In this document: in pieces, positions 1 to 64,000 of the stretch
How positions within the stretch are numbered: the stretch's first letter is position 1
Layout of the letters: each line of letters starts with the position of its first letter
Assembly (NCBI GenBank): GCA_037129895.1
Contig: JBAXUB010000001.1
Coordinates: forward strand, 18,947-82,946
Origin: Candidatus Tayloriibacteriota bacterium
Lineage (GTDB): Bacteria; Patescibacteriota; Minisyncoccia; Phycocordibacterales; PALSA-1337
Length of the DNA stretch: 64,000 nt
Reading direction: 5' to 3'
Notes under the pieces: model-generated
Told to the model about the DNA's origin: nothing
Database searches by the model: none
Seen by the model: the letters and a program-made list of their open reading frames with translations, nothing else
Position numbers and translations under genes: made by a program

Positions 1-103
1 AGACGGCAGAGCCTTGATTTCAGGATCCCTCGTCAAGTTTCCTATGATATATACTTTGTTTAGGTACATAATGGATATGAGAATTACTAATTGTTAATAT
101 GCT

Positions 104-607
104 CTATTTTACCTCCTTGACCATATCATCAATACTCTTGTCCATATCTTCTATAGATATTGGTGCAACGTCTTTCTTTTCATCTATTACTACCCCTGGT
201 TCCATAACACGCTTTGGCATGATTGCGGCAGCTATCTGTGATGCCCTCTTGCCCAAATATGTGTTTTCCTTGGTTGTGGAGAGAAGTATCATGCGCAATA
301 CTGTAGGAACCAACTCAACTGACTTTTTGACTGATTCTACAACGCTTGAACTCAACTCGAACTTGATCCAACCAAAGTATGCCTTGTCATATTTCTCATA
401 TGAACCAGATACTGTCTTCACCCTCATCGTATAAGCGAGTTGCTCTAGATGTGGTAACTCGTCAGCTATAACTGACGCGCCAGCTTTAGTAATGATGCTC
501 TTTACTTTCTCTGCTTCTAGAGAAACATTCTCCTCAGCAACAGAACCCGCGACCAAGTATCCTATCTCGTAGACCGATATGCGGTCATCAATATTTGTGT
601 CTTGCAT
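104..607 (-). CDS. rpsF: 30S ribosomal protein S6, with an acidic C-terminal tail. The ORF-track N-terminal extension to 982 is probably not translated; an internal Met (MQDTNIDD...) is the likely start.
   Basis: YEIGYLV...LAYTMRVKT...YFGWIKFEL aligns with the S6 pattern YEIVFMV...LAYPINK...YVLMNVE. The upstream part of the ORF is low-complexity. Confidence 0.65.
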   Translation of the reverse strand: MQDTNIDDRISVYEIGYLVAGSVAEENVSLEAEKVKSIITKAGASVIADELPHLEQLAYTMRVKTVSGSYEKYDKAYFGWIKFELSSSVVESVKKSVELVPTVLRMILLSTTKENTYLGKRASQIAAAIMPKRVMEPGVVIDEKKDVAPISIEDMDKSIDDMVKEVK

Positions 608-1045
608 ATTTTGTTTGCACTCAGTGACCCTTAAACTGGGATCCTCTATGTTTTCGACGTCGAGGAACTGACTGCGATTACTTATAATGTAATACGAGAC
701 TACCATAATATTGGCCTCTATGCAAGAGTATGACTCATTCTGGGTGCTTTTCATGCAGGTTGAAAAACACCTGTAAAAGAGGTGCCTAGACGATAGCATT
801 CCATAGATAAAATCCTGATAAAATCTGTATAAAGAAATGATAAAAAAGTAATAAAGAAAAGTATAAAGAATTAGAAATATATTTATGCCAGGGACCACAA
901 CATCTTTATTACAACTCTGCGGATGAAGGAAACTAAATATTTTCTTACTAATATGCGCACCACCAGACAGTCCTCGAGTCACAAAAAGGGTTTCTGTGGT
1001 TTTGGAACATTGGTCCTAGACCGATGGTTTTAAAACGCCAATAAC

Positions 1046-1888
1046 CTAGACATGTAACCCAAAGAAATCAACAGCATTCTTCAATAATCTAGCTGAAACA
1101 ATTTCCTCCGATTCACCGCGAATCTTGGCAATCTGTTTGACAACTTCTATAACATAAACCGGCTCATTCCTCTTGCCTCGATAAGGTATAGGAGTCACAT
1201 AAGGACAATCAGTCTCACTCATCACCCTGTCCAGTGGCACGGACTTGATCAGTTCATCATAATTCCTGGCGAATGTGATAACTCCAGTAAAGGATATACT
1301 ACACCCGATCGCCAAGGCACTATTCATATCATCCATGGTGCCAGCAAAGAAATGGAAATTTGCAGCAACTTTGGCATGTTCTTTCAAGATCGTTATAGAC
1401 TGCTTATAAGCATTCACAGGATCAGAAACACCACTATTCTTACCATTTCTCACATGCAGCATGAGAGGTTTCCCTACATTATTGGCAATTTCAATATGTT
1501 CGATGAATAGTTTCTCTTGATCTTCCATCTCCGCCGAACTCAATACACCTACCGGTGAATGCGTGTGGAAATAGTCCAGACCGCACTCTCCGATCGCTAT
1601 AACTTTTGGATTAGCGGCCAATTTCTGAAATGCCGCTTTATCGAACGGCCCCGCATGACCGTGACCTTGATCACCCCTCACTGTCGTTACATGTGTTGGA
1701 TGCATACCGATCACAGCCCACATATCATCATATTTTTCAGCTAACGTAACACACTTCTCTGACGACTCGAGATCAGTGCCGACCAGGACTATACCAACAC
1801 CAGCATCTTGTGCTCGTTTGATCACTTTTTCCCTATCTGCATCATATTCAGGGAAATTTATATGACCATGAATATCGATGTATTTCAT
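1046..1888 (-). CDS. tatD: TatD-family metal-dependent hydrolase/DNase
   Basis: N-terminal IDIHGH motif and ...GECGLDY... are typical of TatD. Confidence 0.85.
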   Translation of the reverse strand: MKYIDIHGHINFPEYDADREKVIKRAQDAGVGIVLVGTDLESSEKCVTLAEKYDDMWAVIGMHPTHVTTVRGDQGHGHAGPFDKAAFQKLAANPKVIAIGECGLDYFHTHSPVGVLSSAEMEDQEKLFIEHIEIANNVGKPLMLHVRNGKNSGVSDPVNAYKQSITILKEHAKVAANFHFFAGTMDDMNSALAIGCSISFTGVITFARNYDELIKSVPLDRVMSETDCPYVTPIPYRGKRNEPVYVIEVVKQIAKIRGESEEIVSARLLKNAVDFFGLHV

Positions 1889-1905
1889 TTATTTATCAAA
1901 ATCGT

Positions 1906-3390
1906 TTACTTCCTCAAGAACAGTGGACTCTCTGGCATCTTGTTTTCTCGTATATATGTAAGAATCTTCTCAGCGGTTTCTGGTAATAGTGGCAGCAAAA
2001 ACGTCGCAACTTCACCGAGAGATACTACCAATTCAGTTATGAGCTTTTTGCCGCCTTCTTTGTCAGTCTTCACTAGTGAAAATGGTTTTTCCTTCTGAAT
2101 CTTCTGATCGAGAACCGCTATCTTTTCCCAAACAACATTCATGGCTTTTTGGAGATTGAAGCCTTCGATTGCATCGAAATATTCCTTACTATCTAGTTTT
2201 TCATACGAAAGTGGCGCGGGCATATCAGTTTTTTCCAGATTGTCAGCCGCCATCTTCATGATCCTAGATGTTAGATTACCTATACCATTGGCCAGCCCTG
2301 CATTGTATGTTTCCTTGAATTTCTCCATAGTAAAAGGACTATCTTCGAAGGGGTGCAGCTCTTTTGTTACGAAGTACCTGAAAGCATCTGTTCCATATTC
2401 TCTGACAACATCTATAGGATCGACAGTATTACCCAGAGACTTGGACATTTTGACGCCACCCTCACCAGTTACGAAGCCATTGATGACGATAACTTTGGAT
2501 GGTGTGAGCCCCACAGACATGAGCATCGATTGCCACATTGCTGACTGCTGACGCAAGTTGTCCTTGCCACAATATTGAACGACACCACCAGTTTCATTCC
2601 ACCATTTCTTGAATGAAACCATATCATCCGGCCAGCCGATAGTTGATACATAGTTCACCAATGCATCGAACCACACATACATGACTTGAGTTGCATCATC
2701 TGGAACAGGTATCCCCCACGGCATCTTGCTAGCGAGTCTAGAAATGCTGAAATCTTCTATGCCTCTCTCAACGAAAGCACGGATCTCATTCAGACGTGTA
2801 TTCGGTATAACGAATGAATTCTTACTCTCTGCATTCGTATCAGATGAAGATCCTCGCTCATATAGATCCATGAGGGGCTTTTGATATAGACTGAAACGGA
2901 AGAAATAGTTCTCTTCATTAATTATTTCGATTTCCTGCAATGGATGGAGCGGACACCTTCCATCGACTAGTTCTGACTCGGTTTTCTCAAGTTCACATCC
3001 TACGCAATATTTAATGGAATAATTCTTCTTATAAATGAGGCCGTTCTTGTTGGCTAACTTCCAGAACTCCTGTGCCGCCATAACATGATGTGGATCGGTC
3101 GTACGAACAAACTTTATATCTGTGCTTATGCCGAGTAATGGTAATATCTCACGAAATTTATCAGATATACCGTCCACATATTTCTGTGGATCCAAATGCG
3201 CTTGAGCAGCCTTCTGGTAAATCTTTATTCCATGTTCATCTGTACCTGTATTGAAAAAAACATCATAACCCAACAGTTTCTTATACCTAGCGATAACATC
3301 CGCACGTACGAATTCCAATGCGTGGCCAACATGAGCTTCTGCATTTACGTATGGTAAAGTCGTCGTTATATAAAATGGTTTTTTTGTCAT
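1906..3390 (-). CDS. metG: Methionyl-tRNA synthetase, lacking the C-terminal tRNA-binding domain
   Basis: HIGH-region AHVGHALE and the KMSKSLGN motif are present. At 494 aa it is the short MetRS type. Confidence 0.9.
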   Translation of the reverse strand: MTKKPFYITTTLPYVNAEAHVGHALEFVRADVIARYKKLLGYDVFFNTGTDEHGIKIYQKAAQAHLDPQKYVDGISDKFREILPLLGISTDIKFVRTTDPHHVMAAQEFWKLANKNGLIYKKNYSIKYCVGCELEKTESELVDGRCPLHPLQEIEIINEENYFFRFSLYQKPLMDLYERGSSSDTNAESKNSFVIPNTRLNEIRAFVERGIEDFSISRLASKMPWGIPVPDDATQVMYVWFDALVNYVSTIGWPDDMVSFKKWWNETGGVVQYCGKDNLRQQSAMWQSMLMSVGLTPSKVIVINGFVTGEGGVKMSKSLGNTVDPIDVVREYGTDAFRYFVTKELHPFEDSPFTMEKFKETYNAGLANGIGNLTSRIMKMAADNLEKTDMPAPLSYEKLDSKEYFDAIEGFNLQKAMNVVWEKIAVLDQKIQKEKPFSLVKTDKEGGKKLITELVVSLGEVATFLLPLLPETAEKILTYIRENKMPESPLFLRK

Positions 3391-3400
3391 CTGGGATATT

Positions 3401-4501
3401 CTATACTACCTTGCCCACCTTATCTAGTGCTGCCCTCTCTGCCCTTTCGGCGTTCTTGTATTTCTCTATATCATGGATATATTCCATAAGTGCAGCCGAC
3501 AGAGGCACAGCGATGAGCGCACCCAATACTCCAGCGAGTTTCGCGCCAATAACTAAGGCAAGTATGACGACTATAGGAGAGATGCCCACGATCTTCTTGA
3601 CCACCAATGGATAGAATACTTGGCTTTCCAATTGGTAAATTATGAGATACAAGCAGACAACCAATATTCCTATACCGACTCCACGATCAGTGAAACTAAC
3701 GAGGATCGCTGGCACAGAGGAAATGATCGGCCCAAAGACCGGTATGATCTCGAGTAATGCAGCGAACAATGCCAATATGAGAGCATGTTTGACTCCTACG
3801 GATACGAGCATTATATACACGAGAACTCCGACGACTATTCCCAATATGATCTGCCCTTGTAGCCATAGAGCGATCTTACGCTGTGATCTCTTCCATAGAT
3901 CTATGATGTAATCATGATGTCTAACCGGTGCAACGATACGCAAGAAATCATCTACTCCATCCTCTTTTACAGCTAAATAGAATGACAGAACAATGATCAA
4001 AATGAAACTGAATAGACCGCCGAATATTGTACCAGCTGTTTGGAAAGCATTATCACTAGTACCGACGATCAAGGACTGTAAATAACTAACAAAATCTACA
4101 AGCGATAAAGTGTGTGAGCCGAGACCGTATGAGGATTGTCCTAGAGATACACCTGTGCTACTGATCGGACTCCACAATTCCTGCAAAGATATCGTCTCAG
4201 GTAATGACGAGACGAAGTTCATAGCATCTCGGACAATGATAGGCATGAAGAATATCAATATACCGGCCAAGAGTGCTGACGCAATGATATATACCGTGAT
4301 AACAGTGGCGACTCTATGAATCTTGCGCCTTTTCAATCGGCGGATGAGTGGCTCTATCGTCGATGCTATAACCACGGCCGCAACAACCACGAGGACGATA
4401 TCAGAAAGATAATATATAGCCGCTAGCAATATTAGAATGAGGAAAAATCTAATGATCGTTCCCGTATTTATCACGATGTGACTGTGTTTGGGAGTATCCA
4501 T
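3401..4501 (-). CDS. AI-2E family transporter (PerM-like membrane protein)
   Basis: Multi-TM protein with an LLEIIPVFGPIIS motif typical of the AI-2E/UPF0118 family. Confidence 0.75.
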   Translation of the reverse strand: MDTPKHSHIVINTGTIIRFFLILILLAAIYYLSDIVLVVVAAVVIASTIEPLIRRLKRRKIHRVATVITVYIIASALLAGILIFFMPIIVRDAMNFVSSLPETISLQELWSPISSTGVSLGQSSYGLGSHTLSLVDFVSYLQSLIVGTSDNAFQTAGTIFGGLFSFILIIVLSFYLAVKEDGVDDFLRIVAPVRHHDYIIDLWKRSQRKIALWLQGQIILGIVVGVLVYIMLVSVGVKHALILALFAALLEIIPVFGPIISSVPAILVSFTDRGVGIGILVVCLYLIIYQLESQVFYPLVVKKIVGISPIVVILALVIGAKLAGVLGALIAVPLSAALMEYIHDIEKYKNAERAERAALDKVGKVV

Positions 4502-4528
4502 AATATCTGATTATATCACACCCCTCAT

Positions 4529-5818
4529 CTATATATGAAAATACGACTTGAAGACTTCTGGATCTTTGAATTTACCGATAATGGCCATATTGAGTCCCCT
4601 ATTAACGAAAACTTCATTCGCCAATGCCTTTATATCTTCTGCGGTTACAGAATCCACCTTCTTCATGAATTCCTCCGGCGTATCTATCTTCCTCTTCAAG
4701 ATTTCCTGAAAACCACAATACTCCGCACGTGACTCCGATGTCTCAAGTTCGAGTAATGTAGTGCCGGAAATATAATCCTTGACCTTCTTCAATTCACCGG
4801 CACTGACGAGATCGGTTTTCAATATTTTACATTGATTCAATATCTCCTTTATCGCCTCCTCGACTCTGGCATTATCTACACCCGCCGAGATAGTGAGGTC
4901 TCCATGATCTGTGAACGGATCGTGTGAAGCACGAATGTAATAACATATACCGAGCTCATCTCTCATCTTTGAAAATAATCTCGAACTCATACCCCCGCCG
5001 AGCAGGGTTGTAAGTACGGTCATAGCTGGTATTCTCGGATCATTGATAGAGAACGTTCTCGAAGCAATCACGAGATGTGTTTGATCAGTTTCTTTGAATA
5101 AAGTCTTAATGGCCGGTTCCTCCTGGGACTCGACAACTGGGAGCTTCGGCTTATTAATATCGGTGGCAACAGTCGCGAACATCTTCTCTATTTTGTTGAT
5201 CGTGGCCTTTTCATCGAATGATCCGGAAACCAATACTGTCGTAGCAGAACTCACGTAATGATCCTTCCTATAGCTAACAAAATCAGCACGACCAAAAGAT
5301 TTGATATTATCCTCAGTACCCAAGACACTCCAACCTGCAGGACTATCGCCAAACATAAGCTCCGACAAGACTTCATGAACTCTGCGTTGAGGAAGATCGT
5401 TATACATGCGTACTTCTTCGATGATCACACCTTTCTCTTTGTTTATCTCTGACTCATCGAAAAGCGGATTCATATACATATCTGAGACAATATCCAATAT
5501 TTCATCCAAACGATGTGACGCCGCTTTGGCATAGTAGCCAGTGAATTCTTGAGTGGTAAAAGCGTTGTACTGAGCACCCACTGAATCTAATTCGCGAGAT
5601 ATATCGCTGGCTTTTGGTCTCCTCGGTGTACCCTTGAAAACCATATGCTCCAAGAAATGAGATATGCCATTCTGTTTCTTTGTCTCATATTTCGAGCCAG
5701 CTTCAACCATGACTAATACTGTGACCGAAGGATTCTCAGCCATTGGTACAGTAACGACTCTAAGTCCGCTTTTTAATATTGTTTTATTGAATTTCATATA
5801 TTCTAACAAACTACTCAT
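4529..5818 (-). CDS. M16-family (insulinase/pitrilysin-like) zinc peptidase
   Basis: Inverted zinc motif HFLEHMVF (HxxEH) near the N-terminus; about 430 aa. Confidence 0.8.
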   Translation of the reverse strand: MSSLLEYMKFNKTILKSGLRVVTVPMAENPSVTVLVMVEAGSKYETKKQNGISHFLEHMVFKGTPRRPKASDISRELDSVGAQYNAFTTQEFTGYYAKAASHRLDEILDIVSDMYMNPLFDESEINKEKGVIIEEVRMYNDLPQRRVHEVLSELMFGDSPAGWSVLGTEDNIKSFGRADFVSYRKDHYVSSATTVLVSGSFDEKATINKIEKMFATVATDINKPKLPVVESQEEPAIKTLFKETDQTHLVIASRTFSINDPRIPAMTVLTTLLGGGMSSRLFSKMRDELGICYYIRASHDPFTDHGDLTISAGVDNARVEEAIKEILNQCKILKTDLVSAGELKKVKDYISGTTLLELETSESRAEYCGFQEILKRKIDTPEEFMKKVDSVTAEDIKALANEVFVNRGLNMAIIGKFKDPEVFKSYFHI

Positions 5819-7151
5819 TCCCTATGCCGATTTTTTGCTTCAAATATTTGAGCAGATCAGCTTCGGTAACTCTCTCCTGTTTACCTGAATCACGATCTCG
5901 AACAGTTACACCTGTACCTTTCTCTATAGTCTCAAAGTCAACAGTGACGCAGAGTGGCGTACCGATCTCATCTTGACGACGATAACGTTTTCCTATATTG
6001 CCATTATCATCATAGTCAGTCATCGGTATCTCCTTCTGAATCGTCTTGAATATCTCCTCTGCTTTCTTTATGAGCTCCGGTTTATTCCTTAGCAACGGAA
6101 ATACGGCCACCTTATAAGGTGCTACCCTCGGATGAAGCTTGAGATATGTTCTCTTGTCACCACCTAAGTCATCTTCAGTATATGCATCACAGAGTATAGC
6201 GAGTACTGTCCTATCTAGTCCGAATGATGGCTCTATACAATGTGGTATGAATCTCTCTTTGGTTTCTTCATCATAATAGGAAAGATCAACTTTACTGAAA
6301 TCAGAATGCTGTTTGAGATCGAAATCTCCACGATAGGCCAATCCATATAATTCCTTTTTACCAAAAGGAAAATCAAACTCAAAATCGATAGTTCGTTTCG
6401 AATAGTGTGCACGGTCAGCCTGTGCCACTTCCAACTCGTGGACTTTGGAAGCGTCTAGCCCGACATCGGCCGTGAATGCGAGAACTTCTTTCCTGAAATA
6501 TTCAAATGATGTCTCCCACAGTTTTGGATTGACGAAATACTCTATTTCCATCTGTTCAAACTCGCGAGATCGGAAAAGGAAATCCCTAGGCGCTATCTCA
6601 TTACGGAAAGCCTTTCCTATCTGTGCCATACCAAACGGTAGTCTCGGATGTTGAGTGTCCAATACATTCTTGAAATTCACGAACATTCCCTGTGCAGTCT
6701 CTGGTCGTAGATATGATACCGACGAAGCGTCTTGGATAGCTCCAACATGAGTCTCGAACATCATATTGAACTTCCTCTCTTCACCCAAGTCTCCACCACA
6801 ATCTGGACACTTCTTTTTGTTAGTAGCATCACCTTCTATCTGATCGGCACGAAATCTATGCTTGCATTTCTTGCACTCGACGAGTGGATCAGCGAAGCCT
6901 GATGCGTGACCACTAGCTTGCCAGACTCTCTGATTCATGAGGATGGCTGCATCAACTCGGAACATGTTTCTCTTCCCCACAACGAAGCGGCTGTACCAAG
7001 CATCTTTGATGTTAGATTTCAACGCTTCTCCGAAAGGACCATAGTCCCATGTACCGGCTAAACCGCCATATATCTCTGAACCTTGGAATATAAAACCACG
7101 TCGCTTACAAAGTGCGACTACCGCATCCATTTTGTCTTCTTGTTTATTCAT
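5811..7151 (-). CDS. glyQS: Glycyl-tRNA synthetase, class II alpha2 type
   Basis: N-terminus ...RRGFIFQGSEIYGGLAGTWDYGPFG... is characteristic of dimeric GlyRS. Confidence 0.9.
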   Translation of the reverse strand: MNKQEDKMDAVVALCKRRGFIFQGSEIYGGLAGTWDYGPFGEALKSNIKDAWYSRFVVGKRNMFRVDAAILMNQRVWQASGHASGFADPLVECKKCKHRFRADQIEGDATNKKKCPDCGGDLGEERKFNMMFETHVGAIQDASSVSYLRPETAQGMFVNFKNVLDTQHPRLPFGMAQIGKAFRNEIAPRDFLFRSREFEQMEIEYFVNPKLWETSFEYFRKEVLAFTADVGLDASKVHELEVAQADRAHYSKRTIDFEFDFPFGKKELYGLAYRGDFDLKQHSDFSKVDLSYYDEETKERFIPHCIEPSFGLDRTVLAILCDAYTEDDLGGDKRTYLKLHPRVAPYKVAVFPLLRNKPELIKKAEEIFKTIQKEIPMTDYDDNGNIGKRYRRQDEIGTPLCVTVDFETIEKGTGVTVRDRDSGKQERVTEADLLKYLKQKIGIGNE

Positions 7152-7196
7152 ATCGCTATTCTACACTTAAAAAGGTAACAGTGACAAGTATAAATA

Positions 7197-9131
7197 CTAC
7201 TTCACCACCACACCATCTCCATCATTATATATTGGGTCTGTACTGAATCTCGTTGAGAGCTCCTCTTGTGTACTAGTCAATTGTGTTCCTGTAAACGCAT
7301 CTGCCGCAGTTAGAGATGTCTGATTGACCAGAGTTACTGGCTGACCGATCTGGTTCACCGCTGGAGTAACTGACAATTGGAATGATACTTCTCTCCTTCT
7401 CAATGAATTCAATGTATAAGTACCAACATTTCCAACTACCCAAGTGACGCGACCACTATTCGGGTCATAAGTAATATTTTCATTACTTGGATTGAAGACG
7501 TTTAACCATTTGACTGAAGGCGGTAAAGTGGTTGTAACTTGTGCATTTCCAACAGCGTTTGAAGTATTGTCTACATTCCATATTATTGTGAAAGTTGAAG
7601 GCTGTTCTACTTTCGGAGGTATTGGTCCAGTATTCACGAATGGTCCAACACTACGCACAACTCTACCAGACAGGCTCACGCTAGAAGAGACTCTGATATT
7701 ACGTGCAACCACTGAATGCAAATTACTAGAAACACTAGTCTCCTGTGTACGATCTCCAGAAACACTCGTCGATAGAGTCACCAATGGATTGGTTACAGCC
7801 CGAACCGAGGAACCGAAATCTCTTGGAGTGAGACGGAAAGATACAGTACCTTTAGACCCCGCTCCTACACTAGCGAATTCTGGATTTGTTTGTTGATTCC
7901 AGACGATCTCATCTGAACTGGAGTTAAAATATCCTCTATCAGGCGACACCTTGGTCTTGTCATATGCAGAACCAGATAGTTTCAATGTAATGATTAGATT
8001 TGATACAGATACTGGCAGATTGTTGACCCAGCTCACCTCTACCTGATCTTCTTGTCCGAACTGTCCGACATAATCACTATTTGAACTGTTACCATTTATT
8101 GACATAACCAACGATATGAAAGGCTTTTGCACGGTCATATCCTGCTCCGCTGCAACATATTGAGTCCCTATGAGCGTAGCATCTGATACACTCGTTGCTC
8201 CTGCCGTGAAGCGAAAGACTTTCGTATCACTATTTTCTCCCGTCAGTTTGCCGTGAATCGTTACTACCCTCTCCGCACCAGCTGGTATATCACCGATTTT
8301 CCATATCGTATTGTTTGTCTGTGGTTTCAAATCAGCAGATATGAAGGTGAAGCCAAATGGATACTGAGATTTCAATAATATATTTTTCAATGTTTCTTGC
8401 GAGTTTGATTTTACTTTTACGGTCATATCGAATTCTTGACCAGATGACACTTCTTTATATGAATCAACCGTTAAGCTTATCGGTGATGAGTTGATGAGGA
8501 CATCATAAGTCTTGCTCTTGGTAAAAAGTGAGTTTGATCCTTTGACTTTATACGTAACATTGACGGCGATCGTCTTCTGCATATTTTCTTCACCGAATAT
8601 TATGGCTCTAACTATTTTCTCCGACGACTTGCCAGCCGCCAAGTCACCAACCAATTCATGATAGGTCTTCATCTCCTTCGTCGAATCATTGGGGTCTGTT
8701 GTGCCTGCTGGGAAATCAACCGCCAAGTCAGCCGTCTGTAAGTCAACATTATTTCGATTCGTCACAATGACGCCGAAAGATACTGGCGTACCGCCAGGTA
8801 TAGAAACTGGACCATTGATACTGATATCTATATTGTCTGCCGAAATGAGATTGGCACCATTTAGAAACAAATATGCTCCGAGACCTATAGCGATGACACA
8901 GAATATTACTGAACCGATCAATATCTTCTTCAAATATGACATAGAGTGATCTTCGAAATTTTGGTTAAGTGTCGTCTCCACAGGCTTCTCTACCGGCTCT
9001 TCCCATGAAGTCTTCATCTCTGACGGCTTGTCATTGAAGCGCAGCTTGCGCCTAGTTCGCACGTCAGGAGCACCTCTCGAATACAGAGATTTCTTCAATT
9101 CTTCAATGTAGCTTTTATCTTCTGACTCCAC
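7197..9131 (-). CDS. Large membrane-anchored surface protein: N-in, one TM, Ser/Thr/Asn/Val-rich beta-like ectodomain. Function unknown.
   Basis: Single TM ILIGSVIFCVIAIGLGAYLFL after a charged N-terminus. The remainder is a low-complexity beta-rich extracellular region. Confidence 0.5.
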   Translation of the reverse strand: MESEDKSYIEELKKSLYSRGAPDVRTRRKLRFNDKPSEMKTSWEEPVEKPVETTLNQNFEDHSMSYLKKILIGSVIFCVIAIGLGAYLFLNGANLISADNIDISINGPVSIPGGTPVSFGVIVTNRNNVDLQTADLAVDFPAGTTDPNDSTKEMKTYHELVGDLAAGKSSEKIVRAIIFGEENMQKTIAVNVTYKVKGSNSLFTKSKTYDVLINSSPISLTVDSYKEVSSGQEFDMTVKVKSNSQETLKNILLKSQYPFGFTFISADLKPQTNNTIWKIGDIPAGAERVVTIHGKLTGENSDTKVFRFTAGATSVSDATLIGTQYVAAEQDMTVQKPFISLVMSINGNSSNSDYVGQFGQEDQVEVSWVNNLPVSVSNLIITLKLSGSAYDKTKVSPDRGYFNSSSDEIVWNQQTNPEFASVGAGSKGTVSFRLTPRDFGSSVRAVTNPLVTLSTSVSGDRTQETSVSSNLHSVVARNIRVSSSVSLSGRVVRSVGPFVNTGPIPPKVEQPSTFTIIWNVDNTSNAVGNAQVTTTLPPSVKWLNVFNPSNENITYDPNSGRVTWVVGNVGTYTLNSLRRREVSFQLSVTPAVNQIGQPVTLVNQTSLTAADAFTGTQLTSTQEELSTRFSTDPIYNDGDGVVVK

Positions 9132-9179
9132 GTGTATATTTTACAACTAATCTGGATAAATCACCAATTGTTCGACCTA

Positions 9180-9806
9180 TTACAGATGCGACTCCTGCAA
9201 CGCTTTATTGATATGTTGATTGATTATTTTCCTTTTCAAGCTTACCCGATCCAACAAATCATGAGTGATCCCGCCAAACCTGATCTCTTCACCAATATCT
9301 TGATCCTTACCAATATATCCCAATAAATGTAGGACCCTATATACAACGATCGATTCCAATGAAGCTAGACGATCAATATCTTTTCTATCAATTATTAATA
9401 TATTTAATAAAGACGATTCCAGAGAATCGAATAACTCTGGGTGTGGATCCTCGCCTTGGAGAAATCTCTTGAGTAATAGTGCAACCCTAGCTACTAGATC
9501 ACGATCACCACCTCCCTCACTACCCACTTTCTCCATTCCCTGCGCACTCGTCAATCTCCAATATTCTTTTCCCCTAACGAATGAATACACCCCCCAAGAA
9601 TAGTCCTGTATGAAATACCTCAGTTTTGATTTCTCCAATCGTATTCCTTGCGCAGTCGCAAAGATCAAACCAAAATCGCGAGTAAATATTGATAATATTT
9701 TTCCCGCATCGCCGTATGGACGTGAACCGACAACAAAACCAGCTGTAGTATGTATTGCATGCATGATGATTCTGACTTGCGACCAGACGGCTAAACCGAT
9801 AGCCAA
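9180..9806 (-). CDS. recO: DNA repair protein RecO (start may be the internal Met at 9764)
   Basis: N-terminal OB-fold pattern GFVVGSRPYGDAGKILSIFTRDFGLI resembles the RecO segment eaiVLrrrpyGEsd.il.lltre.G. Confidence 0.55.
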   Translation of the reverse strand: MAIGLAVWSQVRIIMHAIHTTAGFVVGSRPYGDAGKILSIFTRDFGLIFATAQGIRLEKSKLRYFIQDYSWGVYSFVRGKEYWRLTSAQGMEKVGSEGGGDRDLVARVALLLKRFLQGEDPHPELFDSLESSLLNILIIDRKDIDRLASLESIVVYRVLHLLGYIGKDQDIGEEIRFGGITHDLLDRVSLKRKIINQHINKALQESHL

Positions 9807-9820
9807 CTCGAACTGGCACT

Positions 9821-12800
9821 TTATCTAATATCCAACTTCACATTCAATTCACCGACAGCCTGACTCTCCCCAGTCACACTCGAGAACGATATACCTTTGA
9901 CTGAAGTAGCTGCAGAAATCGCCTTCTCATTCTTTTCAATAAATGTCTTGCCGGCTACATCCGTATCAACTATGAGAGATACCTTATCATTCACGGTAAA
10001 GCCCCTATCCTTGCGAAGATCCTGAATAACGCGTATGAGTTCACGAACTGTTCCCTCTTCTTTCAGTGCTGGAGTTATAGCGATATCTAACTCGACTTCT
10101 TGAGTGAGACCCGCCAAAAACATAACTTCCTTTACATTGACTTCATCCATGATGAGTTCACAGAACTCTGGACTGAGTCCCGCCGACTTCTCTGTATTAT
10201 TGACCGTCAATTTTGCCAAAGGTTGTCTAACGTTGATCTTGGCTTTCATACGGGCTTCGAGACCTTTCGAAGCAATGTCTCTAACTATTTGCATGTTCTC
10301 GATCAATTTCGCATCGGATTTTCCAACTTCTGGCCAAGACGTGAGATGTACGCTATTAGTAGAGCCGAACAATTCCTGATGTAGATACTCAGCATAGAGT
10401 GGAGTAAACGGCGCCATCAATCTCGCTAGAGTTGAGAGCACGTATCTAGTAGTAGATAGAGCCTGTATCTTATCTACACCATCATTCTTGAACCGATCTC
10501 TAGATCTACGCAGATACCATTGAGAGAGTTCAGCTATAAAATCACGGATCGCCCTGGTCGGTTCAAAGAATTTGTAATTGTCTAGATTTTTCGTTGTTGT
10601 TTCTATCAACTGACTTAGTTTGGCGATGATCCATCGATCCAAGATATTGGAAGACAACGATCTGTCCACTGCCCTCTTTTCTAATGTAGCATCACCCAAC
10701 TCCTCGACACTTCTATTCTCATATAGTTTATAGAATGCTGTAACATTGGATATGAGATTGAATACTTTCTTCACAACCTCATCAACAGTTTTCTCATCAA
10801 AATTCTTTGAATCTCCTGGCTGATTGACGGAATACATCCAAAAACGTAGTGCGTCTGCTCCATATTTATCCATCATATCCCAAGGACTAACGACGTTGCC
10901 GATGGACTTACTCATCTTCTTGCCTTTGGCATCCAGGATATGTCCCAAACAGATTACATTCTTGTACGCCTTACCTTTACCCATGATCGCTCCGATAGCA
11001 TGCAATGTATAGAACCATCCACGTGTCTGATCGATCGCCTCCGAGATGAAATCCGCCGGATAAGCAATGTCCCGACCGATCTCTTCATTCCCGCCCAACT
11101 CATGCTCCTGCGAAAACGGCATCGATCCGGAATCGAACCAGACGTCCAAAACTTCCCTAGCACGACTCATCGTCCCGCCACACTGGCAATCCAACTTTAC
11201 ATCATCTATGAATGGTTTATGTAGATCAAGCTCATAATCCGCATTGTGAGGCAAGATAGAAAAATCCACTGGTCGCACTTCTGCGTTTGCGATGAAATCT
11301 TCCTGCTTTCGGTAGATTCTAGCACTATCGATATCATGACCTGCTGCAGCTGCAAACAATGTATAGGCCGGAGTCTCATGAGTGACGATCAATATCGTTT
11401 TGCCCTCATATTTACTTTCCATATCATATAGGAATTCACCCATACGTCTCTTTATATCCATATAGTCTTCCCCTCCTTCTGGTTTCCATAACCATCGGTC
11501 ATTCTCGCCGCATGCACGAGCCAATTCATCCACACCCTTCCCATCGAAAATTCCCGCACCATATTCTCTGATCCGATCATCTACAATAACTCTCGACGAA
11601 TCGAGGCCGACTACATCACGTACTATCTCAGCAGTTTCTCTAGTTCGTAGGAGTGGAGATGTAAAGATAAGATCGATTTTTGATGATACCAACTTCGCAG
11701 CAGAATCACTCACGTCTTTCTCGCCTTTCTCGGTCAAGTTGATGATGGAAGTAGCCGCAGTATCTAGAATATTCCTAACATTGTTCTCTGCTTCGCCATG
11801 TCTCATGACCAAGTATTTGTTCTTCGATCTCTTGGCCAATTCAGAAACAACACCAACCACTCTAGTAGATTTACACTTCTCACATGTCCATACAGGCAAC
11901 GGCGTCCCCCAATAACGCTCTCTCGATATTGCCCAATCCTTGATCTCACGTAGCCACTCACCAAAACGACCCTCCTTGATATGTTCGGGTTCCCAATGTA
12001 TCCCCTCATTTTCCTTAACTAATGTGTCGCGCAAACTAGACATCCGCAAATACCATGAATCGCGAGCGAAATATATGAGAGGTGTATGACAACGCCAACA
12101 GAATGGATATGTGTGTTCATACTTTTCCTTGGCAAACAAAAGTTTTCGTCCAGCCAAATCCTTTATGATAGTGACATCCGTGCCAGGATCTTTGACGAAA
12201 AGACCAGCCAATGATCCGGCCTCTTTCTTGAAAGTACCATCATCATTCACCAAGTGGAATTTCGGAAGCCCTACCTTCGTCCCCAATTCAAAATCATCCT
12301 GACCATACATAACTGCTATATGAACGATTCCAGTTCCGTCAGACGTTGTAACGAACGGAGCGGCGTAGACTCTATATGCATTCGCTAGCTTCTCCTTTTC
12401 GGTACCTTGCACATTGTCCTTGAGAAAGGGATACAAAGGGTTATAGGCGAGACCTACCAATGTTCCACCTTTCACAGTTTCCAACACGCTCGCATTTTCA
12501 AAATGTGACTTCAATGCTTCGAACCTCTCTTTCGCCAAAATCACCACTTCCCCGCTTGCGACTTTTACTTTTACATATTCGATATCGGCATTAATCGCTA
12601 AACCAACATTCCCTGGCAACGTCCACGGAGTAGTCGTCCATGCCAACAAGTATGTATTAGCTTCACCAACGACTTCAAATTTTACATAAACTGATAGATC
12701 TTTGACCGTCTCATATCCTTGCGCCAATTCGTGTGAAGAAAGACCCGTCCCACAACGTGGGCACCACGGAACTACTTTGTAGTCTTTATAAAGTAGTTTC

Positions 12801-13345
12801 TTGTTTTCAGCAGTTTTGATTATACTCCAAACCGACTCTATATATTGCGACTTGTAAGTTATATATGGATTCTCTAGGTCCACCCAATAACCCATACGAT
12901 CAGTGAAGTCCTCCCATTCATGTACGTACTTCCAGACACTCGCTTTGCACTTCTCATTGAATAGGCCTATGCCGTATGACTCTATTTCTTTTTTGGACTT
13001 CAGCCCGAGTTCCTTTTCTACTTGTAACTCAACTGGCAGACCATGTGTATCCCATCCACCTTTTCGACGTACATGATAACCCTGCATCGTCTTGTATCTA
13101 GGAATTGCATCCTTGAAAGCACGCGCCTCTAGATGATGGATACCTGGTCTACCGTTAGCTGTCGGAGGTCCTTCATAAAATACGAACTCGCCCTTTGGAG
13201 ACTCCTTGCCCAATGACTTTTCGAAAACGCTATTCTCTTTCCAATACTTCAAAATCGCCTCTTCACGCAATGCATGGGGACTTTTCACTGAATTTGTTGA
13301 ATACTGGCTATTCTCTCGATCAGTTTTGTTGTTTGGAAGAGGCAT
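9821..13345 (-). CDS. ileS: Isoleucyl-tRNA synthetase with an inserted histidine-phosphatase (PGAM-like) domain
   Basis: PGIHHL (HIGH) and KMSKSIGN are present, with an editing domain. Residues about 508-700 (YLVMRHGEAENN...LIVTHETP...) form a nested RHG phosphatase domain. Confidence 0.9.
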   Translation of the reverse strand: MPLPNNKTDRENSQYSTNSVKSPHALREEAILKYWKENSVFEKSLGKESPKGEFVFYEGPPTANGRPGIHHLEARAFKDAIPRYKTMQGYHVRRKGGWDTHGLPVELQVEKELGLKSKKEIESYGIGLFNEKCKASVWKYVHEWEDFTDRMGYWVDLENPYITYKSQYIESVWSIIKTAENKKLLYKDYKVVPWCPRCGTGLSSHELAQGYETVKDLSVYVKFEVVGEANTYLLAWTTTPWTLPGNVGLAINADIEYVKVKVASGEVVILAKERFEALKSHFENASVLETVKGGTLVGLAYNPLYPFLKDNVQGTEKEKLANAYRVYAAPFVTTSDGTGIVHIAVMYGQDDFELGTKVGLPKFHLVNDDGTFKKEAGSLAGLFVKDPGTDVTIIKDLAGRKLLFAKEKYEHTYPFCWRCHTPLIYFARDSWYLRMSSLRDTLVKENEGIHWEPEHIKEGRFGEWLREIKDWAISRERYWGTPLPVWTCEKCKSTRVVGVVSELAKRSKNKYLVMRHGEAENNVRNILDTAATSIINLTEKGEKDVSDSAAKLVSSKIDLIFTSPLLRTRETAEIVRDVVGLDSSRVIVDDRIREYGAGIFDGKGVDELARACGENDRWLWKPEGGEDYMDIKRRMGEFLYDMESKYEGKTILIVTHETPAYTLFAAAAGHDIDSARIYRKQEDFIANAEVRPVDFSILPHNADYELDLHKPFIDDVKLDCQCGGTMSRAREVLDVWFDSGSMPFSQEHELGGNEEIGRDIAYPADFISEAIDQTRGWFYTLHAIGAIMGKGKAYKNVICLGHILDAKGKKMSKSIGNVVSPWDMMDKYGADALRFWMYSVNQPGDSKNFDEKTVDEVVKKVFNLISNVTAFYKLYENRSVEELGDATLEKRAVDRSLSSNILDRWIIAKLSQLIETTTKNLDNYKFFEPTRAIRDFIAELSQWYLRRSRDRFKNDGVDKIQALSTTRYVLSTLARLMAPFTPLYAEYLHQELFGSTNSVHLTSWPEVGKSDAKLIENMQIVRDIASKGLEARMKAKINVRQPLAKLTVNNTEKSAGLSPEFCELIMDEVNVKEVMFLAGLTQEVELDIAITPALKEEGTVRELIRVIQDLRKDRGFTVNDKVSLIVDTDVAGKTFIEKNEKAISAATSVKGISFSSVTGESQAVGELNVKLDIR

Positions 13346-13480
13346 GATATTGAATCACCGAATAATGGTATTTATGGCATTCATTCTAGCATTTTTTTGA
13401 TTAATTGGAATAAAAATGCTCAGAACAGCTAAAAGCGATTCTGAGCGAGTGAAGTCGAGAGACCAGTACAACATGTGTCG

Positions 13481-13921
13481 TTAAGCCGGCACTCGTAACC
13501 GTGACAAGATGCACAACACTTCATCAACGAGGAGTCTGTGTCCGGACTTGACCATCGGGATTTCGTAACGCAGACCATTTAATCCCTGGTCATGCCAGAT
13601 GCGTATCTCCATGAACTCTGCAGCTGATTCAGCCTTCTTGAGATCACAGAGGACGCTAGGATCGTATAACTCGAAGCTGGCGATCCAAGCTGCTTGCATA
13701 TGCTTAACATCAGCTGGATCGATCTTGAGACCAACCCAACACCCGGTCTGTGGTAAAGTCTTCTTCACCGGGCAACAACAACGAAATCCTGGCCGTGTTT
13801 GCTCAATGTGCGCAATTTCGATCGGAAACTCGGCCAACTCTGTATACAACAGAGGTACGGCCCTAGGTATCAATCTATTCATATGTAATTCTCCTTCTGC
13901 CGAAACTCTACCATTAAACAA
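13481..13921 (-). CDS. Hypothetical Cys-containing protein (FRCCCPV) of higher GC than its neighbours
   Basis: 146-aa ORF co-oriented with the flanking argS/ileS. No family recognised. A competing plus-strand ORF at 13599..13946 is less likely. Confidence 0.35.
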   Translation of the reverse strand: MFNGRVSAEGELHMNRLIPRAVPLLYTELAEFPIEIAHIEQTRPGFRCCCPVKKTLPQTGCWVGLKIDPADVKHMQAAWIASFELYDPSVLCDLKKAESAAEFMEIRIWHDQGLNGLRYEIPMVKSGHRLLVDEVLCILSRLRVPA

Positions 13922-13932
13922 ATATAAATCAA

Positions 13933-15666
13933 CTACATCTTCCTAGGAACTTTGATCCCCAGTATCCACAAACCGCGAGTCATGGTTTTCAAGAATGCTT
14001 TGGTAAGTTCAACCCTGTAATCAGACATGGGATCTTTTTTATCGAGAATAGTCTCCGCAGCATAGAAACTATTGAAACTTCCTGCCAATTGAACCAAATA
14101 ATTGGAAACGATCTGAGGAGCGTATTCAATATTGGCGCGCTCAGCAATATCTGGAAAACGAACCAACAATTTTTCTAGTACACCAACATGATCTGGTTTT
14201 TGTATTGCTAATGACGCAGATTTCGATCCTCCTGCCTTCTCAATGATCGAATTGGCTCGTACAGCTGAATATTGTAGATACGGACCAGAGTCCCCTTCAA
14301 ATGATATAGACGCTGCAGAATCAAATATTACATTACCACCGATCGCCTGACGCAATATCGTATATTTGATCGCTCCAACTGCTATATCTGTAGCGATCTC
14401 GTCACTTTCATCGGCAGTGAAATTTCGTTCAGCGATCCTCTCTATCACCATTTTTTTCATCTCACCGATCAATGAATCCGCAGTTATAACATTACCTGTT
14501 CTAGATGACATTTTGCCTTGAGAAAAACGCAGCATTCCATGACCGATATGGAATGTCTTTCCACCATTTTTTTCATCAATCAGAGACAAGACCTTTCTGA
14601 TGACTTTGAAATATTCATTTTGCTCATTGGCTGTCACGACGATCGATCTTTCTACATTTGGATATTTGCGAAATTTTGTAACATTCAAGCCAACATCTTT
14701 GGTCTCATAAGTTGGCAAACCGCGAGAATTGATAAATACTCTAGTATGTAAACCATACTCTTCCCCTTTGAATACAACCGCACCGTCGCTTTCCTCGAAA
14801 ACTTCGGTGGCTCCCCGTCCTTTCATATGTGCCCGAACTACTTCTAGCCCAATAGCCGCTACTTCACTCTCAAATATCTGTGTATCAAACTTTGTACCCA
14901 GAATTCCATATAGCAATTGGAAGTGATCCAAACTCCATCCCCTACCCTTGTCATACAGATCATTCACTGACTGATCAGACTTGTCATATATGACTTGATT
15001 GAGCTCATCAATCTCGTTTTTCACCGTCGGATCAGCATCATAGGCTTTTGTCCCTTCAACATACATCTTCCCCAAGAATTGCGTCCTCTCCTCGATAGGT
15101 GCAGCTTCGGATGGAATCTCTTCCAGGTGTTGTTGCATCGCCCAGATCGATTTTGCAATATGTAGACCGATATCAGACGGATAACAGATCCTAATTATTT
15201 TCTTGCCAGAAAACTCTATAAGTCTAGAAACTGATTCCCCTATCGTATTGGACATGATGTGCCCGATATGGAAAGCTTTGAAGGTATTTGGATCGGTATA
15301 TTCTATGAGTACCTCACCCGCATTTTCCTTATGATCCGCACCTACACCACCGATCACGTGATCAGTCTTTGCAATATTCAAAATCTCATCGAAGAAAATC
15401 TGATCCTTCAATTTGAAATTGATAAATCCGACTCCAGCAACCTGCACATCCACGATGAAATCAGGTCTGACATTTTTCATATCTGCTACGATTTTTTCTG
15501 CCAGAACTTTCGGTGACGTACCCAATTGTTTCGAGTAGACAAGCGCCACATTGGTCGTAAGATCACCGTGATCCATGTTTTCTGGATAATCCAACTTGAT
15601 CTGCGGCTGAGCTACACCTAGGGACCTCAGTGATTTTTCGACTAGATTTATCAGTTCTTGCTTCAT
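13933..15666 (-). CDS. argS: Arginyl-tRNA synthetase
   Basis: HIGH motif (FHIGHIMSN), length 577 aa, overall ArgRS pattern. Confidence 0.9.
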   Translation of the reverse strand: MKQELINLVEKSLRSLGVAQPQIKLDYPENMDHGDLTTNVALVYSKQLGTSPKVLAEKIVADMKNVRPDFIVDVQVAGVGFINFKLKDQIFFDEILNIAKTDHVIGGVGADHKENAGEVLIEYTDPNTFKAFHIGHIMSNTIGESVSRLIEFSGKKIIRICYPSDIGLHIAKSIWAMQQHLEEIPSEAAPIEERTQFLGKMYVEGTKAYDADPTVKNEIDELNQVIYDKSDQSVNDLYDKGRGWSLDHFQLLYGILGTKFDTQIFESEVAAIGLEVVRAHMKGRGATEVFEESDGAVVFKGEEYGLHTRVFINSRGLPTYETKDVGLNVTKFRKYPNVERSIVVTANEQNEYFKVIRKVLSLIDEKNGGKTFHIGHGMLRFSQGKMSSRTGNVITADSLIGEMKKMVIERIAERNFTADESDEIATDIAVGAIKYTILRQAIGGNVIFDSAASISFEGDSGPYLQYSAVRANSIIEKAGGSKSASLAIQKPDHVGVLEKLLVRFPDIAERANIEYAPQIVSNYLVQLAGSFNSFYAAETILDKKDPMSDYRVELTKAFLKTMTRGLWILGIKVPRKM

Positions 15667-15997
15667 GCTTCAATATTAACAGAGATACTCGAACTTCATC
15701 ATATTGACAATGTGCAGAAAAAGAGTATAATAGTAAATGGCTAGGAGGTTTTGAGGTCCAATCTCCTGTACTCGCTCTTCCTCGAGAGTCCAAACTATAA
15801 TCCCGGAATGAGTCCGTACTTAATTAGGGGTACTTTGGTTCCTCACCGACACAATGAATACTTAGGCCACCTGCCGAGTTGAACGGCGAATTCTTCATTG
15901 ACGGCCCCACACCTCAGATGCACCCTCTTCTGGTTCGAAATATCAGGAAACTCCGTAAAAAGAGTCCTGATACATTATTCACTAAAGAGGGCGCTAC

Positions 15998-16030
15998 CAC
16001 GAGTGATCCACTAGGACTTCGTGTTTTTTT
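15998..16030 (+). terminator. Hairpin (CACGA...TCGTG) followed by T7, a plus-strand intrinsic terminator candidate
   Basis: cacgagtgatccactaggacttcgtgttttttt. Confidence 0.4.
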
Positions 16031-16034
16031 ATAT

Positions 16035-16097
16035 TTACTTACAAACACTAGGAAAAACCGGCTTCTTCAAGACAGCATCGATCTTTCCTGCAATTGT
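16035..16097 (-). repeat. Degenerate copy of the glyA 3' end (encodes ..AGKIDAVLKKPVFPSVCK*), a direct repeat of 17213..17275
   Basis: About 80% nucleotide identity to the authentic glyA C-terminal codons, reading on the same strand. Confidence 0.8.
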
Positions 16098-16126
16098 TTA
16101 CTGAACGAGGCATAGCAATATAATTC

Positions 16127-16138
16127 TTGACTTGTCAA
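16127..16138. promoter_or_regulatory. Perfect palindrome TTGACttGTCAA 32 bp upstream of the sigma-factor start, a candidate -35/operator
   Basis: Seen directly in the sequence. Contains a TTGAC -35-like hexamer. Confidence 0.3.
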
Positions 16139-16169
16139 TAGTGAATATGCTAACCTCTCAACAGACAAA

Positions 16170-17138
16170 TTGATGATACTTTTTAGCAGAACTATGAAAA
16201 CTCAAAATGACGGCTCCGACCTGTTACTATACAGTCGGGCAATCCACGAACATCCCCTACTGACAGAGCAAGAGGTAGTCGAGCTCTGCAAACAGAGGAC
16301 TGCCGGAAGCCTGGAGGCATACGACAAACTAATCCTGCATAACTTGAGATTAGTGATATTCATAGCGAAAGACTTCTCAAATAGAGGACTGGAGTTGTCC
16401 GACGCGATCCAAGAAGGAATGATGGGGCTCATGATCGCTATTCAGCGATTCGACCCATCTATAGGTCTATCGCTCAGCGGTTATGCGGGCTTGTGCATAA
16501 GAAACAAGATGCATCGGGCACTTTTCAATCAAAGCCAGGGTATTCGCATTCCTGTTCACTTTCGTGAGACTTTTCACAAAATCAAACGAATCCAGGACCA
16601 ACTACTCACTGTATTAGATAGGGAGCCAACATTCGAAGAGATCGGCCACGAACTTAACAAGAGTGCCGCTTACGTTTCGAATGTTCTTGACTCTATGTTG
16701 AGGACACGTTCCACATCGATCGACGCCGAAATAGAACTCGATGGTGACACTTCTCTAGACGGCAGACACCAATCAATCGCTGACCAACAAGTCCTCGACC
16801 CGTCAATGGCACTAGATGCAAAAGAGACCTTGCATATACTGAAATCACGCCTTGAACAATTGCCTGCTGATATCACAAACCTCGACAACCTCAAAGAGAA
16901 ACACCGAGAAGTGTTCCGGATGCGATACAATTTTGATCACCAGTATACACCTCTTGTCAGTCTCGTAGATATAGCGAAAGAGTTTGACATGAGCAAACAA
17001 AGAATCCAACAGAGTCTCTGTTTCACCTGGCGCAAATTGAACAAGACCGGTGTACGAGGTTCTGACCGTTGGGTCGTCACCACGCTCGACCGGATCGATG
17101 AGCTAGAGTCGATCGTCGCTGCTATTGAAAACAATTGA
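16170..17138 (+). CDS. RNA polymerase sigma factor, sigma-70 family (regions 2, 3 and 4 present; no region 1.1)
   Basis: Region 2 DAIQEGMMGLMIAIQRFDP and a region 4 HTH (LVSLVDIAKEFDMSKQRIQQ). Confidence 0.85.
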   Translation: MMILFSRTMKTQNDGSDLLLYSRAIHEHPLLTEQEVVELCKQRTAGSLEAYDKLILHNLRLVIFIAKDFSNRGLELSDAIQEGMMGLMIAIQRFDPSIGLSLSGYAGLCIRNKMHRALFNQSQGIRIPVHFRETFHKIKRIQDQLLTVLDREPTFEEIGHELNKSAAYVSNVLDSMLRTRSTSIDAEIELDGDTSLDGRHQSIADQQVLDPSMALDAKETLHILKSRLEQLPADITNLDNLKEKHREVFRMRYNFDHQYTPLVSLVDIAKEFDMSKQRIQQSLCFTWRKLNKTGVRGSDRWVVTTLDRIDELESIVAAIENN

Positions 17139-17167
17139 GCCACGAAAATCGACCTACAACAATACAC

Positions 17168-17200
17168 AACCAGACCAATTAAGCGGTCTGGTTTTTTATT
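17168..17200 (+). terminator. Intrinsic terminator of the sigma-factor gene
   Basis: aaCCAGACCaattaagcGGTCTGGttttttattt. Confidence 0.7.
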
Positions 17201-17212
17201 TAATGATGCAAA

Positions 17213-17275
17213 CTATTTGCAGACCTGAGGAGAAACCGGCTTTTTCAAAACAGCATCGATCTTTCGAGCAATCTT
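17213..17275 (-). repeat. Authentic glyA 3' end; direct-repeat partner of 16035..16097
   Basis: See the paired repeat feature. Confidence 0.8.
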
Positions 17276-18430
17276 TACAAAATCTTTCTCTTTCCTACCA
17301 CGAGTAGTCTCTGCGGCGGTGCCAAGTCGTATGCCTGACGGGTCAGCTGGTGGACGTGTGTCGAAAGGAATGGCGTTCTTGTTGACGATGATACCTGCTT
17401 GTTCGAGTCTAGTACTAGCCTCTTTACCAGTAACTCCGCCAGCACCATTTTCATTCACATGACCGTCATGCCAAGTATCTACCAAAACTAGATGACTATC
17501 CGTGCCACCAGAGATGACCCTCCAACCAAACTTTCTCAGGTGTTCCGCCAAAACTGCAGCATTCTTCACAACTTGTGCAGCGTATTTCTTGAATTTTGGA
17601 CTAGCTGCTTCTTTGAGTGCCACTGCAACAGCAGCAATCTGATTTATATGTGGTCCACCCTGTAGTCCAGGAAAAACTGCCTTGTCTATCTTCTTGTCCA
17701 ATTCCCTATCATCGCGTCTCACGAATATGAGAGCTGCGCGTGGGCCACGGAGAGTTTTGTGTGTAGTCGTCGTAACAATATCAGCATATGGAAAAGGTGC
17801 AGGATATGCACCACCAGCTACCAATCCAGCGATATGAGACATATCAACCATGAGTAAAGCCTGAGCCGCGTCCGCAACTTCCCTCATCTTGACCCAATCA
17901 ATAATACGAGGATAGGCCGTATAGCCAGCAACTATGATCGCCGGCTTTTCTGCCACAGCCTTTTCTCGAAGCTGATCGTAATTCAATACTTCAGTTGTCT
18001 TATCTACACCATATGGCACCTGAGTCCAAAACTTTCCTGTAGCAGAAACTTTGTGCCCATGCGTAAGGTGTCCTCCTTGATCGAGTGACATCCCCATGAT
18101 CTTACCGCCTTGTGGGACTAACGCGGTATAGACTGCCAGATTCGCTGGTGAACCCGAGAGAGCTTGCACGTTTACATGCCACTTATCATGATCGAGCCCG
18201 AATAATTCTAACGCCCTTTCCATACACAGACTCTCTATCTTATCTACTATCTCATTACCCCCATAATATCTCTTTCCCGGATAACCCTCCGCATATTTAT
18301 TGGTAAGTTCTGAGCCAAGTGCCTCTAACACATCATTCGAAACATAATTCTCCGAAGCTATCAGGTTGACGACTTTTTTCTGTCTATTCTTTTCTGACAA
18401 TATTAATTTTTTTATTTGTTTATCTTTCAT
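17213..18430 (-). CDS. glyA: Serine hydroxymethyltransferase (start at internal Met MKDKQIKK)
   Basis: LIASENYVS...YAEGYPGKRYYGG signature; PLP-lysine region present. Confidence 0.9.
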   Translation of the reverse strand: MKDKQIKKLILSEKNRQKKVVNLIASENYVSNDVLEALGSELTNKYAEGYPGKRYYGGNEIVDKIESLCMERALELFGLDHDKWHVNVQALSGSPANLAVYTALVPQGGKIMGMSLDQGGHLTHGHKVSATGKFWTQVPYGVDKTTEVLNYDQLREKAVAEKPAIIVAGYTAYPRIIDWVKMREVADAAQALLMVDMSHIAGLVAGGAYPAPFPYADIVTTTTHKTLRGPRAALIFVRRDDRELDKKIDKAVFPGLQGGPHINQIAAVAVALKEAASPKFKKYAAQVVKNAAVLAEHLRKFGWRVISGGTDSHLVLVDTWHDGHVNENGAGGVTGKEASTRLEQAGIIVNKNAIPFDTRPPADPSGIRLGTAAETTRGRKEKDFVKIARKIDAVLKKPVSPQVCK

Positions 18431-18751
18431 ATGTATATCGTAACATAACATACCGCCTACAAAAAATGGTCCGCTACACCCAGTGTGTAACGGACCACCA
18501 ACCACCCATACAAAGGGAAGAAATCAACGACACACGACGCGACTTTAGTGACAAAATAGAATTTGTCCAATCCTTAGCCACTCATACGGTGATATGTCGT
18601 TTTTGTTTGACCATTGAAGGTCTGCGAGCCAAATGGCCCAGTACGGGACGCGAACTCATAGTTCGAATCTCTGATGAAAAGATTACTCCTCGTCCGCAAT
18701 TAATGCAAGCTAGTTATACACACGTTATCCACAGGCTATTCCGTGACTCGT

Positions 18752-19402
18752 CTACTTGAGCAGTTTGCGCATCTCCTCCAAGAAATCACTTTTCACTTCC
18801 TCGAAAGGCCTATTGGCGTCTATCGTAACATGCGGCACTTTCTTCAGAAATTTCAAATACCCCTTCCTCACCTTTTCGTGGAATATGATCTTTCTATTAT
18901 CGAAATGATCATACTTGGTAGTATTTCTGTTCGACTCATTGCGAGATCTCGCACGACGCAGACCAACCAGAGGATCCACATCCACAAACACATAGAGATC
19001 TGGGACATGTACCAACTTGTCACGAAGTAACCAGAAGATTTCCTCGAGATCGCCATTTGTTTGAGCTGCGACTTGATATGCAAAAGAAGAACCATCAAAT
19101 CTATCGGCCACCACCGACATTCCCGATTTCAATGACGGCTCGATCACATTCACCACATTGTCGAAGCGGGCGGCAAACATAAGACACAGTGTCGTCTCAG
19201 CCGGCGCAGTCTTCGCTAGAGGATTCTTGAGTGCAGCATTCCTGATGATCTCCGCATAAGGCGATCCTCCAGGTTCACGAGTTATGAGAGCAACACCCGG
19301 CATCTCCTTCGCGAGAGCGGCCATGAGTGAAGATTTACCGGAACCTTCTCCACCTTCAACAGCGATGAACATCGGTCTCTTTTTATTTCTCAATTTTTTC
19401 AT
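18752..19402 (-). CDS. tmk: Thymidylate (dTMP) kinase family dNMP kinase
   Basis: P-loop FIAVEGGEGSGKSS and TREPGGS motifs. Confidence 0.85.
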   Translation of the reverse strand: MKKLRNKKRPMFIAVEGGEGSGKSSLMAALAKEMPGVALITREPGGSPYAEIIRNAALKNPLAKTAPAETTLCLMFAARFDNVVNVIEPSLKSGMSVVADRFDGSSFAYQVAAQTNGDLEEIFWLLRDKLVHVPDLYVFVDVDPLVGLRRARSRNESNRNTTKYDHFDNRKIIFHEKVRKGYLKFLKKVPHVTIDANRPFEEVKSDFLEEMRKLLK

Positions 19403-19447
19403 GATTTTACTTTCTACATCACTTATACCAGAGAGAGATGACAGCGT

Positions 19448-19930
19448 CTACCTCTTCCTTGTGAATAACTCAGTCGCTCCTTCGACTAGGAAGACTCTAC
19501 TTATCCCCGCTTTGATCATTCGATCCCAGCAAGGCTTGCAACACCACCAATGACCATACAGGTATAGATCGGCTCCCCTGACTTTACCGCCACCATGTCT
19601 CGATATAGCATCCTTGACCGCCCTTGATTCTGCATGTTGTCGACAAGAAGCACAACCTGGACAAAGCCAATACTTCTGTCCTGATGGTATTTTCAACAAT
19701 CTTCTCACACAAAACCTTTCCTTATGAAAAGTTAGCAGTTTACTGTTCTTGATTGCTGACTGATTGGCACCTTTTCCTAGAATAACACCATCCCTGACGA
19801 CGACAGCACCCGTCGGGTGTTGTGTATCCGTTGACTTTTCCTCGCATAGCTTCATCGCCTCCTTCATATACAGATTGTTCGATGATACATATTCAACACT
19901 CCTGCCTTCTGGCATATATGGATAATTCAT
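19448..19930 (-). CDS. dCMP deaminase family protein (zinc-dependent CDA fold)
   Basis: HAE zinc motif (CRQHAESRAV) and PCxxC (CCKPCWDRM), plus an additional CPGC zinc site as in dCMP deaminases. Confidence 0.75.
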   Translation of the reverse strand: MNYPYMPEGRSVEYVSSNNLYMKEAMKLCEEKSTDTQHPTGAVVVRDGVILGKGANQSAIKNSKLLTFHKERFCVRRLLKIPSGQKYWLCPGCASCRQHAESRAVKDAISRHGGGKVRGADLYLYGHWWCCKPCWDRMIKAGISRVFLVEGATELFTRKR

Positions 19931-20006
19931 TTTGATAAATCCGCATTAAGAACCATTAACTAATAATTGTAAACTGTTTACTATTTCTTTAATTATATAT
20001 AATAGA

Positions 20007-20849
20007 ATGATTATGACCAAGTTTGACCAAATATACCAAGACATTGTGAAAAACATTATGAAGAAAGGCATGGTCGAGTTCAGTGAGAGAACTGGACACG
20101 AAACGAAAGTTCTAGTCGGTGTACATTTCCAAGTCGACATAGAGAAAGACGGCTTCCCCATCCTCACACTCCGCAAGTCGCCGATAAAGATGTTCGTCGC
20201 GGAACAAGTATGGTTTTTGTCTGGATCTAGAAAGCCAGAGGACTTCCTCCGAAATTATACGCACATATGGGATGACTTCACCAATCCAGGCGATGTCGTC
20301 ACTGTCGCATACGGATATAGATGGCGTAAACATTTTGGCAGAGACCAGATAGGACTATTAGTCGATCTATTAAAAAAAGAACCAAGCTCTAGACAAGCTG
20401 TCGTAGTAACATGGGATCCTGCACAGGATGGATTATCTATCGTAAAAAAGAAAAATGTTCCTTGTCCATATACATTCACCGTTAATATCGTTGCTGGCAG
20501 ATTGCACCTGCACAATATAGTCAGATCCAACGATGTAATGCTCGGATTCTCAGCGGATGTCCCAGGATTCGCACTACTCCAATGTATTCTCGCTCAAAAG
20601 CTAGGGGTGAGACCTGGTATATACTCTCACTCGATTTCCAATGCTCATATATATGATACACATTATGACGGTGCGAAAGAGTTGATCAAGAGGAAAAACA
20701 AACACAAGAAGATAACCCTGACTTTACCTAAGGACGCCTTTGACAGAGCAGAAAAGAAAGATCCGACACTCGTCGACCAGATAGTGGAAAACCTCGGAAA
20801 ACAATATAAACCGATGGAACCGATAAAGGGCTTGAAATTAATATTATAA
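20007..20849 (+). CDS. Thymidylate-synthase-fold (ThyA family) enzyme with Asp at the Asn177-equivalent. Possibly a dCMP methyltransferase or hydroxymethylase rather than canonical TS.
   Basis: Gap-free by-eye alignment to E. coli ThyA: ERTGHET, GFPILTLRKS, VWFLSGS, the VPCP nucleophile and VRSNDVMLGFSADVPGFALL. Confidence 0.8.
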   Translation: MIMTKFDQIYQDIVKNIMKKGMVEFSERTGHETKVLVGVHFQVDIEKDGFPILTLRKSPIKMFVAEQVWFLSGSRKPEDFLRNYTHIWDDFTNPGDVVTVAYGYRWRKHFGRDQIGLLVDLLKKEPSSRQAVVVTWDPAQDGLSIVKKKNVPCPYTFTVNIVAGRLHLHNIVRSNDVMLGFSADVPGFALLQCILAQKLGVRPGIYSHSISNAHIYDTHYDGAKELIKRKNKHKKITLTLPKDAFDRAEKKDPTLVDQIVENLGKQYKPMEPIKGLKLIL

Positions 20850-20861
20850 CCAACACACCCA

Positions 20862-21491
20862 ATGTCTATCATCACAAAAACTGAAATAGTAGAACTGATA
20901 AAGAATGGTGTACTTTCCATACGACCAGCTCTGGATAAGTTCCAATTACAAGAACACTCTATAGACCTACGTCTCGGCTATACTTTCATGATACCAAAGA
21001 TGTGGCACATGACTCCGAAAGGCCGTGAATCATTGGACATCACCCATTTCGATAAGCGTAACCATGAATACTTCGAAGTTGTCGAACTCGAACAAGGACA
21101 GTATTTCGAATTATTACCGCAGGAATACATCCTCGTCTCAACCTTAGAGACGATAAAGATGCCTAACAACTTGATGGGCGTTCTCTACCCGAGAGCTTCG
21201 ACCAATCGAAAAGGGCTTTCATTGGACCTTTCAGGAATAATAGATGCTGGCTATGACGGACAGTTAGTATTGCCTATCAGGAACAATACCCGCTCTCAAG
21301 CTATCAGACTATTCCCTGGCGAACGCCTATGCCAAGTTGTTTTCCAGGAGTTGAAAAGTTCTGTTACACCGAAACCAGGCAAATATCATCAGCGAGACAT
21401 CATCGAGGGTGTTGTCACTGAAAATAGAGAGGAGGCTGATCTCATATCCAGTGGCGATATTAAAGTGTTAAAGGAAAAGTTTAAGGTGTAA
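20862..21491 (+). CDS. dCTP deaminase/dUTPase-superfamily protein. Motif III is dUTPase-like and lacks the Dcd catalytic Glu.
   Basis: Dcd-like N-terminus. GIIDAGYDGQLVLPIRN...FPGERLCQVVF closely matches dUTPase motif III. Confidence 0.7.
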   Translation: MSIITKTEIVELIKNGVLSIRPALDKFQLQEHSIDLRLGYTFMIPKMWHMTPKGRESLDITHFDKRNHEYFEVVELEQGQYFELLPQEYILVSTLETIKMPNNLMGVLYPRASTNRKGLSLDLSGIIDAGYDGQLVLPIRNNTRSQAIRLFPGERLCQVVFQELKSSVTPKPGKYHQRDIIEGVVTENREEADLISSGDIKVLKEKFKV

Positions 21492-21520
21492 AATTACTGA
21501 ACGTATATTAATAATCGGCT

Positions 21521-21632
21521 TCGTGGGAAGTTTCCCCTCACGACTCTGCGGAAGGAAGGAAATGACACATTTTCTGATAAATAACCTCCCCATCATCGCA
21601 GTCCTCGAGTCGTTCGAGAAAACTTCCCACGA
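21521..21632 (+). promoter_or_regulatory. Structured leader candidate upstream of the DHFR gene
   Basis: 13-bp inverted repeat TCGTGGGAAGTTT/AAACTTCCCACGA encloses nested CGACTC/GAGTCG and CTGCG/CGCAG helices. Confidence 0.35.
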
Positions 21633-21664
21633 AACCGAAATAATCACAACAAATAATCACCACC

Positions 21665-22165
21665 ATGAAATGCTTCATAATCTCATGTCTCACAGCTGAC
21701 GGCTATATAGGGAAACATTCCACTCACGCAGCGATGTGGACGAGTAAAGAGGACAAGAAACGCTTCATCGAACTAACGAAGAAGGCCGGTGTGATCGTCA
21801 TGGGTCAAAACACTTGGACAACCCTCGGTGGCAAACCATTGAAAGACAGACTCAATATCGTGTACTCACCTACCCCGCTCGAACCTGTCGCAGGTATGGA
21901 AGTCACGACCAAGGATCCTGTGGAATTACTGCGTGACCTAGAAGCTCGAGGCTTCAAGGAAGTTGCCATATGTGGAGGTTCTCAGATATACACAATGTTT
22001 ATGAAAGCTGGCCTCGTCGATACTCTCTACCTCACTATTGAACCGATAGTATTCGGCGATGGTATGAGACTGTTCAAAGAGGATCTAAATAGTAAATTGA
22101 CACTGACTGAATGCACGAAGACAGACGGCGGGACATTGCTTCTAACATATTCTGTGATCAGGTAA
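21665..22165 (+). CDS. folA: Dihydrofolate reductase family protein
   Basis: 166 aa with DHFR/RibD-C-like pattern (IVMGQNTW..GKPL..R.NIV.S). Sits beside the thyA-family gene. Confidence 0.6.
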   Translation: MKCFIISCLTADGYIGKHSTHAAMWTSKEDKKRFIELTKKAGVIVMGQNTWTTLGGKPLKDRLNIVYSPTPLEPVAGMEVTTKDPVELLRDLEARGFKEVAICGGSQIYTMFMKAGLVDTLYLTIEPIVFGDGMRLFKEDLNSKLTLTECTKTDGGTLLLTYSVIR

Positions 22166-22225
22166 AAGGCACCGGATTATGGCAGTGACAGGTAAAGCAT
22201 TTGAAACTGCAGCGGTTTTTGTATT

Positions 22226-22253
22226 AAAAAAATCGCACCCAATATGAGTGCGA
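22226..22253 (-). terminator. Intrinsic terminator after the 22277..22783 gene
   Basis: Minus strand reads TCGCAC-loop-GTGCGA followed by TTTTTTT. Confidence 0.6.
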
Positions 22254-22276
22254 CAACACGAACATAAAAGAACAAT

Positions 22277-22783
22277 TCAAAATGTAGAGAGTTTCCCTCT
22301 ATTGGACTCTATCGAACGTGACAGACTACTAACACATTCGACAAGCTCGTCCAACTTTCTGAAATTGAAATGCCGTACCAAGTCCGGCCTGTCCAGATGA
22401 GCAAACTTGATCGACTCTAGAAACGAGATCGTCCGATTGGCTTGTGCATGGTCACCTAGAGTGAGTCCAACCAGGAGAGGCTTGCGAGCTTTCGCACGTG
22501 CCTCGACTTCTTGCACACACCGAGGGGTTGAGCACACTGACAACCAGATCATGAGATCACAAGTCTTCACAGGATCACTGATCCGAGGAACTTCGACAGG
22601 TAGATCATCCGTGATCTTCAAGACCGGCTCCACCGCATATACGTGGAATCCGGGCAGCTGTCTCAGTTTTTCCAAGAAATACAATACGTCCGTGAACAAA
22701 AAACCATCCGGAATACCCGGGGCCAACGCCAAGGGAAAAGTTACATATGTTTTCATAATCAGCTCTGAAACAAAGCCTACCAT
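22277..22783 (-). CDS. Hypothetical protein of higher GC than its neighbours
   Basis: 168-aa ORF. No motif recognised. Local GC is near 50% against about 40% around it. Confidence 0.5.
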   Translation of the reverse strand: MVGFVSELIMKTYVTFPLALAPGIPDGFLFTDVLYFLEKLRQLPGFHVYAVEPVLKITDDLPVEVPRISDPVKTCDLMIWLSVCSTPRCVQEVEARAKARKPLLVGLTLGDHAQANRTISFLESIKFAHLDRPDLVRHFNFRKLDELVECVSSLSRSIESNRGKLSTF

Positions 22784-22819
22784 TTACAATCCATTTCGCA
22801 AGTCACTGCCCTGCTGCAT

Positions 22820-22865
22820 AGGTCAGACCTATACAAACATGTAGAGGTCAGACCTCTACATGTTT
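22820..22865. promoter_or_regulatory. Two copies of the palindrome AGGTCAGACCT. The second lies in a 31-bp perfect palindrome that overlaps the rplK stop.
   Basis: AGGTCAGACCT at 22820 and 22845. aaacatgtagaggtc-a-gacctctacatgttt spans 22835..22865. Confidence 0.45.
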
Positions 22866-23286
22866 ACTTTACATCAACTCCCATCGATCGTGCTGTTCCA
22901 GCGATGATCTTTGCGGCCTGATCTATTGTATTTGCATTGAGATCTCCCATCTTCTTTTCGGCGATCTCTCTAGCCTGAGCTTTAGTGATAGTTCCGATCT
23001 TCTTTGTATTTGGCTTACCTGAACCCTTTTCTTGCTTCAAGGCTTTCAGAATCAAACTAGATGCTGGAGGAGATTTGAGTTTGAAATCGTAAGTACGGTC
23101 TTCGTAAACTGTGATAACAACAGGGATCATATCACCCATCATACCTTTCGTAGCATCATTGAACTTCTTTGTGAAGTCACCTATATTGACGCCAGCCTGA
23201 CCTAGTGTAGGGCCCAATGGAGGGGCAGGAGTAGCTTTCCCTGCTGGAGCGATAACCTTGACTTTCTTTATGATTTTCTTTGCCAT
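22864..23286 (-). CDS. rplK: 50S ribosomal protein L11
   Basis: [14 protein letters not shown] and the overall L11 sequence. Confidence 0.95.
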
Positions 23287-23334
23287 AGTAGTGATTTTGA
23301 GTCTAAACTAATAAATGATATTTGTAAACCTCGC

Positions 23335-23880
23335 TTATACTTTCTTTACTTGTAAGAAATCCAACTCAACAGGTGTCTCACGACCGAACATAGACACCAA
23401 TACTTTGATCTTGCCTCTCTGTGTATCAACTTCAGCGACCTTACCTTCGAAGTCCTTGAACGGTCCATCGGCAACTTTGACGAGGTCCCCGATCGAAAGG
23501 TCGATAGCATGCTGTGTATCACCCTTCTGCATGCGAGCAAATAGTGTTTCTACTTCTTTCGCATCCAATGGTACTGGCGAAACACCTGCACCCACGAAAC
23601 CTGTAACTCTAGGTGTGTTGCGAACAACATACCATGAGTCATCAGTGACGATCATATCTACGAGAACATAACCTGGGTATATCTTTTCTTCCTCTTCTAC
23701 TCTCTTGCCTGATTTGACCTTGATCTTCTTCTCTGTAGGGACGATAACATTGAATATCTTGCCTTCCATAGCGAGAGACTCAATACGCTGTTTCAAATTT
23801 CGAGCAACCGCATTTTCATAGCCCGCGTATGTATGTATCGCGTACCAATTACGTTCACCAGTTATTTGTTGTTTGGTCAT
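23335..23880 (-). CDS. nusG: Transcription termination/antitermination factor NusG
   Basis: NGN domain WYAIHTYAGYENAV and a C-terminal KOW (KIKVLVSMFGRETPVELDF). Confidence 0.9.
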   Translation of the reverse strand: MTKQQITGERNWYAIHTYAGYENAVARNLKQRIESLAMEGKIFNVIVPTEKKIKVKSGKRVEEEEKIYPGYVLVDMIVTDDSWYVVRNTPRVTGFVGAGVSPVPLDAKEVETLFARMQKGDTQHAIDLSIGDLVKVADGPFKDFEGKVAEVDTQRGKIKVLVSMFGRETPVELDFLQVKKV

Positions 23881-23913
23881 AATATTTTGAATAAATTAAA
23901 ATAGAATTGAAAT

Positions 23914-24093
23914 TTAGAATAGAAGAGTCAAAAGTTTAGCAAATACGAAGTCCGAAAAACCTAGAATAGCTGCCGTAGCTATAGACACCAATATAACCAA
24001 CACTGTAAAACGTATCGTCTGATTGCGAGTAGGCCAATTGACATGGACCATTTCTGCGCGTGTATCTTTGATGTAATTTGTAAGTCTGGACAT
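23914..24093 (-). CDS. secE: Preprotein translocase subunit SecE. This 59-aa gene is not in the ORF track; it was found by reading the frame upstream of nusG.
   Basis: MSRLTNYIKDTRAEMVHVNWPTRNQTIRFTVLVILVSIATAAILGFSDFVFAKLLTLLF: single TM with the conserved SecE N-terminus, in the secE-nusG-rplK order. Confidence 0.8.
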   Translation of the reverse strand: MSRLTNYIKDTRAEMVHVNWPTRNQTIRFTVLVILVSIATAAILGFSDFVFAKLLTLLF

Positions 24094-24104
24094 ATATTTT
24101 CTTT

Positions 24105-24128
24105 TTTATTAAAAAACCCCGCCTGGGG
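24105..24128 (-). terminator. Weak hairpin plus U-tract immediately upstream of secE
   Basis: Minus strand reads CCCCAGGCGGGG followed by TTTTTT. Confidence 0.3.
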
Positions 24129-24165
24129 ATAACATGTGTATAATATACCCAATATTCACCAAAGT

Positions 24166-24190
24166 CAAGGCCGTGAATAACACGGCCTTG
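24166..24190. repeat. Perfect 10-bp inverted repeat CAAGGCCGTG-aataa-CACGGCCTTG
   Basis: Seen directly. No U-tract on either side. Confidence 0.4.
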
Positions 24191-24220
24191 TAGCACATTT
24201 GGCGACCAATTAGAGCCCTA

Positions 24221-25006
24221 CTACTTTATCTCGTAAGTTATACTCACACTACTCGTGATTTTCTGCTCACCAACAGATATCTCTGGAGCGACTGCAGCAC
24301 CGGTAGCCATCATCTTGTTAGAAGTATCCATGGCGTACATGAGAGGTCTCGGGCTACTACCATTCTCAGAAAAACTGATCACACGAACGATACTAACTCC
24401 CAATTGGCTCGCTAGTTCTCTGGCTTTTGCCTCAGCGTTTGTTATAGCGATACCGCGTGCTTTTGCCTGGATTGACTCCGGCTTATCAACAGAGAAAGAC
24501 AGACTATTCACATTTTCTACATTGAGGGAACCGATGGAAGCAAACAATGCGCCAGCCTTACCTAGATCACGAACCTTGACCTCGGTAGTTTGGCTCACAT
24601 CATAGCCAGTTAGAACTGACTTGCCTGGCCTACAATTGCCATTAGCAGAACAAACTGAGCTCTGATATTCATAATGAGGATTGATGTTATATGAAGTCGT
24701 TCGAATATCCTTGTCGGCTACTCCACCGTCTCTAACAGCTTTCAGGGCCGCATTGGCCTGGTCTGTTGCTTGCTTCTGTGCTTCTACTACTGTAGCTGCT
24801 GTCTTGTTAACTGTGAACGAGAAAGTTGCAATATCAGGAACTGCCATAGCGTCCCCTGTTCCATCAACTGAGATAGTGTTGACTATCTGATCACTTTTAC
24901 CGACATAACCGATCATCTTTATTTCTTTAATAGAAAGGACTAGCAACAATACTGTGAGTAATGCTAGAGCGCCTATCGCTGTACTCCAAAATTTTTGTGG
25001 GATCAT
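24221..25006 (-). CDS. SIMPL/DUF541 domain periplasmic protein
   Basis: N-terminal TM/signal followed by the ..ISVDGTG.A.VPD.A.FSFTV... SIMPL pattern. Confidence 0.6.
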   Translation of the reverse strand: MIPQKFWSTAIGALALLTVLLLVLSIKEIKMIGYVGKSDQIVNTISVDGTGDAMAVPDIATFSFTVNKTAATVVEAQKQATDQANAALKAVRDGGVADKDIRTTSYNINPHYEYQSSVCSANGNCRPGKSVLTGYDVSQTTEVKVRDLGKAGALFASIGSLNVENVNSLSFSVDKPESIQAKARGIAITNAEAKARELASQLGVSIVRVISFSENGSSPRPLMYAMDTSNKMMATGAAVAPEISVGEQKITSSVSITYEIK

Positions 25007-25074
25007 TTTATTTATATTAATTAATAATTATTAAATACGGAACGTAAAGCAAACACGAGAATACACTGTAAATA

Positions 25075-25908
25075 CTACCTTCTCGTATCACACAAATCAA
25101 TCAAGTTTTCGAATAACGCGAGAACTGTCATCGCCCCTACCCCACCAGGAACTGGTGAAATCGCCCTGACTACTCCTGAAACTGCAGCAAAATCAACATC
25201 CCCAACCAATCTCTCAGTGCCTATACGAGAAATGCCAACATCTATAACGACCTGATCAGGATTGACGTGCTCAACTCTTATAAGTCCAGGCTTTCCAGTC
25301 GCCACTATCAATATATCTGCTTCCTTTGTACCAAAAACCAGATCGGCTGTCTGACTATGACAAACCGTCACTTTCGCACCAGCGGTCTCACACATTGCGG
25401 CAATAGGTTTTCCAACTAGATCAGACCTACCAACAACTGTTACATTCTTTCCTTTGAGTAAAAATCCGTAACTATCCAATAATTCCTTTATACCCCTAGC
25501 TGTTGCTGGCATTATACCCTCGCCGTGTGACCATTTGGCAACGTTCGCTGACGTGAGAGCATCAACGTCCTTATCTGGATCTATAGCCTCGATCACTGCA
25601 AATTTATCAATGCTTGAAGGCAGTGGAAGCTGAACGATGATGCCATTTATACTGTCGTCGTTATTCAATGATTCTATATGATCTAGGAGTTCTCGTCGTG
25701 ATATACCTTCACTAAACTGTTTGTGGAGAACATCTACACCGATTTTCTCTGCAAACAACTTTTTTGCACGGATAAATGATGTCGAATCAGCCCTTTCACC
25801 AACTTGAATGATGGCCAATTTTGGCATAAAGGAAAGTTTCGCGACCCCATTTTTCAATAGAGGAAGCCTCGTTTCCCTAGTTTTTCGGCCATCAATAATG
25901 ATAGTCAT
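25075..25908 (-). CDS. folD: Bifunctional methylene-THF dehydrogenase / methenyl-THF cyclohydrolase
   Basis: MTIIIDGRK... start; LAIIQVGERADS and PGGVGAMTV motifs. Confidence 0.9.
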   Translation of the reverse strand: MTIIIDGRKTRETRLPLLKNGVAKLSFMPKLAIIQVGERADSTSFIRAKKLFAEKIGVDVLHKQFSEGISRRELLDHIESLNNDDSINGIIVQLPLPSSIDKFAVIEAIDPDKDVDALTSANVAKWSHGEGIMPATARGIKELLDSYGFLLKGKNVTVVGRSDLVGKPIAAMCETAGAKVTVCHSQTADLVFGTKEADILIVATGKPGLIRVEHVNPDQVVIDVGISRIGTERLVGDVDFAAVSGVVRAISPVPGGVGAMTVLALFENLIDLCDTRR

Positions 25909-26008
25909 GATATGAAGAGCATACCATAGAAAATTACCAAACAGGAAATCGTAGGAACTACTCGTACACATAACTAAATCAATATTGATATATTCAACTC
26001 ATACATCT

Positions 26009-26902
26009 CTACCTACTCCATCTAGCGAATATCCCCGCCGGTAATAGCCTCCCCGATCGTTCACTTATCGCCAATTCTCCTATCTCTATCTTCCCACCAA
26101 ACTTTTCCACGAGTGGAATCAGAATATTCTCATACGCTATCGCTGAATATCCAGCAGAATATCCATTTATCAAGAAAAATAGTGGCTTGTCTTTCAATAA
26201 TTGAATACATTGACCAACGAGTGGTAGGAAATGTTCCTCTATTTTCCATAACTCACTCTCTGGACCATGACCGAATGATGGTGGGTCCATGATGATACCG
26301 TCATACTTATTGCCGCGTTTGACTTCCCTGCGCACGAATTCACGGGCATCGTCGAGTATCCAGCGAACTGGTTTGTCTTTGAGTCCTGAAAGTTCTGCAT
26401 TATCTCTAGCCCATGTTATTGCAGTCTTCGAACTGTCGACGTGTACCACACTTGCTCCCGCTTTCGCACAAGCTAACGTCGCACCTCCGGTATAACCAAA
26501 TAGATTGAGTACCTGTATTGCATCGTTCTCTCCCCCCTCATGAGAGTGGAGAGAACTCTGAATGATATCACCGAGCCACTCCCAGTTTGTTGACTGCTCA
26601 GGAAATATGCCGACGTGTTTGAACGACGATGGTTTCACCCAGAACTTGAGCCCAGCCGCCTCTATCGGCCAACGGTCAATTTTCCCATTCTTCATCGTCC
26701 ATACACCATCATTACCTCGTCTATCGAAATGTCCTATAGCTTTCTTCCATTCATCTTGTGAAAGACTCTTTTGCCACAGAGACTGCGGGTCAGGCCTAGA
26801 CAATACAACCTCGCCGAATCTTTCGAGTTTCTCCCCTTCGCCAGAATCGATCAACTCATAATCCTTGCTCGGTTCTGTTATTTGGATAATTGATGATTTC
26901 AT
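26009..26902 (-). CDS. Class I SAM-dependent methyltransferase (RlmI/YccW-like, no PUA domain)
   Basis: Rossmann GYTGGATLACAKAGA plus a DPPSFG-type motif, as in RlmI-like rRNA m5C methyltransferases. Confidence 0.6.
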   Translation of the reverse strand: MKSSIIQITEPSKDYELIDSGEGEKLERFGEVVLSRPDPQSLWQKSLSQDEWKKAIGHFDRRGNDGVWTMKNGKIDRWPIEAAGLKFWVKPSSFKHVGIFPEQSTNWEWLGDIIQSSLHSHEGGENDAIQVLNLFGYTGGATLACAKAGASVVHVDSSKTAITWARDNAELSGLKDKPVRWILDDAREFVRREVKRGNKYDGIIMDPPSFGHGPESELWKIEEHFLPLVGQCIQLLKDKPLFFLINGYSAGYSAIAYENILIPLVEKFGGKIEIGELAISERSGRLLPAGIFARWSR

Positions 26903-26940
26903 TTATTTTTATTGGCCACCCTAACTTATACTATTCTACA

Positions 26941-27438
26941 CTATTCAGAAATTCCTGGATGGAACTTTCTCATTATAACCACGGTCATGATACACAATAT
27001 AGTCGTGATGACTGCTGATCCTAGACAATATATACAATATGAGTGTAGAACGAACATCTGCAAACCAGTGAACCAGAGAGACGCCAACAAACCTGGAATA
27101 GTGAGGAACAGTGCGAATTTCAAGAATTCAGTTCTATGAACAGCGAGTCGAGTTATATGCTTTGATTCTAAGAAAATGATACAACCTATCGCGATCAATA
27201 GATAGTATATCGAACCGGTGAGAGAAACTGGTATACCGAACACGCTAGAATATGAACTAGTTAATACTTTTTCACAACCACCAGTCACTGAACATGGTGG
27301 TATCACTCCACTATAATGCTCAACGGTTAGATACGTAGCATCAGCGAATCCTATAACCGCGATAACGAGCACCAATATCACCAACCTACTGGATAGTGCT
27401 TGAAGCGGCCTCGTCCACAAGTTTTTTAATTTCTTCAT
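26941..27438 (-). CDS. Vitamin K epoxide reductase (VKOR) family membrane protein. It overlaps the upstream dsbA-like gene in another frame, so the true start is uncertain.
   Basis: Multi-TM protein with conserved Cys pair C..GGC and active-site CIYC. Confidence 0.65.
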   Translation of the reverse strand: MKKLKNLWTRPLQALSSRLVILVLVIAVIGFADATYLTVEHYSGVIPPCSVTGGCEKVLTSSYSSVFGIPVSLTGSIYYLLIAIGCIIFLESKHITRLAVHRTEFLKFALFLTIPGLLASLWFTGLQMFVLHSYCIYCLGSAVITTILCIMTVVIMRKFHPGISE

Positions 27439-28048
27439 ATGAATATGACTCAGAATTAACTTCTTTACCATTGATAAAGAACGTAGGAGTATGATCAATA
27501 CCGATCTTCACACTCTCTTGTTGTTGCGCTGTAACCTTGGCCAATGTAGAACTACTAACTCGGTCAGATTTGAACATGGCAAGATCCATTCCTAGAGAAC
27601 CAGCATAGCCATCAAAGATCGCTTCGGCCTCGGAGTTCGACTTCTCAGCCCAATCACTCTGATTGGCGTATATGAGACTATACATCTGCCAGAATTTGCC
27701 CTGATTGGTAGCTGCTTCAGCTGCAGTAGCCGCAGGAATAGCATTTGGATGTTGTAAGAGTGGAAAATGACGGAAAACCATACGTAGAGTAGTCGATGAC
27801 TCATTGAATACTTTCTCAATGACTGGGAAATACACGGCACAGGCTGGACATTGGAAATCCTCATATTCGATAAGTGTTACGGGAGCATCTATATTTCCAC
27901 GAATGTGATCTAGAGAAGTAACCTCTGCTGGAACGAGTGACTTCGTCAACCTATTCGGATCTTTATTCATAGCGACGATGAGACCCCAGACAATGAGGCC
28001 GAGCACGATGATAAAACTCACCCAAAAAATGATTCTTTTTGTATTCAT
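27386..28048 (-). CDS. DsbA-family thiol:disulfide oxidoreductase (thioredoxin fold)
   Basis: Signal anchor plus CPAC active site (YEDFQCPACAVYFP). Confidence 0.8.
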   Translation of the reverse strand: MNTKRIIFWVSFIIVLGLIVWGLIVAMNKDPNRLTKSLVPAEVTSLDHIRGNIDAPVTLIEYEDFQCPACAVYFPVIEKVFNESSTTLRMVFRHFPLLQHPNAIPAATAAEAATNQGKFWQMYSLIYANQSDWAEKSNSEAEAIFDGYAGSLGMDLAMFKSDRVSSSTLAKVTAQQQESVKIGIDHTPTFFINGKEVNSESYSYEEIKKLVDEAASSTIQ

Positions 28049-28067
28049 AGGAATTCAGTATATATGT

Positions 28068-28850
28068 CTATAAACCCTGAGTCAACGATACGATCTTGTA
28101 GCCTTTGTTTTCAATATCAGTAAATACTTTGTCCAATACATTACCTGTTATATCATCACCGATATGCATCAGATATATATTACCTGATGCTAGATTGGAC
28201 ATGATACGATCGATGACCTCTTGCTCCGTTACACCGATCGACTGTTCCCAATCGTGCGCGTCAACAGTCCACATTACAGATTGATACCCTGCCCTGGCCG
28301 CCACTCCCCTCACACGTTGGTCGCCATCACCATAAGGCAATCGAAAGAACGGCTTCGATGATGTTCCTAATGTAGCTTTTAGTAGCATGTCCATTCTATT
28401 CAACTCCTTGATAATTTCCTCACCTTTCATGACTGGCAAGTGCTGGTGATCATAAGTATGATTGAATATTTCATGACCTCCGGCGTTTATCTCTTTTACA
28501 AGTGCTTGATTTTCTCGAATGAACTTACCTGTGATGAAAAAAGTTCCCTTCACATGATGTTTGGCTAGTATTTGCAATATTTTCTCGCCGGATTGTGCTG
28601 TTGATCCTCCGTCAAATGTGAATACGACCTGCTTTTTACTCTGATCTCCATGAGTAATCTCTCTCGATGAGACTCCTAATCCAACATCGACCGGTATAAT
28701 ATCTTTTTTCCCATTATCGAGAATACTACCGATCACTACCAATACACATATGAGCAATATCACGACACCGATCCCCTTCACTATCGGAAACCGCTCTAGT
28801 GTGAAGCCTCTACCTGGAATCATGTTGCTGAGAAATTTATTTATTTTCAC
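28068..28850 (-). CDS. Polysaccharide deacetylase (NodB homology domain)
   Basis: VVFTFDGG...GTFF...H..DH. motifs. Confidence 0.8.
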   Translation of the reverse strand: MKINKFLSNMIPGRGFTLERFPIVKGIGVVILLICVLVVIGSILDNGKKDIIPVDVGLGVSSREITHGDQSKKQVVFTFDGGSTAQSGEKILQILAKHHVKGTFFITGKFIRENQALVKEINAGGHEIFNHTYDHQHLPVMKGEEIIKELNRMDMLLKATLGTSSKPFFRLPYGDGDQRVRGVAARAGYQSVMWTVDAHDWEQSIGVTEQEVIDRIMSNLASGNIYLMHIGDDITGNVLDKVFTDIENKGYKIVSLTQGL

Positions 28851-28974
28851 CGCATTATTATATCACGTTGATAGATGACATTTGTACCGAGATATATACG
28901 CAAGTAATAAAAAAGTGACCACCCCCCGAAGGAAGTGGTCACATTGAATTTTTACCAGACTGGGCGACTGGCGG

Positions 28975-29271
28975 CTACCGGCGATGGTAGCGCCAGGCAC
29001 GACCATCGTGCCACCGTACCACTCCCGGCGAGTGGTAGTAGAATACCACGCCTGGTGGCGGCGCCTGGTATATCATGGGCGGGCCGTAATTTGCAAATGG
29101 CAACGGTGGCCCTGGCGGCGGACCTTCCACGTAAACGGGCTCCACATAGACGGGCGACGGAGATGACATAAAAGTCATTTTCGTCTTTCCGACTTGGAAA
29201 GCACAACCCGAGAACAGGCCGACCACCAGTAGCGCCACCGACACCAACACCGACATATTTTTCGTTTTCAT
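28975..29271 (-). CDS. Small proline-rich lipoprotein in a GC-rich patch (lipobox LFSGC)
   Basis: MKTKNMSVLVSVALLVVGLFSGC signal. The mature part is P/G/Y-rich. Local GC is about 60%. Confidence 0.5.
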   Translation of the reverse strand: MKTKNMSVLVSVALLVVGLFSGCAFQVGKTKMTFMSSPSPVYVEPVYVEGPPPGPPLPFANYGPPMIYQAPPPGVVFYYHSPGVVRWHDGRAWRYHRR

Positions 29272-29390
29272 AATTCTGGCTCCAAATTTATGAGGAAACA
29301 TATCCCCATATCTACCCTGTATTATACTACAAATCACCCATAAGTCAATACCTATGGAAATGGCCGGGTTACGGCGTATTATGACTTCTA

Positions 29391-29606
29391 TTACAATCCG
29401 AGAGTAGTACTATTCAATAATCCTGAGTAAGTACTCATGAATGACGGTATGACGAAGGCCAGAGCGATGAGTGGTAGAACGAAGACGATGACAGTCCCCC
29501 ACATCGTCCATAGATAATACTTTCTAGTCTTTTCAACAGAAACGAATATCTGATCTATGATCTCTCTTTGCTCACGAATTTCTTTTTCTATAGCTTGAAG
29601 GTCCAT
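29391..29606 (-). CDS. Small hypothetical membrane protein
   Basis: 71 aa with one or two TM segments. Confidence 0.35.
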   Translation of the reverse strand: MDLQAIEKEIREQREIIDQIFVSVEKTRKYYLWTMWGTVIVFVLPLIALAFVIPSFMSTYSGLLNSTTLGL

Positions 29607-29632
29607 GGATGAATTATATCATTATAAGATAA

Positions 29633-30490
29633 TTAACGCGCTACCCAGAAATATATGAGGATCAATACGCCGAGAACTATTCTATAATAACCAAACAGTT
29701 TGAAATCGTGACTCTGTATGAACTTCATTATAAACTTGATAACGACTAGTGCTACGAGAAATGCTGTGACGAACCCGACCACCAGCAATACTATTTCCGA
29801 TCCACTGATCGACGCACCATGTTTCAATAAACTATAACCGGAAGCGGCGATCATCGTCGGTATAGCCAGGAAAAATGAGAACTCTACAGCCACTGACCTC
29901 GAGGCACCAAGCATCATAGCCCCTATGATGGTAGCGGCAGCTCTAGATGTCCCCGGAACCATCGATAGACATTGGATGAGCCCGATATAGAATGCCGTCA
30001 TATATGAAATATCTGCAACTGATCGGATCCTAGATTCTATCTGCTTTCTCTCTATGTATATGAGAATGATACCGCCAACGATGAGTGCTCCAGCAACCAC
30101 CCATGGACTGAATAACTTATTTTCAATGAAACTACCGAGTAGGCCCCCGATCAGTATTGCTGGGATGACACCGACGATAGTTTTCTTCCAAGTATTGAAT
30201 ACTTCGGATCTAGTCGTAGTTTGCACTCCAGTCGAAAGATCTGTCTTACCGAATGGCCAAAGCTTCGCCCAAAAAAATATGATAACTGCCAAAATCGCAC
30301 CGAGCTGGATCACCACATCGAACATCTTTGTAAACGACTCGCCAAAATTGACCCATTGATTGATGAGGATGAGGTGCCCTGTCGAAGAGATCGGCAAGAA
30401 TTCTGTGATTCCCTCCACAACACCGAGTATTAATGCTTTTATTATTGGTATGAACATGGCGGTTATTTTTTTATAATAGTCATAATACAA
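29633..30490 (-). CDS. uppP: Undecaprenyl-diphosphatase
   Basis: VEGITEFLPISSTGHLIL signature. Confidence 0.9.
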   Translation of the reverse strand: MYYDYYKKITAMFIPIIKALILGVVEGITEFLPISSTGHLILINQWVNFGESFTKMFDVVIQLGAILAVIIFFWAKLWPFGKTDLSTGVQTTTRSEVFNTWKKTIVGVIPAILIGGLLGSFIENKLFSPWVVAGALIVGGIILIYIERKQIESRIRSVADISYMTAFYIGLIQCLSMVPGTSRAAATIIGAMMLGASRSVAVEFSFFLAIPTMIAASGYSLLKHGASISGSEIVLLVVGFVTAFLVALVVIKFIMKFIQSHDFKLFGYYRIVLGVLILIYFWVAR

Positions 30491-31098
30491 TCAGGATCTG
30501 CACCATTACCCATCGGACGATCACGCATTTCGACTCTATGACCATCCTGCTTGAGCGTCTCTAAATAATCCATGAATCCTTTCACCCCATCTTCTTTCTT
30601 TTGGAATTTCTCGAAGCCCTTGGGATCAATGTCTTTCATCCCCTGTTCAATATTTGCTTTATTGAAAGCTGTATAAATTTCTGGAGTAAAAATGTCTGCC
30701 ATAAACTTTCCGCCAGTCTTCAAGACTCTCAACATTTCATCTAACATTTTCTTACTATGATCAATGTCTTGAACATCCATAGGTAATACATGCTTGGCTG
30801 TTATAATGTCGAATGTTTCATCATCGAAATGTAGATCGTCTGCATTTTCATTGAACAACCCGTCTCGTTCTACCGTAAAGAACTTCTCACTTCTTTCTAC
30901 ACCAAAGGCGTTCTTGTTACCTCTAGCTTGTCTCAAATACAAGATGAAATCCCCCCTAGCAGTCCCAACATCCAATATCGACTTCTGTAAATCCTCTGGC
31001 GTCAATCCGAAATATTTGACATATTTATTAAATTTCTCCTCGTATTGCTGTACATTCTCTGTTTGTGTATCTATGATATTTTCTGGTGAATTACTCAT
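30463..31098 (-). CDS. Class I SAM-dependent methyltransferase
   Basis: Motif I ILDVGTARGDF. Confidence 0.7.
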   Translation of the reverse strand: MSNSPENIIDTQTENVQQYEEKFNKYVKYFGLTPEDLQKSILDVGTARGDFILYLRQARGNKNAFGVERSEKFFTVERDGLFNENADDLHFDDETFDIITAKHVLPMDVQDIDHSKKMLDEMLRVLKTGGKFMADIFTPEIYTAFNKANIEQGMKDIDPKGFEKFQKKEDGVKGFMDYLETLKQDGHRVEMRDRPMGNGADPDCIMTIIKK

Positions 31099-31149
31099 GT
31101 TTGTATTTTAATAATAGGATTATAGCAGAAATTTCCTTGACCATATTTA

Positions 31150-31917
31150 TCAACTTATGAGAGTTACCACCGCCGCCTTGTATATATCCATTTTCACTGA
31201 CTCTCTTTCAGTTTTCTGACTAATATGACTCTCATCACCCACAGTCTGACCATTGATAAGATTGTCACTAACATATAACAGTGCAGCACTTGGCACATTC
31301 TGTTGCTTAGAAACGGAAAATAAAGTCGCTGTCTCCATCTCTACACCAAAATATCCATCTTTTGACCATGACTCAATATGATCCCACGTCTCCCCCATCA
31401 TAGCCTGATTGCTAATAATCGGACCAGCCCAGACTTTGTTTTTCCCAGAATAATTACTTACCAACTGTTTACGTAAAGTATCATTAGAATAATGTCTATA
31501 ATCTTTTGCATTTGGTTCATACGTTCTCGTTGTACTTTCATTACCATAACTCCAAGATGGCGAAATTAACTCCATATCTCTAATATTAGGATTGAGTCCT
31601 CCACAGCTGCCAATATGAATATTCTTTTTTGATCCAAATAGGCTTGCCAGGTGTATCATCTCCGAAAGAAGTGCTCCACCATACATTACGACAAACCAAT
31701 ACTTTTTACTCTTAATATCTAATTCAAGTACATATGATAGAAAACCCTGACGTTTTATGATGGAATATTCAATTCCCAAATCCTTCAATGTTTTCTGGAT
31801 ATTCGAATCATGCTTTGCCCTATCCCAGGCACCATAGGATAAGAAGGCCTCCACGACATAATCATCCGGTAGATCAAACATATTAATAAAATCTTTGCGG
31901 GTAAAAGCTTTGTACAT
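31150..31917 (-). CDS. Nucleoside phosphorylase family protein (PNP/UDP/MTAP fold)
   Basis: GVEMETATLFSVS, like the GxEMEsaAL motif of phosphorylase family 1. Confidence 0.6.
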   Translation of the reverse strand: MYKAFTRKDFINMFDLPDDYVVEAFLSYGAWDRAKHDSNIQKTLKDLGIEYSIIKRQGFLSYVLELDIKSKKYWFVVMYGGALLSEMIHLASLFGSKKNIHIGSCGGLNPNIRDMELISPSWSYGNESTTRTYEPNAKDYRHYSNDTLRKQLVSNYSGKNKVWAGPIISNQAMMGETWDHIESWSKDGYFGVEMETATLFSVSKQQNVPSAALLYVSDNLINGQTVGDESHISQKTERESVKMDIYKAAVVTLIS

Positions 31918-32005
31918 ACCAAAAGTCTATCAGGATAAGACATAAATGTCATCGCACACAACATAACCCTACCCCACCACACCACTTTGTGATAACATTC
32001 AAATC

Positions 32006-32365
32006 ATGGAAGGACCAAATGTAGAAAAATACGAAGCCGAAAACCTTATAAAGAAGACAGAACATGAAGATAAGATTGACGTTTCTAGCATAAAGATCGG
32101 CGATGAGATATTAATAGAAACTGGTGGATCAAAATACACTCTCGAACATAGAGAAGATGGCTTCTATATTTCTGGAAACCCCAAATACTGTCCAACACCA
32201 ACTAAAGTGATCATCCAAGGCTGCACTTGGGGTGGCTCAATGCTCATGAAAGACGTGATATCCGAAGGAATGCGTCTCGAATTCTCGATTATTGACACAA
32301 ACAAAACAGTAACAACCTCAGCGATCAAAAAGATTACAAACGGCTCACAGTCCATAGCCGAATGA
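32006..32365 (+). CDS. Hypothetical protein
   Basis: 119-aa ORF, no motif recognised. Confidence 0.35.
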   Translation: MEGPNVEKYEAENLIKKTEHEDKIDVSSIKIGDEILIETGGSKYTLEHREDGFYISGNPKYCPTPTKVIIQGCTWGGSMLMKDVISEGMRLEFSIIDTNKTVTTSAIKKITNGSQSIAE

Positions 32366-32405
32366 TGAATAGTCGATCCTACGATACATCCAAGCCCAAT
32401 TAGAT

Positions 32406-33965
32406 CTAATTACGCAAGAGTGGCAAACTCACCACGAACGAAGTACCCCTACCCTCACCGCCAGACTCAACTCGGATTTTGCCGCCATGTTTTCCTACGA
32501 TCTTCTTTGACAGGAACAAACCGATTCCCATACCCTCCGTATCGGACTTCATTGCTTTTTCTGTTCTATAAAACTTCGTGAATATATATCCTAGATCTTC
32601 CTTGCTTATACCGATACCCGTATCAGAAACTCTGATCGTCACGAATCTATTGTCATCGATCGTCTCAATGGAGATCCTGCCACCACTCGGTGTATATGTG
32701 ACTGCATTATCGATAAGTGTTTGAAAGACAAACTGTATTTTGTTCGTATCAACAGAGACCAACCCTTTCGACTGGAGCATCGTCTCGAAGTGGATATTCT
32801 TTGCCTTGGCCCTACTATTACAATTCTCACAGACAATTTTGATCAATTTGTTAACCTCAGTTGGTGCTAGCCTATACTCATAACTCTTGTCACTGGGATC
32901 AGCTAGGTTGACTAGGAGATTTGTGAGGTCGATCAATCTCTCATTGGCTCTCTGTATATGTTCGACATCAGGTTTGAGATTGGCTGGAACACCTTTCGCT
33001 AGATTATCCACGGACCATTTGACCCAGGTGAGAGGCGTACGGAATTTGTGTGTAATTACACTGATGAACTCATACTTCAAGACATCGGTTTCCCTGATCC
33101 TTCTCCAGACAATGAGAACAGCGACAGCTCCGATCATAGCCAACACGAGAGATGTCAGCCAATTCGGGAACAATGGAGAACTCTGAATGATCAGACTGTT
33201 GATATAGTTCAAGAATATGAGCGCTATACCGATCACACCCGATACTATTGCGTAAATAAACGCCCTCTTCGCCACAATGTTGATATTCATCAATTCAAAA
33301 TTTAGAGCGGCGTATGTAAACGGAATACAATAGAAAGGCACGAACAGGAATCCCCATACTGGATCGATAGGAATATTGTATATCAAAAGAAAATCGATCG
33401 ACCCAATCGTATACCCAAGGATCAAAGCAATAAAGAAATATTTCATTCTATTTTTCTCAATTATACTTGCTGCCAGATAAAGTTTTCGCATCTGGTAGAA
33501 CATGTACAAGACAACCCCAAAGAAGAACAGGAGCATCACCCAATAATATGGCCCAGGCTCATAATAATTCGGGAAGTACAATTTTGGAACAGATTCAACT
33601 AGGAAAAGCCTCGGATTAATGATGAAAAATGCGAGAAGACCGACACCAATAACGTACAACAGGGTTATTGTTTTCCTATATTCAATATGTTTACCGAGTA
33701 AAGCTAAAATACAATGGATCCCAAAGACTGGCAAAAATATATCCACCAAGTTGAACATCAGTATACGTCGTGACAATTCACTATCTTCAACACTGACACC
33801 GATAGCGTGTGATGTGATGAATATGGTAACGCCAGCATACAGCAAGAGTAATATGACCTTAGCAATATTATTCTTGGCCTTGACCAAAGCGAACAATGAA
33901 AAAAAGATCATGAGCAAAATGTCGATAGAATATACAATGTCATGAATTAGTAGATGAATATTCAT
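32406..33965 (-). CDS. Sensor histidine kinase (polytopic N-terminal membrane domain + HisKA + HATPase_c). No cognate response regulator is adjacent.
   Basis: H-box ITHKFRTPLT; G-boxes DTGIGI and GMGIGL. Confidence 0.85.
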   Translation of the reverse strand: MNIHLLIHDIVYSIDILLMIFFSLFALVKAKNNIAKVILLLLYAGVTIFITSHAIGVSVEDSELSRRILMFNLVDIFLPVFGIHCILALLGKHIEYRKTITLLYVIGVGLLAFFIINPRLFLVESVPKLYFPNYYEPGPYYWVMLLFFFGVVLYMFYQMRKLYLAASIIEKNRMKYFFIALILGYTIGSIDFLLIYNIPIDPVWGFLFVPFYCIPFTYAALNFELMNINIVAKRAFIYAIVSGVIGIALIFLNYINSLIIQSSPLFPNWLTSLVLAMIGAVAVLIVWRRIRETDVLKYEFISVITHKFRTPLTWVKWSVDNLAKGVPANLKPDVEHIQRANERLIDLTNLLVNLADPSDKSYEYRLAPTEVNKLIKIVCENCNSRAKAKNIHFETMLQSKGLVSVDTNKIQFVFQTLIDNAVTYTPSGGRISIETIDDNRFVTIRVSDTGIGISKEDLGYIFTKFYRTEKAMKSDTEGMGIGLFLSKKIVGKHGGKIRVESGGEGRGTSFVVSLPLLRN

Positions 33966-34077
33966 TGGTAGAACAACTTAAATCTTGTATCAATTATACC
34001 AGAGATATATGTTTTAGAATATTGTATAAGTAAAAGAAAGTCCTGACCGTAGCCAGAACTCTCTTGTTCCGCCACGA

Positions 34078-34512
34078 TCAGGACTGTTTGAAGTTGTCCT
34101 CGACTATCACAAAGAGTGTTTGCCTATCGAACAACCCGTGTGATGGTAAATGGAAGCCGCACGTCCTCAACATATTGAAGTCAACCGATAATATCGACTC
34201 CAAGCTGGTAACCAGGTCATCGATGGTGCTTTCGACGAATGCCAATGAAGAGGAAACGATCATACGGTACCCAAATCGTCCTTCCCCATCTACGTCGACA
34301 TAGACGTCGACAATCTCGGCCCCCTGCGGACCAGCGTCTGGCATAGATATCTTCATCCCTTTGGGTGGAAGAGCTGGAAGTGATATGTTGCCCTCGAAGA
34401 TATATGCAGGCAGTTCTGCCCACCGAGTCTCTCCTGGTAAAGATTCCTTTTGGAGACCTATTTTCACCCCATAATTCCACTGAACAGACATTTTCATAAC
34501 TTCTTCCTTCAT
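34078..34512 (-). CDS. Hypothetical protein (GC-rich island)
   Basis: ORF of about 140 aa in a region of about 49% GC. Confidence 0.45.
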   Translation of the reverse strand: MKEEVMKMSVQWNYGVKIGLQKESLPGETRWAELPAYIFEGNISLPALPPKGMKISMPDAGPQGAEIVDVYVDVDGEGRFGYRMIVSSSLAFVESTIDDLVTSLESILSVDFNMLRTCGFHLPSHGLFDRQTLFVIVEDNFKQS

Positions 34513-34647
34513 CGATTTACTATCCGAGACAATCTATGTCTCCTAGGTGCTTGTGTCGACAAGCATTTATCACCTAGCTCGAAATGAGAAAGTTCAATCT
34601 TCTGAGATTCGAACATATATTTCTGTATTTTGCAAGGTGGATTCACT

Positions 34648-34674
34648 GGGTCCACTATTGGATAGATTTAGAAC
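34648..34674. repeat. Conserved 27-mer gggtccactattggatagatttagaac (copy 1), preceded on the minus strand by a terminator hairpin
   Basis: Near-identical to 35105..35131. Confidence 0.7.
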
Positions 34675-34680
34675 TTGTTT

Positions 34681-34719
34681 GGGATAAAAGAATAACCACC
34701 TAGTCTCTACTCAGGTGGT
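34681..34719 (-). terminator. Intrinsic terminator of the 34719..35063 gene
   Basis: ACCACCT-loop-AGGTGGT followed by TATTCTTTTAT on the minus strand. Confidence 0.6.
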
Positions 34720-35063
34720 TACTGTGTTCCAAACCTATTCTTCTGTTCCGCTGGCCAAAGCGGACAATGCGCGACAAATGTCGCTATCATCCCATTGGTT
34801 ATGTGGTACCAAAACAGCTCTCCGCAACCCGGACACTTCGCTACCACTGCCAGATTAGCTCCGGTCGCGTCTGAGCTGGTGGCATGCTTGGTAAAACCAA
34901 CAACCATGCGCGCCATCCGGCGGATGTTGCCAGATGGATAGATGCGTGTGTCTTTACAGTCTTCCGTACACATATAAACACACATACGGTCTTGAGCTTT
35001 GTCAGCATCAGTCCACTTAAGTCCCCAATCGGAAACAGCTTCTCCTGTTTCGTATTCGTTCAT
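34719..35063 (-). CDS. Hypothetical Cys-rich protein (CPGC, CxxxC) in the GC-rich island
   Basis: 114-aa ORF. A TGcTATAAT extended -10 lies just upstream. Confidence 0.45.
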   Translation of the reverse strand: MNEYETGEAVSDWGLKWTDADKAQDRMCVYMCTEDCKDTRIYPSGNIRRMARMVVGFTKHATSSDATGANLAVVAKCPGCGELFWYHITNGMIATFVAHCPLWPAEQKNRFGTQ

Positions 35064-35104
35064 AAATAAAAAGGGCTTCGCACTAATTATAGCACAAATA
35101 ACAT

Positions 35105-35131
35105 GGGTCCCCTATTGGATAGATTTAGAAC
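35105..35131. repeat. Conserved 27-mer (copy 2) gggtcccctattggatagatttagaac
   Basis: Near-identical to 34648..34674. Confidence 0.7.
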
Positions 35132-35196
35132 CTGCTACGGGTAAGAAAAGAGCCCACAAGGTGAGATGTAAACTCCTTCCTCGTGAGCCTTTGAAA

Positions 35197-35772
35197 CTAA
35201 TCAGTCTTCCGCACCTGAATCGGGTATTTCGAAGCCCAATACTTCGTGAGCTCCACCCACTTATCGCCTGACAGGACAAATGTGGTCTTGTGAACAGTCA
35301 TTGCCTCGGCGAGCCATCCCCCCTTACTTGCTCCCAGTGCGATAGCGAGTGACGACACAAGCCTGATGATCGTTTCGCAGAATCCGACCTTTCCAATTGG
35401 TCTGACCAGAACCCAAATATTTCCATACTTGAGTTCTTCTTCCGTCTTAGGTCCGCTGACAATAACGTCAATGTTTCCATTCAACCACTCATTTACGACC
35501 GGCACTATTTCTTTCAGGTCATCTTCTTCGGGAGCGCGGAGGCGGATATCTTCCACTCTGCAAGAGAGCACCCCTTCTTTTCCGTTCTCCGAATGGGCCT
35601 CGACACGCCACAAGAAGAATGGACTAGCTAGCGTGCCACTATTAAGGGCCTTCGTGTGCGCAGTGAACCGTGTCCTGCAGAGGGCTATTGAACGACCCTC
35701 ACTATTTGTTTTACGCCACCATACGAATGTATCCTGCCTGGTGGGAGGCAGTCTTTTTCGTCCTCTTTTCAA
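35197..35772 (-). CDS. Hypothetical protein (GC-rich island)
   Basis: 191-aa ORF, no family recognised. Confidence 0.45.
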   Translation of the reverse strand: MKRGRKRLPPTRQDTFVWWRKTNSEGRSIALCRTRFTAHTKALNSGTLASPFFLWRVEAHSENGKEGVLSCRVEDIRLRAPEEDDLKEIVPVVNEWLNGNIDVIVSGPKTEEELKYGNIWVLVRPIGKVGFCETIIRLVSSLAIALGASKGGWLAEAMTVHKTTFVLSGDKWVELTKYWASKYPIQVRKTD

Positions 35773-36044
35773 TTTTCCTTTCCCTGTCTACTATCCTTGC
35801 CACGTTATGCGACAAGCGGCCAATAATCAATCAGCACGTTATAAGACAGTTCTAAAATTAGCCTACAATCATTAAGTTGTTTTGTCAAGCTGGGTGCCGT
35901 CGTAGAGGTTATTAGAACTATTTTTGAGAGGAGGAATGATGTGACGATTTATATTCCTGCATTCTGCCCCTCGCTTGAGTTCACTATATAAAAGGCAAAC
36001 CGCAGAGATTGCTCCCTGCGGCTGTTTGAAATTGACTCAAGGAC

Positions 36045-36383
36045 TTACTTTTGCTTTAACTCGTTCGTCTGCGAGTCCCACTCGAATTGGTGCAAACATT
36101 CCTTGACACACGTGACGCTGAAGATGATATTGGCCTTACCCCCGTAGGTGCCGTCTGGAGCTGGAGACAGGATGACAGTACCGTACACATCAAATTCACC
36201 TTGACTACCAGTTTGAAACGCCATCTTTCCGTCGAAGTTTATCGTCTTCTCATCAGCTTCGTTTGCGCTCTTGAGGTTGACTTCGTGTTCACCGAAACGA
36301 ACCTTACGATTTACTACGAGTTCCACAGCTTCGACTAACAGAGAAGTGGCCAGAGCGGTTGAGGCGAATATTTTGATTTTCAT
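36045..36383 (-). CDS. Hypothetical secreted protein (signal peptide)
   Basis: MKIKIFASTALATSLLVEA signal. Confidence 0.5.
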   Translation of the reverse strand: MKIKIFASTALATSLLVEAVELVVNRKVRFGEHEVNLKSANEADEKTINFDGKMAFQTGSQGEFDVYGTVILSPAPDGTYGGKANIIFSVTCVKECLHQFEWDSQTNELKQK

Positions 36384-36523
36384 ATGTACTCCTTTGAGCT
36401 ACTCTAGGCGCATCCTAGAAAGACTCTAAACTGGGCATTTGCCCGCTGGTTCGAGCTGAAGTGCCAAACCTAGCAGTTTTGAATCTTTATGTATTATACA
36501 CCTCTTATAGTGTATTGTCAAGC

Positions 36524-36598
36524 TGGGTGACTAATGGGATTCGAACCCATACTGCGGCTTTCACAGAGCCGAGTGCTAACCATTACACCATAGCCACC
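36524..36598 (-). tRNA. tRNA-His (GTG) with the extra 5' G
   Basis: GGTGGCTATGGTGTAATGGTTAGCAC-TCGGCTCTGTGAAAGCCG-...TGGGTTCGAATCCCA; anticodon loop CTGTGAA. Confidence 0.9.
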
Positions 36599-36627
36599 AT
36601 ATACCCCAAACCTTTACCTACACCAAA

Positions 36628-37179
36628 CTACTCATAAGTCGGGGACTCCTCATTTATACCAGATTTATGGTTAGTAAGTCGAGCCATGGCATAGAACAAC
36701 GAAGAAAGCCTGTTCATGAACGCCAGTGTCTCCTTACCAACTTTTATCTCCCCCTTCTCCTCTCCCGCCACTATTCTACGCTCTGCCTTGCGTGCCATCG
36801 TACGTGAAATATCTAACATTGCAGCCATCTCTGTGCCACCAGAAACAAAAAACGTTTTTATTGGTGGCATCGCTTTCTCCATAGCATCAATCCATGTTTC
36901 CATCTTTTTGACCTTATTTCCATCGATCGTTTTCTCGGCACCAGCTACTTCTGCTTGGACGATGAATAGGCCATTCTGAGCCCAATCGATCATTTGCTCA
37001 ATTTTCATTCCATCCACTTTCCATCTGAACGATTTTGACCTGACCTTGACCATACCTAGAAAAGAATTGACCTCGTCCAAAGTTCCCAAAGCTTCGGCTG
37101 TCATAGAATTCTTGGACATTCTCTGATCACAACCAAATTTCTTTGTTTTTCCATCATCGCCTTTTCTCGTGTATAACAT
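36628..37179 (-). CDS. ATP:cob(I)alamin adenosyltransferase, PduO type
   Basis: MLYTRKGDDGKT... N-terminus typical of PduO/MMAB. Confidence 0.7.
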   Translation of the reverse strand: MLYTRKGDDGKTKKFGCDQRMSKNSMTAEALGTLDEVNSFLGMVKVRSKSFRWKVDGMKIEQMIDWAQNGLFIVQAEVAGAEKTIDGNKVKKMETWIDAMEKAMPPIKTFFVSGGTEMAAMLDISRTMARKAERRIVAGEEKGEIKVGKETLAFMNRLSSLFYAMARLTNHKSGINEESPTYE

Positions 37180-37180
37180 G

Positions 37181-37265
37181 TGCGCGAGAGAGGACTTGAA
37201 CCTCCAAGCCCATAAGGGCACATCCACCTCAAGGATGCGTGTCTGCCAATTTCACCACTCGCGCG
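37181..37265 (-). tRNA. tRNA-Leu (GAG), class II with long variable arm
   Basis: GCGCGAGTGGTGAAATTGGCAGACACGCATCCTTGAGGTGGATG...GGTTCAAGTCC...CTCGCGCA. Confidence 0.9.
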
Positions 37266-37282
37266 TCTTTTTGTCAACTACA

Positions 37283-37957
37283 TTAACCCTCAAGACTCTT
37301 TAACGTTCTTACTATAGCTAATATAGCTTCAAATTTCAACTTCTTTCTAGTTAAATACAGAATCTCTCCACCCATGTATAAATGAGTCATAATCTTTTCC
37401 GCTTCACTTTTAGCGTATTTTAATTGGAAACATGAACTATTTTTGCTTTTTGTAACATGACCTTTGACGTTGATGCGATTCAACAGTTCCCATCTTATCC
37501 AACTTAGAAACACTGGACTTGCCGAACAAAATCCTAAATACCAAAGGAACGATACTTTCCACCGCCTATCATAATATGAATGTATATAACCATCTCCATC
37601 GAATACACCACGAAGAAAATGAAAGAAGTACTCCGAGGGTATCGCTATCTCTTTTAATACTTTAGACTTCGCAGGGCCAATACCAATCTGAAGTAGGAAC
37701 TTAACAAAATTTACGTCGCCAATTTGGATCCGATAAGTGTGACTGAACTTATAACCACTATAATTGTGACCAATGTTGCTGTGGATATTCAAACATCTCA
37801 TAATGTTTCTTATTTGTTCGAAATCCTTTGAGACAAAAGATACATGCCTCCTATCTCCATATACACACCCATCTGTAACAAATAGTCCGATAGCATATGC
37901 AAAATTTGCTGACCACTCGATTTTTACTTTTCCTTTTGGTTTTGGTCCTCTTTTCAT
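37283..37957 (-). CDS. Free-standing two-motif LAGLIDADG homing endonuclease, directly 5' of tRNA-Leu
   Basis: Motif 1 FAYAIGLFVTDGCV; motif 2 FLRGVFDGDGYI. Confidence 0.85.
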   Translation of the reverse strand: MKRGPKPKGKVKIEWSANFAYAIGLFVTDGCVYGDRRHVSFVSKDFEQIRNIMRCLNIHSNIGHNYSGYKFSHTYRIQIGDVNFVKFLLQIGIGPAKSKVLKEIAIPSEYFFHFLRGVFDGDGYIHSYYDRRWKVSFLWYLGFCSASPVFLSWIRWELLNRINVKGHVTKSKNSSCFQLKYAKSEAEKIMTHLYMGGEILYLTRKKLKFEAILAIVRTLKSLEG

Positions 37958-38062
37958 AATGTTTTGTTAATCAATTATTAACTTTATGTACTCAAAAAAC
38001 AGGCCCTATTGGCTCTGTCTTTTGTTATTATTGAATTTTCTTGTCGTATCGGGAGGAACTTG

Positions 38063-38503
38063 TTATTTCTTCCCCTCTTCTACAGTTTCTTTCTTTTCTT
38101 CTATAACCGGAGCTACACCATCTGTACTAACAACCTTCTCCTCCCTAACCGCCATGATGCGACGCATCTGGTGACGAATCTCCTTGGCAGCCTTCCTGCG
38201 GATGAAGTATAGTTTACCGCGGCGAACCTTAGACCTACGAATAGTCTCTATCTCATCGATCATAGGAGAATACAATGGGAATATGCGCTCTACTCCGACA
38301 CCATCAATAACTTTTCTAACAGTGAAAGTAGCGCCAGCTTGGTGGCCATGTTTGGTAGCCAAAACTAGACCTTCGAATGCCTGAAGACGGAATTTACCCT
38401 TGTCTTCCTCAATCTTCTGCCATACACGAACGAGATCACCTGAACGAATGTCCATTTTCTCGCGTTCAGCTATATTTGCAGTTGTAATTACCTTGGTAGC
38501 CAT
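38063..38503 (-). CDS. rplS: 50S ribosomal protein L19
   Basis: ...FEGLVLA...FTVRKV.DGVGVERIFPLYSP... with a lysine-rich C-terminal tail. Confidence 0.9.
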   Translation of the reverse strand: MATKVITTANIAEREKMDIRSGDLVRVWQKIEEDKGKFRLQAFEGLVLATKHGHQAGATFTVRKVIDGVGVERIFPLYSPMIDEIETIRRSKVRRGKLYFIRRKAAKEIRHQMRRIMAVREEKVVSTDGVAPVIEEKKETVEEGKK

Positions 38504-38518
38504 AGTGGGAATACATTA

Positions 38519-39277
38519 TCACAAGGGCAGCTTTAAATCAAATTTTGAAACCGCTTTCTTGAAATCGGTAGGTAATGGGGCCAAGACTTTGATCTTCTTA
38601 CCTTTTGTATCGGTAAACTCTATAGAATATGAATGCAGGGCCAATCTCTCGAAACCAAGGGCCATAAGTCGTCTCGGTGCGTACAAACTATCACCTACCA
38701 CTGGATGATTGATAGCGCTGAAATGCACACGTATCTGATGAGTCCTGCCCGTCTTTGGTTCTACTTCAACAAGTGAGAACTTCTCATTATCAGTTTCAAA
38801 ATTCACAATACGCGTCCAATAAGTTTGAGCTTCTCTGATCTCCCCTCTCGCTGTTGGGTATGCTGACCACTTTCTAAAATCACTATTACTCCTCCCTATC
38901 GGTCTGTCGATCGTTCCGAACTCTTCTTTCATCTCTCCCCAAACAAAAGCCAGATATTTCTTGGCAATTGTTCTATCTTTGAATTGCTGTTTCAGACTCG
39001 CGTGGCCCGTTTTTGTTTTTGCAATGATGATCACTCCGGAAGTTTCTCTATCCAATCGATGAACTATACCCGCTCTGTTCAATGGATTACCTTCAGAATC
39101 ATTCATCGGATCTCCAACATTCTTGGCCTTTGGATAATTTTCCAATACCCAATCAGCGAGAAATGGCCCCTCGTTCTTGCCATCAGAATGCACCATTAGA
39201 CCGGCTGGTTTACTGACAACCAGACAGTCCTTGTCCTCATATAGGACTTTGATGCTATTTAGCAGTTTCTTGCTCAT
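38519..39277 (-). CDS. RluA-family pseudouridine synthase (start at internal Met MSKKLL)
   Basis: LVVSKPAGLMVH and HRLDRETSGVIIIAKT catalytic Asp motif. Confidence 0.85.
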   Translation of the reverse strand: MSKKLLNSIKVLYEDKDCLVVSKPAGLMVHSDGKNEGPFLADWVLENYPKAKNVGDPMNDSEGNPLNRAGIVHRLDRETSGVIIIAKTKTGHASLKQQFKDRTIAKKYLAFVWGEMKEEFGTIDRPIGRSNSDFRKWSAYPTARGEIREAQTYWTRIVNFETDNEKFSLVEVEPKTGRTHQIRVHFSAINHPVVGDSLYAPRRLMALGFERLALHSYSIEFTDTKGKKIKVLAPLPTDFKKAVSKFDLKLPL

Positions 39278-39385
39278 ATCATGAATATACGCTAATCTAT
39301 TAGCGTATACAAGCGCACTTAGCTGTCTTGGTAGGTAAAGACCAAACCTAGTGGTGCACAGAGTATATTTAAAAACAAAACACAT

Positions 39386-39458
39386 GCGCCCTTAGCTCAG
39401 TTGGTAGAGCGACCCCTTTACACGGGGAAGGTCAGGAGTTCGAATCTCTTAGGGCGCA
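39386..39458 (+). tRNA. tRNA-Val (TAC)
   Basis: GCGCCCTTAGCTCAGTTGGTAGAGC-GACCCCTTTACACGGGG-...GGAGTTCGAATCTCT...AGGGCGCA. Confidence 0.9.
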
Positions 39459-39513
39459 CAATTCTATATTTGTCTGCTATAATTCATAGTACTTATTATA
39501 AGTACCTATAATT

Positions 39514-40620
39514 ATGAATACAAAAAAATCACTTTCAGTTGTCACAGTAATTGCTGCTTCATTAGTTCTAACACTGATCACTACGAAACCAGCAACGGCA
39601 CAACTAGGACTCCCTTCTATTTTACCTATCGTACCGATATCATTTTCATTCCAGTCAAATCTACAGTACGGCGAAACAAAATACCCGGATGTGAATTATC
39701 TGCAGACATTTTTGAATCAGGATTCCAGAACAGCTGTTAGTGATGCTGGCCCAGGATCGATGAATGAATTAACTTCATATTTCGGCCAAAAGACAAAAGA
39801 AGCTGTAATGAGATTCCAACAACTTTTTGCCGCCGACATACTAGCACCGGCCCATCTAACTCAACCAACCGGAATATTCGGACCACTTTCTAGAGCAAAG
39901 GCCAATAGTATACTATCTAGTCAACGAAGTGACCTGACGAATATTCAACTACCTCTAGGTATCAGTACCCCATTTTCATCTGGTGAATCTTTCGGTCAAG
40001 CACGACCTATACTATCTCCATTCAATGTTGGAACTGCTTCAGGATCAAGTTCCGGCTCAGTTGGTGGCATATCATCCCCTATTTCAGGCCTTACTGGCTC
40101 AACAGGCGGCACCTCTGGTAGTAGTGGTTCATCTGGAGGTGTTGGAGCTGGCATAGCAGGTGGCCTAGCAGGAGGAGTGATCGGTGGTGCAGCTGGAGGA
40201 TTGACTGGTGGTCTCACTGGCGGCCTCACAGGGAGCGGATCGACAGGTGGAGTCACTGATGCAGGAAATGACCCGGCCTCACAAGATCTATTTGATTATC
40301 AAACTGGCGGAAGCAGTAGTGGAACTAGTGGCGGAATGACTTCATATTTTGGAGGGCGAATAACAAGGGTAACATATTGTTGCACTGGTGATATCGCTCT
40401 CGATATTATGCCCGTAGGTAACGGTGGACAGCTTACACTTCTATTCCAACAGGGACAAAGTAAACTTTATGAGAGCTACAATATTTTCATTTCTGGAGCC
40501 AATGTTCTAGGTAGCTATTCACAAGGTGGAGGCGGATCGTGTGAGACACTCGATTCTGAGTGTGAATCAACAGTGAGCACACGCGGCACGATAAAAATGA
40601 TCGGTACTTCAGCTATATAA
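39514..40620 (+). CDS. Secreted Gly/Ser-rich repetitive protein (signal peptide, GGLTGG repeats, Cys-containing C-terminal domain)
   Basis: Signal TKPATAQ. Low-complexity G/S repeats. The antisense Pro-rich ORF is a mirror artifact. Confidence 0.6.
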   Translation: MNTKKSLSVVTVIAASLVLTLITTKPATAQLGLPSILPIVPISFSFQSNLQYGETKYPDVNYLQTFLNQDSRTAVSDAGPGSMNELTSYFGQKTKEAVMRFQQLFAADILAPAHLTQPTGIFGPLSRAKANSILSSQRSDLTNIQLPLGISTPFSSGESFGQARPILSPFNVGTASGSSSGSVGGISSPISGLTGSTGGTSGSSGSSGGVGAGIAGGLAGGVIGGAAGGLTGGLTGGLTGSGSTGGVTDAGNDPASQDLFDYQTGGSSSGTSGGMTSYFGGRITRVTYCCTGDIALDIMPVGNGGQLTLLFQQGQSKLYESYNIFISGANVLGSYSQGGGGSCETLDSECESTVSTRGTIKMIGTSAI

Positions 40621-40627
40621 GAATTAT

Positions 40628-40665
40628 TGTCCCCTCGGTTGGAATCGAACCAACATCAACGGCTT
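40628..40665 (-). repeat. 38-bp direct duplicate of the 3' half of tRNA-Arg(TCT), an att-like scar
   Basis: tgtcccctcggttggaatcgaaccaacatcaacggctt is identical to 40694..40731. Confidence 0.8.
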
Positions 40666-40695
40666 CATGTTCCTGTAGGATATCTAACGTATTTG

Positions 40696-40767
40696 TCCCC
40701 TCGGTTGGAATCGAACCAACATCAACGGCTTAGAAGTCCGCTGTTCTATCCATTGAACTACAAGGGG
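40696..40767 (-). tRNA. tRNA-Arg (TCT); the anticodon stem has one A-G mismatch at 31-39
   Basis: CCCCTTGTAGTTCAATGGATAGAAC-AGCGGACTTCTAAGCCGT-TGAT-GTTGGTTCGATTCCAAC-CGAGGGGA. Confidence 0.75.
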
Positions 40768-40820
40768 ATAGCACACCAACAAGTTAACACAAATCGGAGC
40801 GACAGACCAATTTCTGGACA

Positions 40821-41150
40821 TCATCTGGACGGATCACCAACGATTACTGGATCACTAACTATCGAGGTCCGGTTGATCTTGTGTTTTACTTGTAGAGCAA
40901 CAGCCTCATCCAATGCACTCTGTTCGAATGGTAATTTTGCTACTGCGGATTGTATAGAAGCGTCATTCACACCAGAAATCGTAGTCTGATATATCGAGTA
41001 ATCAAAGAATACAAGTCCAATCGTCAATAAACATGTCCCAACAACTATGAACACCCAATCGATGTGCGGATCTCTACTCAGATAATGCTTGTTTGTTGGA
41101 ATTTTCATCATATTGATTTTACACCACTTAGATTGAAACCGAGTGACCAC
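40821..41150 (-). CDS. Small membrane protein, last gene of the pilM-N-O cluster (possible PilP-like)
   Basis: Single TM VFIVVGTCLLTIGLVFF; operon position after the pilO-like gene. Confidence 0.4.
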   Translation of the reverse strand: MVTRFQSKWCKINMMKIPTNKHYLSRDPHIDWVFIVVGTCLLTIGLVFFDYSIYQTTISGVNDASIQSAVAKLPFEQSALDEAVALQVKHKINRTSIVSDPVIVGDPSR

Positions 41151-41653
41151 ATGGTTGATGACTTACCATCAGCAGGACCTATCGCATCGAAACGAACCCC
41201 GTCGATAAATACTTTATACGCCATATTTTCTGCCAACATCAACGTCTTGAAAACCGATGACCATGATCCTTGAGCTGATACCCTCGCACTCATATAACCA
41301 TTGACTGCCAAATCCCCTTCCGCTGATGCCATATTATCTATCGAACTTATCGCTATCGTACTGCCAGATGCACTCCCTAGAGATTCCAGACTTTCGATAA
41401 AAGAGATGGAGGCATCAGGCTGTATGAATTCTTGATAGAGTTGATTCCAGCTATTTTCGACATTATCATTCAGATTCTTGATCTTTGCTGCTTCATTTTG
41501 CATAGCTATCAATGACCCGGATTCTGCTCTCGCATTCACCGTATCCTGTGTCATACTCGTGATCGCAAACTTCATATAGGAAAATATTGAAGCGACCAAG
41601 ATAGTAACTGTTATAGAGAGAGTCAAGAGAAAGATATGATGAGTATTTTTCAT
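41108..41653 (-). CDS. pilO: Type IV pilus assembly protein PilO-like
   Basis: N-terminal TM plus coiled-coil periplasmic domain, after pilN. Confidence 0.55.
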   Translation of the reverse strand: MKNTHHIFLLTLSITVTILVASIFSYMKFAITSMTQDTVNARAESGSLIAMQNEAAKIKNLNDNVENSWNQLYQEFIQPDASISFIESLESLGSASGSTIAISSIDNMASAEGDLAVNGYMSARVSAQGSWSSVFKTLMLAENMAYKVFIDGVRFDAIGPADGKSSTMWSLGFNLSGVKSI

Positions 41654-42198
41654 GGTGTTTGATCGTTAGTTACCGAAAGAGAAAATGAAATATTCTTGCT
41701 CTTTGCCAACAATGAAACTGGAACATCTACTTTATTACCCAATTTGCCGAGGATCAGCTTGTTCTTCAATGCCAACAATTCCTCGCGATTGGGTGACATA
41801 CCGACGATAGTCGTAACCACGGTTGTTGGAGAAGTTCTCGCTACAGATATAGAAGTGATCGTAGACTTACCTCTGGCATCTAGAATACCTTTCACTATAC
41901 TCGAATACTCCGTCTTACCTTTCGGTGAGCTTGCCAAGATCTTGATGATATTTGCCTTCTTCAATAAGTCAGACTTGGAATTACTCTTCCCGCTTTTTTC
42001 TGCTGCCGCCTTGAGAGGTGCGAGCTCTGCATATGCAGCACTCTTGTCCAAAGCAGCATGAATGAACGATGGCAACAGTAACACTGCTCCTATTATGAAT
42101 GCGGTAGAAATCATGAAGAGAAATACGATGAAAGCACGTATCCTATATTCATGACGCAGTGACTTCCTCAATGTTATTGGTATCAATGTGTGTCTCAT
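41650..42198 (-). CDS. pilN: Type IV pilus assembly protein PilN-like
   Basis: Short cytoplasmic N-terminus, one TM, periplasmic domain, directly downstream of pilM. Confidence 0.55.
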   Translation of the reverse strand: MRHTLIPITLRKSLRHEYRIRAFIVFLFMISTAFIIGAVLLLPSFIHAALDKSAAYAELAPLKAAAEKSGKSNSKSDLLKKANIIKILASSPKGKTEYSSIVKGILDARGKSTITSISVARTSPTTVVTTIVGMSPNREELLALKNKLILGKLGNKVDVPVSLLAKSKNISFSLSVTNDQTP

Positions 42199-42202
42199 AT
42201 AT

Positions 42203-43138
42203 TTATAGATCCAATGCCAGACCAGCTACTACGATGTAATCTAGCGACTCGACTTTTGGTATATTCGGTGTGTACGAATCTAGATTCAATGAATTCTGCC
42301 AAGTGTTAGCGATACTCACAGGACACTTGTCTTTCTCATTGAGAGAAGCAGCTATCTGATCTTCGAACTCCGGTGCCCTACTGCCAGCAAGCAAGATCTC
42401 GTCTATGTGTCCCCCGGGTCTACTAGACCAGTATGTTAGTGAATGGTTTATATTTTGCGCCAATGAATTACCATCGCCATGACCGACCGTAGAAGTGAAA
42501 CAGACTACGCCTGCAGAAACTATATATATACCTATCTTACTTTTCATTACATGTACAACCATGGACGTCTTCTTCGGATCACAACTCAATGCCGCTCTGG
42601 CGATAGACTTTGGTGCAACTTCGAAAGCGACTGGGAAGACACCGGCGCTCTGTAGCAACGAGATCTGCTTTTCCACATAAGTACGCGGAACGACTGATAC
42701 ACTTGCGCGCAGTATTCCTTCGGTGACTTCAATCGGCATGAGATCAAAATAGAAAACGGCATCTTTCGCCAACAATGGAACGTTCTCTTCCAACTTGAAT
42801 TCGATGTTCTGCGCAATATCCTTCTCACTCTCTCCTACAACATCTGTCTGGAATAGATAAGCCTTTTCTTCTGGGATAGAGACACTGACATAATTGAGAT
42901 TATTCTTTTCATCAAATTTCTTCAATAGATCGACGAACACCACTTCGTTCTTTATATCACCACCCAATATAGTATCGTCCGGCAATAATACCTGATCATA
43001 TTTACTGATGATTTGGCCACGGGAACTCGGAGAATATTGTAGACAACGTATAGCGTCATCAGATATCTCCAATCCGGCAAATCTCATGGACATATATTTT
43101 GGTGGAGGAAACGCCTTGAAGAACAATGACTGATGCAT
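42203..43138 (-). CDS. pilM: Type IV pilus assembly ATPase-like protein PilM (actin/FtsA fold)
   Basis: About 300 aa in a PilM/FtsA-like arrangement, followed by pilN/pilO-like genes. Confidence 0.65.
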   Translation of the reverse strand: MHQSLFFKAFPPPKYMSMRFAGLEISDDAIRCLQYSPSSRGQIISKYDQVLLPDDTILGGDIKNEVVFVDLLKKFDEKNNLNYVSVSIPEEKAYLFQTDVVGESEKDIAQNIEFKLEENVPLLAKDAVFYFDLMPIEVTEGILRASVSVVPRTYVEKQISLLQSAGVFPVAFEVAPKSIARAALSCDPKKTSMVVHVMKSKIGIYIVSAGVVCFTSTVGHGDGNSLAQNINHSLTYWSSRPGGHIDEILLAGSRAPEFEDQIAASLNEKDKCPVSIANTWQNSLNLDSYTPNIPKVESLDYIVVAGLALDL

Positions 43139-43195
43139 GTCACATATTATACAGCAGAGATCAATTATTGGATATTGGAAAACTAATTGTACTTG

Positions 43196-43813
43196 CTACA
43201 CCTTTTTCAGAGATTTCAAGTATTCTTGAACGACCTTATAGACTGCAGGAGCAGCTGAGATAATGATGATAACCAATACTAGCGGGATGATATACCTGTC
43301 TGGATTTGGGACGACTGATCCAAAGACGTAACCAATGAGCAACATTCCCCAAGTCCATATGAATCCGCCGATCAGATTATATGTGAAAAAAGTCTTGTAT
43401 TTCATATTCCCTATTCCAGCGACGATAGGTGCGAATGTACGAATAGCTGGGATGAATCTCGCGATGATGATAGTTTTTCCTCCATGCTTTTCATAGAATT
43501 CCTGCGCACGTATGATGTATTTCTTATTGAAAAATAGAGAGTCCTCTTTATTGAATATCGCTGGCCCAACTTTCTTGCCAAATGCATAGCCAGTACTATC
43601 ACCGAGCACTGCTGCGATAAATGTAAATATGAGTAATATGATTATCGGCAAATGCCCTTGTGAAGCGAGGTAACCAGCAGTAACCAACAATGAATCACCT
43701 GGAAAGAAAAATCCAAAGAATGCACCAGTTTCCAAATATATAATAGCGATAACACCGATCACACCGAGTGTCGATATTAGAAATTGTGGATTTAGTAAGT
43801 CGGTTATATTCAT
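43196..43813 (-). CDS. DedA/SNARE-associated family membrane protein
   Basis: ...GDSLLVTAGYLAS...ARFIPAIRTFAPIVAG... pattern. Confidence 0.75.
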   Translation of the reverse strand: MNITDLLNPQFLISTLGVIGVIAIIYLETGAFFGFFFPGDSLLVTAGYLASQGHLPIIILLIFTFIAAVLGDSTGYAFGKKVGPAIFNKEDSLFFNKKYIIRAQEFYEKHGGKTIIIARFIPAIRTFAPIVAGIGNMKYKTFFTYNLIGGFIWTWGMLLIGYVFGSVVPNPDRYIIPLVLVIIIISAAPAVYKVVQEYLKSLKKV

Positions 43814-43820
43814 ACTTTAT

Positions 43821-44267
43821 CTATGCAGCTATAGTTCCTGCAGGAATCGTATCGTTCGGTTCAAGTAGAGAAAAACCGCCTTCTGGAGTTGATACAGCAA
43901 AGAGCATGCCATTACTATCAGAACCTTTGATCTTACGAGGTTCTAGATTTGTAACAAACATGCAAGTCTTGCCGACGAGGACAGCAGGATCTGGATATCG
44001 TAAGGCTATTCCAGAGACGATTTGCCTCGGAACATTTACGTACTCTTTGATAACCTCAGTTGTCGGGGTCACGGTATTTGCCTCTGTAGGACTTACCAAC
44101 ACCTTATCCACAGGAGCTGATACCTCACCCTCTTTCTTTACTTCAACTTTTTCGCCAAAATCAACCATGAGTTTCAGTAGTTTATCTGTATCAGGGATTT
44201 TCTCAGCTGATAATATTTTACCAGCCCGAATCTCTACTTTCTTGAATTCGTCATATGAAATAGACAT
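43821..44267 (-). CDS. Stand-alone tRNA-binding domain protein (CsaA/Trbp111/MetRS C-terminal type OB fold)
   Basis: FKKVEIRAGKILSAEKIPDTDKLLKLMVDFGE...GMLFA pattern of the EMAP/tRNA-binding domain. Confidence 0.7.
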   Translation of the reverse strand: MSISYDEFKKVEIRAGKILSAEKIPDTDKLLKLMVDFGEKVEVKKEGEVSAPVDKVLVSPTEANTVTPTTEVIKEYVNVPRQIVSGIALRYPDPAVLVGKTCMFVTNLEPRKIKGSDSNGMLFAVSTPEGGFSLLEPNDTIPAGTIAA

Positions 44268-44299
44268 GTTTTTATTAAAATAATAATATAAATAAATTC

Positions 44300-44683
44300 T
44301 TACTGATTCTTACTACGATCTAGATAGCTCTGCAGGATGATAGCCGCGGCCGAAGCATCCGTGAGAGCCGTCTTGCCTTGCCAACGCTCAGCCTGAATAC
44401 TGCTCATGAATTCTGCCTCTAGGTATACAGTGAAGCCTCGTGCTTCGAGCTCATCTTTCAAGTCCATGCTGTCCAACAATATCTCGTTTGGTTCACCTTT
44501 GTAATTACGTGACTCACCCATCACGATCTCCTTTGTTTCGTTATCAATGGCGATCTTTTCGATCTCTTCTAATAGGGTTGGTGTATTCAAAATAACCGAA
44601 ACTGGTAAGGCAAACTCGCGTTTCTCATCTGAAACAGCTACCCCCACCCTCTTTGATCCGTAATCGATACCTAGTATACGCAT
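44300..44683 (-). CDS. ruvX: Putative pre-16S rRNA nuclease / Holliday junction resolvase-like protein YqgF/RuvX
   Basis: MRILGIDYGSKRVGVAVSD. Confidence 0.85.
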   Translation of the reverse strand: MRILGIDYGSKRVGVAVSDEKREFALPVSVILNTPTLLEEIEKIAIDNETKEIVMGESRNYKGEPNEILLDSMDLKDELEARGFTVYLEAEFMSSIQAERWQGKTALTDASAAAIILQSYLDRSKNQ

Positions 44684-44725
44684 GAATAGAGCATACCATG
44701 TTAAGTAAAATGCTATAATAGAAGT

Positions 44726-45748
44726 ATGCTTCAGCAGTCTAATGATAAAAGAGTTAAATTTCAACCGGGTGAACAAGCAAGGTTTCTCGTGCGTGTAATC
44801 AATAAACTGTGCATTACGCAGACAACTCTTGCAACCATGGCGGGCATAAGTGTTCGACGTATTTCCGATTGGAAAGCAGAAAAAAGTACGATGCCATTAT
44901 CAGTTGTGAATTTACTATCAAAAAAATCTGGACTCAACTTACCGCACGGTATTCACTACATAGATCGATATGCCCATACGAGAGCGGCCGGAAAAAAAGG
45001 TGGAAAGGCAACTATAGAGAAATACCACGGTTTCCCCGACCCAAATAGGACACGCCTTTCTGCATGGAAAAAATGGTGGGAAGAATCTGGACGAGAAAAA
45101 ACTATCACCGCATCAACAAAGCCTGCGAGAATCCCGAATGATTCTTCCAACCTGGCGGAATTTACAGGAATAATGATGGGAGATGGCGGAATTTCAAAAT
45201 ACCAAATAAGTGTGACTCTAAACAAAATTGATGACTATGACTATTCATTGTTTGTACGTAACCTTATGAATAACCTTTTCCAAGTGGTTCCTTCGTTAGT
45301 CAAAAAACTAGATGAAAAAGCACTCATTTTGAATATATCACGACTTCAATTGGTCAGATTTTGTAATGATCACCTCAATCTACCAACTGGACACAAGATT
45401 CGTCATGGATTATATGTTCCTTCGTGGATAATGAAGAAAACCGTCTATAAAAGATCATTTCTCCGCGGACTTTTTGATACTGATGGTTGTGTAGTTATAG
45501 AAAAACATAAGGTCGACAAAGTGGTGTACTCTTATGCTCGCCTAAACTTCACGTCATATTGTCCAATATTATCGAAGTCCACATTCCAAATATTGACCGA
45601 GCTTGGATATACACCGAGGGTGCGTAGAAAAGAAAGATCAATACAACTTGAAAATTATGACGAAATATGTGATTATTTCAGAGTTGTAGGAACGCACAAT
45701 CCTAAACACACGGAACGTCTGAGGAAAGTCGGAATATTCCGTTCGTAA
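44726..45748 (+). CDS. LAGLIDADG homing endonuclease with an N-terminal HTH, directly 5' of tRNA-Ser
   Basis: Motif 1 LAEFTGIMMGDGGI; motif 2 FLRGLFDTDGCVVI; XRE-like HTH near the N-terminus. Confidence 0.85.
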   Translation: MLQQSNDKRVKFQPGEQARFLVRVINKLCITQTTLATMAGISVRRISDWKAEKSTMPLSVVNLLSKKSGLNLPHGIHYIDRYAHTRAAGKKGGKATIEKYHGFPDPNRTRLSAWKKWWEESGREKTITASTKPARIPNDSSNLAEFTGIMMGDGGISKYQISVTLNKIDDYDYSLFVRNLMNNLFQVVPSLVKKLDEKALILNISRLQLVRFCNDHLNLPTGHKIRHGLYVPSWIMKKTVYKRSFLRGLFDTDGCVVIEKHKVDKVVYSYARLNFTSYCPILSKSTFQILTELGYTPRVRRKERSIQLENYDEICDYFRVVGTHNPKHTERLRKVGIFRS

Positions 45749-45757
45749 GAATCCAAA

Positions 45758-45844
45758 GGAGGAGTGGCAGAGTGGTCGATTGCACCGCTCTTGAAAAGCG
45801 GAACCTGGGAAACTGGGTCGTGAGTTCGAATCTCACCTCCTCCG
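45758..45844 (+). tRNA. tRNA-Ser (TGA), class II
   Basis: GGAGGAGTGGCAGAGTGGTCGATTGCA-CCGCTCTTGAAAAGCGG-long variable arm-GTGAGTTCGAATCTCAC-CTCCTCCG. Confidence 0.9.
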
Positions 45845-46130
45845 CAAATGATCTAAAGAAATCTCTAATAGTCCTTATAACAGGACATCGATTTTTTGAC
45901 CATTACTGAAACCAGAAATGCACAATTCCCGCCATATTTAGGATGAATACGAAAAACGTGAGCATGCAGAACATGATCAGGCCGCCGAAGGTGAATACTT
46001 CTAATACGAATTCTTTCATATATTAATAAAAGCATACAATCAATATTTTAACTACTCTGAGGACTCCCTACTATTAACTTATAAACATCGTCACGGTACA
46101 TTCCCCTGCGAGGAATGCTATAATTCTCAC

Positions 46131-46595
46131 ATGGCTACAGAAGCATTAATTTCTTGGAACGCTCCAGAGCACTTCTATGTGGAAAAACATCAGGATTGGT
46201 ACTGGGCAGTTGGGATAGTCACTCTCACCCTGGCAGCGGTATGTTTCATACTAGGAAGTATCATCCCTGGGATATTCGTTGTAGTAGCTGCTGTCGCACT
46301 AGTCGTACACGCTTCTCGTCCCCCACGCATAGTCACTCACGAAGTCAATGACCGTGGTATCGTCGTAGACAACGTCCTGTATCCATTCCTTACCTTAGAA
46401 TCTTTCTGGATACCGCATGATGAACCAATTCCCAAGCTGATAGTAAAATCCCGAAAAATGTTCATGCCTTTCATCATCATTTTCATCGAAGAAGTTGACC
46501 CCGAACAGGTCCGCGAAGTTATGTTGCGGTACATTGCTGAAACTGAACATCAGGAGTCTCTACTCAAGCATATTCTCGAATGGTTTGGGTTTTAG
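46131..46595 (+). CDS. Hypothetical membrane protein
   Basis: Two TM segments near the N-terminus; no motif recognised. Confidence 0.45.
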   Translation: MATEALISWNAPEHFYVEKHQDWYWAVGIVTLTLAAVCFILGSIIPGIFVVVAAVALVVHASRPPRIVTHEVNDRGIVVDNVLYPFLTLESFWIPHDEPIPKLIVKSRKMFMPFIIIFIEEVDPEQVREVMLRYIAETEHQESLLKHILEWFGF

Positions 46596-46622
46596 GAAAA
46601 ATATGATAATGTGTCCATACCT

Positions 46623-46697
46623 GCCCTCGTCGTTTAATGGATAGGACGCAGGATTGCGGATCCTGCAATCGAGGTTCGATTCCTCGCGGGGGCACCA
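46623..46697 (+). tRNA. tRNA-Arg (anticodon GCG as read); the only tRNA here that encodes CCA
   Basis: GCCCTCGTCGTTTAATGGATAGGAC-GCAGGATTGCGGATCCTGC-AATC-GAGGTTCGATTCCTCG-CGGGGGCACCA. Confidence 0.7.
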
Positions 46698-46799
46698 GAA
46701 CCAAAAACTGCCAGCTCTCGCTGGTTGTTTTTGTGTAGCTCGGTTTACGTAATATGCTATAATTTTTTATATTTATTAGATTAATTCCAAGCAACTAAC

Positions 46800-47615
46800 A
46801 TGGAAAATGTTCCGCTAAATGATACCGCGCCAATATACGCACCTTCCCCAGAACCTGCAGTTCCGATGTCGAATGGAAAATTCTATAGAAGCAAACTTTT
46901 CATAGGTATTGCAGTAGCTCTCATAGTCATACTCGGTATCGGTATATATCTCATATCACAGGGATCAATAAAGAAACTATTCTCAACCGAAACAAGTGGC
47001 AAGATCCATATAACATTCAAGAAAGACGTAACCGCCGCAACAGCAAACGCAGAATTCCAGACGATTGGCATCCCCGTTTCCGAGTCAATGTTCAAATCAG
47101 ACAGAACTCTAGTCGCTACACCGCACCGTGGCGACGCGAAACTATACGGAAAACAACTAGAGAAAGACCCTCTAGTAAAAAGTGTCGACTATAGCAATAC
47201 CGATGATAACTTGAAGCAATACAAAGAAAAGATCAAGGAGGATACAGCCTACCTATATGTGACATTCAAGCAACCGATGAGCAGCGATGAAGTATTGAAG
47301 TGGGAAAAAGAAAAATTTCCGAAACTAGTTGATGTTAGTTTGAAAGACAAAAGTAATACTATGGGCCAAAATTCCAATGGTCTAGTAACCGTTATCAATA
47401 CAGAAAACGGCCAATTGTCATACGGTGGTACAAATCCGTGGGCAGAAACATTGAGTCAAACTGTTATGGTAGCCAAGGGCAAGGAAAAAGAGATGCTAAA
47501 GAAAATACTAACTTTCTCGACAGTCGAAAAAGCAGAGATTGCAAAGGTAGAAAATACAGACTGCAAGGATGGACCATGTCCTCCAAATAGACCTGGGATG
47601 CCAAACTTACCCTAG
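46800..47615 (+). CDS. Hypothetical membrane-anchored protein
   Basis: N-terminal Pro-rich segment, one TM (LFIGIAVALIVILGIGIYLI), then a 200-aa ectodomain. Confidence 0.5.
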   Translation: MENVPLNDTAPIYAPSPEPAVPMSNGKFYRSKLFIGIAVALIVILGIGIYLISQGSIKKLFSTETSGKIHITFKKDVTAATANAEFQTIGIPVSESMFKSDRTLVATPHRGDAKLYGKQLEKDPLVKSVDYSNTDDNLKQYKEKIKEDTAYLYVTFKQPMSSDEVLKWEKEKFPKLVDVSLKDKSNTMGQNSNGLVTVINTENGQLSYGGTNPWAETLSQTVMVAKGKEKEMLKKILTFSTVEKAEIAKVENTDCKDGPCPPNRPGMPNLP

Positions 47616-47870
47616 CTTCTTCAATGATGCCATCGCTCGAGATTTGAGTCTTGATGATGTATTGGCCTTGATATACCCAGTCTTTACTGCCTTATCTAGG
47701 GCTTGATATAGAGAAGAAACCAGCTTATTTGCACCTACCTTGTCTTTTGCTAGTACTGTCTTTCGGAATTCCTTTAGCTGATCATCGATCGTAGCTTTGC
47801 GACGGAGATTGAAAACACGCTTCTTCTTTGAGGCGCGTAGTGCTTTCTTTGCTGATGAAGTGATAGCCAT
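47607..47870 (-). CDS. rpsT: 30S ribosomal protein S20 (start at internal Met MAITSSAKKAL)
   Basis: MAITSSAKKALRASKKKRVFNLRRK... matches the S20 N-terminus (SAKKR..Q.EK.R..N...). Confidence 0.8.
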   Translation of the reverse strand: MAITSSAKKALRASKKKRVFNLRRKATIDDQLKEFRKTVLAKDKVGANKLVSSLYQALDKAVKTGYIKANTSSRLKSRAMASLKKLG

Positions 47871-47995
47871 ATGTGTTGTGCTGCATAACTTAACATGTCC
47901 GAGGAGAAAAGTAAAGCGTGTGCAACCCAACCTTGAACACATATTGATGATCTACTCAAATAGAAATCTGACCTATTCTCTTGTATGATGTAACC

Positions 47996-48580
47996 ATGAT
48001 AGCCAGCTTGAAGGGCACAATCACATACACAGACGCTAAGTACGCCATAGTTGAAACGGGTGGAGTTGGCTACAAGGTGTTTCTAACAGCTGATAATATT
48101 CACAACCTGAAGATCGGCAGTACCTCTTCCCTATGGATACACATGGTAGTTAGAGATGATGCGATGGATCTATATGGATTTGGCTCAAAGAAAGAAAAAG
48201 ATTTCTTCGAATTACTCATATCAGTTTCCAGTATCGGACCAAAGTCCGCCATCAATATTCTCGGACTGGTACACATAGACACTCTAGCGAGCGCCATAAG
48301 GAGTGGCTCAACAACACACCTAGTCAAAGTCTCGGGTATTGGCAGAAAGACTGCAGAAAAGATAGTGATGGAATTGCAAGACAAGCTCGGCGGTATAAGT
48401 AGCGACGGTGGTGCAGAATCAGTCGCGGGCATGTCTAGTGATATGGACGCTATCGAAGCCCTGAAAGCACTTGGTTATGAAGCCGACGAAGCTCGTGAGG
48501 CATTGAAGAAAATAAGCAAGGAGATTGAAGATACTGGCCAGAAAGTAAAAGCGGCACTGAAACTTCTAGGTAGACATTAA
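47996..48580 (+). CDS. ruvA: Holliday junction DNA helicase RuvA
   Basis: MIASLKGTI...VETGGVGYKVF... Confidence 0.85.
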   Translation: MIASLKGTITYTDAKYAIVETGGVGYKVFLTADNIHNLKIGSTSSLWIHMVVRDDAMDLYGFGSKKEKDFFELLISVSSIGPKSAINILGLVHIDTLASAIRSGSTTHLVKVSGIGRKTAEKIVMELQDKLGGISSDGGAESVAGMSSDMDAIEALKALGYEADEAREALKKISKEIEDTGQKVKAALKLLGRH

Positions 48581-48604
48581 TCATTATCTATAAATACAAA
48601 CTCC

Positions 48605-49918
48605 ATGATCGACAACATCCTACACAAAATACGCAGCTATATCATTCCGGACAAGGTATTCAACTTCTTTCAGCCGATATACCACTGGAAACTATCACTT
48701 CTCGCGGCTATCTGGTATCGCTTCCCTTCTAGAAAGATAAAGGTGATAGCGGTAACTGGTACAAAAGGTAAAAGTTCAACCGTAGAGATAATAAACGCGA
48801 TATTAGAAGAGGCTGGCTATAAGACCGCCGTATCAAACACTATCAGATTCAAAGTTGGTGATGAGTCTTGGGATAATCTATACAAAATGAGTATGCCTGG
48901 AAGATTCGCAGTTCAGAAACTCATCCGCAAAGCGGTCCGAGCTGGTTGTAACTATATAATTATCGAGATGACTTCTCAGGGAGCATTATTATACAGGCAC
49001 AGATTCATAGAATTGGACGCTCTCGTATTTACCAATATTTCTCCAGAACATATCGAGGCACATGGTTCTTATGAAAATTACCTATTCTCCAAGCTTTCGA
49101 TCGCCCAGAATATGGGCCGTTCCAAGAAGAAAGATCGCGTCATCATAGCGAACGCCGATGATGAGGAAAGTAGTAAATTCCTAGAAGCCCCAGTTGATAG
49201 AAGGATGACTTTCAGTGTGAAAGATGCAGAACCTTATGAAGTTAACAAGGAAGGTTTGAATTTCACATTGGCCGGCAAGCCAGTTCATTCTCATTTATCC
49301 GGTTTATTCAACCTTTACAATATCTTAGCGGCAGTCGCTGCGGCTCACAGCCAAAATGTTTCTGACAATGAGATCGCTCGAGCCTTGGACGGCTTCACTG
49401 GCATCCCAGGAAGAGTGCAGAAAATCGAAGTTGACTCATCAGATTTTCCACAAGAAAGTATCGGCACTACAAAGAAGCAAGATTTTACTGTAATAGTTGA
49501 CTACGCGCATACAGCAGATTCGCTAGAAAAGCTTTATCAGGTTTTCCAATCTTCTAGAAATATCTGCGTACTCGGTGGAACAGGTGGTGGCAGAGACACA
49601 TGGAAACGCAAAGAAATGGGCACAATCGCTGATAAATATTGCGAGGAAATCATTCTCACAGACGAGGACCCTTATGATGAAGACCCAGCGAAAATCGTCG
49701 CCGACGTTGCAGCTGGTATCAGTTCTCAAAAGCCAACCATCATCATGGACCGTCGCGAAGCCATCCGTGAAGCCGTAAAGCGTGCAAAGACTGGAGATGC
49801 TATCCTCATAACAGGTAAAGGCACTGACCCATACATCATGGGTGCCAAAGGTCTGAAAACCCCTTGGTCTGACGCGAAGGTCGCCAAAGAAGAGCTAGTC
49901 AAAGCATTGGTCAAGTAG
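48605..49918 (+). CDS. murE: Mur ligase family protein (MurE-like, lacks the N-terminal domain)
   Basis: VIAVTGTKGKSST P-loop; DYAHTADSLEKL; C-terminal Mur ligase domain. Confidence 0.55.
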   Translation: MIDNILHKIRSYIIPDKVFNFFQPIYHWKLSLLAAIWYRFPSRKIKVIAVTGTKGKSSTVEIINAILEEAGYKTAVSNTIRFKVGDESWDNLYKMSMPGRFAVQKLIRKAVRAGCNYIIIEMTSQGALLYRHRFIELDALVFTNISPEHIEAHGSYENYLFSKLSIAQNMGRSKKKDRVIIANADDEESSKFLEAPVDRRMTFSVKDAEPYEVNKEGLNFTLAGKPVHSHLSGLFNLYNILAAVAAAHSQNVSDNEIARALDGFTGIPGRVQKIEVDSSDFPQESIGTTKKQDFTVIVDYAHTADSLEKLYQVFQSSRNICVLGGTGGGRDTWKRKEMGTIADKYCEEIILTDEDPYDEDPAKIVADVAAGISSQKPTIIMDRREAIREAVKRAKTGDAILITGKGTDPYIMGAKGLKTPWSDAKVAKEELVKALVK

Positions 49919-49972
49919 AATTTTGATTGAATAGAGTGACAGATATACTCCTCCCCCATTTTCCTCCCTACA

Positions 49973-51244
49973 TCAAATTACTAAACTAATTCCAAACTTG
50001 GAATTAAGTACGCTACGCGTCTTCGGCCCCACTATTCCCTTTTCGCCGGTAATGTCATATTTATTTTGAAATTCTTCCAATGCTTTCATCGTACACGGAC
50101 CAAACGATCCAGTACGCGGGCAATCATTCATTTTCTTATCTTTTGGTGGATATACACCATCAACAACAAACGCTGTCTGTAAAGCGTATATTTCGGAAGA
50201 AGAACCTGTAGTCATGGACGATGTATCTCTCCATTCGTATGGCAATAGCAACGTATCATATGATAGAGACTTGCTAACAACCATGTTCTTGTCGAAAAAA
50301 TCTTGCAGTCCTAAATATGTTTGGAAAGCCAAGTCCACTATCGAAGCCTTGCGCAGATCGTCCTTTACGAATTGCGGTTCATATATATAACCATATTCAA
50401 TGAGCATGCTAGCGGCATCAGAAGTATTATAAGCCCCGATAGCGATGAGATCTGGTTCTTCGACAATACCAGTCGATTCTCCGGGGAGATCACTCACTGG
50501 ATTGAATCTAGACAACCTCTTGAAGACGCTTTCTGCAACAGCGAGAGTTGTCGTACTATTGTAATATTGTTTTTCTGGCACATAGATAGCGATACCTGAA
50601 TATTTTCCAGGAGTATTAGGACCGTGTCCAGGATTATCATTGAAATGAATGTGAATGATGATATCTACATCGTTTTCATTGGCCCACTTGGTCATACCGA
50701 AAAGTCTGTAAGCCACATCCGTCGGTGCTTTGTTATGAATGACAGTCGGCACCACCGGCTTGATCGAACCGACCGATATTAGTTGCGTCATTTCTTCGTG
50801 GTGAGCTTTTGTCCACGTAACTATATCCTGCCAGCCGGTCGCGAAATATGTATCGAAAACTGGATTCCATGATTTTTCACTCCTAGTTACAAATACTTGG
50901 AAATGTTCATTGCTCTGTAATAGTTTCTGCAAATTGTTGGCGAGCTGGATATTCAGATCCCGCTCCTTGAGACTACCGAATTCTGCGCCACCATAGTTGG
51001 CTTCGTGACCAGGCACGATCAATATACTAACTTTCCTCGATGGTGTACTCGTATTCGAAGCTAGATATTTGGATTTTATCTGCTCTACCGTCTTTGGGTT
51101 ATGAGATAGTATAACTAAAGCAACCTGATCGCTGGTATCAGAGACACTGATCAAGAAATTGCGGAATTGATCCGGATAAGTCAGAGCGTACCACGGTGCA
51201 CCGAGGCCAAATACTGCTAGAAAAACAGCTAGATAATAACGCAT
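49973..51244 (-). CDS. Cell-wall amidase (Amidase_3-like) with a C-terminal peptidoglycan-binding domain
   Basis: ILIVPGHEANYGG...DLNIQLA and a second metal site (DIIIHIHFND). The C-terminus (ALEEFQNKYDITGEKGIVGPKT) is PG_binding_1-like. Confidence 0.55.
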   Translation of the reverse strand: MRYYLAVFLAVFGLGAPWYALTYPDQFRNFLISVSDTSDQVALVILSHNPKTVEQIKSKYLASNTSTPSRKVSILIVPGHEANYGGAEFGSLKERDLNIQLANNLQKLLQSNEHFQVFVTRSEKSWNPVFDTYFATGWQDIVTWTKAHHEEMTQLISVGSIKPVVPTVIHNKAPTDVAYRLFGMTKWANENDVDIIIHIHFNDNPGHGPNTPGKYSGIAIYVPEKQYYNSTTTLAVAESVFKRLSRFNPVSDLPGESTGIVEEPDLIAIGAYNTSDAASMLIEYGYIYEPQFVKDDLRKASIVDLAFQTYLGLQDFFDKNMVVSKSLSYDTLLLPYEWRDTSSMTTGSSSEIYALQTAFVVDGVYPPKDKKMNDCPRTGSFGPCTMKALEEFQNKYDITGEKGIVGPKTRSVLNSKFGISLVI

Positions 51245-51313
51245 GAGTTTATTATAGCATTTGATTAATGTATTTTGTTTAGTTATTGTGAATTAATTGC
51301 AGATCCAAACAAT

Positions 51314-52252
51314 ATGCCAGAACTTCCAGAGGTACAAACAACGGTAAACGGGCTCAGAGATCACATCGTAGGGCTCACGGTGAAAGATGCATGGTCCAAT
51401 TATGATAGTCCATATTACAAAGGATCAGAAACCATCAAGGATCCCCTATTTTTCAAGTACTTCAGATCTACTGTACACGGAAAGAAGGTGATCTCTGTCG
51501 AGAGGCGCGCCAAAAATATACTCATCAACGTGACTGGCGGCAAAACCATACTCGTTCATATGAAAATGACTGGCCATTTATTATATGGACTTTACAAATT
51601 CAACAAAAGCGAGACTGCGGAAATAAAGAGGGACCCGTGGGAACCGATAAGTCCCAGTGGTTTGAAAGATCCATATAATAGACGTGTTAGGTTCGTGATC
51701 ACATTCACCAATGGTAAACACATGGCCCTTTCAGACACACGCAGGTTCGCGAAGGTTACCCTAGTCGATACAAGAACTGTCCATGAATCAGAACACTTGA
51801 TCGGTGTTGGTCCTGAACCACTGGATGATGCATTCACATTTTTCAAATTTAATGAGAGGATCGATCTACGGCCGACTGGGAAAATAAAGCTCGTTCTATT
51901 GGACCAAAACATCATTGCGGGTATTGGAAACATATACGCAGACGAATCTCTGTGGCGTGCTGGCATTCACCCACTTAGAACAGTTAATTCTCTAACTTCC
52001 ACTGAGAGAAAACTAGTATTCAGAGCGATCAAGCACACACTATCGCATGGAATAGATTTTGGTGGTGATTCGATGTCAGACTATCGCAATGTCATGGGCG
52101 AAAGAGGAAAATTCCAGGACGAACACATGGCCTATCAGAGAACTGGAGAAAAGTGCGGGAAACCTCGCTGTAGTGGCACGATAATACGTATCGTCGTCGG
52201 TGGTAGAGGAACACATCTCTGTGATACACATCAGATCAACCCAGCTTCTTGA
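51314..52252 (+). CDS. mutM: Formamidopyrimidine-DNA glycosylase (Fpg/Nei family)
   Basis: MPELPEVQT N-terminus. C-terminal zinc finger CGKPRC..C...C. Confidence 0.85.
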   Translation: MPELPEVQTTVNGLRDHIVGLTVKDAWSNYDSPYYKGSETIKDPLFFKYFRSTVHGKKVISVERRAKNILINVTGGKTILVHMKMTGHLLYGLYKFNKSETAEIKRDPWEPISPSGLKDPYNRRVRFVITFTNGKHMALSDTRRFAKVTLVDTRTVHESEHLIGVGPEPLDDAFTFFKFNERIDLRPTGKIKLVLLDQNIIAGIGNIYADESLWRAGIHPLRTVNSLTSTERKLVFRAIKHTLSHGIDFGGDSMSDYRNVMGERGKFQDEHMAYQRTGEKCGKPRCSGTIIRIVVGGRGTHLCDTHQINPAS

Positions 52253-52276
52253 GGAATGATGACCGTGTCGGCCATA

Positions 52277-52747
52277 CTATCTATTGAATAGAACGATCCC
52301 GGCAGTTACGGAGACATTCAAGGACTCCTTCTTCCCTTTCATGGGGATTTCGATAACAGTATCCGCCAATTTAATGAGGAATTCAGATACACCCTCGACT
52401 TCATTACCCAGAATGTACACAACTTTTTGACCTCGCTCGAACTCAGAAATGTCCCTCGAGTTGGCAGTCTGTTCGACAACAACAACTTCGAAACCGTCTT
52501 TATGCAATTGCTTGATACATTCTATGACATCGGATTTGGTAGCTAGATGTTCCCAAGCAACCAGATCTTCAGATCCCAACCCAACTTTTGCTAAATCCTT
52601 CCTCTTGCGTCCAAAACGGTCTATCGGCACAGGGGTTGTCTCCGTGCAATAGATTCTAGATACTCCCGCACATTCAGCTGTACGAAAAATAGAGCCTACA
52701 TTATGTACACTTCGAATATTGTCCAGTAATATGCGCGTTTCTTTCAT
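52277..52747 (-). CDS. SpoU/TrmH-family tRNA/rRNA 2'-O-methyltransferase (TrmL-like)
   Basis: LDNIRSVHNVGSIFRTAECAGV. Confidence 0.8.
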   Translation of the reverse strand: MKETRILLDNIRSVHNVGSIFRTAECAGVSRIYCTETTPVPIDRFGRKRKDLAKVGLGSEDLVAWEHLATKSDVIECIKQLHKDGFEVVVVEQTANSRDISEFERGQKVVYILGNEVEGVSEFLIKLADTVIEIPMKGKKESLNVSVTAGIVLFNR

Positions 52748-52786
52748 GATATAATGAGTACATTATCATACTAATCATATAATTCT

Positions 52787-53149
52787 ATGCTTACTGTTTT
52801 TCCAAATCTATTATCATATAACCAATTGTCCCCTTTCCTCATACGCGTAACCCTCGGTATTATCATGGTTTATTGGTCATATATATCGATACGTGAGCAA
52901 AACAAGCATGCCGGTAAACTCTCTGTCGGTATCGTTGAGGGCATCTCCGGAATTCTACTCATCATCGGCCTATGGACTCAAGTCGCTGCCTTGGTTATAT
53001 TCGTTGACCTCGCTATTCGAACTGTTCAGAAAATCATGAAGAAATCATTTCTAACGGATGGAGTCAATTACTACTTCATACTCCTCATCATGGCGGCGTC
53101 TCTCGTTTTCATGAGTGCTGGATTACTAGCTTTCGATCTACCTTTATAA
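52787..53149 (+). CDS. DoxX-like small membrane protein
   Basis: Three or four TM segments, 120 aa. Confidence 0.45.
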   Translation: MLTVFPNLLSYNQLSPFLIRVTLGIIMVYWSYISIREQNKHAGKLSVGIVEGISGILLIIGLWTQVAALVIFVDLAIRTVQKIMKKSFLTDGVNYYFILLIMAASLVFMSAGLLAFDLPL

Positions 53150-53166
53150 ATATAATATAAACTACT

Positions 53167-53484
53167 ATGGATATGCACCAAGGGGCTTCTGCCGACGCGT
53201 TAAAAAAACTAGAAACAGAGATGCTTATCGAAAACAAATCGATACAAAGCAAAGATGCAGACTTGAAAAAGAAAATGGCCGAGATAGAAACCAAAAAGAC
53301 AGAATTAAAAAACGAGACCGCCAAGATAGAAACCAAGAAGACCGAACTTACTAGACTTGAAAATGACGCAAAATTGCTTCAGATGGATCTAGACAGGATA
53401 AAACATCAGCGATCTGAAAATGAACAAAAGATAAGACAGGTATCATTGGATCTACAGAAATTAATAAAGGGTGAACACAAATAA
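53167..53484 (+). CDS. Coiled-coil protein with the internal repeat IETKKTEL
   Basis: Charged heptad-like repeats; no enzymatic motif. Confidence 0.45.
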   Translation: MDMHQGASADALKKLETEMLIENKSIQSKDADLKKKMAEIETKKTELKNETAKIETKKTELTRLENDAKLLQMDLDRIKHQRSENEQKIRQVSLDLQKLIKGEHK

Positions 53485-53538
53485 TTAGTACCAACCGCAA
53501 AACAATATTTAATCTATTAAAAACATAATTTTATATAT

Positions 53539-55785
53539 ATGATATATTTCATTGTTATCGTCTTTATCATCTACACACTGTATCGACTAAACACTATAGA
53601 CAAGAATATATCTGATATAAAAAATGCCTCTAGTACGATCAAACCATCTATCAGTAACGCCCATGTAAATGCTACTCTAGATAATATCGAAACACCAATA
53701 AAGAACACCCCGGAAATTGTAACGAAACAAACGTCAGACTCGACACCTCTAGTTTCTCGACCAACAGAAAAACTAGCAACGGAAAACCGCACAGCTTCGA
53801 TTCCAACTAACAAACAAAGTAATTCTGACACAGAATTCAAACTTGGCGGCAAGGTATTCACTGGTGTAGGTGTAGTTGCTGTTCTATTGGGTGTTGGATT
53901 CTTCCTGCGCTACGCATTCGAAAATAACCTTATTTCACAAGGCGCTAGAGTATTTATCGGTTGCATATTCGGAGCTATCCTGATCGGAATAGGCCACTAC
54001 CTACGCAAAAAATATGCATCTTACGGAACATCTCTCATTGGTGCTGGTCTCGGTATGTTTTATCTATCGATATACGCGGCATATAGTTTCTACCAATTGA
54101 TCGACCCATTTCTAGCGTTTGTATGTCTCACAATGATAACTGCAGCAAGTGTATGCCTGGCACTTTGGTATGATTCAAAACCACTTATCGGATTCTCCTT
54201 TGCTGGTGCCTTCATCATGCCGTTCCTCTTACCATTTTCAGAAAACATGAACACTCTCTTCGTCTATATCATAGTCGTGAACGCTGGCGCACTATTCATT
54301 GCACGTTATAAGGTCTGGCCGGTACTAACGATCGGCAGTCTCATTGGCACCTCTCTTATATATGTAAAATGGTTATCTGGTCCTTATACTGACGACCTCT
54401 TCACGCCTACTATTGTCTACTGTACCATCATTTTCCTCTCTTACTTTACGACCAGTCTACTCAATTTTATTTACAGAGACAGAAACTACCAAGGGGTCGA
54501 CGCTTTCTTGCTCTACGCAACACCGATCGCCTATTTTCTATTGAATCTCCAGATTATGAAGACACAAGACAGCATCGCCCTTCTCGCCTTCGTTATTGGC
54601 ATGTTCAATTTCATCATGTTTTGTATCATCAGGTTTGGATTCAGTCACATCGGTGATCTCAAAAAATTCTCCGAGGGTATCTTGTTTATGGCAACAATAT
54701 TTATTGCAGGAGCTGTCGGTCTACACTTTGAAGGATCTACGCTCACGATCATGTGGACATTGCAGGCTGCTGCGATGACATATATTGGATATATACTGAG
54801 AAGCAAGATCAACTCACTATTGGGTGTTGGTATGTCGGTACTTGTTGGTCTCAAAATTCTATTTGTCGGAGTAACTTTACCAGATGGTGCTGTTGCAATA
54901 TTCAATGGTCGCGGAATCACCCTTCTATTGGTAACTATTATGTATATAGCGATCTGGGCTATATTTCATTACGAGATGCTAAAATCTGAAAACGACTCGT
55001 ATATCAATAAGGACGAAGGTACGGCATCAAAAAACATTGCGATCGTCGGTACCTTAGGTACGATCTTGCTGTGGATCAATCTAGAGGCTTACGGTTTTAT
55101 CACGGACTACCTATCATATATGCCATTATTGTGGATACTATTCGGAATAGTGGTCATATCTGTTTCATTCTTTATAAGGGAGAAACTACCGCGTTTCTTG
55201 GCCTATCCTGTTATCATAACAGCTTTCATAGTGATGATATTCGATCAGTGGCACATCGACCCGGTCAATTATCCACTATTCTTCAATACTAGACTTTTAA
55301 CCGCTGTCGTACTGGCTATTGTTTGTGGCGTTATAGTCAAACTAATGAAAATATATTCTTCGCAATTGGCAGAAGGAGAAAAAGGTATTCGTCTCACATT
55401 CCTTCTTCTAGGCAATCTCGCAGTTATCTGGGCTGGAACATTAGAGATACTGACTTACTTCAACCAGCAACTGATTGTATTACCAGATCAAACAAGTGTG
55501 ATTATAGAGAATACGAAGCGTGTTACCCTATCCATCTTCTGGTTACTATATGCGCTCGCTGGGCTCGGTATAGGAATATTCATGAGGTCAGTATTCGCTA
55601 GATATTTCTCAATCTGCCTATTTGGTATCACTATATTCAAAATATTCCTTTACGACACCGCAAATTTGAGTGACGTATACCGCTTCGTCTCATTCATCGT
55701 CTTAGGTATAATCCTTCTCATTGTCGGATTCTCATACTACAGATTCAAGGACCGAATAGAACAATTCGTTAACGCGTCAGAATAA
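53539..55785 (+). CDS. Large polytopic membrane protein (DUF2339-like)
   Basis: 748 aa with more than 15 predicted TM segments following a hydrophilic N-terminal region. Confidence 0.6.
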   Translation: MIYFIVIVFIIYTLYRLNTIDKNISDIKNASSTIKPSISNAHVNATLDNIETPIKNTPEIVTKQTSDSTPLVSRPTEKLATENRTASIPTNKQSNSDTEFKLGGKVFTGVGVVAVLLGVGFFLRYAFENNLISQGARVFIGCIFGAILIGIGHYLRKKYASYGTSLIGAGLGMFYLSIYAAYSFYQLIDPFLAFVCLTMITAASVCLALWYDSKPLIGFSFAGAFIMPFLLPFSENMNTLFVYIIVVNAGALFIARYKVWPVLTIGSLIGTSLIYVKWLSGPYTDDLFTPTIVYCTIIFLSYFTTSLLNFIYRDRNYQGVDAFLLYATPIAYFLLNLQIMKTQDSIALLAFVIGMFNFIMFCIIRFGFSHIGDLKKFSEGILFMATIFIAGAVGLHFEGSTLTIMWTLQAAAMTYIGYILRSKINSLLGVGMSVLVGLKILFVGVTLPDGAVAIFNGRGITLLLVTIMYIAIWAIFHYEMLKSENDSYINKDEGTASKNIAIVGTLGTILLWINLEAYGFITDYLSYMPLLWILFGIVVISVSFFIREKLPRFLAYPVIITAFIVMIFDQWHIDPVNYPLFFNTRLLTAVVLAIVCGVIVKLMKIYSSQLAEGEKGIRLTFLLLGNLAVIWAGTLEILTYFNQQLIVLPDQTSVIIENTKRVTLSIFWLLYALAGLGIGIFMRSVFARYFSICLFGITIFKIFLYDTANLSDVYRFVSFIVLGIILLIVGFSYYRFKDRIEQFVNASE

Positions 55786-55975
55786 TTAAGTCATTGATGA
55801 AAAGACTCATAAAGAACTCGAGGAAAGGATTGTGAAGCTCTGCCAAGGGAAGTAGATATGTCAGAAGCGGCATTTCTGCCGCTCCGAGGCCGAAGCCGTT
55901 TGTACCTATAAACTACCATAATGGCTAAAAATTACAAGTTTTTGAAACTATTTTTAATTGATTGAAAATCATCTG

Positions 55976-56048
55976 TGCGCCCAGTTGGATTCGAACCAAC
56001 GACCCACTCCTTAAAAGGGAGTTGCTCTACCACCTGAGCTATGGGCGC
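55976..56048 (-). tRNA. tRNA-Lys (TTT)
   Basis: GCGCCCATAGCTCAGGTGGTAGAGCA-ACTCCCTTTTAAGGAGT-GGGTC-GTTGGTTCGAATCCAAC-TGGGCGCA. Confidence 0.9.
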
Positions 56049-56070
56049 GTGCTGAAACCTTAACACGAAA

Positions 56071-56748
56071 TTACAACTGTAGCAAAAGTTTCTCTGTCCC
56101 CAGTTCCATATCGATCAATCCCCTATGTCCATCATGGTATAGGCGAACTATACTAGTCAACAACTTCTCTAGTTCAACTTTCGAATACTTGGTCGACCCT
56201 TTGCCACCACTAGAGACGATCATTGTCTTCACCTTCCAGAACAACGTACCCAATATACTCTCTGATCCGATACCACAATCCACCGCCTGCCTATAAATTG
56301 TCCAAGAACTAGCTCTATTACGACTAGCGACAGCGTCCCCTAGTGCAAATACATTGAAATCCGAGCCGCCCCCGAACACTTTACCCGCAGCGACTAGATC
56401 CGTTACAACGACTTTCTCCGCACCTTCATCAAATGCTTTTTTCAGACTAGTGAGCAGTTTTCCTTCGAGAACGACAAAGATATTACTAGACTCATTCATA
56501 GGAGAAACCATGTCCCCGATCTGCTCTTTCGCATCTGCATTCTCAGTAACTCTGTCTAGAAAAACTATATACTTATTGGAAAACAAACCTTGCCCACCGA
56601 GATGCTCCTCGATAATAGAAGTATTCCAACCGTCGGCATTGATGGGCACATATGACGCATCCGGCTTCCTGGCACGCAGAGATTCTACGAGCTTGTGCGC
56701 CTTGTCTCTGGATCTACCTATATCTGTTCCATGATAAACGTAAAGCAT
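56071..56748 (-). CDS. holA: DNA polymerase III delta-subunit-like protein
   Basis: MLYVYHGTD... start and a LFS.KYIVFLD pattern resembling the delta N-terminal domain. Adjacent to polA. Confidence 0.45.
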   Translation of the reverse strand: MLYVYHGTDIGRSRDKAHKLVESLRARKPDASYVPINADGWNTSIIEEHLGGQGLFSNKYIVFLDRVTENADAKEQIGDMVSPMNESSNIFVVLEGKLLTSLKKAFDEGAEKVVVTDLVAAGKVFGGGSDFNVFALGDAVASRNRASSWTIYRQAVDCGIGSESILGTLFWKVKTMIVSSGGKGSTKYSKVELEKLLTSIVRLYHDGHRGLIDMELGTEKLLLQL

Positions 56749-56749
56749 G

Positions 56750-59173
56750 TTATTTTAACTCCCCCCAATTCTTGCCTACTGCGTATGAAGCCTTGAGTAC
56801 CACACCACTCACTTCTTTCGGATCAATGACGGACTCCATGATCTTTTGTATCTGTGGGGCAACTTTCTCTACAGCACTCTCTCGCATTTCATATACGAGT
56901 TCATCGTGAACTTGAAGTGTTAGGAAAACATCCTCCTGAAGGCCTTCTTTTTCAATATACCGATCAACCTCTGAGATCGCAAGCTTTATGACATCCGCCT
57001 CAGTTCCCTGTATCGGAGCGTTGATCGCCATACGCTCAGCTCCCGCACGAATATACGGAATTTTTGACTTTATACCCTGGAAATACCTGCGACGGCCAAA
57101 ATATGTCTCAGTGAAGCCCTTCTGTGCTGTCTCAGACTTTATCCTATCTAGATATTTTGCCAAACCAGAAAACGTCTCGAAGTATTGATTCAGATAATTC
57201 TGTGCCTCTTCACGAGTACTGCCCAGATTTTGTTTCAAAGCCAATACTCCCATTCCGTACATAATCCCAAAATTGATAACTTTTGCCTGACGTCGCATGT
57301 CTTTGGTAACTTTGTCCTGCGGAACTTTGAATACGAACGAAGCGACTGATGTGTGTACATCTTCTCCCCTATTGAATATACCGATGAGCTTCTCGTCTCC
57401 AGATAGGAATGCAGCTATACGCAATTCCATCTGAGAATAATCGAATGCACCTAGGAGGAAACCCTTTTCGGCAATGAATGCGTCACGAATCTTCTTTCCA
57501 TGGTCTGACTTTATGGGGATATTCTGCAAATTTGGATTCTGTGAAGCCATACGACCTGTCGTTGTGCCAGCAGGTATGAACTCCGCGTGTAATCGTCCAC
57601 CATCATCCAACAATGGCGGTATCGCATCTATATATGTAGAGAGAAGTTTTTGTAATTCCCTATATTCAAATATATTCGGAACGATAGGATGCAGATCTCT
57701 CAGTTTTTCAAGCTCTGACTCACGAGTGGATCTAGCCCCTCCAGCTGTTTTCTTCATATTCTTGGCTTCGAGTCCGAGTTTGTCGAACAAAACCTCACCG
57801 AGTTGTTTCGGCGAATTAATATTGAACTCCATACCCGCATCTTTCCATATCATTTCCTCCAATGAAGAAAGAGTTGCATGGTACTCCTTGGACAAGTTCT
57901 GCAATATTGCACGATCTATCTTTACTCCCTTTTCTTTCATTTTGTGCATGATGGGGATGAGTGGCAACTCTATCTTTTCATATAGATTTCTCAAACCTAG
58001 TTTATCTAGATCGTCGAAAATCTTTTTCTTGGCGGATTGAAAATCATCAACGTTGGCATAATTCATAATATCCTCTATCTTTGGATTGGTTATATCCGAA
58101 TTGATGAGCCACAAAGCAACTGCGGTTATCTCTAATTCACCTGCCGGGACGGCCTGGAATAATGCGGTCTGACTAGTTTGTACTTCCGTCTCATCCTGAA
58201 CTCTGTTTTGTGGTTTTGCCCCAGAAACGGCCTTTTCTAGTCTCTGCGTCAATGTCCTGAACTCCAATTCCGTCCATAGAGCATTGGCTTTCTTCACATC
58301 TAAAGCCTCCTTGAATGTCTTCTCTGGTAACTTGAACTCGATCGGTGCGTCTCGACGTATCGTTGCTAACATCTTACTGAATTCAGCTTCCTCTTTATTA
58401 TCCTTCAATAATTGAATGATCCGAGGCGTAATTCCCGCTTTCTTGAAGGCTTCCTCATGGCCAGCTTCCAGCTCTTTGTAAATATTCTCTATAGTACCGA
58501 AAGTGGTGATGAGAATCGTCGCTGTTTTTTCACCTATCCCCTTTACACCAACAATGTTGTCAGATGGGTCTCCACGCAAACCTTTGTAATCAGGTATAAG
58601 CAGCGGACCGAAACTGAACCGTTCCATCACAGCTTTCTCATCATAGATGATCGTATCCTTTATACCTTTCTTCAGTGTGTATACTTTCACATCTTCGCCT
58701 CTCACTAACTGCAACGTATCCATGTCTCCAGAGGCGATCACGACTTCTGTATTAGCGGACGAATCTTTCACTATTTGTTCCACAATCGTTCCTAACATAT
58801 CATCCGCCTCGAAGCCGGCCTTTTCATAAATTGGAATATTCATGGCACGATAAACATCATAAGACCTCTTTATTTGCATAATAAGGTCATCCTCAGTCTT
58901 TTGCCTGCCGGCTTTGTACTCCTTATATGCTTCATGTCTATAAGTTGGCGCGGCCATATCATAACAAGCAACCACATAATCAGGCTTCAGATCCTCAACG
59001 ATCTTGATGATCATAGTAGAGAGACCATACAGTGCCCCTGTTGGCTCACCTTTCGCAGTAGAAAAGTCAGGTAATGCATGATAGGCACGATGCAAAATAG
59101 CATGAGAATCTAACAATACTAGCCTTTTCTGCTTTTCTTCAATATTTTTTACCATATATTCGTATTGTAACAT
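56750..59173 (-). CDS. polA: DNA polymerase I (5'-3' exonuclease + polymerase domains)
   Basis: LVLLDSHAILHRAYHA (5' nuclease); RRQAKVINFGIMYGMG; LQVHDELVYE. Confidence 0.9.
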   Translation of the reverse strand: MLQYEYMVKNIEEKQKRLVLLDSHAILHRAYHALPDFSTAKGEPTGALYGLSTMIIKIVEDLKPDYVVACYDMAAPTYRHEAYKEYKAGRQKTEDDLIMQIKRSYDVYRAMNIPIYEKAGFEADDMLGTIVEQIVKDSSANTEVVIASGDMDTLQLVRGEDVKVYTLKKGIKDTIIYDEKAVMERFSFGPLLIPDYKGLRGDPSDNIVGVKGIGEKTATILITTFGTIENIYKELEAGHEEAFKKAGITPRIIQLLKDNKEEAEFSKMLATIRRDAPIEFKLPEKTFKEALDVKKANALWTELEFRTLTQRLEKAVSGAKPQNRVQDETEVQTSQTALFQAVPAGELEITAVALWLINSDITNPKIEDIMNYANVDDFQSAKKKIFDDLDKLGLRNLYEKIELPLIPIMHKMKEKGVKIDRAILQNLSKEYHATLSSLEEMIWKDAGMEFNINSPKQLGEVLFDKLGLEAKNMKKTAGGARSTRESELEKLRDLHPIVPNIFEYRELQKLLSTYIDAIPPLLDDGGRLHAEFIPAGTTTGRMASQNPNLQNIPIKSDHGKKIRDAFIAEKGFLLGAFDYSQMELRIAAFLSGDEKLIGIFNRGEDVHTSVASFVFKVPQDKVTKDMRRQAKVINFGIMYGMGVLALKQNLGSTREEAQNYLNQYFETFSGLAKYLDRIKSETAQKGFTETYFGRRRYFQGIKSKIPYIRAGAERMAINAPIQGTEADVIKLAISEVDRYIEKEGLQEDVFLTLQVHDELVYEMRESAVEKVAPQIQKIMESVIDPKEVSGVVLKASYAVGKNWGELK

Positions 59174-59221
59174 GTTATCCCCATAATATTTTAGTTACGC
59201 TACTTACTTGATGCTATAATC

Positions 59222-59590
59222 ATGAATGAAATGACTGATACTTTTTTCTCTACACAACTACTAGATGGTAAGCCTCCTCACAAAGAAAAACAACACCATC
59301 TGGCAGTACTATTCATAATAATCACTATAATCGGCATCTGTTTTGCCATATATTTGTCTTCTTACCTGCGCCCAGTAGAAATCCAAATTTCTGGCCCCAC
59401 TGATGCTGCCTTACAAGCCCAAATGCACGAGGCCATCATCGCACAACTAAATCAGCAATTACAAGCTCCAACTGCAACAGAACAAAGTGCTATCGATGCC
59501 CAACTCAGGAACAAGCCCAGTACAGCAACGCCCGAAGAACAGAATGCGATATCTAACCAACTTATTTCCGTGAGTGCTTCAGAAATTTAA
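59222..59590 (+). CDS. Hypothetical small membrane protein (Gln-rich)
   Basis: One TM (LAVLFIIITIIGICFAIYL). Confidence 0.4.
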   Translation: MNEMTDTFFSTQLLDGKPPHKEKQHHLAVLFIIITIIGICFAIYLSSYLRPVEIQISGPTDAALQAQMHEAIIAQLNQQLQAPTATEQSAIDAQLRNKPSTATPEEQNAISNQLISVSASEI

Positions 59591-59619
59591 TAAAATATTA
59601 ACCATTAATAAACATTACC

Positions 59620-60219
59620 ATGAACAAAACATCATTGATCAATCGCATCGTCACTGTAACAGGCCTAGCTCTCGGAGGATTCGCACTGTCTGTACTCGCC
59701 GCAACAACTTGGACAGCACCCTCCACACCTCCACCAGGAAATAATGTCGATGCCCCCATCAATGTTGGCGCCTCTACACAGAAGAAAGCTGGTGCTTTGG
59801 GTATAGGAAGTGGCACAATGCCTGGAGGAACCACAATTTTTGATGTTTTCGGTACTGCTGTGATCAATGCTCTACAAACAGCGAGTATCAATGTACAAGG
59901 AACCCCTGGAAGCCTCACGGTTTCTGGCCCTACAACACTGAATGGTCCGGTCAGGTTGACCAGTGGTGCATCGGCCAATGTTGGCAAGTATTTGCAAATG
60001 GCAGATGCTAGTGGAAATGTGACATGGGGTTCGCCGACATCAGGAACACCTGGTGCCGCACCAACAGTTACCGTAACAGCTGAAGCAACATATACCGTCG
60101 CCCCGAAAAAATTTAAGTGTCCTCCAGGACAAGTTATGACAGGTATTGCTTACCTAACCACAACGCCAGGCAACGTAACTGCTGTTTGCGACGAGCTGAG
60201 TGCGGTCGTAAGCTACTAA
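59620..60219 (+). CDS. Hypothetical secreted protein (signal peptide; Thr/Gly/Pro-rich)
   Basis: Signal ...LALGGFALSVLAATTW. No pilin-type N-terminal motif. Confidence 0.5.
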   Translation: MNKTSLINRIVTVTGLALGGFALSVLAATTWTAPSTPPPGNNVDAPINVGASTQKKAGALGIGSGTMPGGTTIFDVFGTAVINALQTASINVQGTPGSLTVSGPTTLNGPVRLTSGASANVGKYLQMADASGNVTWGSPTSGTPGAAPTVTVTAEATYTVAPKKFKCPPGQVMTGIAYLTTTPGNVTAVCDELSAVVSY

Positions 60220-60738
60220 CTAGACCTCCTTTATATTGTATTTATCATCAACAATCTCAAACCCCAACTCAATGAGTTCGGGGTTTTTGTTTCTATCTAT
60301 ACCAGCATTCTCCGGCCACTCAACGATGATGAGGTTGCCCGCGTCGGCAATTAACTGTTCCCAACCCAGCACCTCCAATTCCTCATATTTTTCTAAGCGA
60401 TAAGCATCGATGTGTACCAAACGTTTCCATGGATATGGGATGCTCTCAATGCTGGATTTTACAGTTGAATATCGTTTGTTGATGCCATACATCTTCATGA
60501 TGACGTACGTAGGACTGGTTATTTCACCCTGAACACCCAACACCTTCGCAATAGACTTCACAAATGCAGTCTTCCCCGCCCCGAGATGGCCGGATAGACC
60601 AACCAGTGTAGCCTCTCGCTCTAAACCACTATTCAGATTGATACTTCTAGAATTTTCCACGGAATTCGCCAGCCCAGATAACCATTCAGTTGCTATCTCC
60701 GTTGTTTGTTCCAGGGAATTAGATACATGTATCTTCAT
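60220..60738 (-). CDS. tsaE: tRNA t6A37 biosynthesis ATPase TsaE (YjeE)
   Basis: LVGLSGHLGAGKTAFVK P-loop and ...SPTYVIMKMY... . Confidence 0.8.
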   Translation of the reverse strand: MKIHVSNSLEQTTEIATEWLSGLANSVENSRSINLNSGLEREATLVGLSGHLGAGKTAFVKSIAKVLGVQGEITSPTYVIMKMYGINKRYSTVKSSIESIPYPWKRLVHIDAYRLEKYEELEVLGWEQLIADAGNLIIVEWPENAGIDRNKNPELIELGFEIVDDKYNIKEV

Positions 60739-60803
60739 GTGTCTACTATAGCAAATATTTATCCAGATTCGTATATTCGCATCGTTGTTGATATAATATC
60801 TAC

Positions 60804-62477
60804 ATGACATTGCAGTTTGACGAAGACAAACAAAATAGGAAAATATCAGACCTCCTACACAAAGAAGAGGAGGAGCTCGTGCAGATGTTAGCTGGAAAAT
60901 ATTCAGTTGAATATATCAACCTCCAAGCTACCCCTGTTAGCTCTGACGCCCTACGTCTCATAGAAGAAAAAACTGCCAGAGAGGCCCTACTCGCTGGATT
61001 CGCTCTCACGGACAAGAAGGTCAAGATTGCTGCCAGAAACCCTGAAGACCCGAAGGTTCTAGAAGTATTCGAAACACTCAAAACAAAAGGCTACATACCT
61101 GAATTATATATCTGTTCAACACTCAGTCTAGAAAAAGCATGGAAAACATACAAAGATATGTCATTCGCCTACGAGAGCAAAGCCGGCTCACTAGAAATAT
61201 CCAGCGAAGAGATCTCCGCTATCATAGACCAAGCAAAAAGTCTGCCAACGATCGTCTCTATTCTGGAAAATACCATGTCTGCCAACAAGAGTTACAGGGT
61301 TTCCAGAATACTCGAGACTGTAGTAGCGGGAGCACTGGCCATAGATGCTTCAGACATACACCTAGAGCCAGAGGAAAAGTATGTCCAACTCCGATATCGT
61401 CTAGATGGTGTGCTCCAAGAAGTTACGAGATTTGATACGGAGACATATGGACTCCTTCTCTCTAGGATCAAACTCATATCTGGGATGAAATTGAATATAA
61501 AGAAAGATTCCCAAGATGGTCGCTTCAGTATCCATCTAGCTATCGGTCAGATAGAAGTCCGTGTATCCATACTACCAGGCGCTTATAACGAATCAGTAGT
61601 TATGCGTATTTTGAATCCAAAGTCTATTAACGTCAGTCTGGAAGATCTGGGCATACATGAAAAATTGCTGGCCATCCTTCTCAAAGAAATGGACCGCCCA
61701 GACGGCATGATATTAACAACAGGACCGACAGGATCAGGTAAAACAACCACCCTGTACGCCTTTTTGAAGAAAATCCACAATACTCAAGTCAAGATCATCA
61801 CCATCGAAGACCCTATCGAATACCACCTCCCTGGAATCGTGCAGACACAGGTCAATGACAAGGGCTACAACTTCCTAGAAGGTCTACGAGCAGCAGTTAG
61901 ACAAGACCCTGACATCATCATGGTCGGTGAAATCCGAGACAACGAGACCGCTGACATTGCTATCAATTCTGCTCTAACTGGTCACTTGGTTTTCTCTACA
62001 TTACACACGAACGATGCCGCAGGTACATTCCCCCGTTTGATCGATCTAGGAGTAAATTCAAAAGTTATTACATCAGCGCTACGTGTGGCTATGGCTCAGA
62101 GACTTACACGAAGATTGTGCCAGTTCTGTAAAAAGGAAACTCTTCTCGAGGGCGACGAAAAAACACAGATCGAGGCAGTGATAAGTTCAATAGAGGACAA
62201 ATCTCTGATACCGGCTGAGAGATCAAAGATGTGGATAGCGGCTGGTTGCGAAAAATGTAACAAAACGGGTTATAAAGGTAGAATAGGTGTATATGAGGCA
62301 ATACTGACAGACCAAAAAGTTGAGGATGCTGTAGAAAGCAACCCCAGTGAACGTGAAATATGGAACGCGGCCAAAGGTCAAGGAATATTGACCATGAAAC
62401 AAGACGGTATCATCAAAATATTGAAAGGTATGACTTCTCTATCAGAACTGCAAAGGGTTATTTCTCTTGAGGATTGA
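60804..62477 (+). CDS. pilB: Type IV pilus assembly / type II secretion ATPase (PilB/GspE family)
   Basis: Walker A LTTGPTGSGKTTTL. Asp box, His box and a C-terminal tetracysteine motif CQFC...CEKC. Confidence 0.9.
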   Translation: MTLQFDEDKQNRKISDLLHKEEEELVQMLAGKYSVEYINLQATPVSSDALRLIEEKTAREALLAGFALTDKKVKIAARNPEDPKVLEVFETLKTKGYIPELYICSTLSLEKAWKTYKDMSFAYESKAGSLEISSEEISAIIDQAKSLPTIVSILENTMSANKSYRVSRILETVVAGALAIDASDIHLEPEEKYVQLRYRLDGVLQEVTRFDTETYGLLLSRIKLISGMKLNIKKDSQDGRFSIHLAIGQIEVRVSILPGAYNESVVMRILNPKSINVSLEDLGIHEKLLAILLKEMDRPDGMILTTGPTGSGKTTTLYAFLKKIHNTQVKIITIEDPIEYHLPGIVQTQVNDKGYNFLEGLRAAVRQDPDIIMVGEIRDNETADIAINSALTGHLVFSTLHTNDAAGTFPRLIDLGVNSKVITSALRVAMAQRLTRRLCQFCKKETLLEGDEKTQIEAVISSIEDKSLIPAERSKMWIAAGCEKCNKTGYKGRIGVYEAILTDQKVEDAVESNPSEREIWNAAKGQGILTMKQDGIIKILKGMTSLSELQRVISLED

Positions 62478-62606
62478 TAAAAAGTGTTATCCAATTCGTT
62501 ATCCACAAAAAAATCATTGCTTTTTCTACTACCCAGAGAGTAGTATGGCATTAGTGGTGAGTTCCAATAAATTTTGATTTCAAATACAGGAATCTCTAAG
62601 CAAAAT

Positions 62607-62669
62607 CTTGTCGCGTGATGCGATAAGCGAGGTAGAGTCCCGAGGATAATTACAGTAAACTACGACAAG
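62607..62669. ncRNA. Candidate structured RNA element in the 320-bp pilB-ruvB spacer
   Basis: Nested inverted repeats: CTTGTCG ... GTAG ... TCCcgaGGA ... CTAC GACAAG. Confidence 0.2.
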
Positions 62670-62798
62670 CGTAGCAACCAGAATGTCCTTAGCACTATAC
62701 CCAAACCTGGGAAGGCCCTTGCTTAGAGATTCTTGTCTTCGAAAGTGAAATCTAGCTAATTTAATGCTTCACCGATATCTTAGCATATACATAATCAA

Positions 62799-63809
62799 AT
62801 GTCAATAGCATCCAACAAAACTACACCTGCTGAGAAGGATTTGGGGTTTCTCGATCAAACTCTTAGGCCTTCACATTGGAATGAATACATCGGTCAGCAA
62901 AACATAAAGAACAATCTACATATACTCCTTACAGCTGCGAAAGAACGCGAACACCCTCCAGAACATATACTTTTCTATGGTCCACCAGGGCTAGGCAAGA
63001 CGACACTTGCACATCTCATCGCCAAGGAAACAGGTGCTCAGATGAGAGTTACTTCTGGACCAGCGATCCTCAAGGTTGGTGACCTAGCTTCAATTCTAAC
63101 CAATTTGTCTAATGGGGACATACTGTTTATAGATGAGATACACCGACTGAACAAAGCTATAGAAGAGATCCTCTACCCCGCTATGGAAACAGGTAAGCTA
63201 GATATCATCATCGGTAAAGGTCCATCTGCTCGAACTATACAATTGGACCTTCCGCCATTTACTTTGATAGCTGCGACAACTCGTATAGCGATGATCTCTG
63301 CGCCTCTCAGGTCTCGATTTTCTGGTGGTGTTTTCAAACTAGAATTTTATTCTGACCGAGAGATCGCTGATATAGTCAAACGATCATCGAAAATCCTAGG
63401 AACTGACATTGATGAAGATGCTGTGAGCGAAATCGCTACTCGTTCTAGATTCACACCACGTACTGCCAACTATCACCTAAAGAGGTGTCGTGATTATGCA
63501 CAGATAAACAAGACCAAGTTATCAAAGAGCATTGTTACCAAAGCATTGGAAATGCTAGGTGTAGACACGATCGGTCTAACAGCCGCTGATCGAGACATAA
63601 TCAAGGTGATCATAAACAAATTCAGCGGTGGTCCCGTTGGTTTGAATACTATTGCCGCTGCACTATCTGAAGAGCAGGCTACTATAGAAGAAGTCTATGA
63701 ACCTTACCTCATACAACTAGGTCTACTCGAACGTACCCCTCGCGGTAGGATTGCCACTGATAAAGCTTACGCGCACCTAGACATAAAAGGTGCAAATAAG
63801 TTGTTGTAA
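62799..63809 (+). CDS. ruvB: Holliday junction DNA helicase RuvB
   Basis: LFYGPPGLGKTTLAHLIA Walker A; sensor motifs; winged-helix C-terminus. Confidence 0.9.
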   Translation: MSIASNKTTPAEKDLGFLDQTLRPSHWNEYIGQQNIKNNLHILLTAAKEREHPPEHILFYGPPGLGKTTLAHLIAKETGAQMRVTSGPAILKVGDLASILTNLSNGDILFIDEIHRLNKAIEEILYPAMETGKLDIIIGKGPSARTIQLDLPPFTLIAATTRIAMISAPLRSRFSGGVFKLEFYSDREIADIVKRSSKILGTDIDEDAVSEIATRSRFTPRTANYHLKRCRDYAQINKTKLSKSIVTKALEMLGVDTIGLTAADRDIIKVIINKFSGGPVGLNTIAAALSEEQATIEEVYEPYLIQLGLLERTPRGRIATDKAYAHLDIKGANKLL

Positions 63810-63861
63810 GCTAGTTTGTATTTTCATCAATATTGGTATACATTAGTTATGTAATAATAAC

Positions 63862-64000
63862 AAAAAAACCATGTCAGGACACAATAAATTTTCGAAAATC
63901 AAACACTTGAAGGCCAAGAACGACGCACAAAAGAGCAAAAACTTCGGGAAACTGGTACGTCTGCTAACAGTAGAGTCAAAGAAAGCTCACGGAAATCTAA
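63862..64000 (+). CDS. yebC: YebC/PmpR-family transcriptional regulator (5' partial; runs off the window)
   Basis: MSGHNKFSKIKHLKAKNDAQKSKNFGKL resembles [28 protein letters not shown]. Confidence 0.75.

Follow-up and report, generated by a model that had tools for sequence, protein, structure and literature searches.

CP1, the editing domain, is universal and ancient, and hydrolyses aminoacyl esters. Its place within the Rossmann-fold body of IleRS, ValRS, and LeuRS is also a precedent for the insertion of an entire catalytic domain (PMC13114784). Another IleRS with an acquired accessory enzyme domain is captured by the profile NF040702 (ileS_w_GNAT, 'isoleucine--tRNA ligase, N-acetyltransferase domain-containing'). 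The solved enzymes from Priestia megaterium (IleRS2; 8C8U/V/W) and Thermus thermophilus (1ILE) share an order of CP1, the CP3 Cys pairs, KMSKS, and the anticodon-binding and C-terminal domains, with a loop of ~40 residues between the Cys pairs. In Thermus IleRS, a zinc motif is present in the counterpart of CP3 (PMC7191050). Among histidine phosphatases, PhoE/YhfR of Geobacillus stearothermophilus (1EBB, 1H2E) and its group are free-standing soluble enzymes; related short-cap phosphatases are PspA (4IJ5), CobC (6NRU), GpgP (4PZ9), HFP (9MMH), and a mycobacterial hydrolase (6S2Q). The same phosphatase type is fused to a nucleic-acid enzyme in the Rv2228c-type bifunctional RNase H/acid phosphatase (NF005567).

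Here, we describe an IleRS in which these two kinds of enzyme appear to be combined. It is encoded in the window, the 64-kb stretch of DNA from a Candidatus Tayloriibacteriota bacterium that was analysed as a whole (Table 1). Its domains follow the order of the solved enzymes, but in the loop between the Cys pairs it has 191 extra residues that by their sequence form a second enzyme, a histidine phosphatase (HP). In contrast to CP1, this phosphatase is lineage-specific, lies in another loop, and would carry out unrelated chemistry. It also differs in fold and position from the acetyltransferase of NF040702, against which the host, having no GNAT domain, scores 297 bits (cut-off 1999).

Table 1. 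Features of the ileS locus, with positions counted along the window
Feature	Position	Strand	Basis or conservation
recO, downstream neighbour	9180..9806	minus	recO downstream in 52/80 loci; likewise L081, L091, L092
ileS, type-2 isoleucyl-tRNA synthetase, host protein	9821..13345	minus	single ORF, 1174 aa
KMSKS loop, intact, aa 810-814	10904..10918	minus	K810, M811, K813 invariant (120 homologues)
Second Cys pair, CP3 zinc knuckle, C720-x-C722	11180..11188	minus	at least 90% conserved (120 homologues); aligns with C-P-V-C region of 8c8w
His_Phos_1 (PhoE-like) domain, aa 508-698, 191 aa	11252..11824	minus	PF00300; boundaries 507/699; pLDDT; dN/dS
H656, second catalytic histidine (LIVTHE), predicted	11378..11380	minus	invariant (120 homologues)
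E594, predicted acid/base catalyst	11564..11566	minus	invariant (120 homologues)
R567, second phosphate-binding arginine (SPLLRTRET), predicted	11645..11647	minus	invariant (120 homologues)
RHG motif R515/H516/G517	11795..11803	minus	R515, H516 invariant; G517 at least 90% (120 homologues); kept at all insertion sites and hosts
First Cys pair, CP3 zinc knuckle, C488-x-x-C491	11873..11884	minus	at least 90% conserved (120 homologues); aligns with CEGC of 8c8w
CP1 editing domain, intact, about aa 210-414	12104..12718	minus	isolated editing-domain structure 1wk8 matches, E 1.2e-28
GIHH, aa 68-71	13133..13144	minus	swapped variant of class I HIGH signature; read from sequence
argS-ileS gap, 587 bp	13346..13932	minus	slot of stand-alone HP gene elsewhere; here small conserved ORF
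argS, upstream neighbour	13933..15666	minus	Pfam; argS upstream in 50/80 insertion loci and all sampled argS-HP-ileS loci

The host protein passes the equivalog threshold of the ileS profile TIGR00392 (891.3 bits; cut-off 621.4), has further Pfam matches to tRNA-synt_1, Anticodon_1, and DUF5915, and aligns in the structure database with 8c8w (E 1e-238) and 1ile (E 2.5e-229); its model superposes on 8c8v with a TM-score of 0.81, normalised to the target. All the class I motifs sought are present, namely a HIGH-type signature (GIHH), KMSKS, and CP1, whose motifs WTTTPWT and GTG.VH do not vary among 120 homologues. The swapped GxHH form of the signature is shared with chain 8c8w, where the region reads GVHH (HVGH in 8c8u); the 8c8w record is described as a 'mupirocin hyper-resistant HIGH motif mutant'. 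By profile and motifs the ORF is a genuine type-2 IleRS, with a synthetase predicted to be intact despite the insert. It is neither MupA nor MupB (NF000257 and NF000258; 794 and 797 bits; cut-off 1900), and no second, insert-free ileS was found within the window.

The insertion lies between the CxxC and CxC pairs of the zinc-binding loop of the peripheral subdomain CP3 (TCEKCKS, aa 487-493; DCQCGG, aa 719-724). In the alignment with 8c8w, chain residue 478 corresponds to query residue 507 and residue 479 to query residue 699, a clean insertion of about 191 residues, and base composition is uniform across both junctions. The zinc ligands are retained around the insert. Positions 11246-11824 of the minus strand translate to residues 508-700, and the excised segment, when searched against PF00300 (His_Phos_1), matches with an E-value of 3.6e-30 and 105.5 bits (cut-off 21.7; 100.6 bits in context). 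The phosphatase motifs are YLVMRHGEAENN (aa 511-522), LIFTSPLLRTRETAEIV (aa 559-575), and LIVTHETPAY (aa 652-661). An earlier note, made from the DNA sequence, had proposed that profile search and had read here a single 1174-residue ileS frame with a complete RHG-type domain at about residues 508-700, set between the two Cys pairs, after which the synthetase resumes; the ORF, every motif quoted, the profile, and the 8c8w alignment all bear this out, with DVWFDSGSMPF (aa 734-744) and KMSKS following C-terminal of the insert.

The same note called the domain 'PGAM-like', which holds for the histidine-phosphatase superfamily and makes too much of the link to mutases. The residue test for branch 1 of the superfamily finds the RHG His, the second Arg, the second His, and the acidic donor all present, and PhoE belongs to that branch with the same catalytic residues and cap length, its residues 6-164 aligning end to end with insert residues 6-163. 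PhoE and its short-cap relatives are the best sequence matches (E 4e-15) and fold matches (TM 0.72-0.79, target-normalised), although identity to the PhoE group is only 20-27% and the NCBIfam search reached none of the equivalog cut-offs for mutase, CobC (TIGR03162, 72.8 against 162.9 bits), PspA (NF045917, 65.3 against 350), or SixA (TIGR00249, 35.2 against 74.5). The best NCBIfam E-value (1.9e-23) belongs to NF005567, yet that family is an end-to-end fusion with RNase H rather than a synthetase insertion, and the insert scores 83 bits against its cut-off of 326. The second-best match, the archaeal dPGM model NF038349, raises the question of whether the cell's glycolytic cofactor-dependent phosphoglycerate mutase has been fused to IleRS; no other PGM is encoded in the window, an absence that says little as the window is a small part of the genome. 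We regard such a fusion as very improbable. The insert reaches 82 of the 225 bits that NF038349 requires and falls still further short of the other dPGM equivalogs (NF002339, 39.5 against 316; TIGR01258, 29.7 against 81.7), the cap is short as in phosphatases, mutases stand lower in the fold ranking, and an ordinary iPGM gene lies next to enolase in a related Patescibacteria genome. Judged by sequence and modelled fold, the insert most resembles PhoE-type small-molecule phosphatases, not mutases.

AlphaFold2 models the insert with a pLDDT of 88-97 in context (pTM 0.80) and of 95.4 alone (pTM 0.91), so that the domain is confidently predicted to fold independently, a point the earlier note had wanted checked. 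The top 50 Foldseek matches of the domain model in the PDB are all members of the histidine-phosphatase superfamily, with 6S2Q, PhoE, PspA, HFP, CobC, and GpgP the best and true mutases ranked below the phosphatases. The insert has diverged further than its host (mean identity across homologues 46%; IleRS core, 74-77%), and purifying selection acts on it (dN/dS 0.092; whole gene, 0.073). Residues R515, H516, N522, G541, S563, R567, E594, E626, R634, and H656 are invariant in the 120 homologues. A catalytically silent module, that is, a structural, tRNA-binding, or ligand-sensing pseudo-enzyme that tunes IleRS, would fit the frequent tRNA-binding or regulatory roles of aaRS accessory domains and an insert placed within the catalytic body, close to the second Rossmann-fold half (PMC7191050). 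This is an improbable account, as pseudo-enzymes normally lose the very residues (nucleophile His, acid/base Glu, phosphate ligands) that are invariant here in hundreds of sequences and all copies, and the stand-alone form conserves the same ones. The insert is apparently a complete and functional phosphatase.

The architecture is not peculiar to this contig. It is common to 120 of the 120 nearest homologues, from independent assemblies and at 57-85% identity, and the phosphatase lies inside IleRS at all 80 named genome loci (the best 80 of 216 species genomes), every one from Patescibacteria. At 78 of these loci the gene is one uninterrupted reading frame, a closed genome among them; in the other two, the N-terminal part of IleRS is a separate ORF. 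The complete genome CP011215 carries the insert. On this survey, which follows the orthologue comparison proposed earlier, the insert is judged to be clade-wide in Paceibacteria-type Patescibacteria. An assembly chimera or sequencing frameshift joining two genes, the artefact that the earlier note held could undo its reading, is excluded because the same architecture recurs in independent assemblies, and with the single frame at 78 of 80 loci and the uniform base composition its likelihood is negligible. The fusion had also been put forward as a novelty. Our literature searches for a phosphatase-in-synthetase architecture found no paper describing one, and aaRSs are among the best-studied enzymes, with phosphatase activity, to our knowledge, absent from their textbook repertoire; it is, however, no one-off, being clade-wide and recurring in ValRS. 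Such proteins already stand unremarked in public databases, where NCBI labels them 'class I tRNA ligase family protein'.

In related lineages with an insert-free IleRS, the phosphatase is a separate gene of ~189 aa, in the order argS-HP-ileS in 6 of 8 sampled cases (P0161, P0194, P0299, P0320, P0342, and P0350, with 0-1 gene between HP and ileS); the stand-alone relatives in the other two do not adjoin ileS. At L081, the locus of P0161, the zinc knuckle is uninterrupted and 1 nt separates the HP stop from the ileS ATG; the stand-alone HP is apparently translationally coupled to ileS. The distribution is complementary, with no separate HP ORF near any of the 80 insertion loci (best 80 of 216 species genomes). 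Both forms conserve the same residues at the level of at least 90%, and the inserted domain and the operon gene are judged to be the same enzyme. In the window, the argS-ileS gap holds no HP remnant (hmmsearch --max, E 0.21). A structured RNA in this gap was considered and rejected: Rfam gave no match, and substitutions of 8/6/20 by codon position favour a small protein gene. Patescibacteria genomes are small and long mixed operons are common in them, which makes adjacency weaker evidence than elsewhere. A CYTH gene (L089) and a P-loop domain (P0234) are single cases with weak Pfam matches below the gathering score, and serve as leads only.

The HP domain is also found at two other IleRS sites and in ValRS, with up to 4 copies, and all inserted copies keep the RHNREH catalytic set or show one N-to-A change. 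Where one synthetase has 2-4 copies, these have diverged to 28-36% identity and each retains the catalytic set. Setting aside two longer proteins (P0232, P0239), the best 150 matches out of 1.84 billion representatives include no recognised host other than IleRS and ValRS. No parallel valS-HP operon was seen, in that neither of two insert-free valS loci has an adjacent HP gene. In a neighbour-joining tree of HP domains with midpoint rooting, all operon-family sequences fall in one clade, and the inserted copies do not make up a monophyletic group. The IleRS tree groups the insert-free L091 with the insert-bearing P0134 at 100% bootstrap and gives 0% for monophyly of the insert-free forms, and indicates that HP has probably been relocated repeatedly.

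Several sites and copies in essential genes resemble the behaviour of inteins, and one homologue with both a GNAT tail and the phosphatase insert (P0179) has an IS200-like Y1 transposase domain inside CP1. A selfish element or mobile in-frame insertion, whether resembling an intein or derived from a transposon, that the zinc knuckle tolerates, as the earlier note had also suggested, is nevertheless highly improbable. No Hint, intein, or endonuclease Pfam family is present in the host protein at E <0.01, and the 'PHN' at the C-terminal boundary of the insert aligns to host CP3 residues of 8c8w. Moreover, the copies are ancient and diverged, with purifying selection on an invariant set of phosphatase residues, while the orthologues are an ordinary operon gene, elsewhere the stand-alone partner of ileS, and the surroundings of the 80 loci hold no additional copies.

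More weight attaches to a housekeeping metabolite phosphatase with no tie to aminoacylation, carried from the translation operon into a tolerant loop by illegitimate recombination and kept since the enzyme is needed. The closest characterised relatives are broad-specificity metabolite phosphatases, CP3 is structurally plastic between IleRS lineages (PMC7191050), some stand-alone relatives lie away from ileS, and the insertion sites are all in variable or low-confidence loops, with pLDDT values in the host model, for example, under 50 at aa 750-756 and of 58-61 around aa 881-900. We consider this explanation unlikely, though a serious contender. Domains of this type have independently entered ValRS and no fewer than three sites of IleRS; the diverged copies have each kept their catalytic set; the recognised hosts among the best 150 matches (P0232 and P0239 aside) are confined to the two synthetases; and the repeated relocation always stays with ileS, a specificity that neutral hitch-hiking does not predict.

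From the invariant catalytic residues, the operon form, the complementary distribution, the recurrence, and the repeated relocation, we infer a selected domain that is a dedicated partner of IleRS and not a selfish insert. Our preferred reading, which we hold to be probable, is that the insert is a catalytically competent PhoE-type phosphatase, dedicated to IleRS in Patescibacteria and moved in frame into the CP3 loop here. The enzyme that many lineages encode as a separate gene directly upstream of ileS would thus sit inside the zinc loop, giving one polypeptide with three active sites, for aminoacylation, CP1 editing, and phosphatase activity. By analogy with superfamily chemistry, H516 would attack a phosphomonoester to form a phospho-histidine, with R515, R567, N522, and H656 holding the phosphate and E594 serving as acid/base. 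The comparative pattern suggests that selection maintains genetic and physical linkage and a 1:1 dosage with the synthetase; precise geometry would not be needed, since the domain would serve both as a free-standing protein and in at least four different loops.

As to the substrate, the earlier note had thought of a mis-charged product, which the chemistry makes unlikely, since neither aminoacyl esters nor adenylates are phosphomonoesters. Our best, speculative guess is some small, diffusible phospho-ester connected with the aminoacylation cycle. A nucleotide, for example AMP or a 2'/3'-phosphorylated adenosine nucleotide, is a candidate with a modest chance of being correct, a phosphorylated tRNA 3' end is a still more doubtful one, and the rest of the probability lies with a metabolite unrelated to that cycle. 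The nearest characterised relatives are promiscuous enzymes of ordinary metabolites, which makes a role outside translation possible. We tentatively suggest, at somewhat less than even confidence, that the phosphatase is a third catalytic centre of the class Ia synthetase system that removes phosphate from nucleotide or tRNA 3'-end species blocking or mis-regulating the charging of Ile (and Val). It would then be a quality-control or product-clearing step not known from model organisms, encoded in trans (argS-HP-ileS) or in cis (CP3 and other loops).

The insert degrades automatic annotation, and a PF00300 match counted as a phosphoglycerate mutase could mislead metabolic reconstructions. It also offers domain-insertion engineering a useful natural case of one enzyme relocated inside another, apparently with neither destroyed. 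In hundreds of species from a major uncultured radiation, IleRS and, in parallel, ValRS are linked to a phosphatase whose active site is intact. Some lineages keep this link by gene adjacency and others by in-frame insertion, and it seems to have been re-established repeatedly. This pattern is a strong comparative-genomic signal pointing to functional partnership. Its substrate, once identified, could reveal a new step in the maintenance of tRNA charging or, in these minimal symbiotic cells, a connection of translation with the metabolism of nucleotides or phosphate.

The isoleucyl-tRNA synthetase (IleRS) encoded in the window passes the NCBIfam ileS equivalog (891 bits, cut-off 621), and its Pfam matches are tRNA-synt_1, Anticodon_1 and DUF5915 in addition to the histidine-phosphatase family His_Phos_1 (PF00300). 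The synthetase part is complete, with KMSKS at aa 810-814 and with both the anticodon-binding domain and the C-terminal domains; the editing motifs of CP1, WTTTPWT and GTG.VH, do not vary across 120 homologues. In 120 of the 150 IleRS cores examined, the HIGH signature of class I enzymes takes the swapped form GxHH, and others have canonical HxGH; swapped GxHH also occurs in Priestia megaterium IleRS2 chain 8c8w, described as a HIGH-motif mutant with hyper-resistance to mupirocin.

The earlier note had seen a phosphatase domain inside this IleRS, at 11246-11824, which translates to aa 508-700. All the motifs it quoted are found in place in the 1174-aa reading frame, and the PF00300 match together with structure alignment confirms the observation. 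In the alignment to 8c8w, residues 21-507 correspond to chain residues 7-478 and residues 699-1074 to 479-847; since 478 and 479 are neighbours, the 191 extra residues are a clean insertion, and base composition is even across both junctions. The insertion site is the CP3 subdomain, between a CxxC pair (C488, C491) and a CxC pair (C720, C722). CP3 connects CP2 with the Rossmann fold's second half, bears a zinc-binding motif in Thermus IleRS and differs in topology between all solved IleRS lineages (PMC7191050). In the insert-bearing family (120 homologues), conservation of each of the four cysteines is 90% or higher; the zinc site is therefore probably retained, with the phosphatase suspended from it by two linkers. 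In an AlphaFold2 model of the whole protein (120-sequence alignment; pLDDT 88, pTM 0.80), the insert is among the most confident regions (10-residue blocks at pLDDT 88-97), and the IleRS body matches 8c8v with a TM-score of 0.81, normalised to target.

Excised from its host, the insert matches PF00300 with an E-value of 3.6e-30 (105.5 bits, gathering score 21.7), and modelled alone it reaches pLDDT 95.4 and pTM 0.91 (AlphaFold2). R515, H516, N522, R567, E594 and H656 form the full branch 1 catalytic set and are invariant in 120 homologues, as are G541, S563, E626 and R634; mean identity is 46% for the insert versus 74-77% for the IleRS core. Measured against locus L092, the closest relative, the insert has a dN/dS of 0.092; the gene as a whole has 0.073, its anticodon-binding domain 0.117 and its C-terminal domains 0.201. 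These data put the insert under strong purifying selection as an enzyme, and a pseudo-enzyme fits them poorly. Its nearest solved relatives are PhoE (E 4e-15) and PspA by sequence, and the mycobacterial hydrolase 6S2Q, PhoE, PspA, the riboflavin-pathway HFP 9MMH, CobC and GpgP by fold. True mutases rank below phosphatases in the fold search, and a glycolytic mutase likewise fits poorly. The insert missed the curated NCBIfam equivalog cut-offs for dPGM, CobC, PspA, SixA and RNase H/acid phosphatase. Sequence and model together identify it as a short-cap, PhoE-like predicted small-molecule phosphatase.

Among orthologues, PF00300 and the IleRS domains occur together in each of the 120 best-matching homologues, which come from independent assemblies and are 57-85% identical. 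With each GTDB species represented by a single genome, a scan found relatives of the insert encoded in 216 genomes; the top 80 are without exception Patescibacteria MAGs (labels Taylor-, Nomura-, Campbell-, Vogel- or Yonathbacteria, or Paceibacterota), the closed genome CP011215 being one of them. The domain lies inside IleRS in 80/80 of these loci, in one reading frame in 78. About 100 of the best 150 matches in an exhaustive HMMER search of 1.84 billion cluster representatives are IleRS proteins or fragments. An artefact fits poorly, an assembly error or one-off being ruled out by the 120 homologues and 80 loci.

In the window, argS is followed by the insert-bearing ileS and then recO, with no separate phosphatase gene. 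Of the 80 loci with the insertion, 50 have argS upstream and 52 have recO downstream; a separate phosphatase ORF occurs in none. P0161 (189 aa), the closest of the stand-alone relatives, is found in locus L081 between argS and an insert-free ileS (931 aa); the stop codon of P0161 is one nucleotide from the ileS start, and the CxxC...CxC knuckle of that IleRS is uninterrupted. The family of P0161 comprises at least 317 stand-alone Patescibacteria proteins. Four further members (48-57% identity) all stand in the order argS, phosphatase, 0-1 gene, ileS; P0194 also follows argS, on a short contig that cuts the next gene, and the stand-alone relatives P0183 and P0200 are located elsewhere, not beside ileS. 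The residues conserved at 90% or more, non-catalytic ones included, coincide between the inserted and operon forms, which are one enzyme in two genetic formats, complementary in their distribution. Between the stand-alone gene and ileS, the argS-phosphatase-ileS operon of L089 has a CYTH-domain gene (triphosphate tunnel metalloenzyme family; 5070-5660), and L090 has an unannotated 330-aa gene in this slot.

Two other IleRS sites also harbour the phosphatase, one following the WF(D/E)SGSMPY motif and one preceding the anticodon-binding domain (P0201, P0235, P0224, P0151, P0219), and P0256 has it in tandem. P0250 is a genuine ValRS with the domain (948 bits, cut-off 704), and the ValRS P0139 has four copies, one in CP2. 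In Magasanik- and Falkowbacteria-type Patescibacteria, the ValRS insert follows DTWFSSG...GWP (P0250, P0139, P0205; e.g. P0404, P0407, P0507; locus L083); it occurs in about 50 of the 120 nearest ValRSs, so labelled and interleaved with insert-free ones, some bearing the JGI label 'valyl-tRNA synthetase/broad specificity phosphatase PhoE'. An adjacent phosphatase gene was absent at both insert-free valS loci examined. Copies within one protein are only 28-36% identical and therefore old. Every copy keeps R-H-N-R-E-H, save one N-to-A change, and the selfish element that the earlier note had allowed for fits poorly. A bootstrapped NJ tree, built from IleRS cores stripped of the phosphatase, places insert-free L091 with insert-bearing P0134 (100%) and nests two-site (W+A) forms in knuckle-site forms (99%); it recovers insert-free IleRS as monophyletic in 0%. 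These groupings indicate that the phosphatase shifted repeatedly between a gene before ileS and a domain inside it, and between loops, or else that ileS alleles were exchanged among lineages. Two IleRSs carry further domains. P0234 has, besides the knuckle phosphatase, a nucleotide-kinase-like P-loop domain (aa ~737-870, after WFESGSMPYAS) with weak matches to AAA_18, AAA_33 and Zeta_toxin below gathering score; in P0179 the phosphatase insert is joined by a GNAT acetyltransferase domain at the C-terminus and, within the CP1 editing region, by an IS200-like Y1 transposase domain (PF01797).

Features of the window
Feature	Position	Strand	Remark
S6 ORF, 292 aa	104-982	minus	ribosomal protein S6 match confined to residues 138-233
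metG	1906-3390	minus	synthetase gene in the same 14 kb
class II synthetase, 446 aa	5811-7151	minus	weak zinc-ribbon match at aa 92-121
recO	9180-9806	minus	downstream of ileS
ileS, type-2 IleRS	9821-13345	minus	single ORF, 1174 aa
GIHH (HIGH signature)	13133-13144	minus	aa 68-71 of IleRS, swapped GxHH form
argS-ileS gap	13346-13932		587 bp
Cys-rich ORF, 133-146 aa	13481-13921	minus	within argS-ileS gap
argS	13933-15666	minus	upstream of ileS
thymidylate/dNTP cluster	17213-22165		compact
tRNA-Leu(GAG)	37180-37264	minus	ARAGORN

The argS-ileS gap has a GC of 0.48-0.49, above its surroundings, and is 91.5% nucleotide-identical to that of L092, versus 81% for the whole 9.3-kb syntenic block. Its Cys-rich ORF, in the slot of other lineages' stand-alone phosphatase gene, has no Pfam match and was recovered only in L092 among 92 loci; with differences of 8/6/20 by codon position, it is probably a small real protein. 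Four co-directional aminoacyl-tRNA synthetase genes lie within 14 kb (1906-15666, minus), among them recO, a DUF11 surface protein, an M16 peptidase, an AI-2E transporter and tatD. The S6 ORF has either a ~137-aa N-terminal extension or a mis-called start. The tRNA-Leu(GAG), which Rfam does not report at gathering threshold (7 tRNAs in the window by ARAGORN, 6 by Rfam), overlaps the end of the mechanical ORF 36628-37227. The thymidylate cluster comprises SHMT, thymidylate kinase, dCMP deaminase, thymidylate synthase, a dCTP deaminase-like gene and DHFR.

Comparison of these proteins establishes that selection holds an intact, predicted phosphatase active site linked to IleRS. Catalysis would proceed via phospho-H516, with E594 as acid/base. 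The selected trait would be co-localisation and stoichiometry, not fixed geometry, since the enzyme works both on its own and from at least four loops. Speculatively, the substrate may be, in descending order, a small nucleotide-type phospho-ester tied to the aminoacylation cycle, a phosphorylated tRNA 3' end or an unrelated metabolite; the P0234 P-loop domain and the L089 CYTH gene are weak leads only. A housekeeping phosphatase carried along by neutral hitch-hiking is the serious alternative, if a rather improbable one.

Public databases already contain the exact window protein, under the name 'class I tRNA ligase family protein [Candidatus Taylorbacteria]', and the other sequences and Pfam matches are public too. 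The architecture is undescribed in the full-text literature searched, including 2026 surveys of IleRS domain evolution and of domain insertions; what is new is its recognition and the comparative pattern. The window IleRS is a class Ia synthetase into which a further catalytic domain has been inserted, an arrangement that is broadly conserved and directly testable and would surprise specialists.

Follow-up and report, generated by a model that had tools for sequence, protein, structure and literature searches.

A sigma-70-family gene probably gained by recombination into the 3' end of glyA in a Candidatus Tayloriibacteriota genome

The 64,000-nt stretch of DNA analysed here (the window) carries the 3' end of glyA twice, in direct orientation, with a sigma-70-family gene between the two copies. 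This layout raises the question of how the sigma gene came to lie there. A preliminary description had read it as the cargo of a cassette inserted into the 3' end of glyA, the insert bringing a replacement end for the gene. We compared the locus with those of related genomes and with contigs from other samples.

The target gene, glyA (17213..18430, minus strand), encodes serine hydroxymethyltransferase (Pfam SHMT, E = 1.9e-160). Its functional 3' end, copy A (17213..17275, minus strand), comprises the last 20 codons and a TAG stop codon at 17213-17215. Copy B (16035..16097, minus strand) likewise holds the last 20 codons of a glyA end, closed by a TAA codon at 16035-16037. The repeat search aligned positions 16036-16094 of copy B with 17214-17272 of copy A at a spacing of 1,178 nt, with 48 of 59 positions identical without gaps (81%), while the runner-up ungapped match of the same 59-mer in the whole 64-kb window, both strands included, reached 31/59. 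The duplication of the glyA end at about 80% identity on the same strand is thus genuine. The two copies are in a common frame with stop codons at the equivalent position, and their translations are IARKIDAVLKKPVSPQVCK for copy A and IAGKIDAVLKKPVFPSVCK for copy B, each followed by the stop. The homology may reach about 8 nt deeper into glyA if one 1-nt indel is allowed; on the other side it ends at the stop codon. The C-terminal tail of glyA, KKPVSPQVCK, was found only in the sub-clade of the window, and the pattern KKPV.P.VCK is encoded by both copies and absent from relatives.

As originally described, the only gene between the copies in the window is the sigma-70-family gene (16194..17138, plus strand), and it has its own intrinsic terminator (17168..17199, plus strand). 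This terminator, which is part of the insert, has a 9-bp stem followed by T6, and its hairpin (17168-17193) has a folding energy of -14.6 kcal/mol (z = -7.2). It is 93-98% identical in two contigs, L002 and L086. The junction between the sigma gene and glyA is also present in these two contigs and in L087 and L088, all of them from other samples, and L086 shows the full structure, including both copies. The recurrence of the junction in four further contigs and of the whole structure in L086 excludes an assembly artefact.

The state of the locus before the insertion was sought among relatives. A glyA protein scan using one genome per species yielded 80 Paceibacteria/Taylorbacteria-like loci with glyA identities of 64-85%, in which gene order was read by tblastn with the proteins of the window. 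The window has the order argS (minus), a 368-nt spacer, sigma (plus), glyA (minus) and tmk, and argS (13933..15666, minus strand; Pfam tRNA-synt_1d, DALR_1 and Arg_tRNA_synt_N) marks the far side of the presumed empty site. In about 65 of the 80 related loci, the next gene after glyA on that strand is argS, usually with ileS behind it, as had been predicted for the empty site, and the spacer between the two genes measures 240-520 nt in the closer relatives. No second copy of the glyA end was found in any of the 80 loci, where the top match was 36/60, nor was a sigma homologue detected by tblastn within 6 kb of glyA. The presence of a sigma gene at glyA is limited to a small sub-clade formed by the window, L002 and L086-L088. 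This distribution, in which even the closest relatives (84-85% glyA identity) lack a sigma gene at the locus, argues against the alternative that the order glyA, sigma, argS is ancestral, that the sigma factor is the primary one and that the relatives lost or moved it.

The spacer itself carries a unit, here called X, which helps to tell the two glyA ends apart. X (15738..16030, plus strand) is a putative non-coding RNA of about 300 nt, native to the glyA-argS spacer, encoded on the strand opposite to both genes and without a conserved open reading frame. It is preceded by a promoter with a perfect sigma-70 consensus (TTGACA-16-TATAAT, 12/12; 15704..15731, plus strand) and ends with a hairpin (approximately 15998-16023) and a run of seven T (16023-16029), the last of which is 6 nt from the stop codon of copy B. 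The X promoter is also 12/12 in L086 despite a differing spacer sequence, i.e., the hexamers of both sites are conserved and their spacers are divergent. Among 36 short spacers examined, those of the window and L086 included, 14 have a similar promoter. The layout from promoter to terminator, abutting the glyA stop codon on the same strand as X, is found in L086 and in 10-14 of the 36. The window shows no enrichment of sites deviating from the consensus by no more than one base (3 against an expectation of 2.2), and the promoter evidence is limited to two perfect 12/12 sites. The terminal hairpin of X has a folding energy of -9 kcal/mol in the window and -14 kcal/mol in L086 and is conserved with covariation. 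For the four alignable members, RNAalifold gave 52 pairs, of which 18 carry compensatory changes. Rfam scans, run with both gathering and E-value thresholds on the window, the X region and 11 related loci, returned no known RNA family, leaving unsupported the identification of X as RNase P, tmRNA, 6S, T-box or SRP RNA, and an ARAGORN search for tmRNA found none.

Copy B sits where the end of glyA is found in relatives, a few nucleotides from the X terminator. Since the spacer of the relatives carries X abutting the end of glyA, we regard copy B as the original, now orphaned, 3' end of the gene. An orphan glyA end beside X shows that an insertion happened, which again speaks against an ancestral order. 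It also changes the reading of the hairpins. A plus-strand hairpin followed by a T-tract had been reported before each copy, and both exist; nevertheless, because X is native to the locus, the one before copy B is the terminator of X and lies outside the insert.

The size of the insert became apparent from L086, a contig from a different sample that was reached through the proteins clustered with the sigma factor of the window. Its gene order is ileS, argS, X, copy B (4290-4352), a gene here called Y (4353-5831, minus strand), sigma (6001-6948) and copy A with glyA. By blastn, positions 2152-4361 of L086 correspond to 13933-16106 of the window, and 5925-8324 to 16118-18514, which makes the window equivalent to L086 minus about 1,563 nt, the missing part holding the 492-aa Y. 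A remnant of Y persists in the window (16098..16106, minus strand), consisting of its last two codons and stop (GTT CAG TAA), with the deletion junction at 16106/16107. As read from these two sequences, the original insert is Y plus the sigma gene, of about 2.7 kb, and the sigma-only state of the window is secondary, since L086 has both genes and the window keeps the last 9 nt of Y. The first supposition, that the sigma gene entered glyA in an insertion, is thus supported, with the amendment that it was not the sole cargo. L002 had been considered as an independent arrangement devoid of copy B; this was rejected, as its left-hand gene is Y and the contig ends inside it.

Y encodes a protein with a signal peptide and CPxGYxCTP repeats, for which no family was matched in Pfam or PHROG. 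Its C-terminus is complete against its few homologues, which form a small family of secreted proteins in the same organisms, two of them with an N-terminal leader nearly identical to that of Y. The surroundings of these homologues are unrelated, and the genes called there include no sigma gene. Upstream of the sigma gene of the window, a conserved leader (16118..16193, plus strand), which includes the palindrome TTGACTTGTCAA, starts exactly where the homology with L002 and L086 begins. A promoter-like site, TTTACT-16-TATAAT (16097..16124, plus strand; 10/12 match), straddles the junction left by the loss of Y and may serve as a hybrid promoter for the sigma gene, whereas in L086 no promoter site of at least 9/12 precedes the sigma gene on the plus strand.

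Whether the second glyA end came with the insert can be judged from the differences between the copies, which were dated by using two lineages per copy. Differences shared by the window and L086 were considered old, and those specific to one lineage, young. The old differences between copies A and B lie at positions 6, 7, 46-48, 51, 54, 57 and 60 of the 60-nt repeat. They are confined to two arms around a clean core of 38 nt (simulated P of about 3e-4 for nine random differences), while the young, lineage-specific ones fall in the middle of the repeat. Third codon positions hold 6 of the 9 old differences, a small set reconstructed by parsimony from two lineages, and the excess is only mildly unusual under a mixed model in which A is selected and B neutral. 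The last four codons differ between A and B by silent transitions only (GTC TGC AAA TAG and GTT TGT AAG TAA, respectively). The arm-and-core pattern and the mostly silent nature of the old differences suggest that two diverged, functional glyA ends were joined. Most likely, then, the insert carried a glyA end of its own that came from a related lineage, in agreement with the replacement end initially proposed, although no donor arrangement (Y and sigma beside an unduplicated glyA, or a free circle) was seen among the sampled sequences.

The same differences bear on a second alternative, in which the target was duplicated in place, for example through a staggered break that was filled in or a template switch in replication, after which copy B decayed, without any donor end being involved. 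The lineage-specific tail common to both copies would fit such a history, and their total divergence of 16-20% agrees with the age of the insertion. Copy B is, moreover, free of coding constraint today: the copies B of the window and of L086 differ at 7 of 60 positions, mostly by non-synonymous changes, which identifies it as an unconstrained relic. However, neutral decay predicts neither the restriction of old differences to the arms nor their mostly silent character, and we know of no transposition mechanism that duplicates its target over about 65 nt. Recombination tracts are frequent in these genomes, and after a duplication in place a later one could have exchanged one of the arms. On balance, we hold duplication in place to be unlikely and retain the joining of two glyA ends.

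The layout of the locus recalls that of integrative elements. Classical cis-mobilizable elements (CIMEs) are 1.2-13 kb long, carry cargo genes but no integrase and are found at the 3' ends of rpsI, fda and rpmG, the genes in which the ICESt3 family resides in streptococci (PMC7563491). Here also, direct repeats enclose a small segment with cargo at a conserved gene's 3' end, the target is kept intact by a replacement end on the incoming DNA, the segment lacks an integrase, and the CIME size range covers both the 1.2-kb insert of the window and its precursor of about 2.7 kb. The two copies might then serve as attL and attR for a site-specific integrative element, CIME-like in having lost its integrase or never having had one, with the recombinase encoded elsewhere. 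Direct repeats some 65 nt long, whose arms have diverged around an identical core, at the 3' end of a housekeeping gene left intact, are the classic layout of tyrosine-integrase elements. Integrase-less CIMEs with cargo are known from the 3' ends of housekeeping genes (PMC7563491), and the module seems to have moved between lineages.

Several observations nevertheless separate this locus from the CIMEs. No integrase or transposase is encoded between the repeats in the window or L086, and no recombinase family was detected among the genes called within 10 kb of glyA in the 137-kb metagenomic contig that includes the window (ENA ERZ27300156 k141_672758) or, in L086, within 6 kb of its sigma gene. 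Neither a relaxase nor a tandem ICE or IME accompanies the insert near glyA. Recurrent use of the site was not observed either, since none of the 80 relatives has an element or a repeat at the glyA end, i.e., the site was used once among more than 80 species. The arms of the repeat look more like a pair of functional alleles of glyA than like a specialised att site, and the passage of the module from lineage to lineage is equally explained by homologous recombination in the flanks, which is frequent here. For these reasons, site-specific integration appears to us rather unlikely. Of the cassette originally proposed, the insertion into the 3' end of glyA is supported by the synteny of about 65 of the 80 loci and by L086, while its mobility is unsupported, given the lack of a recombinase and of recurrence.

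A different kind of event, recombination with related DNA, accounts for the locus in a way that we consider likely. Under this reconstruction, the ancestral locus would have comprised glyA, a short spacer, argS and ileS, the spacer holding the opposite-strand unit X in the nearest relatives, with its terminator abutting the glyA stop codon. In the ancestor of the sub-clade, a module of two genes, Y (secreted, 492 aa) and the divergently transcribed sigma gene with its own terminator, would have recombined into glyA about 65 nt before the stop codon. The incoming DNA would have carried a slightly different glyA 3' end, from a related lineage with the same unusual C-terminal tail, and the exchange most likely took place through the 38-nt stretch common to both ends. 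Copy A would then consist of the recipient body and the donor distal arm, which left glyA intact, and copy B would be the orphaned end of the recipient, an untranslated relic beside X. Later, the module would have been passed among diverged lineages by homologous recombination in its flanks, and the lineage of the window would have deleted Y (about 1.56 kb), leaving the sigma gene alone between the repeats.

Two routes could have led to this product. One is a single homologous crossover of the Campbell type, and the other is homology-facilitated illegitimate recombination of DNA that had been taken up, with the illegitimate joint at the stop codon of Y. In the latter process, linear DNA is joined at one end through homology and at the other by an illegitimate join (PMC3240628). 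At the locus, homology breaks off abruptly at the stop codon of Y and extends, in the other direction, into glyA, and a single Campbell-type crossover of a circular intermediate would give the same product. If the route was homology-facilitated illegitimate recombination, glyA would be the homologous anchor and the other joint would be illegitimate; foreign genes are added beside the anchor in that process, a piece of the anchor may be duplicated, and mosaic tracts occur in these genomes. That process was defined by experiment, whereas at the glyA end the product alone is seen, from which we infer the enzymology of the insertion and the identity of the donor.

The later spread of the module is suggested by the age of its alleles. 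Between the window and L086, pS is 0.21 for the sigma gene and 0.48-0.66 for glyA, argS and tmk. A tract from 16420 to 17450, which takes in the greater part of the sigma gene with its terminator as well as copy A and the final 240 nt of glyA, is 91-99% identical, while the identity of the window to L002 or L086 as a whole is a mosaic of blocks of 60-100%. The low pS of the sigma gene and the high-identity tract indicate that the alleles of the module are younger than the divergence of the backbone, which fits transfer between lineages through recombination in the flanks. Altogether, the locus appears to record a single gain by recombination, with later spread and a secondary deletion, rather than the activity of a mobile cassette. 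The event is a clear and well-resolved but fairly ordinary case of a known kind. Gene gain in bacteria of the Candidate Phyla Radiation (CPR) is usually inferred from presence and absence, whereas here it could be reconstructed almost base by base, from an empty site in about 65 species, a relic end, a two-gene insert in a sister contig and a later deletion. Such minimal genomes can thus gain a regulator by recombining with related DNA; here, no machinery of a mobile element was detected within the insert or close to it. Two features of the locus are worth annotating: X, as a conserved and strongly promoted unit of about 300 nt between glyA and argS with no Rfam match, and the sigma factor, which is narrowly distributed and has all its promoter-contact residues changed.

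The sigma factor has 314 aa and comprises regions 1.2 to 4 and a clade-specific C-terminal extension, with the Pfam domains Sigma70_r2 (E = 1.3e-14), r3 (2.9e-11) and r4 (5.5e-9) all passing their cut-offs. NCBI names the protein RpoD/SigA. Among curated models, only that of the sigma-70 superfamily passes (83.7 against a cut-off of 42.9). RpoD_Cterm (147 bits against 354) and PRK09210 (155 against 572) are not reached, and the 430-aa sigma of the clade described below also stays under the RpoD cut-offs (208 bits), which makes this a weak test for CPR bacteria.

The origin of the protein was sought with an exhaustive HMMER search against 1.84 billion cluster representatives. Only its own cluster was close, the next match having 35% identity over the full length. 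The nearest family is a small set of sigmas of 428-452 aa (here the 430-aa family), which are 36-39% identical to the sigma of the window. Common to both are the C-terminal extension and an insert located between regions 3 and 4. A neighbour-joining tree placed the 314-315-aa type, on a long branch, as the sister of this 430-aa family of the clade, whose N-terminal domain of about 120 aa it lacks. The proposal of an acquired sigma gene is consequently retained as regards its acquisition at glyA, but not as regards a foreign or phage gene, since the protein is a divergent sister of the clade's own sigma family. Three members of the 430-aa family adjoin a DEAD/ResIII helicase. One of these three, P0194, is annotated as a primary sigma and belongs to the same genome as locus L047, which has an empty glyA-argS site. 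A vacated donor site, i.e., a helicase gene without a neighbouring sigma, was not found in the window. The homologues P0197 and P0198 from ENA, of the 430-aa type, were dropped as candidate sigmas of the genome of the window, as they come from other samples. Scanning metagenomic contigs with the sigma protein revealed no further member of the sub-clade.

The divergence of the protein affects residues that are otherwise well conserved. Where the tryptophan dyad and the -12 contacts of region 2.3/2.4 (YATWWIRQAITR) are expected, the sigma of the window has YAGLCIRNKMHR. The replacements of WW by LC, of IRQ..T by IRN..H and, at the -35 contacts of region 4.2, of TRERIRQ by SKQRIQQ are present in all three available sequences of the sub-clade, while WWIRQ-like and TRERIRQ motifs are kept in most 430-aa sigmas of the clade and in all outgroups. 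As established by structural studies of sigma-70, the changed positions are those that melt and read the -10 element and that read the -35 element. The lack of the tryptophan pair and of the canonical residues contacting the -35 element suggests that the sigma is probably an accessory factor with a changed promoter specificity, and not the housekeeping one. The persistence of perfect consensus promoters in the window and L086 suggests, in turn, that a canonical sigma is probably encoded elsewhere in the genome.

These features bear on the ancestral reading of the locus, in which the sigma would be the primary one. The NCBI name would suit it, as would the finding of no second sigma in the 64-kb window and the purifying selection acting on the gene, even if the latter is relaxed (pN/pS of 0.24-0.29 against 0.09-0.19 for the neighbouring genes). 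Against it, relatives have a 430-aa sigma elsewhere, beside the helicase (in the case of P0194, in the very genome with the empty site at L047), and the sigma of the window lacks the dyad and the -35-contact residues, yet consensus promoters persist. Together with the absence of the gene from glyA in relatives and the orphan end beside X, this makes an ancestral primary sigma very improbable. A bolder reading would see Y and the re-specified sigma as an integrase-less mobile regulatory islet that spreads among Taylorbacteria lineages via the repeats at the glyA end, its sigma representing a new class in CPR bacteria with a promoter code of its own. We consider it improbable, and likewise its more extreme form, in which the sigma of the window type has replaced the housekeeping sigma of the lineage.

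Among known sigmas, the protein can be compared with alternative sigmas of groups 2 and 3 that derive from a primary sigma, in which regions 1.2, 2, 3 and 4 are likewise present and a region 1.1-like N-terminus is absent. As in those groups, the promoter-contact residues are altered, and the divergent neighbour Y could be a target. Unlike them, however, the protein scores below every curated cut-off for RpoD, RpoS, RpoH, SigB/F/G and FliA, and it retains the clade-specific C-terminal extension of the 430-aa sigma of Paceibacteria.

The gene Y of the original insert encodes, in the sister-lineage contig L086, a 492-aa secreted protein (positions 4353-5831, minus strand) that carries CPxGYxCTP repeats and matched no known family. 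Two homologous proteins, P0317 and P0318, share with it a near-identical N-terminal leader of 75 aa, outside which their identity to the Y protein falls to only ~35-40%. In the window, Y is deleted, leaving a remnant at 16098-16106. The deletion brought TTTACT and TATAAT to a spacing of 16 nt, creating a promoter-like site (16097-16124, plus strand; 10/12 match) upstream of the sigma-70-family gene. This 10/12 site is absent upstream of the sigma gene in L086, where Y is undeleted.

Between 16100 and 21500, blocks of 60-75% nucleotide identity alternate over a few hundred bases with blocks of 97-100% when the window is compared with L086 and with L002, another contig of its small sub-clade. 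Such alternation is a strong sign that these CPR lineages often undergo homologous recombination with one another. The ileS-argS interval of the window includes a segment of ~530 nt (~13400-13930) containing orf146 (13481-13921, minus strand; 146 aa; no known family). Since this segment is missing from L086, it represents a second indel at the locus. The neighboring isoleucyl-tRNA synthetase (9821-13345, minus strand; 1174 aa) has a histidine-phosphatase (His_Phos_1) domain inserted mid-protein, as does that of L086 (1179 aa).

The glyA-argS spacer carries a putative RNA unit, X (15704-16030, plus strand, opposite to glyA and argS), with counterparts in L086 (3958-4288) and in the spacers of the related loci L008-L011, L015, L017, L025, L028, L031, L032, L041, and L069. 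Its layout is conserved across these spacers: a consensus promoter and a strong terminator enclose a stretch of ~300 nt sharing the motif GGTTCCTCACCGAC. The structure predicted by RNAalifold has 52 pairs, 18 of them compensatory. X matched no Rfam family and could thus represent a novel Paceibacteria non-coding RNA.

Directly after tRNA-His lies a second perfect promoter of the window, TTGACA-17-TATAAT (36521-36493, minus strand), driving a downstream 112-aa ORF with a Shine-Dalgarno site (36383-36045, minus strand). This arrangement shows that the genome uses canonical promoters.

Follow-up and report, generated by a model that had tools for sequence, protein, structure and literature searches.

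The window, a 64-kb stretch of a Ca. Taylorbacteria (CPR) chromosome, contains a five-gene cluster at positions 18752–22165 that encodes a dTMP kinase (Tmk), a CDA-fold zinc deaminase (Dea), a ThyA homologue with a diagnostic Asp, a Dcd-like protein (DcdL), and a DHFR. From the sequences we think it on balance probable that the cluster is a thymidylate route that runs from dCTP through dCMP, 5-methyl-dCMP, and dTMP to dTDP and uses no deoxyuridine nucleotides. DcdL would hydrolyze dCTP to dCMP and PPi. The ThyA homologue, with Asp184 predicted to bind dCMP instead of dUMP, would then use 5,10-methylene-THF to form 5-methyl-dCMP and DHF, a step for which residue signature and sequence affinity argue strongly. 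Dea would deaminate the resulting 5-methyl-dC nucleotide and so give the dT nucleotide, and Tmk would phosphorylate dTMP to dTDP; DHFR would reduce the DHF, and SHMT with FolD would reload the one-carbon unit. The three reactions, removal of pyrophosphate, methylation at C5, and deamination at C4, would be those that E. coli uses, in another order. Synthesis of dTMP via 5-methyl-dCMP has so far been described for phages only, and here it probably occurs in a cellular chromosomal cluster.

The CPR origin is supported by a 100%-identical protein that bears the name Ca. Taylorbacteria. Open reading frames and profile matches agree on the five genes and on the families that the initial annotation had given them, but the run of genes is a divergent operon pair and is not co-directional. 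On the minus strand are tmk (18752–19402; PF02223, 3.6e-34) and dea (19448–19930; PF00383, 5.6e-15). On the plus strand follow the thyA homologue (20007–20849; PF00303, 2.4e-53), dcdL (20862–21491; PF22769, 1e-32; TIGR02274, 116 bits), and the DHFR gene (21665–22165; PF00186, 1.1e-16; PF01872, 3.5e-19). The AT-rich 76-bp region between dea and thyA (19931–20006) is presumably their shared promoter region, and a promoter-like TGGTCA-16-TATAAT element on the minus strand (20019–19992) is a candidate by consensus match only. The ThyA homologue probably starts at Met3 (20013), and its homologues are 278 residues long.

Two folate genes had been described as flanking the cluster. The glyA gene (17213–18505, minus strand; PF00464, 9.2e-161; NF000586, 524.7 bits) is indeed directly adjacent and is found in 68 of 81 related loci, whereas folD (25075–25971, minus strand; PF02882, 3.5e-54; PF00763, 3.9e-30) lies 3 kb off, past the genes for L11, NusG, and a SIMPL protein. 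FolD, a methylene-THF dehydrogenase/cyclohydrolase, serves the one-carbon pool; the association of its gene is loose, with folD within 8 kb of the cluster in 38 of the 81 loci. A 15-bp terminator-like hairpin (18465–18499, minus strand) falls within the nominal 5′ end of the glyA reading frame and the SHMT domain begins at residue 25; translation probably begins at the ATG near 18430 instead. As a serine hydroxymethyltransferase (SHMT), GlyA can be assigned the regeneration of 5,10-methylene-THF.

The initial annotation held that the functional call hinges on the specificity residue of the ThyA homologue, and our analysis bears this out. In an alignment with solved ThyAs, Asp184 stands opposite Asn177 of E. 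coli ThyA, and Asp is invariant at this position in 118 of 120 close homologues. The protein retains E58, Y94, R126, C146, R166, S167, D169, H207, and Y209 and carries the substitutions N177D, H147P, W83F, L143N, and R127Q. D177 goes together with P147, F83, and N143, a covariation identical to that seen in 5mC-phage enzymes, and the N143/V144/P147/F83 signature is common to the window protein and the ThyA homologue of phage PaMx74. Positions 177 and 147 best separate phage contigs whose cytosine is modified from those whose cytosine is not (PMC8670742). Mutagenesis has shown that Asn at 177 lets dUMP in and keeps dCMP out (PMC8670742, PMC13326640), and the substitutions N177D and N229D turn thymidylate synthase into a dCMP methylase (Liu and Santi 1992 and others, as cited in PMC8670742).

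Sequence affinities point the same way. The window protein scores 184 bits against phage dCMP methylases and 120 bits against canonical ThyAs, and its best-scoring phage matches are the PaMx74 group (PaMx74, PaMx28, and related Pseudomonas and Xanthomonas phages). In an exhaustive homologue search, the top 73 clusters at 50% identity that cover the site all have D177, mostly together with P147 and F83, and not until scores fall below ~140 bits do canonical N177/H147/W83 proteins turn up. A neighbor-joining tree gathers the N-types in one clade, which includes a single D-type, and places the window protein elsewhere, with the D-types. A dUMP-type ThyA homologue would have spoken against the initial annotation; what the sequence has is Asp at 177 and a place among the D-types. 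Because of the invariant Asp, the protein groups with those phage-type members of the superfamily that are specific for cytosine, and there is a strong case for predicting it to be a dCMP C5-methyltransferase that converts methylene-THF to DHF.

These data make it unlikely that the cluster is an ordinary dTMP pathway, with Dea deaminating dCMP to dUMP, the Dcd-like protein acting as a dUTPase, the ThyA homologue methylating dUMP despite its Asp, and DHFR and SHMT recycling folate. Such a pathway would suit the match of every protein to a standard family: the ThyA homologue scores above the cutoff of the NCBIfam "thymidylate synthase" equivalog TIGR03284 (122 versus 108 bits) and Tmk above that of TIGR00041, databases name the former ThyA, and papers on CPR bacteria refer to its gene as thyA. 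A canonical Dut, present in the same neighborhood in 33 of the 81 loci, would provide dUMP. Against it stand the invariant, co-varying Asp177, the mutagenesis, and the greater distance of canonical ThyAs, and a dUTPase role for DcdL would be redundant beside a real Dut.

If dCMP is the substrate, the product may be methylated or hydroxymethylated. The initial annotation had proposed a T4-type module for hydroxymethyl-dCTP, of which the cytosine-specific, phage-type Asp stands, but the analogy is otherwise weak: the ThyA homologue is only 21% identical to T4 gp42 (35 bits), has Asn at 143, and is accompanied by a Tmk and by a DcdL with no BLASTP similarity to T4 gp56. An acidic residue at position 143 marks hydroxymethylases and D169N marks 5-hydroxylases (PMC13326640); the window protein has neither marker, with Asn143 in place of Asp or Glu and D169 retained. 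Its identity to PaMx74 ThyA is 40%, and both PaMx74 and Xp12 have DNA in which 5mC takes the place of C; the Xp12 enzyme and 5 of 7 related enzymes tested make 5mdC (bioRxiv 2024.12.05.627091).

The DHFR gene bears on the same choice. The best PDB match of its product is T. maritima DHFR (1cz3; 8.6e-25, 90.6 bits, full length), and it lies within the cluster in 44 of the 81 loci. Hydroxymethylases, by their known mechanism, release THF rather than DHF, and the linked DHFR would be expected to reduce the DHF from a methyl-forming, ThyA-type reaction. Asn143, D169, the closer identity to PaMx74 than to gp42, and the DHFR together favor a methyl product. A pathway in which the enzyme yields 5-hydroxymethyl-dCMP, either to make hmC DNA or to be deaminated to 5-hmdUMP, is accordingly very improbable, even though Asp177 is common to T4 gp42 and MilA and 5mC-selective phage deaminases accept 5hmC too (bioRxiv 2024.12.05.627091); within the window we found no glucosyltransferase or other hmC-tailoring genes.

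In the favored route through 5-methyl-dCMP, we propose that Dea forms the dT nucleotide by deaminating its 5-methyl-dC counterpart. Its catalytic residues H99, E101, C131, and C134 are invariant in 62 homologues, and so are H69, C74, C90, and C93, which confirms the extra Cys cluster noticed earlier. Dea is far below the cutoff of every NCBIfam equivalog. Its AF2 model (pLDDT 89.6) gives a generic CDA fold in Foldseek; dCMP deaminases give the highest TM-scores (S. mutans 0.54; PBCV-1 and human 0.51), but the matches are not specific for these enzymes. Dea divergently adjoins the ThyA(Asp) gene in 71 of 75 informative loci, and a natural deaminase–ThyA(Asp) fusion exists (P0139). Phage genes of the dCMP-deaminase family that lie in cis with ThyA(D177) are often 5mC-selective and have been proposed to produce dT from 5mdC, a trait that is polyphyletic (bioRxiv 2024.12.05.627091). 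Between Dea and the PaMx74 deaminase, BLASTP detects no similarity.

DcdL lies immediately 3′ of the ThyA(Asp) gene in all 69 informative loci, and a link of ThyA(Asp) to a pyrophosphatase is also seen in a PRA-PH–ThyA(Asp) fusion. Its nearest solved relatives are of the Dcd family (4xjc, 69 bits; M. tuberculosis 2qlp, 52 bits, also 2qxx), which we take to be bifunctional, dUMP-forming enzymes. The DcdL segment LVLPIRN aligns with ITLELFN of 4xjc and ITLELSN of 2qlp, so that the deaminase Glu (E138 in E. coli numbering) is replaced by Pro. Across 77 orthologues the conservation of this Pro is 95% or higher, and the PRSS..NR and D.GY motifs are retained. Without the catalytic Glu the known mechanism cannot deaminate, which leaves the pyrophosphatase half-reaction at most; the canonical Dut found alongside in 33 loci means that DcdL is not just the dUTPase of the cell. 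We propose that DcdL is a dCTP pyrophosphatase that supplies dCMP, although a deaminase-dead Dcd might also hydrolyze dUTP or 5mdCTP, or only bind nucleotides.

The same enzymes could serve pre-replicative modification, with 5-methyl-dCMP phosphorylated and incorporated so that 5mC stands for some or all C in Paceibacteria DNA, DcdL draining dCTP, and the deaminase diverting part of the 5mdC to dT. A dCTP-removing enzyme, a ThyA-Asp, a deaminase, a DHFR, and a kinase make up the full set of the 5mC phages, DcdL is universal within the cluster, and one IMG/VR phage contig has the same Dea and ThyA(Asp) gene pair (35% and 46% identity). The kinase, however, is a standard Tmk and not a broad-range dNMP kinase. 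The initial annotation had likened it to the T4-type dNMP kinase, but it matches the TIGR00041 equivalog (128.7 bits; cutoff 83.25), is of the ordinary cellular type rather than the gp1 type, and lies within the cluster in 38 of the 81 loci. A cell wholly without dCTP would be in an extreme condition, globally 5mC-substituted CPR DNA is unmentioned in the retrieved literature on thyA and dCMP methylases, and a modification is not something that sequence itself can reveal. We regard this use of the enzymes as rather improbable.

The distribution of the cluster bears on both its origin and its use. The initial annotation considered such a module unusual in a CPR-like genome, but relatives were confirmed at 230 stretches in GTDB species-representative genomes, and it is not unusual within the class. 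The core of a deaminase gene divergent from ThyA(Asp)–DcdL is retained in essentially all 81 species loci examined, and L11 and NusG adjoin the cluster in ~60 of them. Median identities over the 81 loci are 72% for ThyA(Asp), 70% for L11, and 79% for NusG, so that ThyA(Asp) is conserved to the same degree as L11. In Paceibacteria the cluster is thus housekeeping and passed on vertically, and it is not a prophage. A prophage or recently acquired mobile module could be imagined from the many phage sequences in the ThyA(Asp) branch and from the gene pair on the IMG/VR contig, but it is effectively refuted by the synteny of glyA, dea, thyA, and dcdL with L11–NusG across dozens of species-level genomes, at a divergence like that of ribosomal genes. 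Moreover, we found no phage structural or integration genes within the 64-kb window, and its GC content is flat. Given the vertical conservation and housekeeping setting, an alternative dTMP route is a more economical reading than DNA hypermodification.

Of the known systems, the 5-methyl-dC module of Xp12 and PaMx74 is a closer model than T4. Its four functions, an NTP pyrophosphohydrolase, a ThyA(Asp), a deaminase, and a DHFR, are clustered in both, and PaMx74 ThyA has D177 in common with the window protein besides the N143/V144/P147/F83 signature. In both, the deaminase lies in cis with ThyA(Asp), with dT proposed to arise from 5mdC. In PaMx74 a nucleotide pyrophosphohydrolase gene is immediately upstream of thyA, and DcdL holds the neighboring slot here. 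The phage module is viral, with a MazG/PRA-PH pyrophosphatase, whereas the present one is cellular, chromosomal, and vertically conserved, has a Dcd-derived protein and a Dea of another CDA-fold lineage, and is attached to a cellular Tmk, SHMT, and FolD. The phage DNA is 5mC-substituted, which for Paceibacteria DNA would hold only under the rather improbable modification reading. T4 (gp42, gp56 dCTPase, gp1 dNMP kinase, cd, frd, td) likewise has a deaminase and hydrolyzes dCTP, next to a ThyA-superfamily enzyme that is cytosine-specific and has Asp at the specificity position, but it differs in the low gp42 identity, the acidic residue 143, a gp56 without BLASTP similarity to DcdL, the gp1-type kinase, and its glucosyltransferases. 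For DcdL, the closest solved homologues are the DCD-DUT enzymes of M. jannaschii, M. tuberculosis, and B. halodurans, which have the fold, the PRSS..R motif, and the Asp of D.G[YFW] in common with it but have the catalytic Glu where DcdL has an invariant Pro. The canonical dTMP pathway (Dcd, Dut, ThyA, FolA, Tmk, GlyA; EC 2.1.1.45) has the same families, folate cycle, dCTP feedstock, end product, and three transformations. The Paceibacteria cluster differs from it in the Asp for Asn of ThyA and in a Dcd lacking the deaminating Glu, and, as we propose, in a permuted order of steps in which a CDA-fold enzyme deaminates after methylation and dUTP and dUMP are bypassed as intermediates.

The gene cluster at 18752-22165 consists of five ORFs in two divergent units. 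The minus strand carries Tmk, a dTMP kinase (18752-19402, 216 aa), and Dea, a divergent zinc deaminase of the CDA family (19448-19930, 160 aa). The plus strand carries a ThyA homologue (20007-20849, 280 aa), a protein of Dcd/dUTPase fold that we term DcdL (20862-21491, 209 aa), and a DHFR (21665-22165, 166 aa). The initial annotation had described five genes of these families here, and we found all five ORFs and their family assignments to be correct. Tmk scores at the level of a dTMP kinase equivalog (TIGR00041, 128.7 bits against a cutoff of 83.25), and its translation contains both the P-loop (GGEGSGKSS) and the DR[YF] motif (DRFDGSSFAYQ). The DHFR matches PF00186 with 61.4 bits (cutoff 25), and its top PDB match is T. 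maritima DHFR (1cz3; 8.6e-25, 90.6 bits across residues 14-164). The tmk gene is abutted by glyA, which encodes SHMT, and folD follows 3 kb further on. A phmmer screen of the window's ORFs of at least 50 aa detected no Dut, and the screened ORFs of at least 120 aa included no ThyX, canonical ThyA or Tdk. Rfam gave only tRNAs in the window, and no riboswitch or other RNA element in the intergenic gaps of the cluster.

Two features at the edges of the cluster deserve mention. A strong terminator-like hairpin on the minus strand (18465-18499; 15 bp stem with 7 GC pairs, and a T tract) falls within what is nominally the 5' end of glyA (GTG start at 18505), so glyA probably starts at an ATG near 18430; the hairpin probably either ends the dea-tmk transcript or attenuates glyA. 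On the other side, orf168 (22277-22783, minus strand) sits between the DHFR gene and L11, which in related loci is usually close behind DHFR or DcdL. We considered orf168 as a sixth cluster member and rejected it, as it matches nothing in Pfam or NCBIfam and none of the 81 related loci has it; the gene is an insertion specific to this lineage, with no assigned family.

The remainder of the window is ordinary housekeeping sequence of CPR bacteria (Patescibacteria), with aminoacyl-tRNA synthetases, L11, NusG, L19, PolA, RuvAB, a Mur ligase, type IV pilus genes and seven tRNAs. Several of its genes have unusual features of their own. An isoleucyl-tRNA-synthetase-like ORF of 1174 aa (9821-13345, minus strand) contains a His_Phos_1 domain (PF00300, 1.2e-28) at residues 512-676, an unusual domain insertion inside the catalytic domain of a class I synthetase. 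Two free-standing LAGLIDADG_3 homing-endonuclease-like ORFs (37283-37957, minus strand; 44726-45748, plus strand) lie in the housekeeping region, one of them adjoining tRNA-Leu and L19. A PduO-type cob(I)alamin adenosyltransferase (36628-37227, minus strand; PF01923, 5.5e-43) would be consistent with deoxynucleotide supply by an AdoCbl-dependent class II ribonucleotide reductase in this organism; since tRNA-Leu (37180-37264) overlaps the ORF at its nominal 5' end, the start is probably further downstream. Finally, in an ORF of 292 aa that begins with GTG (104-982, minus strand), the domain of ribosomal protein S6 covers residues 138-233 only; this ORF has either a wrong start codon or long N- and C-terminal extensions.

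We found the cluster to be widespread in the class Paceibacteria, with 230 confirmed related stretches among GTDB species-representative genomes. We compared 81 loci (80 GTDB species representatives and one JGI contig), which span Taylor-, Adler-, Kaiser-, Nomura-, Vogel-, Colwell-, Lipton-, Moranii-bacteria and Minisyncoccia. Many TPA assembly labels ('uncultured Candidatus Saccharibacteria') are unreliable, and L11/NusG similarity and named MAGs were used instead; the name Ca. Taylorbacteria is attached to a protein that matches the ThyA homologue at 100% identity. Dea is present in 80 of the 81 loci and is divergently adjacent to the ThyA homologue in 71 of the 75 that are informative, while DcdL (78/81) lies downstream of it on the same strand in all 69 informative loci. 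Around this core are glyA (68/81), L11 (60/81), NusG (55/81), DHFR (44/81), and tmk and folD (38/81 each). Median identity over the loci is 72% for the ThyA homologue, close to L11 (70%), GlyA (71%) and NusG (79%), with Dea at 53% and FolD at 48%. Judged from these sequences, the profile of the ThyA homologue is what an essential enzyme with vertical inheritance would show, and not that of prophage cargo. We considered a prophage or mobile island as the origin of the cluster and rejected it: the synteny with L11/NusG and glyA is conserved over the 81 species loci, the 64-kb window contains no phage genes, and its GC content is flat. We regard a prophage as barely credible.

The ThyA homologue matches PF00303 (2.4e-53, 181 bits) and passes the thymidylate synthase model TIGR03284 (122.1 bits, cutoff 108.35). 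In E. coli ThyA, Asn177 (Asn229 in L. casei) forms hydrogen bonds with dUMP at O4/N3 and keeps dCMP out. When the window protein is aligned by HMMER with thymidylate synthases of solved structure, its Asp184 falls opposite Asn177, so that the protein carries the aspartate of dCMP C5-methyltransferases and not the asparagine of dUMP-dependent ThyA (EC 2.1.1.45). We refer to this form as ThyA(Asp) and use E. coli numbering below. Catalytic Cys146 is kept, as are E58, Y94, R126, R166, S167, D169, H207 and Y209, and the changes include H147 to Pro, W83 to Phe, L143 to Asn and R127 to Gln. Of the 120 closest homologues, all of them patescibacterial and 70-100% identical, 118 have the aspartate. We also searched 1.84 billion representative proteins exhaustively with HMMER. 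D177 was found in all 73 best-scoring clusters that cover the site, most of which also have P147 and F83, and N143 was near-universal among full-length D177 sequences (98/111). The canonical N177/H147/W83/L143 set was seen only below about 140 bits. In a crude NJ tree the 19 sequences of the N type group in one clade, which one D-type sequence also enters, and the window protein lies outside that clade, among the D-types. Positions 177 and 147 were previously reported as the best discriminators of phage contigs with modified versus unmodified cytosine, and N177D/N229D converts TS to a dCMP methylase (PMC8670742). The alignments thus point strongly to an enzyme of the cytosine-specific type that would act on dCMP.

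Two other homologues from this search stand apart. P0241, which falls in the N-type clade of the NJ tree, combines D177 and F83 with a background that is canonical in other respects (H147, Q165, R127) and may represent a step in evolution between the dUMP-specific and the dCMP-specific enzymes. P0124, a protein of 2736 aa, contains 26 separate stretches that match the ThyA query, the best over query residues 43-99, and may consist of tandem copies of a ThyA fragment or be an artefact of assembly.

The initial annotation had likened the cluster to the hydroxymethyl-dCTP module of T4-like phages, and the residues that set the product in this superfamily bear on this proposal. An acidic residue at 143 marks hydroxymethylases (T4 gp42, MilA), and D169N marks 5-hydroxylases (2026 NAR, PMC13326640). 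The window enzyme has Asn143 (its own Asn150) together with Asp169, the same combination as the ThyA of PaMx74, a phage with 5mC instead of C, whereas the T4 dCMP hydroxymethylase gp42 has Asp143. Hence it lacks the acidic residue of the T4-type hydroxymethylases and has the non-acidic 143 and retained D169 of the Xp12/PaMx74-type dCMP C5-methyltransferases. S167 and R126, which mark a preference for deoxyribose (PMC5175136), are both retained. Among 50,697 phage records its top matches are PaMx74, PaMx28 and related phages of Pseudomonas, Xanthomonas, Stenotrophomonas and Janthinobacterium (E about 1e-45 to 1e-50), compared with about 1e-28 for T4-type td genes. It is 40% identical to PaMx74 ThyA (184 bits) and scores at most 120 bits against any solved ThyA, so that canonical ThyA is further from it in sequence than are its counterparts in 5mC phages. 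According to an NEB preprint, all C is replaced by 5mC in PaMx74 and Xp12, and 5mdC was formed in vivo by the Xp12 enzyme and, among seven related ThyA(D177) enzymes that were tested, by five (bioRxiv 2024.12.05.627091). The linked DHFR fits a reductive methyl transfer that releases DHF. Taken together, the residues and affinities of the protein strongly suggest that its product would be methylated, that is, 5-methyl-dCMP and DHF from dCMP and methylene-THF. T4-like hydroxymethylation was rejected and is very improbable: gp42 is only 21% identical (35 bits) and lacks the shared 143/147/83 signature, and the T4 dCTPase gp56 has no BLASTP similarity to DcdL. A classical dTMP pathway in which the aspartate is tolerated has the TIGR03284 score and the presence of Dut in many clusters in its favour, but the invariant four-residue signature that the protein has in common with the 5mC-phage enzymes argues against it, and we consider it rather unlikely.

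DcdL matches PF22769 (1e-32, 113.8 bits) and belongs to the Dcd/DCD-DUT family by TIGR02274 (116.4 bits, cutoff 92.8). Dcd enzymes activate the deaminating water with a catalytic glutamate (E138 in E. coli, E129 in M. tuberculosis). Where the Dcd-family structures 4xjc and 2qlp read 'ITLELFN' and 'ITLELSN', DcdL reads 'LVLPIRN', with proline in place of the glutamate found in Dcd (EC 3.5.4.13) and DCD-DUT; DcdL therefore cannot deaminate by the known mechanism. The proline is at least 95% conserved in 77 DcdL orthologues, in which the phosphate-binding PRSS..NR and D.GY motifs persist. The window DcdL has Ala at residue 113, the first Ser of the at least 95% conserved PRSS (PRAS), a second departure from the Dcd catalytic set that is specific to this genome. 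The Dcd family binds dCTP, and some members also hydrolyse the triphosphate. DcdL is not a homotrimeric dUTPase, as it scores 39.9 bits against the Dut model TIGR00576 (cutoff 102.55) and has no C-terminal GFGSTG-type motif (motif V). Furthermore, 33 of the 81 loci have a canonical Dut of about 145 aa with a glycine-rich motif V nearby, encoded by a gene of its own, indicating that DcdL is not simply the dUTPase of the cell. The context of the gene suggests dCTP as its substrate, and the deaminase-dead Dcd appears to fill a dCTP-hydrolysing role.

Dea has a PF00383 domain (5.6e-15), with every NCBIfam equivalog far under cutoff. The zinc ligands of the H-A-E and C-x2-C motifs (H99/E101/C131/C134) are invariant, and so is a second cluster, H69/C74/C90/C93. 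Its AF2 model (pLDDT 89.6) has the CDA fold of dCMP deaminases of the ComEB/DCTD type, but Dea is not an equivalog-level dCMP deaminase (TIGR02571 ComEB, 21.6 bits against a cutoff of 219). In the PDB, phmmer matched Dea best to RibD, guanine deaminase and TadA, with no more than 27 bits, and Foldseek gave a generic CDA fold (TM 0.4-0.54) in which dCMP deaminases score best by a margin that is not decisive. Dea belongs to a CDA lineage of its own. Direct homology with the PaMx74 deaminase was rejected, there being no BLASTP similarity, and tblastn against the 50,697 phage records gave only four weak matches. The 5mC selectivity of ThyA(D177)-linked deaminases is polyphyletic, with no published sequence rule (bioRxiv 2024.12.05.627091), so this dissimilarity is no counter-argument, nor does it lend support. 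Like the 5mC-selective deaminases (mSCD), Dea is encoded in cis with ThyA(Asp177). From this context, its substrate may be a 5-methyl-dC nucleotide, either monophosphate or triphosphate.

The pathway that we propose builds on the gene content, residue states, sequence affinities and synteny that we observed, and we give it slightly better than even odds. DcdL would hydrolyse dCTP to dCMP and PPi, ThyA-Asp184 would methylate dCMP with methylene-THF to yield 5-methyl-dCMP and DHF, Dea would deaminate 5-methyl-dCMP to dTMP and NH3, and Tmk would phosphorylate dTMP to dTDP, with DHFR, SHMT and FolD closing the folate cycle. dTMP would thus arise by methylation of dCMP followed by deamination. A phage-style, real substitution of 5mC in DNA has the presence of the full phage gene set in its favour. 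That reading is improbable in our judgement, as the kinase is an ordinary Tmk, and base modification cannot be read from sequence. Slightly less probable again is that Paceibacteria also incorporate 5-methyl-dCTP, the chromosomal C being partly or wholly 5mC made at the nucleotide level and dCTP being purged by DcdL. Should this hold, they would be the first cellular organisms with pre-replicative, phage-style base substitution, and 5mC could serve as a self-mark while host nucleic acids are scavenged, or as a defence against restriction.

Genes of the proposed methylation-deamination route also occur in phages and in natural gene fusions. The IMG/VR contig L084 (UViG_3300036766_000613) appears to be a real phage and has genes for a recombination exonuclease, ParB, HNH, and tail/lysis functions. 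At 5528-7719 it encodes Dut, a Dea homologue (35%, with HSE for HAE), a DPPW-motif adenine methyltransferase and ThyA(Asp) (46%, with the same C-terminal extension). Hence the pair of Dea and ThyA(Asp) also circulates in phages, whose hosts are presumably CPR bacteria, and L084 is possibly a CPR phage that shares the dCMP-methylase/deaminase pair of its host. In the representative library, P0139 is a CDA deaminase fused to ThyA(Asp), and P0176 is a PRA-PH (NTP pyrophosphohydrolase) fused to ThyA(Asp); these fusions support the same triad as in the PaMx74 module. A further fusion joins ThyA(Asp) to an HNH endonuclease (P0159).

To our knowledge, textbook thymidylate synthesis in cells always proceeds through dUMP, with ThyA or ThyX, and we know of the methylate-dCMP-then-deaminate route only from 5mC phages so far. 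If our proposal is true, a whole, very abundant bacterial class has a third arrangement in which dCMP is methylated first and then deaminated, and the annotations 'thyA', 'dcd' and 'dCMP deaminase' in such Paceibacteria genomes need revision. Minimal genomes could then do without the dUTP-producing steps, which bears on the avoidance of uracil in DNA, and the Dea family would offer 5mC-selective deaminases of cellular origin, like those that methylome sequencing now employs. It would also raise the question whether phage cytosine-modification modules passed from CPR bacteria to phages or the reverse. The proposal is open to direct test with recombinant enzymes, and Minisyncoccus archaeiphilus is available as a Paceibacterium in culture.

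We found no earlier description of such a cluster in CPR bacteria in the open-access literature, where the CPR gene is treated as an ordinary thyA, and the phage preprint mentions neither CPR nor cellular genomes (bioRxiv 2024.12.05.627091). The chemistry and gene logic are already known from phages of the Xp12/PaMx74 type (bioRxiv 2024.12.05.627091); the PaMx74 module has the order nucleotide pyrophosphohydrolase, thyA, deaminase, DHFR. What is new is such a module as a housekeeping cluster conserved on the chromosomes of a major bacterial class, with a deaminase-dead Dcd apparently in the dCTP-hydrolysing role and a Dea of its own CDA lineage. Compared with the E. coli route through Dcd, Dut and ThyA, the cluster would use the same three chemistries in a permuted order, without a dUTP/dUMP intermediate.

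Follow-up and report, generated by a model that had tools for sequence, protein, structure and literature searches.

The window analyzed here, a stretch of 64,000 nucleotides on a cellular contig of Ca. Taylorbacteria (Parcubacteria/Paceibacteria, CPR), contains a gene for a ThyA-fold enzyme that databases label plain thymidylate synthase or thyA, and which we predict to be a deoxycytidylate C5-methyltransferase. The features of the locus are collected in Table 1. Conservation was counted over 80 loci from related species, with neighboring genes scored when they lie within 4 kb of the synthase gene, and by this measure the module is conserved across Paceibacteria/Parcubacteria. For example, the Dcd-fold gene is present at the synthase locus in 77 of the 80 species, and the L11 and NusG genes lie within 4 kb in 58 and 50 species, respectively. 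The identity of the synthase across related species is 66-93%, which is similar to that of L11. In the window itself, the Dcd-fold open reading frame begins 12 nt past the synthase stop codon.

Table 1. Features of the synthase locus, with positions in the window and species counts out of 80 related species
Feature	Position	Strand	Remarks
Serine hydroxymethyltransferase (SHMT), regenerates 5,10-methylene-THF	17213..18505	-	E 9e-161; within 4 kb in 62/80 species
dTMP kinase (Tmk)	18752..19402	-	TIGR00041 128.7 bits, cutoff 83.25; within 4 kb in 37/80 species
CDA-fold zinc deaminase, predicted 5-methyl-dCMP and/or dCMP deaminase	19448..19930	-	160 aa; divergent from synthase
Divergent intergenic region, deaminase/synthase	19931..20006	.	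76 bp
ThyA-fold enzyme, predicted deoxycytidylate C5-methyltransferase	20007..20849	+	280 aa; ATG start; Asp-type
Asp184 codon GAT, specificity position	20556..20558	+	from alignment; Asp in 80/80 related species
Dcd/dUTPase-fold protein, predicted non-deaminating dNTP pyrophosphatase (dCTP to dCMP and/or dUTP to dUMP)	20862..21491	+	209 aa
Dihydrofolate reductase-like protein (RibD_C / DHFR_1)	21665..22165	+	166 aa; within 4 kb in 57/80 species
FolD, methylene-THF dehydrogenase/cyclohydrolase	25075..25971	-	nearby, loosely associated one-carbon enzyme

The window also carries tRNAs, aminoacyl-tRNA synthetases and Pol I, in addition to L11 and NusG, and these housekeeping genes, together with the position of the module beside L11/NusG in the majority of these related species, rule out a prophage or other viral island. 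A scan for promoters and terminators returned matches at the level of the consensus only; one of these, a minus-strand site resembling a promoter (20019..19992), overlaps the intergenic region and reaches 13 bp into the synthase open reading frame.

Active-site residues of the synthase and its Asp-type relatives

An initial, sequence-only reading had described the product as a 280-aa protein of the ThyA fold, and every motif that it quoted is found in the translation. A profile search and a structural comparison both bear this description out: residues 9-256 match PF00303 (E 2.4e-53, 181 bits, cutoff 24.3), and a Foldseek search with an AF2 model (pLDDT 83) gave full-length matches to many ThyA structures (TM 0.72-0.76, E about 1e-19), with the L. 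casei N229D mutant (PDB 1njc) among them. The same reading had called the alignment to E. coli ThyA free of gaps through the active site. This holds from C146 to N177, but a 4-residue indel follows the R126 motif, ahead of the catalytic Cys.

Comparison with E. coli ThyA (the reference sequence used is identical to PDB 1aob) demonstrated that the core residues R21, E58, W80, Y94, R126, C146, R166, S167, D169, H207 and Y209 (E. coli numbering) are all retained, and that the nucleophile is C153, with Cys153-Pro154 pairing with C146-H147; the Pro reported after the catalytic Cys is thus present at the H147 position. In phmmer alignments to 124 thymidylate synthases in the PDB, 'GFSADVPGF' of the query pairs with 'GVPFNIASY', and Asp184 therefore corresponds to N177 of E. 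coli and N229 of L. casei. Among these HMMER alignments, that to 1njc pairs this residue with the mutant Asp. The Asp that had been proposed for this position is thus present, and the Asn177 of the canonical dUMP-specific thymidylate synthase (EC 2.1.1.45) is absent. Further residues differ from E. coli, with F91 at the position of W83, Q130 at R127, V172 at Q165 and N212 at D205, meaning that His147, Gln165, Trp83 and Arg127 of the Asn-type enzymes are replaced by P, V, F and Q. The C-terminus ('PIKGLKLIL', against 'GIKAPVAI' in E. coli) is hydrophobic and resembles that of a thymidylate synthase.

Asp184 is not a one-off substitution, since, among the 120 database homologues nearest to the query, 118 carry the Asp-bearing motif (our pattern search missed the remaining two) and Asp is found in every one of the related species loci. 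The 149 best cluster representatives include 124 of the Asp-type and 20 of the Asn-type at position 177, and the two types differ at other positions too. Asp-type representatives carry F83 (114/124), P147 (97/124), a residue other than Arg at 127 (mostly Q or H) and H or N at 205, whereas the Asn-type carry H147 (20/20), R127 (20/20), W83 (18/20) and Q165 (14/20). The synthase under study has the full correlated signature of the Asp clade, i.e., F83, Q127, P147, a residue other than Gln at 165 and N205, in addition to D177. All 22 strong viral relatives also have Asp at 177, and positions 177 and 147 are those that best separate viral contigs with modified cytosine from unmodified ones (PMC8670742).

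These observations bear on whether the enzyme could be an ordinary thymidylate synthase, specific for dUMP in spite of its Asp177, a reading that we consider unlikely but to which we attach real weight. Its database name, the remaining catalytic residues and the superposition of the model over the full length of ThyA structures are all consistent with such an enzyme, as is a score above the cutoff of TIGR03284, one of the NCBIfam thymidylate-synthase equivalogs (122.1 vs 108.35). However, the protein falls far under the cutoffs of 7 of the 8 NCBIfam thyA equivalogs (e.g., 143 vs 327), the whole Asp-clade signature is present while H147, Q165 and W83 are missing, and the strong viral relatives are Asp-type without exception. 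In addition, the N177D and N229D mutations turn thymidylate synthase into a dCMP methylase (Hardy & Nalivaika 1992; Liu & Santi 1992, both as cited in PMC8670742), and the characterized natural Asp-type enzymes that we checked (Xp12, T4 gp42) all act on cytosine nucleotides.

In sequence comparisons, the nearest characterized relatives of the synthase are the enzymes of the Xp12/PaMx74 phages, with 39.5% identity (184 bits) to PaMx74, 36% (170 bits) to Mallos and 37% (166 bits) to Xp12, against 26.6% (100 bits) to E. coli ThyA and 21% (35 bits) to T4 gp42. Positions 83/127/147/165/177/205 read F Q P V D N in the query and F R P L D H in Xp12. Experiments have established 5-methyl-dCMP as the product of the Xp12 enzyme, and 5mdC was formed in vivo by this enzyme and by 5 of 7 further D177 enzymes (bioRxiv 10.1101/2024.12.05.627091, preprint, 2024). 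Together with the Asp-clade signature, this relationship supports the dCMP methyltransferase put forward in the sequence-only reading: most likely, the enzyme methylates dCMP rather than dUMP, converting dCMP and 5,10-methylene-THF to 5-methyl-dCMP and dihydrofolate (EC 2.1.1.54), as Xp12 does. In a crude neighbor-joining tree, the CPR and Xp12 clades do not come out as neighbors among the Asp-type enzymes, which counts against this assignment; the tree is too crude to give a direction, i.e., whether the CPR clade arose from phage enzymes or the reverse.

The same data weigh on the hydroxymethyl option of that reading, a dCMP hydroxymethylase resembling T4 gp42 that would make 5-hydroxymethyl-dCMP. 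T4 gp42 shares the Asp at the specificity position, and methyl transfer cannot be told from hydroxymethyl transfer by the fold alone. Nevertheless, we regard this option as highly improbable: the score of 35 bits with T4 gp42 is far below the 166-184 bits obtained with the Xp12-type enzymes, of which that of Xp12 is a demonstrated methylase; gp42 has T147, V83 and K21 where the query has P147, F83 and R21; and the tail of the query is of the thymidylate synthase type. The operon also conserves a DHFR gene, although a hydroxymethylase leaves its folate unoxidized, and no glucosyltransferase or other hmC-related gene is found nearby. The DHFR linkage and the hydrophobic C-terminus both fit a methyl transfer that produces DHF, and the product is accordingly predicted to be the methyl compound.

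The divergent deaminase and the Dcd-fold protein

The deaminase matches PF00383 (E 5.6e-15), and across 62 homologues its catalytic zinc motifs H98-A-E100 and C130/C133 (P-C-x-x-C) do not vary. H68, C73, C89 and C92, which possibly form a second Zn site, are invariant too. The sequence 'GANQ' stands where the allosteric motif G[YW]N[AG] of DCTD, as defined in PMC12088426, would be located, and the score against ComEB (TIGR02571) is 21.6, the cutoff being 219. A Foldseek search with the deaminase model found generic CDA-fold proteins (RibG, TadA and dCMP deaminases; TM 0.44-0.54), a range of matches that does not discriminate between substrates, and BLAST gave no homology to the Xp12, PaMx74 or Mallos deaminases past the level of the superfamily. 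The adjacency of this gene to the synthase gene, already remarked on from the window alone, proved to be general, as the two adjoin each other in 79 of the 80 species. Moreover, a protein from another lineage (P0139) is a natural fusion of such a deaminase to a D177 synthase, and on its contig (L086) a Dcd-fold gene of the Pro variant described below adjoins the fusion. Classical dCMP deaminases accept 5-methyl-dCMP (PMC12088426).

Analysis of the Dcd-fold protein demonstrated that Pro138 occupies the position of the catalytic Glu of dCTP deaminase (E138 of E. coli Dcd), with 'VLPIRN' pairing with 'TLELFN' of PDB 4xjc, and that Pro replaces this Glu in all 76 of 76 species, which rules out a dCTP deaminase making dUTP. 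Since the protein scores 116 bits against TIGR02274, above the cutoff of 92.8, automatic annotation would mislabel it; current annotation names it dCTP deaminase despite the missing Glu, and the synthase beside it plain thyA. Having lost the catalytic Glu, the protein is probably a dNTP pyrophosphatase. It could act on dCTP, because its scores (116 bits to TIGR02274 against 40 bits to the Dut model) indicate descent from dCTP deaminases, which bind cytosine. Non-deaminating dUTPases of the Dcd fold exist in archaea, and this general precedent is consistent with an ordinary dUMP-specific synthase.

A predicted methylate-then-deaminate route to dTMP

The explanation that we favor, with confidence a little above even, is that the synthase is a dCMP C5-methyltransferase with a housekeeping role, supplying dTMP synthesis via deamination of 5-methyl-dCMP. 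The Glu-less Dcd-fold protein would hydrolyze dCTP (and/or dUTP) to the monophosphate, the Asp-type synthase would convert dCMP to 5-methyl-dCMP, the divergently transcribed CDA-fold deaminase would convert this to dTMP, and Tmk would then phosphorylate the dTMP, with DHFR and SHMT recycling the folate and FolD nearby. The order would thus be methylation followed by deamination, as opposed to the textbook order of deamination followed by methylation. The Tmk score above the cutoff of the dTMP-kinase equivalog fits dTMP as the product of the module. We infer that deamination takes place at the monophosphate level and that these genomes have no other thymidylate synthase; a tblastn search with E. 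coli ThyA, run over the window plus about 1.1 Mb from the 80 related loci, found no second thyA, and a scan of the same sequences with one thyX signature-motif pattern found no thyX. The production of dTMP by deamination of a 5-methyl-dC nucleotide, which had been offered initially as one option, fits the context of Tmk, DHFR and SHMT and has a precedent in phages, where the synthase-linked deaminase mSCD-B5 is selective for 5mC and converts 5mC nucleotides to thymidine nucleotides (bioRxiv 10.1101/2024.12.05.627091).

Two observations on the neighbors count against the favored route. The same gene set suffices exactly for the canonical dUMP pathway, in which a dCMP deaminase would make dUMP, the Dcd-fold protein would serve as a dUTPase, ThyA would make dTMP, and DHFR and SHMT would recycle the folate; the gene content is therefore fully consistent with the ordinary synthase considered above. 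In addition, the CPR deaminase is related to the 5mC-selective phage enzymes only at the level of the superfamily.

A further explanation is that the module is used as it is in Xp12: the Dcd-fold protein would remove dCTP, 5-methyl-dCMP would be raised to 5-methyl-dCTP, the genome would contain 5mC for most or all of its C, and thymidine nucleotides would arise by deamination of some of the 5mC nucleotides. The functional set (pyrophosphatase, Asp-type synthase, deaminase and DHFR) equals that of the Xp12/PaMx74 cluster, the Glu-less Dcd-fold protein could supply the dCTPase, and short-read metagenomes, the source of most CPR genomes, would not reveal 5mC. We nonetheless find this explanation improbable. 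To our knowledge, no cellular organism has genome-wide 5mC in place of C, the literature that we searched holds no report of hypermethylated CPR DNA, and no dedicated 5mdCMP kinase is seen near the cluster, whereas the bona fide dTMP kinase within it suggests dTMP formation at the level of the monophosphate. As weak evidence in the same direction, the module genes are full-length and free of frameshifts at three related loci from MAGs that we take to be nanopore-based. The Xp12/PaMx74 phages themselves fully replace C with 5mC, as reported for PaMx74 (bioRxiv 10.1101/2024.12.05.627091). Extended to Paceibacteria/Parcubacteria as a whole, with dCMP methylated before replication, most or all DNA cytosine present as 5-methylcytosine and thymidine drawn from the pool of 5mC nucleotides in the way suggested for Xp12, the claim is one on which we would stake little; if true, this class of bacteria, which is large and widespread, would be the first among cellular organisms to use a non-canonical base wholesale.

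The general assumption is that every cell makes thymidylate from dUMP, via ThyA or ThyX. Our literature search on dCMP methylase, 5mC DNA and thyX in CPR/Patescibacteria returned only papers in which the gene figures as an ordinary thyA, with no description of such a dCMP-methylase route in cellular organisms. If the methylate-then-deaminate route is correct, a major bacterial radiation makes dTMP from dCMP, a third cellular solution that would largely bypass dUMP and dUTP and would change the reconstruction of the reduced nucleotide metabolism of CPR. It would also provide a large and diverse natural set of dCMP methylases, and possibly of 5mC-selective deaminases, useful for methylome sequencing chemistry. 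The locus links a phage DNA-modification toolkit to what may be a cellular housekeeping pathway, and so prompts the question whether the toolkit or the pathway is the older.

Comparison with characterized enzymes of the thymidylate synthase fold

The canonical ThyA enzymes of E. coli and L. casei share with the CPR synthase the fold, the nucleophile Cys, the phosphate-binding Arg residues, E58, Y94, D169, H207, Y209, the type of C-terminus and the genomic link to DHFR and SHMT, and differ from it by N177 to D, H147 to P, Q165 to V, W83 to F, R127 to Q and D205 to N. The engineered dCMP methylases L. casei N229D and E. coli N177D have Asp at the same position, but are single mutants of dUMP enzymes, whereas the CPR enzyme carries extra co-varying changes that are conserved clade-wide. 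T4 gp42 (EC 2.1.2.8) has the fold and the Asp in common with the CPR enzyme, and differs at positions 147, 83 and 21, in a shorter C-terminus, and in a chemistry that yields THF rather than DHF.

The closest resemblance is to the Xp12-type enzymes (Xp12, PaMx74 and Mallos; Pamexvirus/Bradleyvirinae). Both groups have the ThyA fold with F83, P147 and D177, the common blocks AYGYRWRxHFGRDQ, WDPA[EQ]DGL and KNVPCP, and linkage to a deaminase, DHFR and a nucleotide pyrophosphatase, the phage clusters encoding the same functional set with a pyrophosphohydrolase. The deaminases and pyrophosphatases are analogous and not orthologous: the predicted CPR pyrophosphatase is of the Dcd fold and carries Pro in place of the Glu, whereas the phage counterpart has a MazG/HAD fold, and the CPR deaminase belongs to another CDA subfamily, with no significant BLAST similarity. 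The CPR enzyme is only 37-40% identical to its phage relatives and has Gln instead of Arg at position 127, Tmk and SHMT are added in its cluster, and the host is cellular, with the module located in a chromosomal island by L11/NusG.

Active site and clade of the synthase

The 280-aa ORF is real and contains every motif cited in the sequence-only reading; a Pfam profile search matches it to PF00303 (E 2.4e-53). Aligned by HMMER to 124 solved thymidylate synthases, the protein has Cys153 at the catalytic Cys (E. coli C146), Pro154 at H147 and Asp184 at N177; against the L. casei N229D structure 1njc, the mutant Asp also falls on Asp184. This confirmed the earlier assignment of Asp to the dUMP-specifying Asn position, and of Pro to that of the His after the catalytic Cys. 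The active-site segments said to match E. coli ThyA (reference identical to PDB 1aob) do so, but the alignment is not gap-free throughout as claimed, since a 4-residue indel separates the R126 motif from the Cys. AlphaFold prediction from 45 homologues gave a model (pLDDT 83) that matches ThyA structures from end to end (TM 0.72-0.76).

When 1.84 billion cluster representatives were searched exhaustively with HMMER, 149 best hits proved usable, with Asp at position 177 in 124 and Asn in 20, the first Asn-type match occurring at rank 74. Since positions 83, 127, 147, 165 and 205 co-vary with this residue, Asp184 is, on sequence evidence, one part of a remodelled pyrimidine pocket common to a large natural clade, i.e., no isolated substitution.

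Residues at specificity-linked positions (E. coli ThyA numbering) among the 149 usable best hits
Position	Asp-type	Asn-type	Query	Xp12	T4 gp42
83	F 114/124	W 18/20	F	F	V
127	Q/H 100/124	R 20/20	Q	R	R
147	P 97/124	H 20/20	P	P	T
165	mostly hydrophobic	Q 14/20	V	L	M
177	D	N	D	D	D
205	H/N 99/124	D 16/20	N	H	S

Previous work found that positions 177 and 147 best discriminate modified-cytosine from unmodified viral contigs, and that N177D/N229D switch thymidylate synthase to dCMP (PMC8670742). All 22 strong viral-contig relatives carry D177. Our family tree is too coarse to show which way any transfer went. One contig classed as viral (L087, IMGVR_UViG_3300025858_000007) encodes a synthase that shares 55% identity with the CPR enzyme; immediately upstream, on the same strand, lies a deaminase of the CPR type. 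This contig may come from a phage that infects CPR bacteria, or may be a CPR fragment wrongly classed as viral. A 2736-aa database protein (P0124) contains 26 separate thymidylate-synthase-like stretches; it could be a repeat array or result from faulty assembly or gene calling.

A conserved module in cellular genomes

The window is clearly cellular DNA, with seven tRNAs, several aminoacyl-tRNA synthetases, Pol I, L11, NusG and a sigma factor, and an identical database protein, on a 102-kb MAG contig, is named "thymidylate synthase [Candidatus Taylorbacteria bacterium]". A prophage origin of the module was ruled out by synteny.

Features of the window
Feature	Position	Strand	Evidence or remark
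S6-domain ORF, 292 aa	104-982	-	ribosomal S6 domain limited to residues 138-233
Isoleucyl-tRNA-synthetase-like protein, 1174 aa	9821-13345	-	His_Phos_1 at residues 512-676
SHMT	17213-18505	-	E 9e-161
Tmk	18752-19402	-	TIGR00041 128.7, cutoff 83.25
CDA-fold deaminase	19448-19930	-	divergent from synthase; HAE and C..C zinc motifs
Asp-type ThyA-fold synthase, 280 aa	20007-20849	+	PF00303; HMMER alignments to solved thymidylate synthases
GAT codon of Asp184	20556-20558	+	codon position in synthase ORF
Dcd-fold protein	20862-21491	+	12 nt downstream of synthase; TIGR02274
DHFR-like protein	21665-22165	+	after Dcd-fold gene
168-aa ORF	22277-22783	-	between DHFR and L11
Overlapping ORF	22407-22844	+	overlaps 168-aa ORF
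LAGLIDADG-like ORF, 340 aa	44726-45748	+	immediately upstream of tRNA-Ser
tRNA-Ser	45758-45845

In the isoleucyl-tRNA-synthetase-like protein, the histidine-phosphatase domain is inserted inside the class I synthetase body. The S6-domain ORF has either a long N-terminal extension or a listed GTG start too far upstream.

Among the 120 closest database clusters (70-87% identity), 118 show the Asp-containing motif (the pattern search missed the other two), and most have Pro after the Cys. Taking one genome per GTDB species, we identified 80 loci from Taylor-, Adler-, Colwell-, Nomura-, Kaiser-, Vogel- and Liptonbacteria and other Paceibacteria, all with Asp at 177 and 77 with Pro at 147. Synthase identity between these species is 66-93%, comparable with that of L11, which argues for an essential housekeeping role. 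Among loci L004-L082, many MAGs with this Paceibacteria-type module have records titled "uncultured Candidatus Saccharibacteria bacterium", a label that looks generic because their genes share 70-86% identity with those of Taylorbacteria/Parcubacteria.

The deaminase adjoins the synthase in 79 of 80 species (the remaining locus is truncated by a contig end) and a Dcd-fold gene occurs in 77, with SHMT (62/80), DHFR (57/80) and Tmk (37/80) within 4 kb. L11 and NusG follow the DHFR-like gene, with FolD 3 kb beyond. Related loci often have DHFR and L11 nearly side by side; the 168-aa ORF that separates them here matched nothing in Pfam and, by tblastn, nothing in those 80 loci, and this insert of about 0.7 kb looks genome-specific. 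Neither thyX nor a second thyA was found in the window or in about 1.1 Mb of related loci. This gene set would suit a canonical dUMP synthase just as well, and the protein passes one equivalog cutoff, but the query departs from canonical enzymes at every specificity-linked position, and we regard that reading as rather unlikely.

The Dcd-fold protein passes the dCTP-deaminase equivalog TIGR02274 (116 bits, cutoff 92.8), so it would be auto-annotated as a dCTP deaminase, and such Pro-variant proteins are probably widely mis-annotated. Because Pro ("VLPIRN"; Pro in 76/76 species) takes the place of the catalytic Glu ("TLELFN" in 4xjc), it is predicted to be unable to deaminate. It is most simply a predicted dNTP pyrophosphatase, and would thus be a functional analogue of the phage MazG/HAD pyrophosphohydrolase.

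In the deaminase, the zinc motifs and the H/C/C/C set are invariant, and "GANQ" stands in place of the DCTD allosteric motif G[YW]N[AG] (PMC12088426). It has no significant similarity to phage deaminases, and its model (pLDDT 88) gave only generic structural matches to CDA enzymes. Natural fusions join a D177 synthase to a CDA deaminase (P0139; L086, 6001-7302) or a MazG-like (PRA-PH) domain (P0176), and an Asp-type synthase to an HNH endonuclease (P0159). On the 58-kb L086 contig, a Pro-variant Dcd-fold gene adjoins the fusion, with an RNR gene about 5.8 kb away.

Proposed route to dTMP and its phage counterparts

The residues, clade, synteny and Glu loss are observed directly; the substrates and products of the following scheme are all predicted. 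The Dcd-fold pyrophosphatase would convert dCTP to dCMP, alternatively or additionally clearing dUTP; the synthase would convert dCMP and methylene-THF to 5-methyl-dCMP and DHF; the deaminase would then yield dTMP for phosphorylation by Tmk, with DHFR and SHMT closing the folate cycle. The clustered bona fide dTMP kinase, and the acceptance of 5m-dCMP by classical dCMP deaminases (PMC12088426), point less firmly to deamination at the monophosphate level.

The top phage matches of the synthase are from Pamexvirus/Bradleyvirinae phages, where the gene clusters with a pyrophosphohydrolase, dCMP deaminase and DHFR. Pairwise BLAST gave PaMx74 39.5% (184 bits), Mallos 36% (170 bits), Xp12 37% (166 bits), E. 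coli ThyA 26.6% (100 bits) and T4 gp42 21% (35 bits). A study limited to viruses showed in vivo production of 5mdC by the Xp12 enzyme and by 5 of 7 other D177 enzymes, replacement of C by 5mC in PaMx74 and Xp12, and a preference of the linked deaminase mSCD-B5 for 5m-dCTP, which it turns into dTTP, so that a separate thymidylate synthase is unneeded (bioRxiv 10.1101/2024.12.05.627091). This close functional parallel would suit wholesale, Xp12-like 5mC DNA in the cell, but that would be unprecedented in a cell and Tmk is mildly against it, and we regard it as unlikely. In our literature search we found no paper noting an Asp-type dCMP route in CPR bacteria; the papers found handle the gene as an ordinary thyA. 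The dCMP-to-dTMP route proposed here would be a new, apparently housekeeping, cellular variant of a pathway described so far only in phages.
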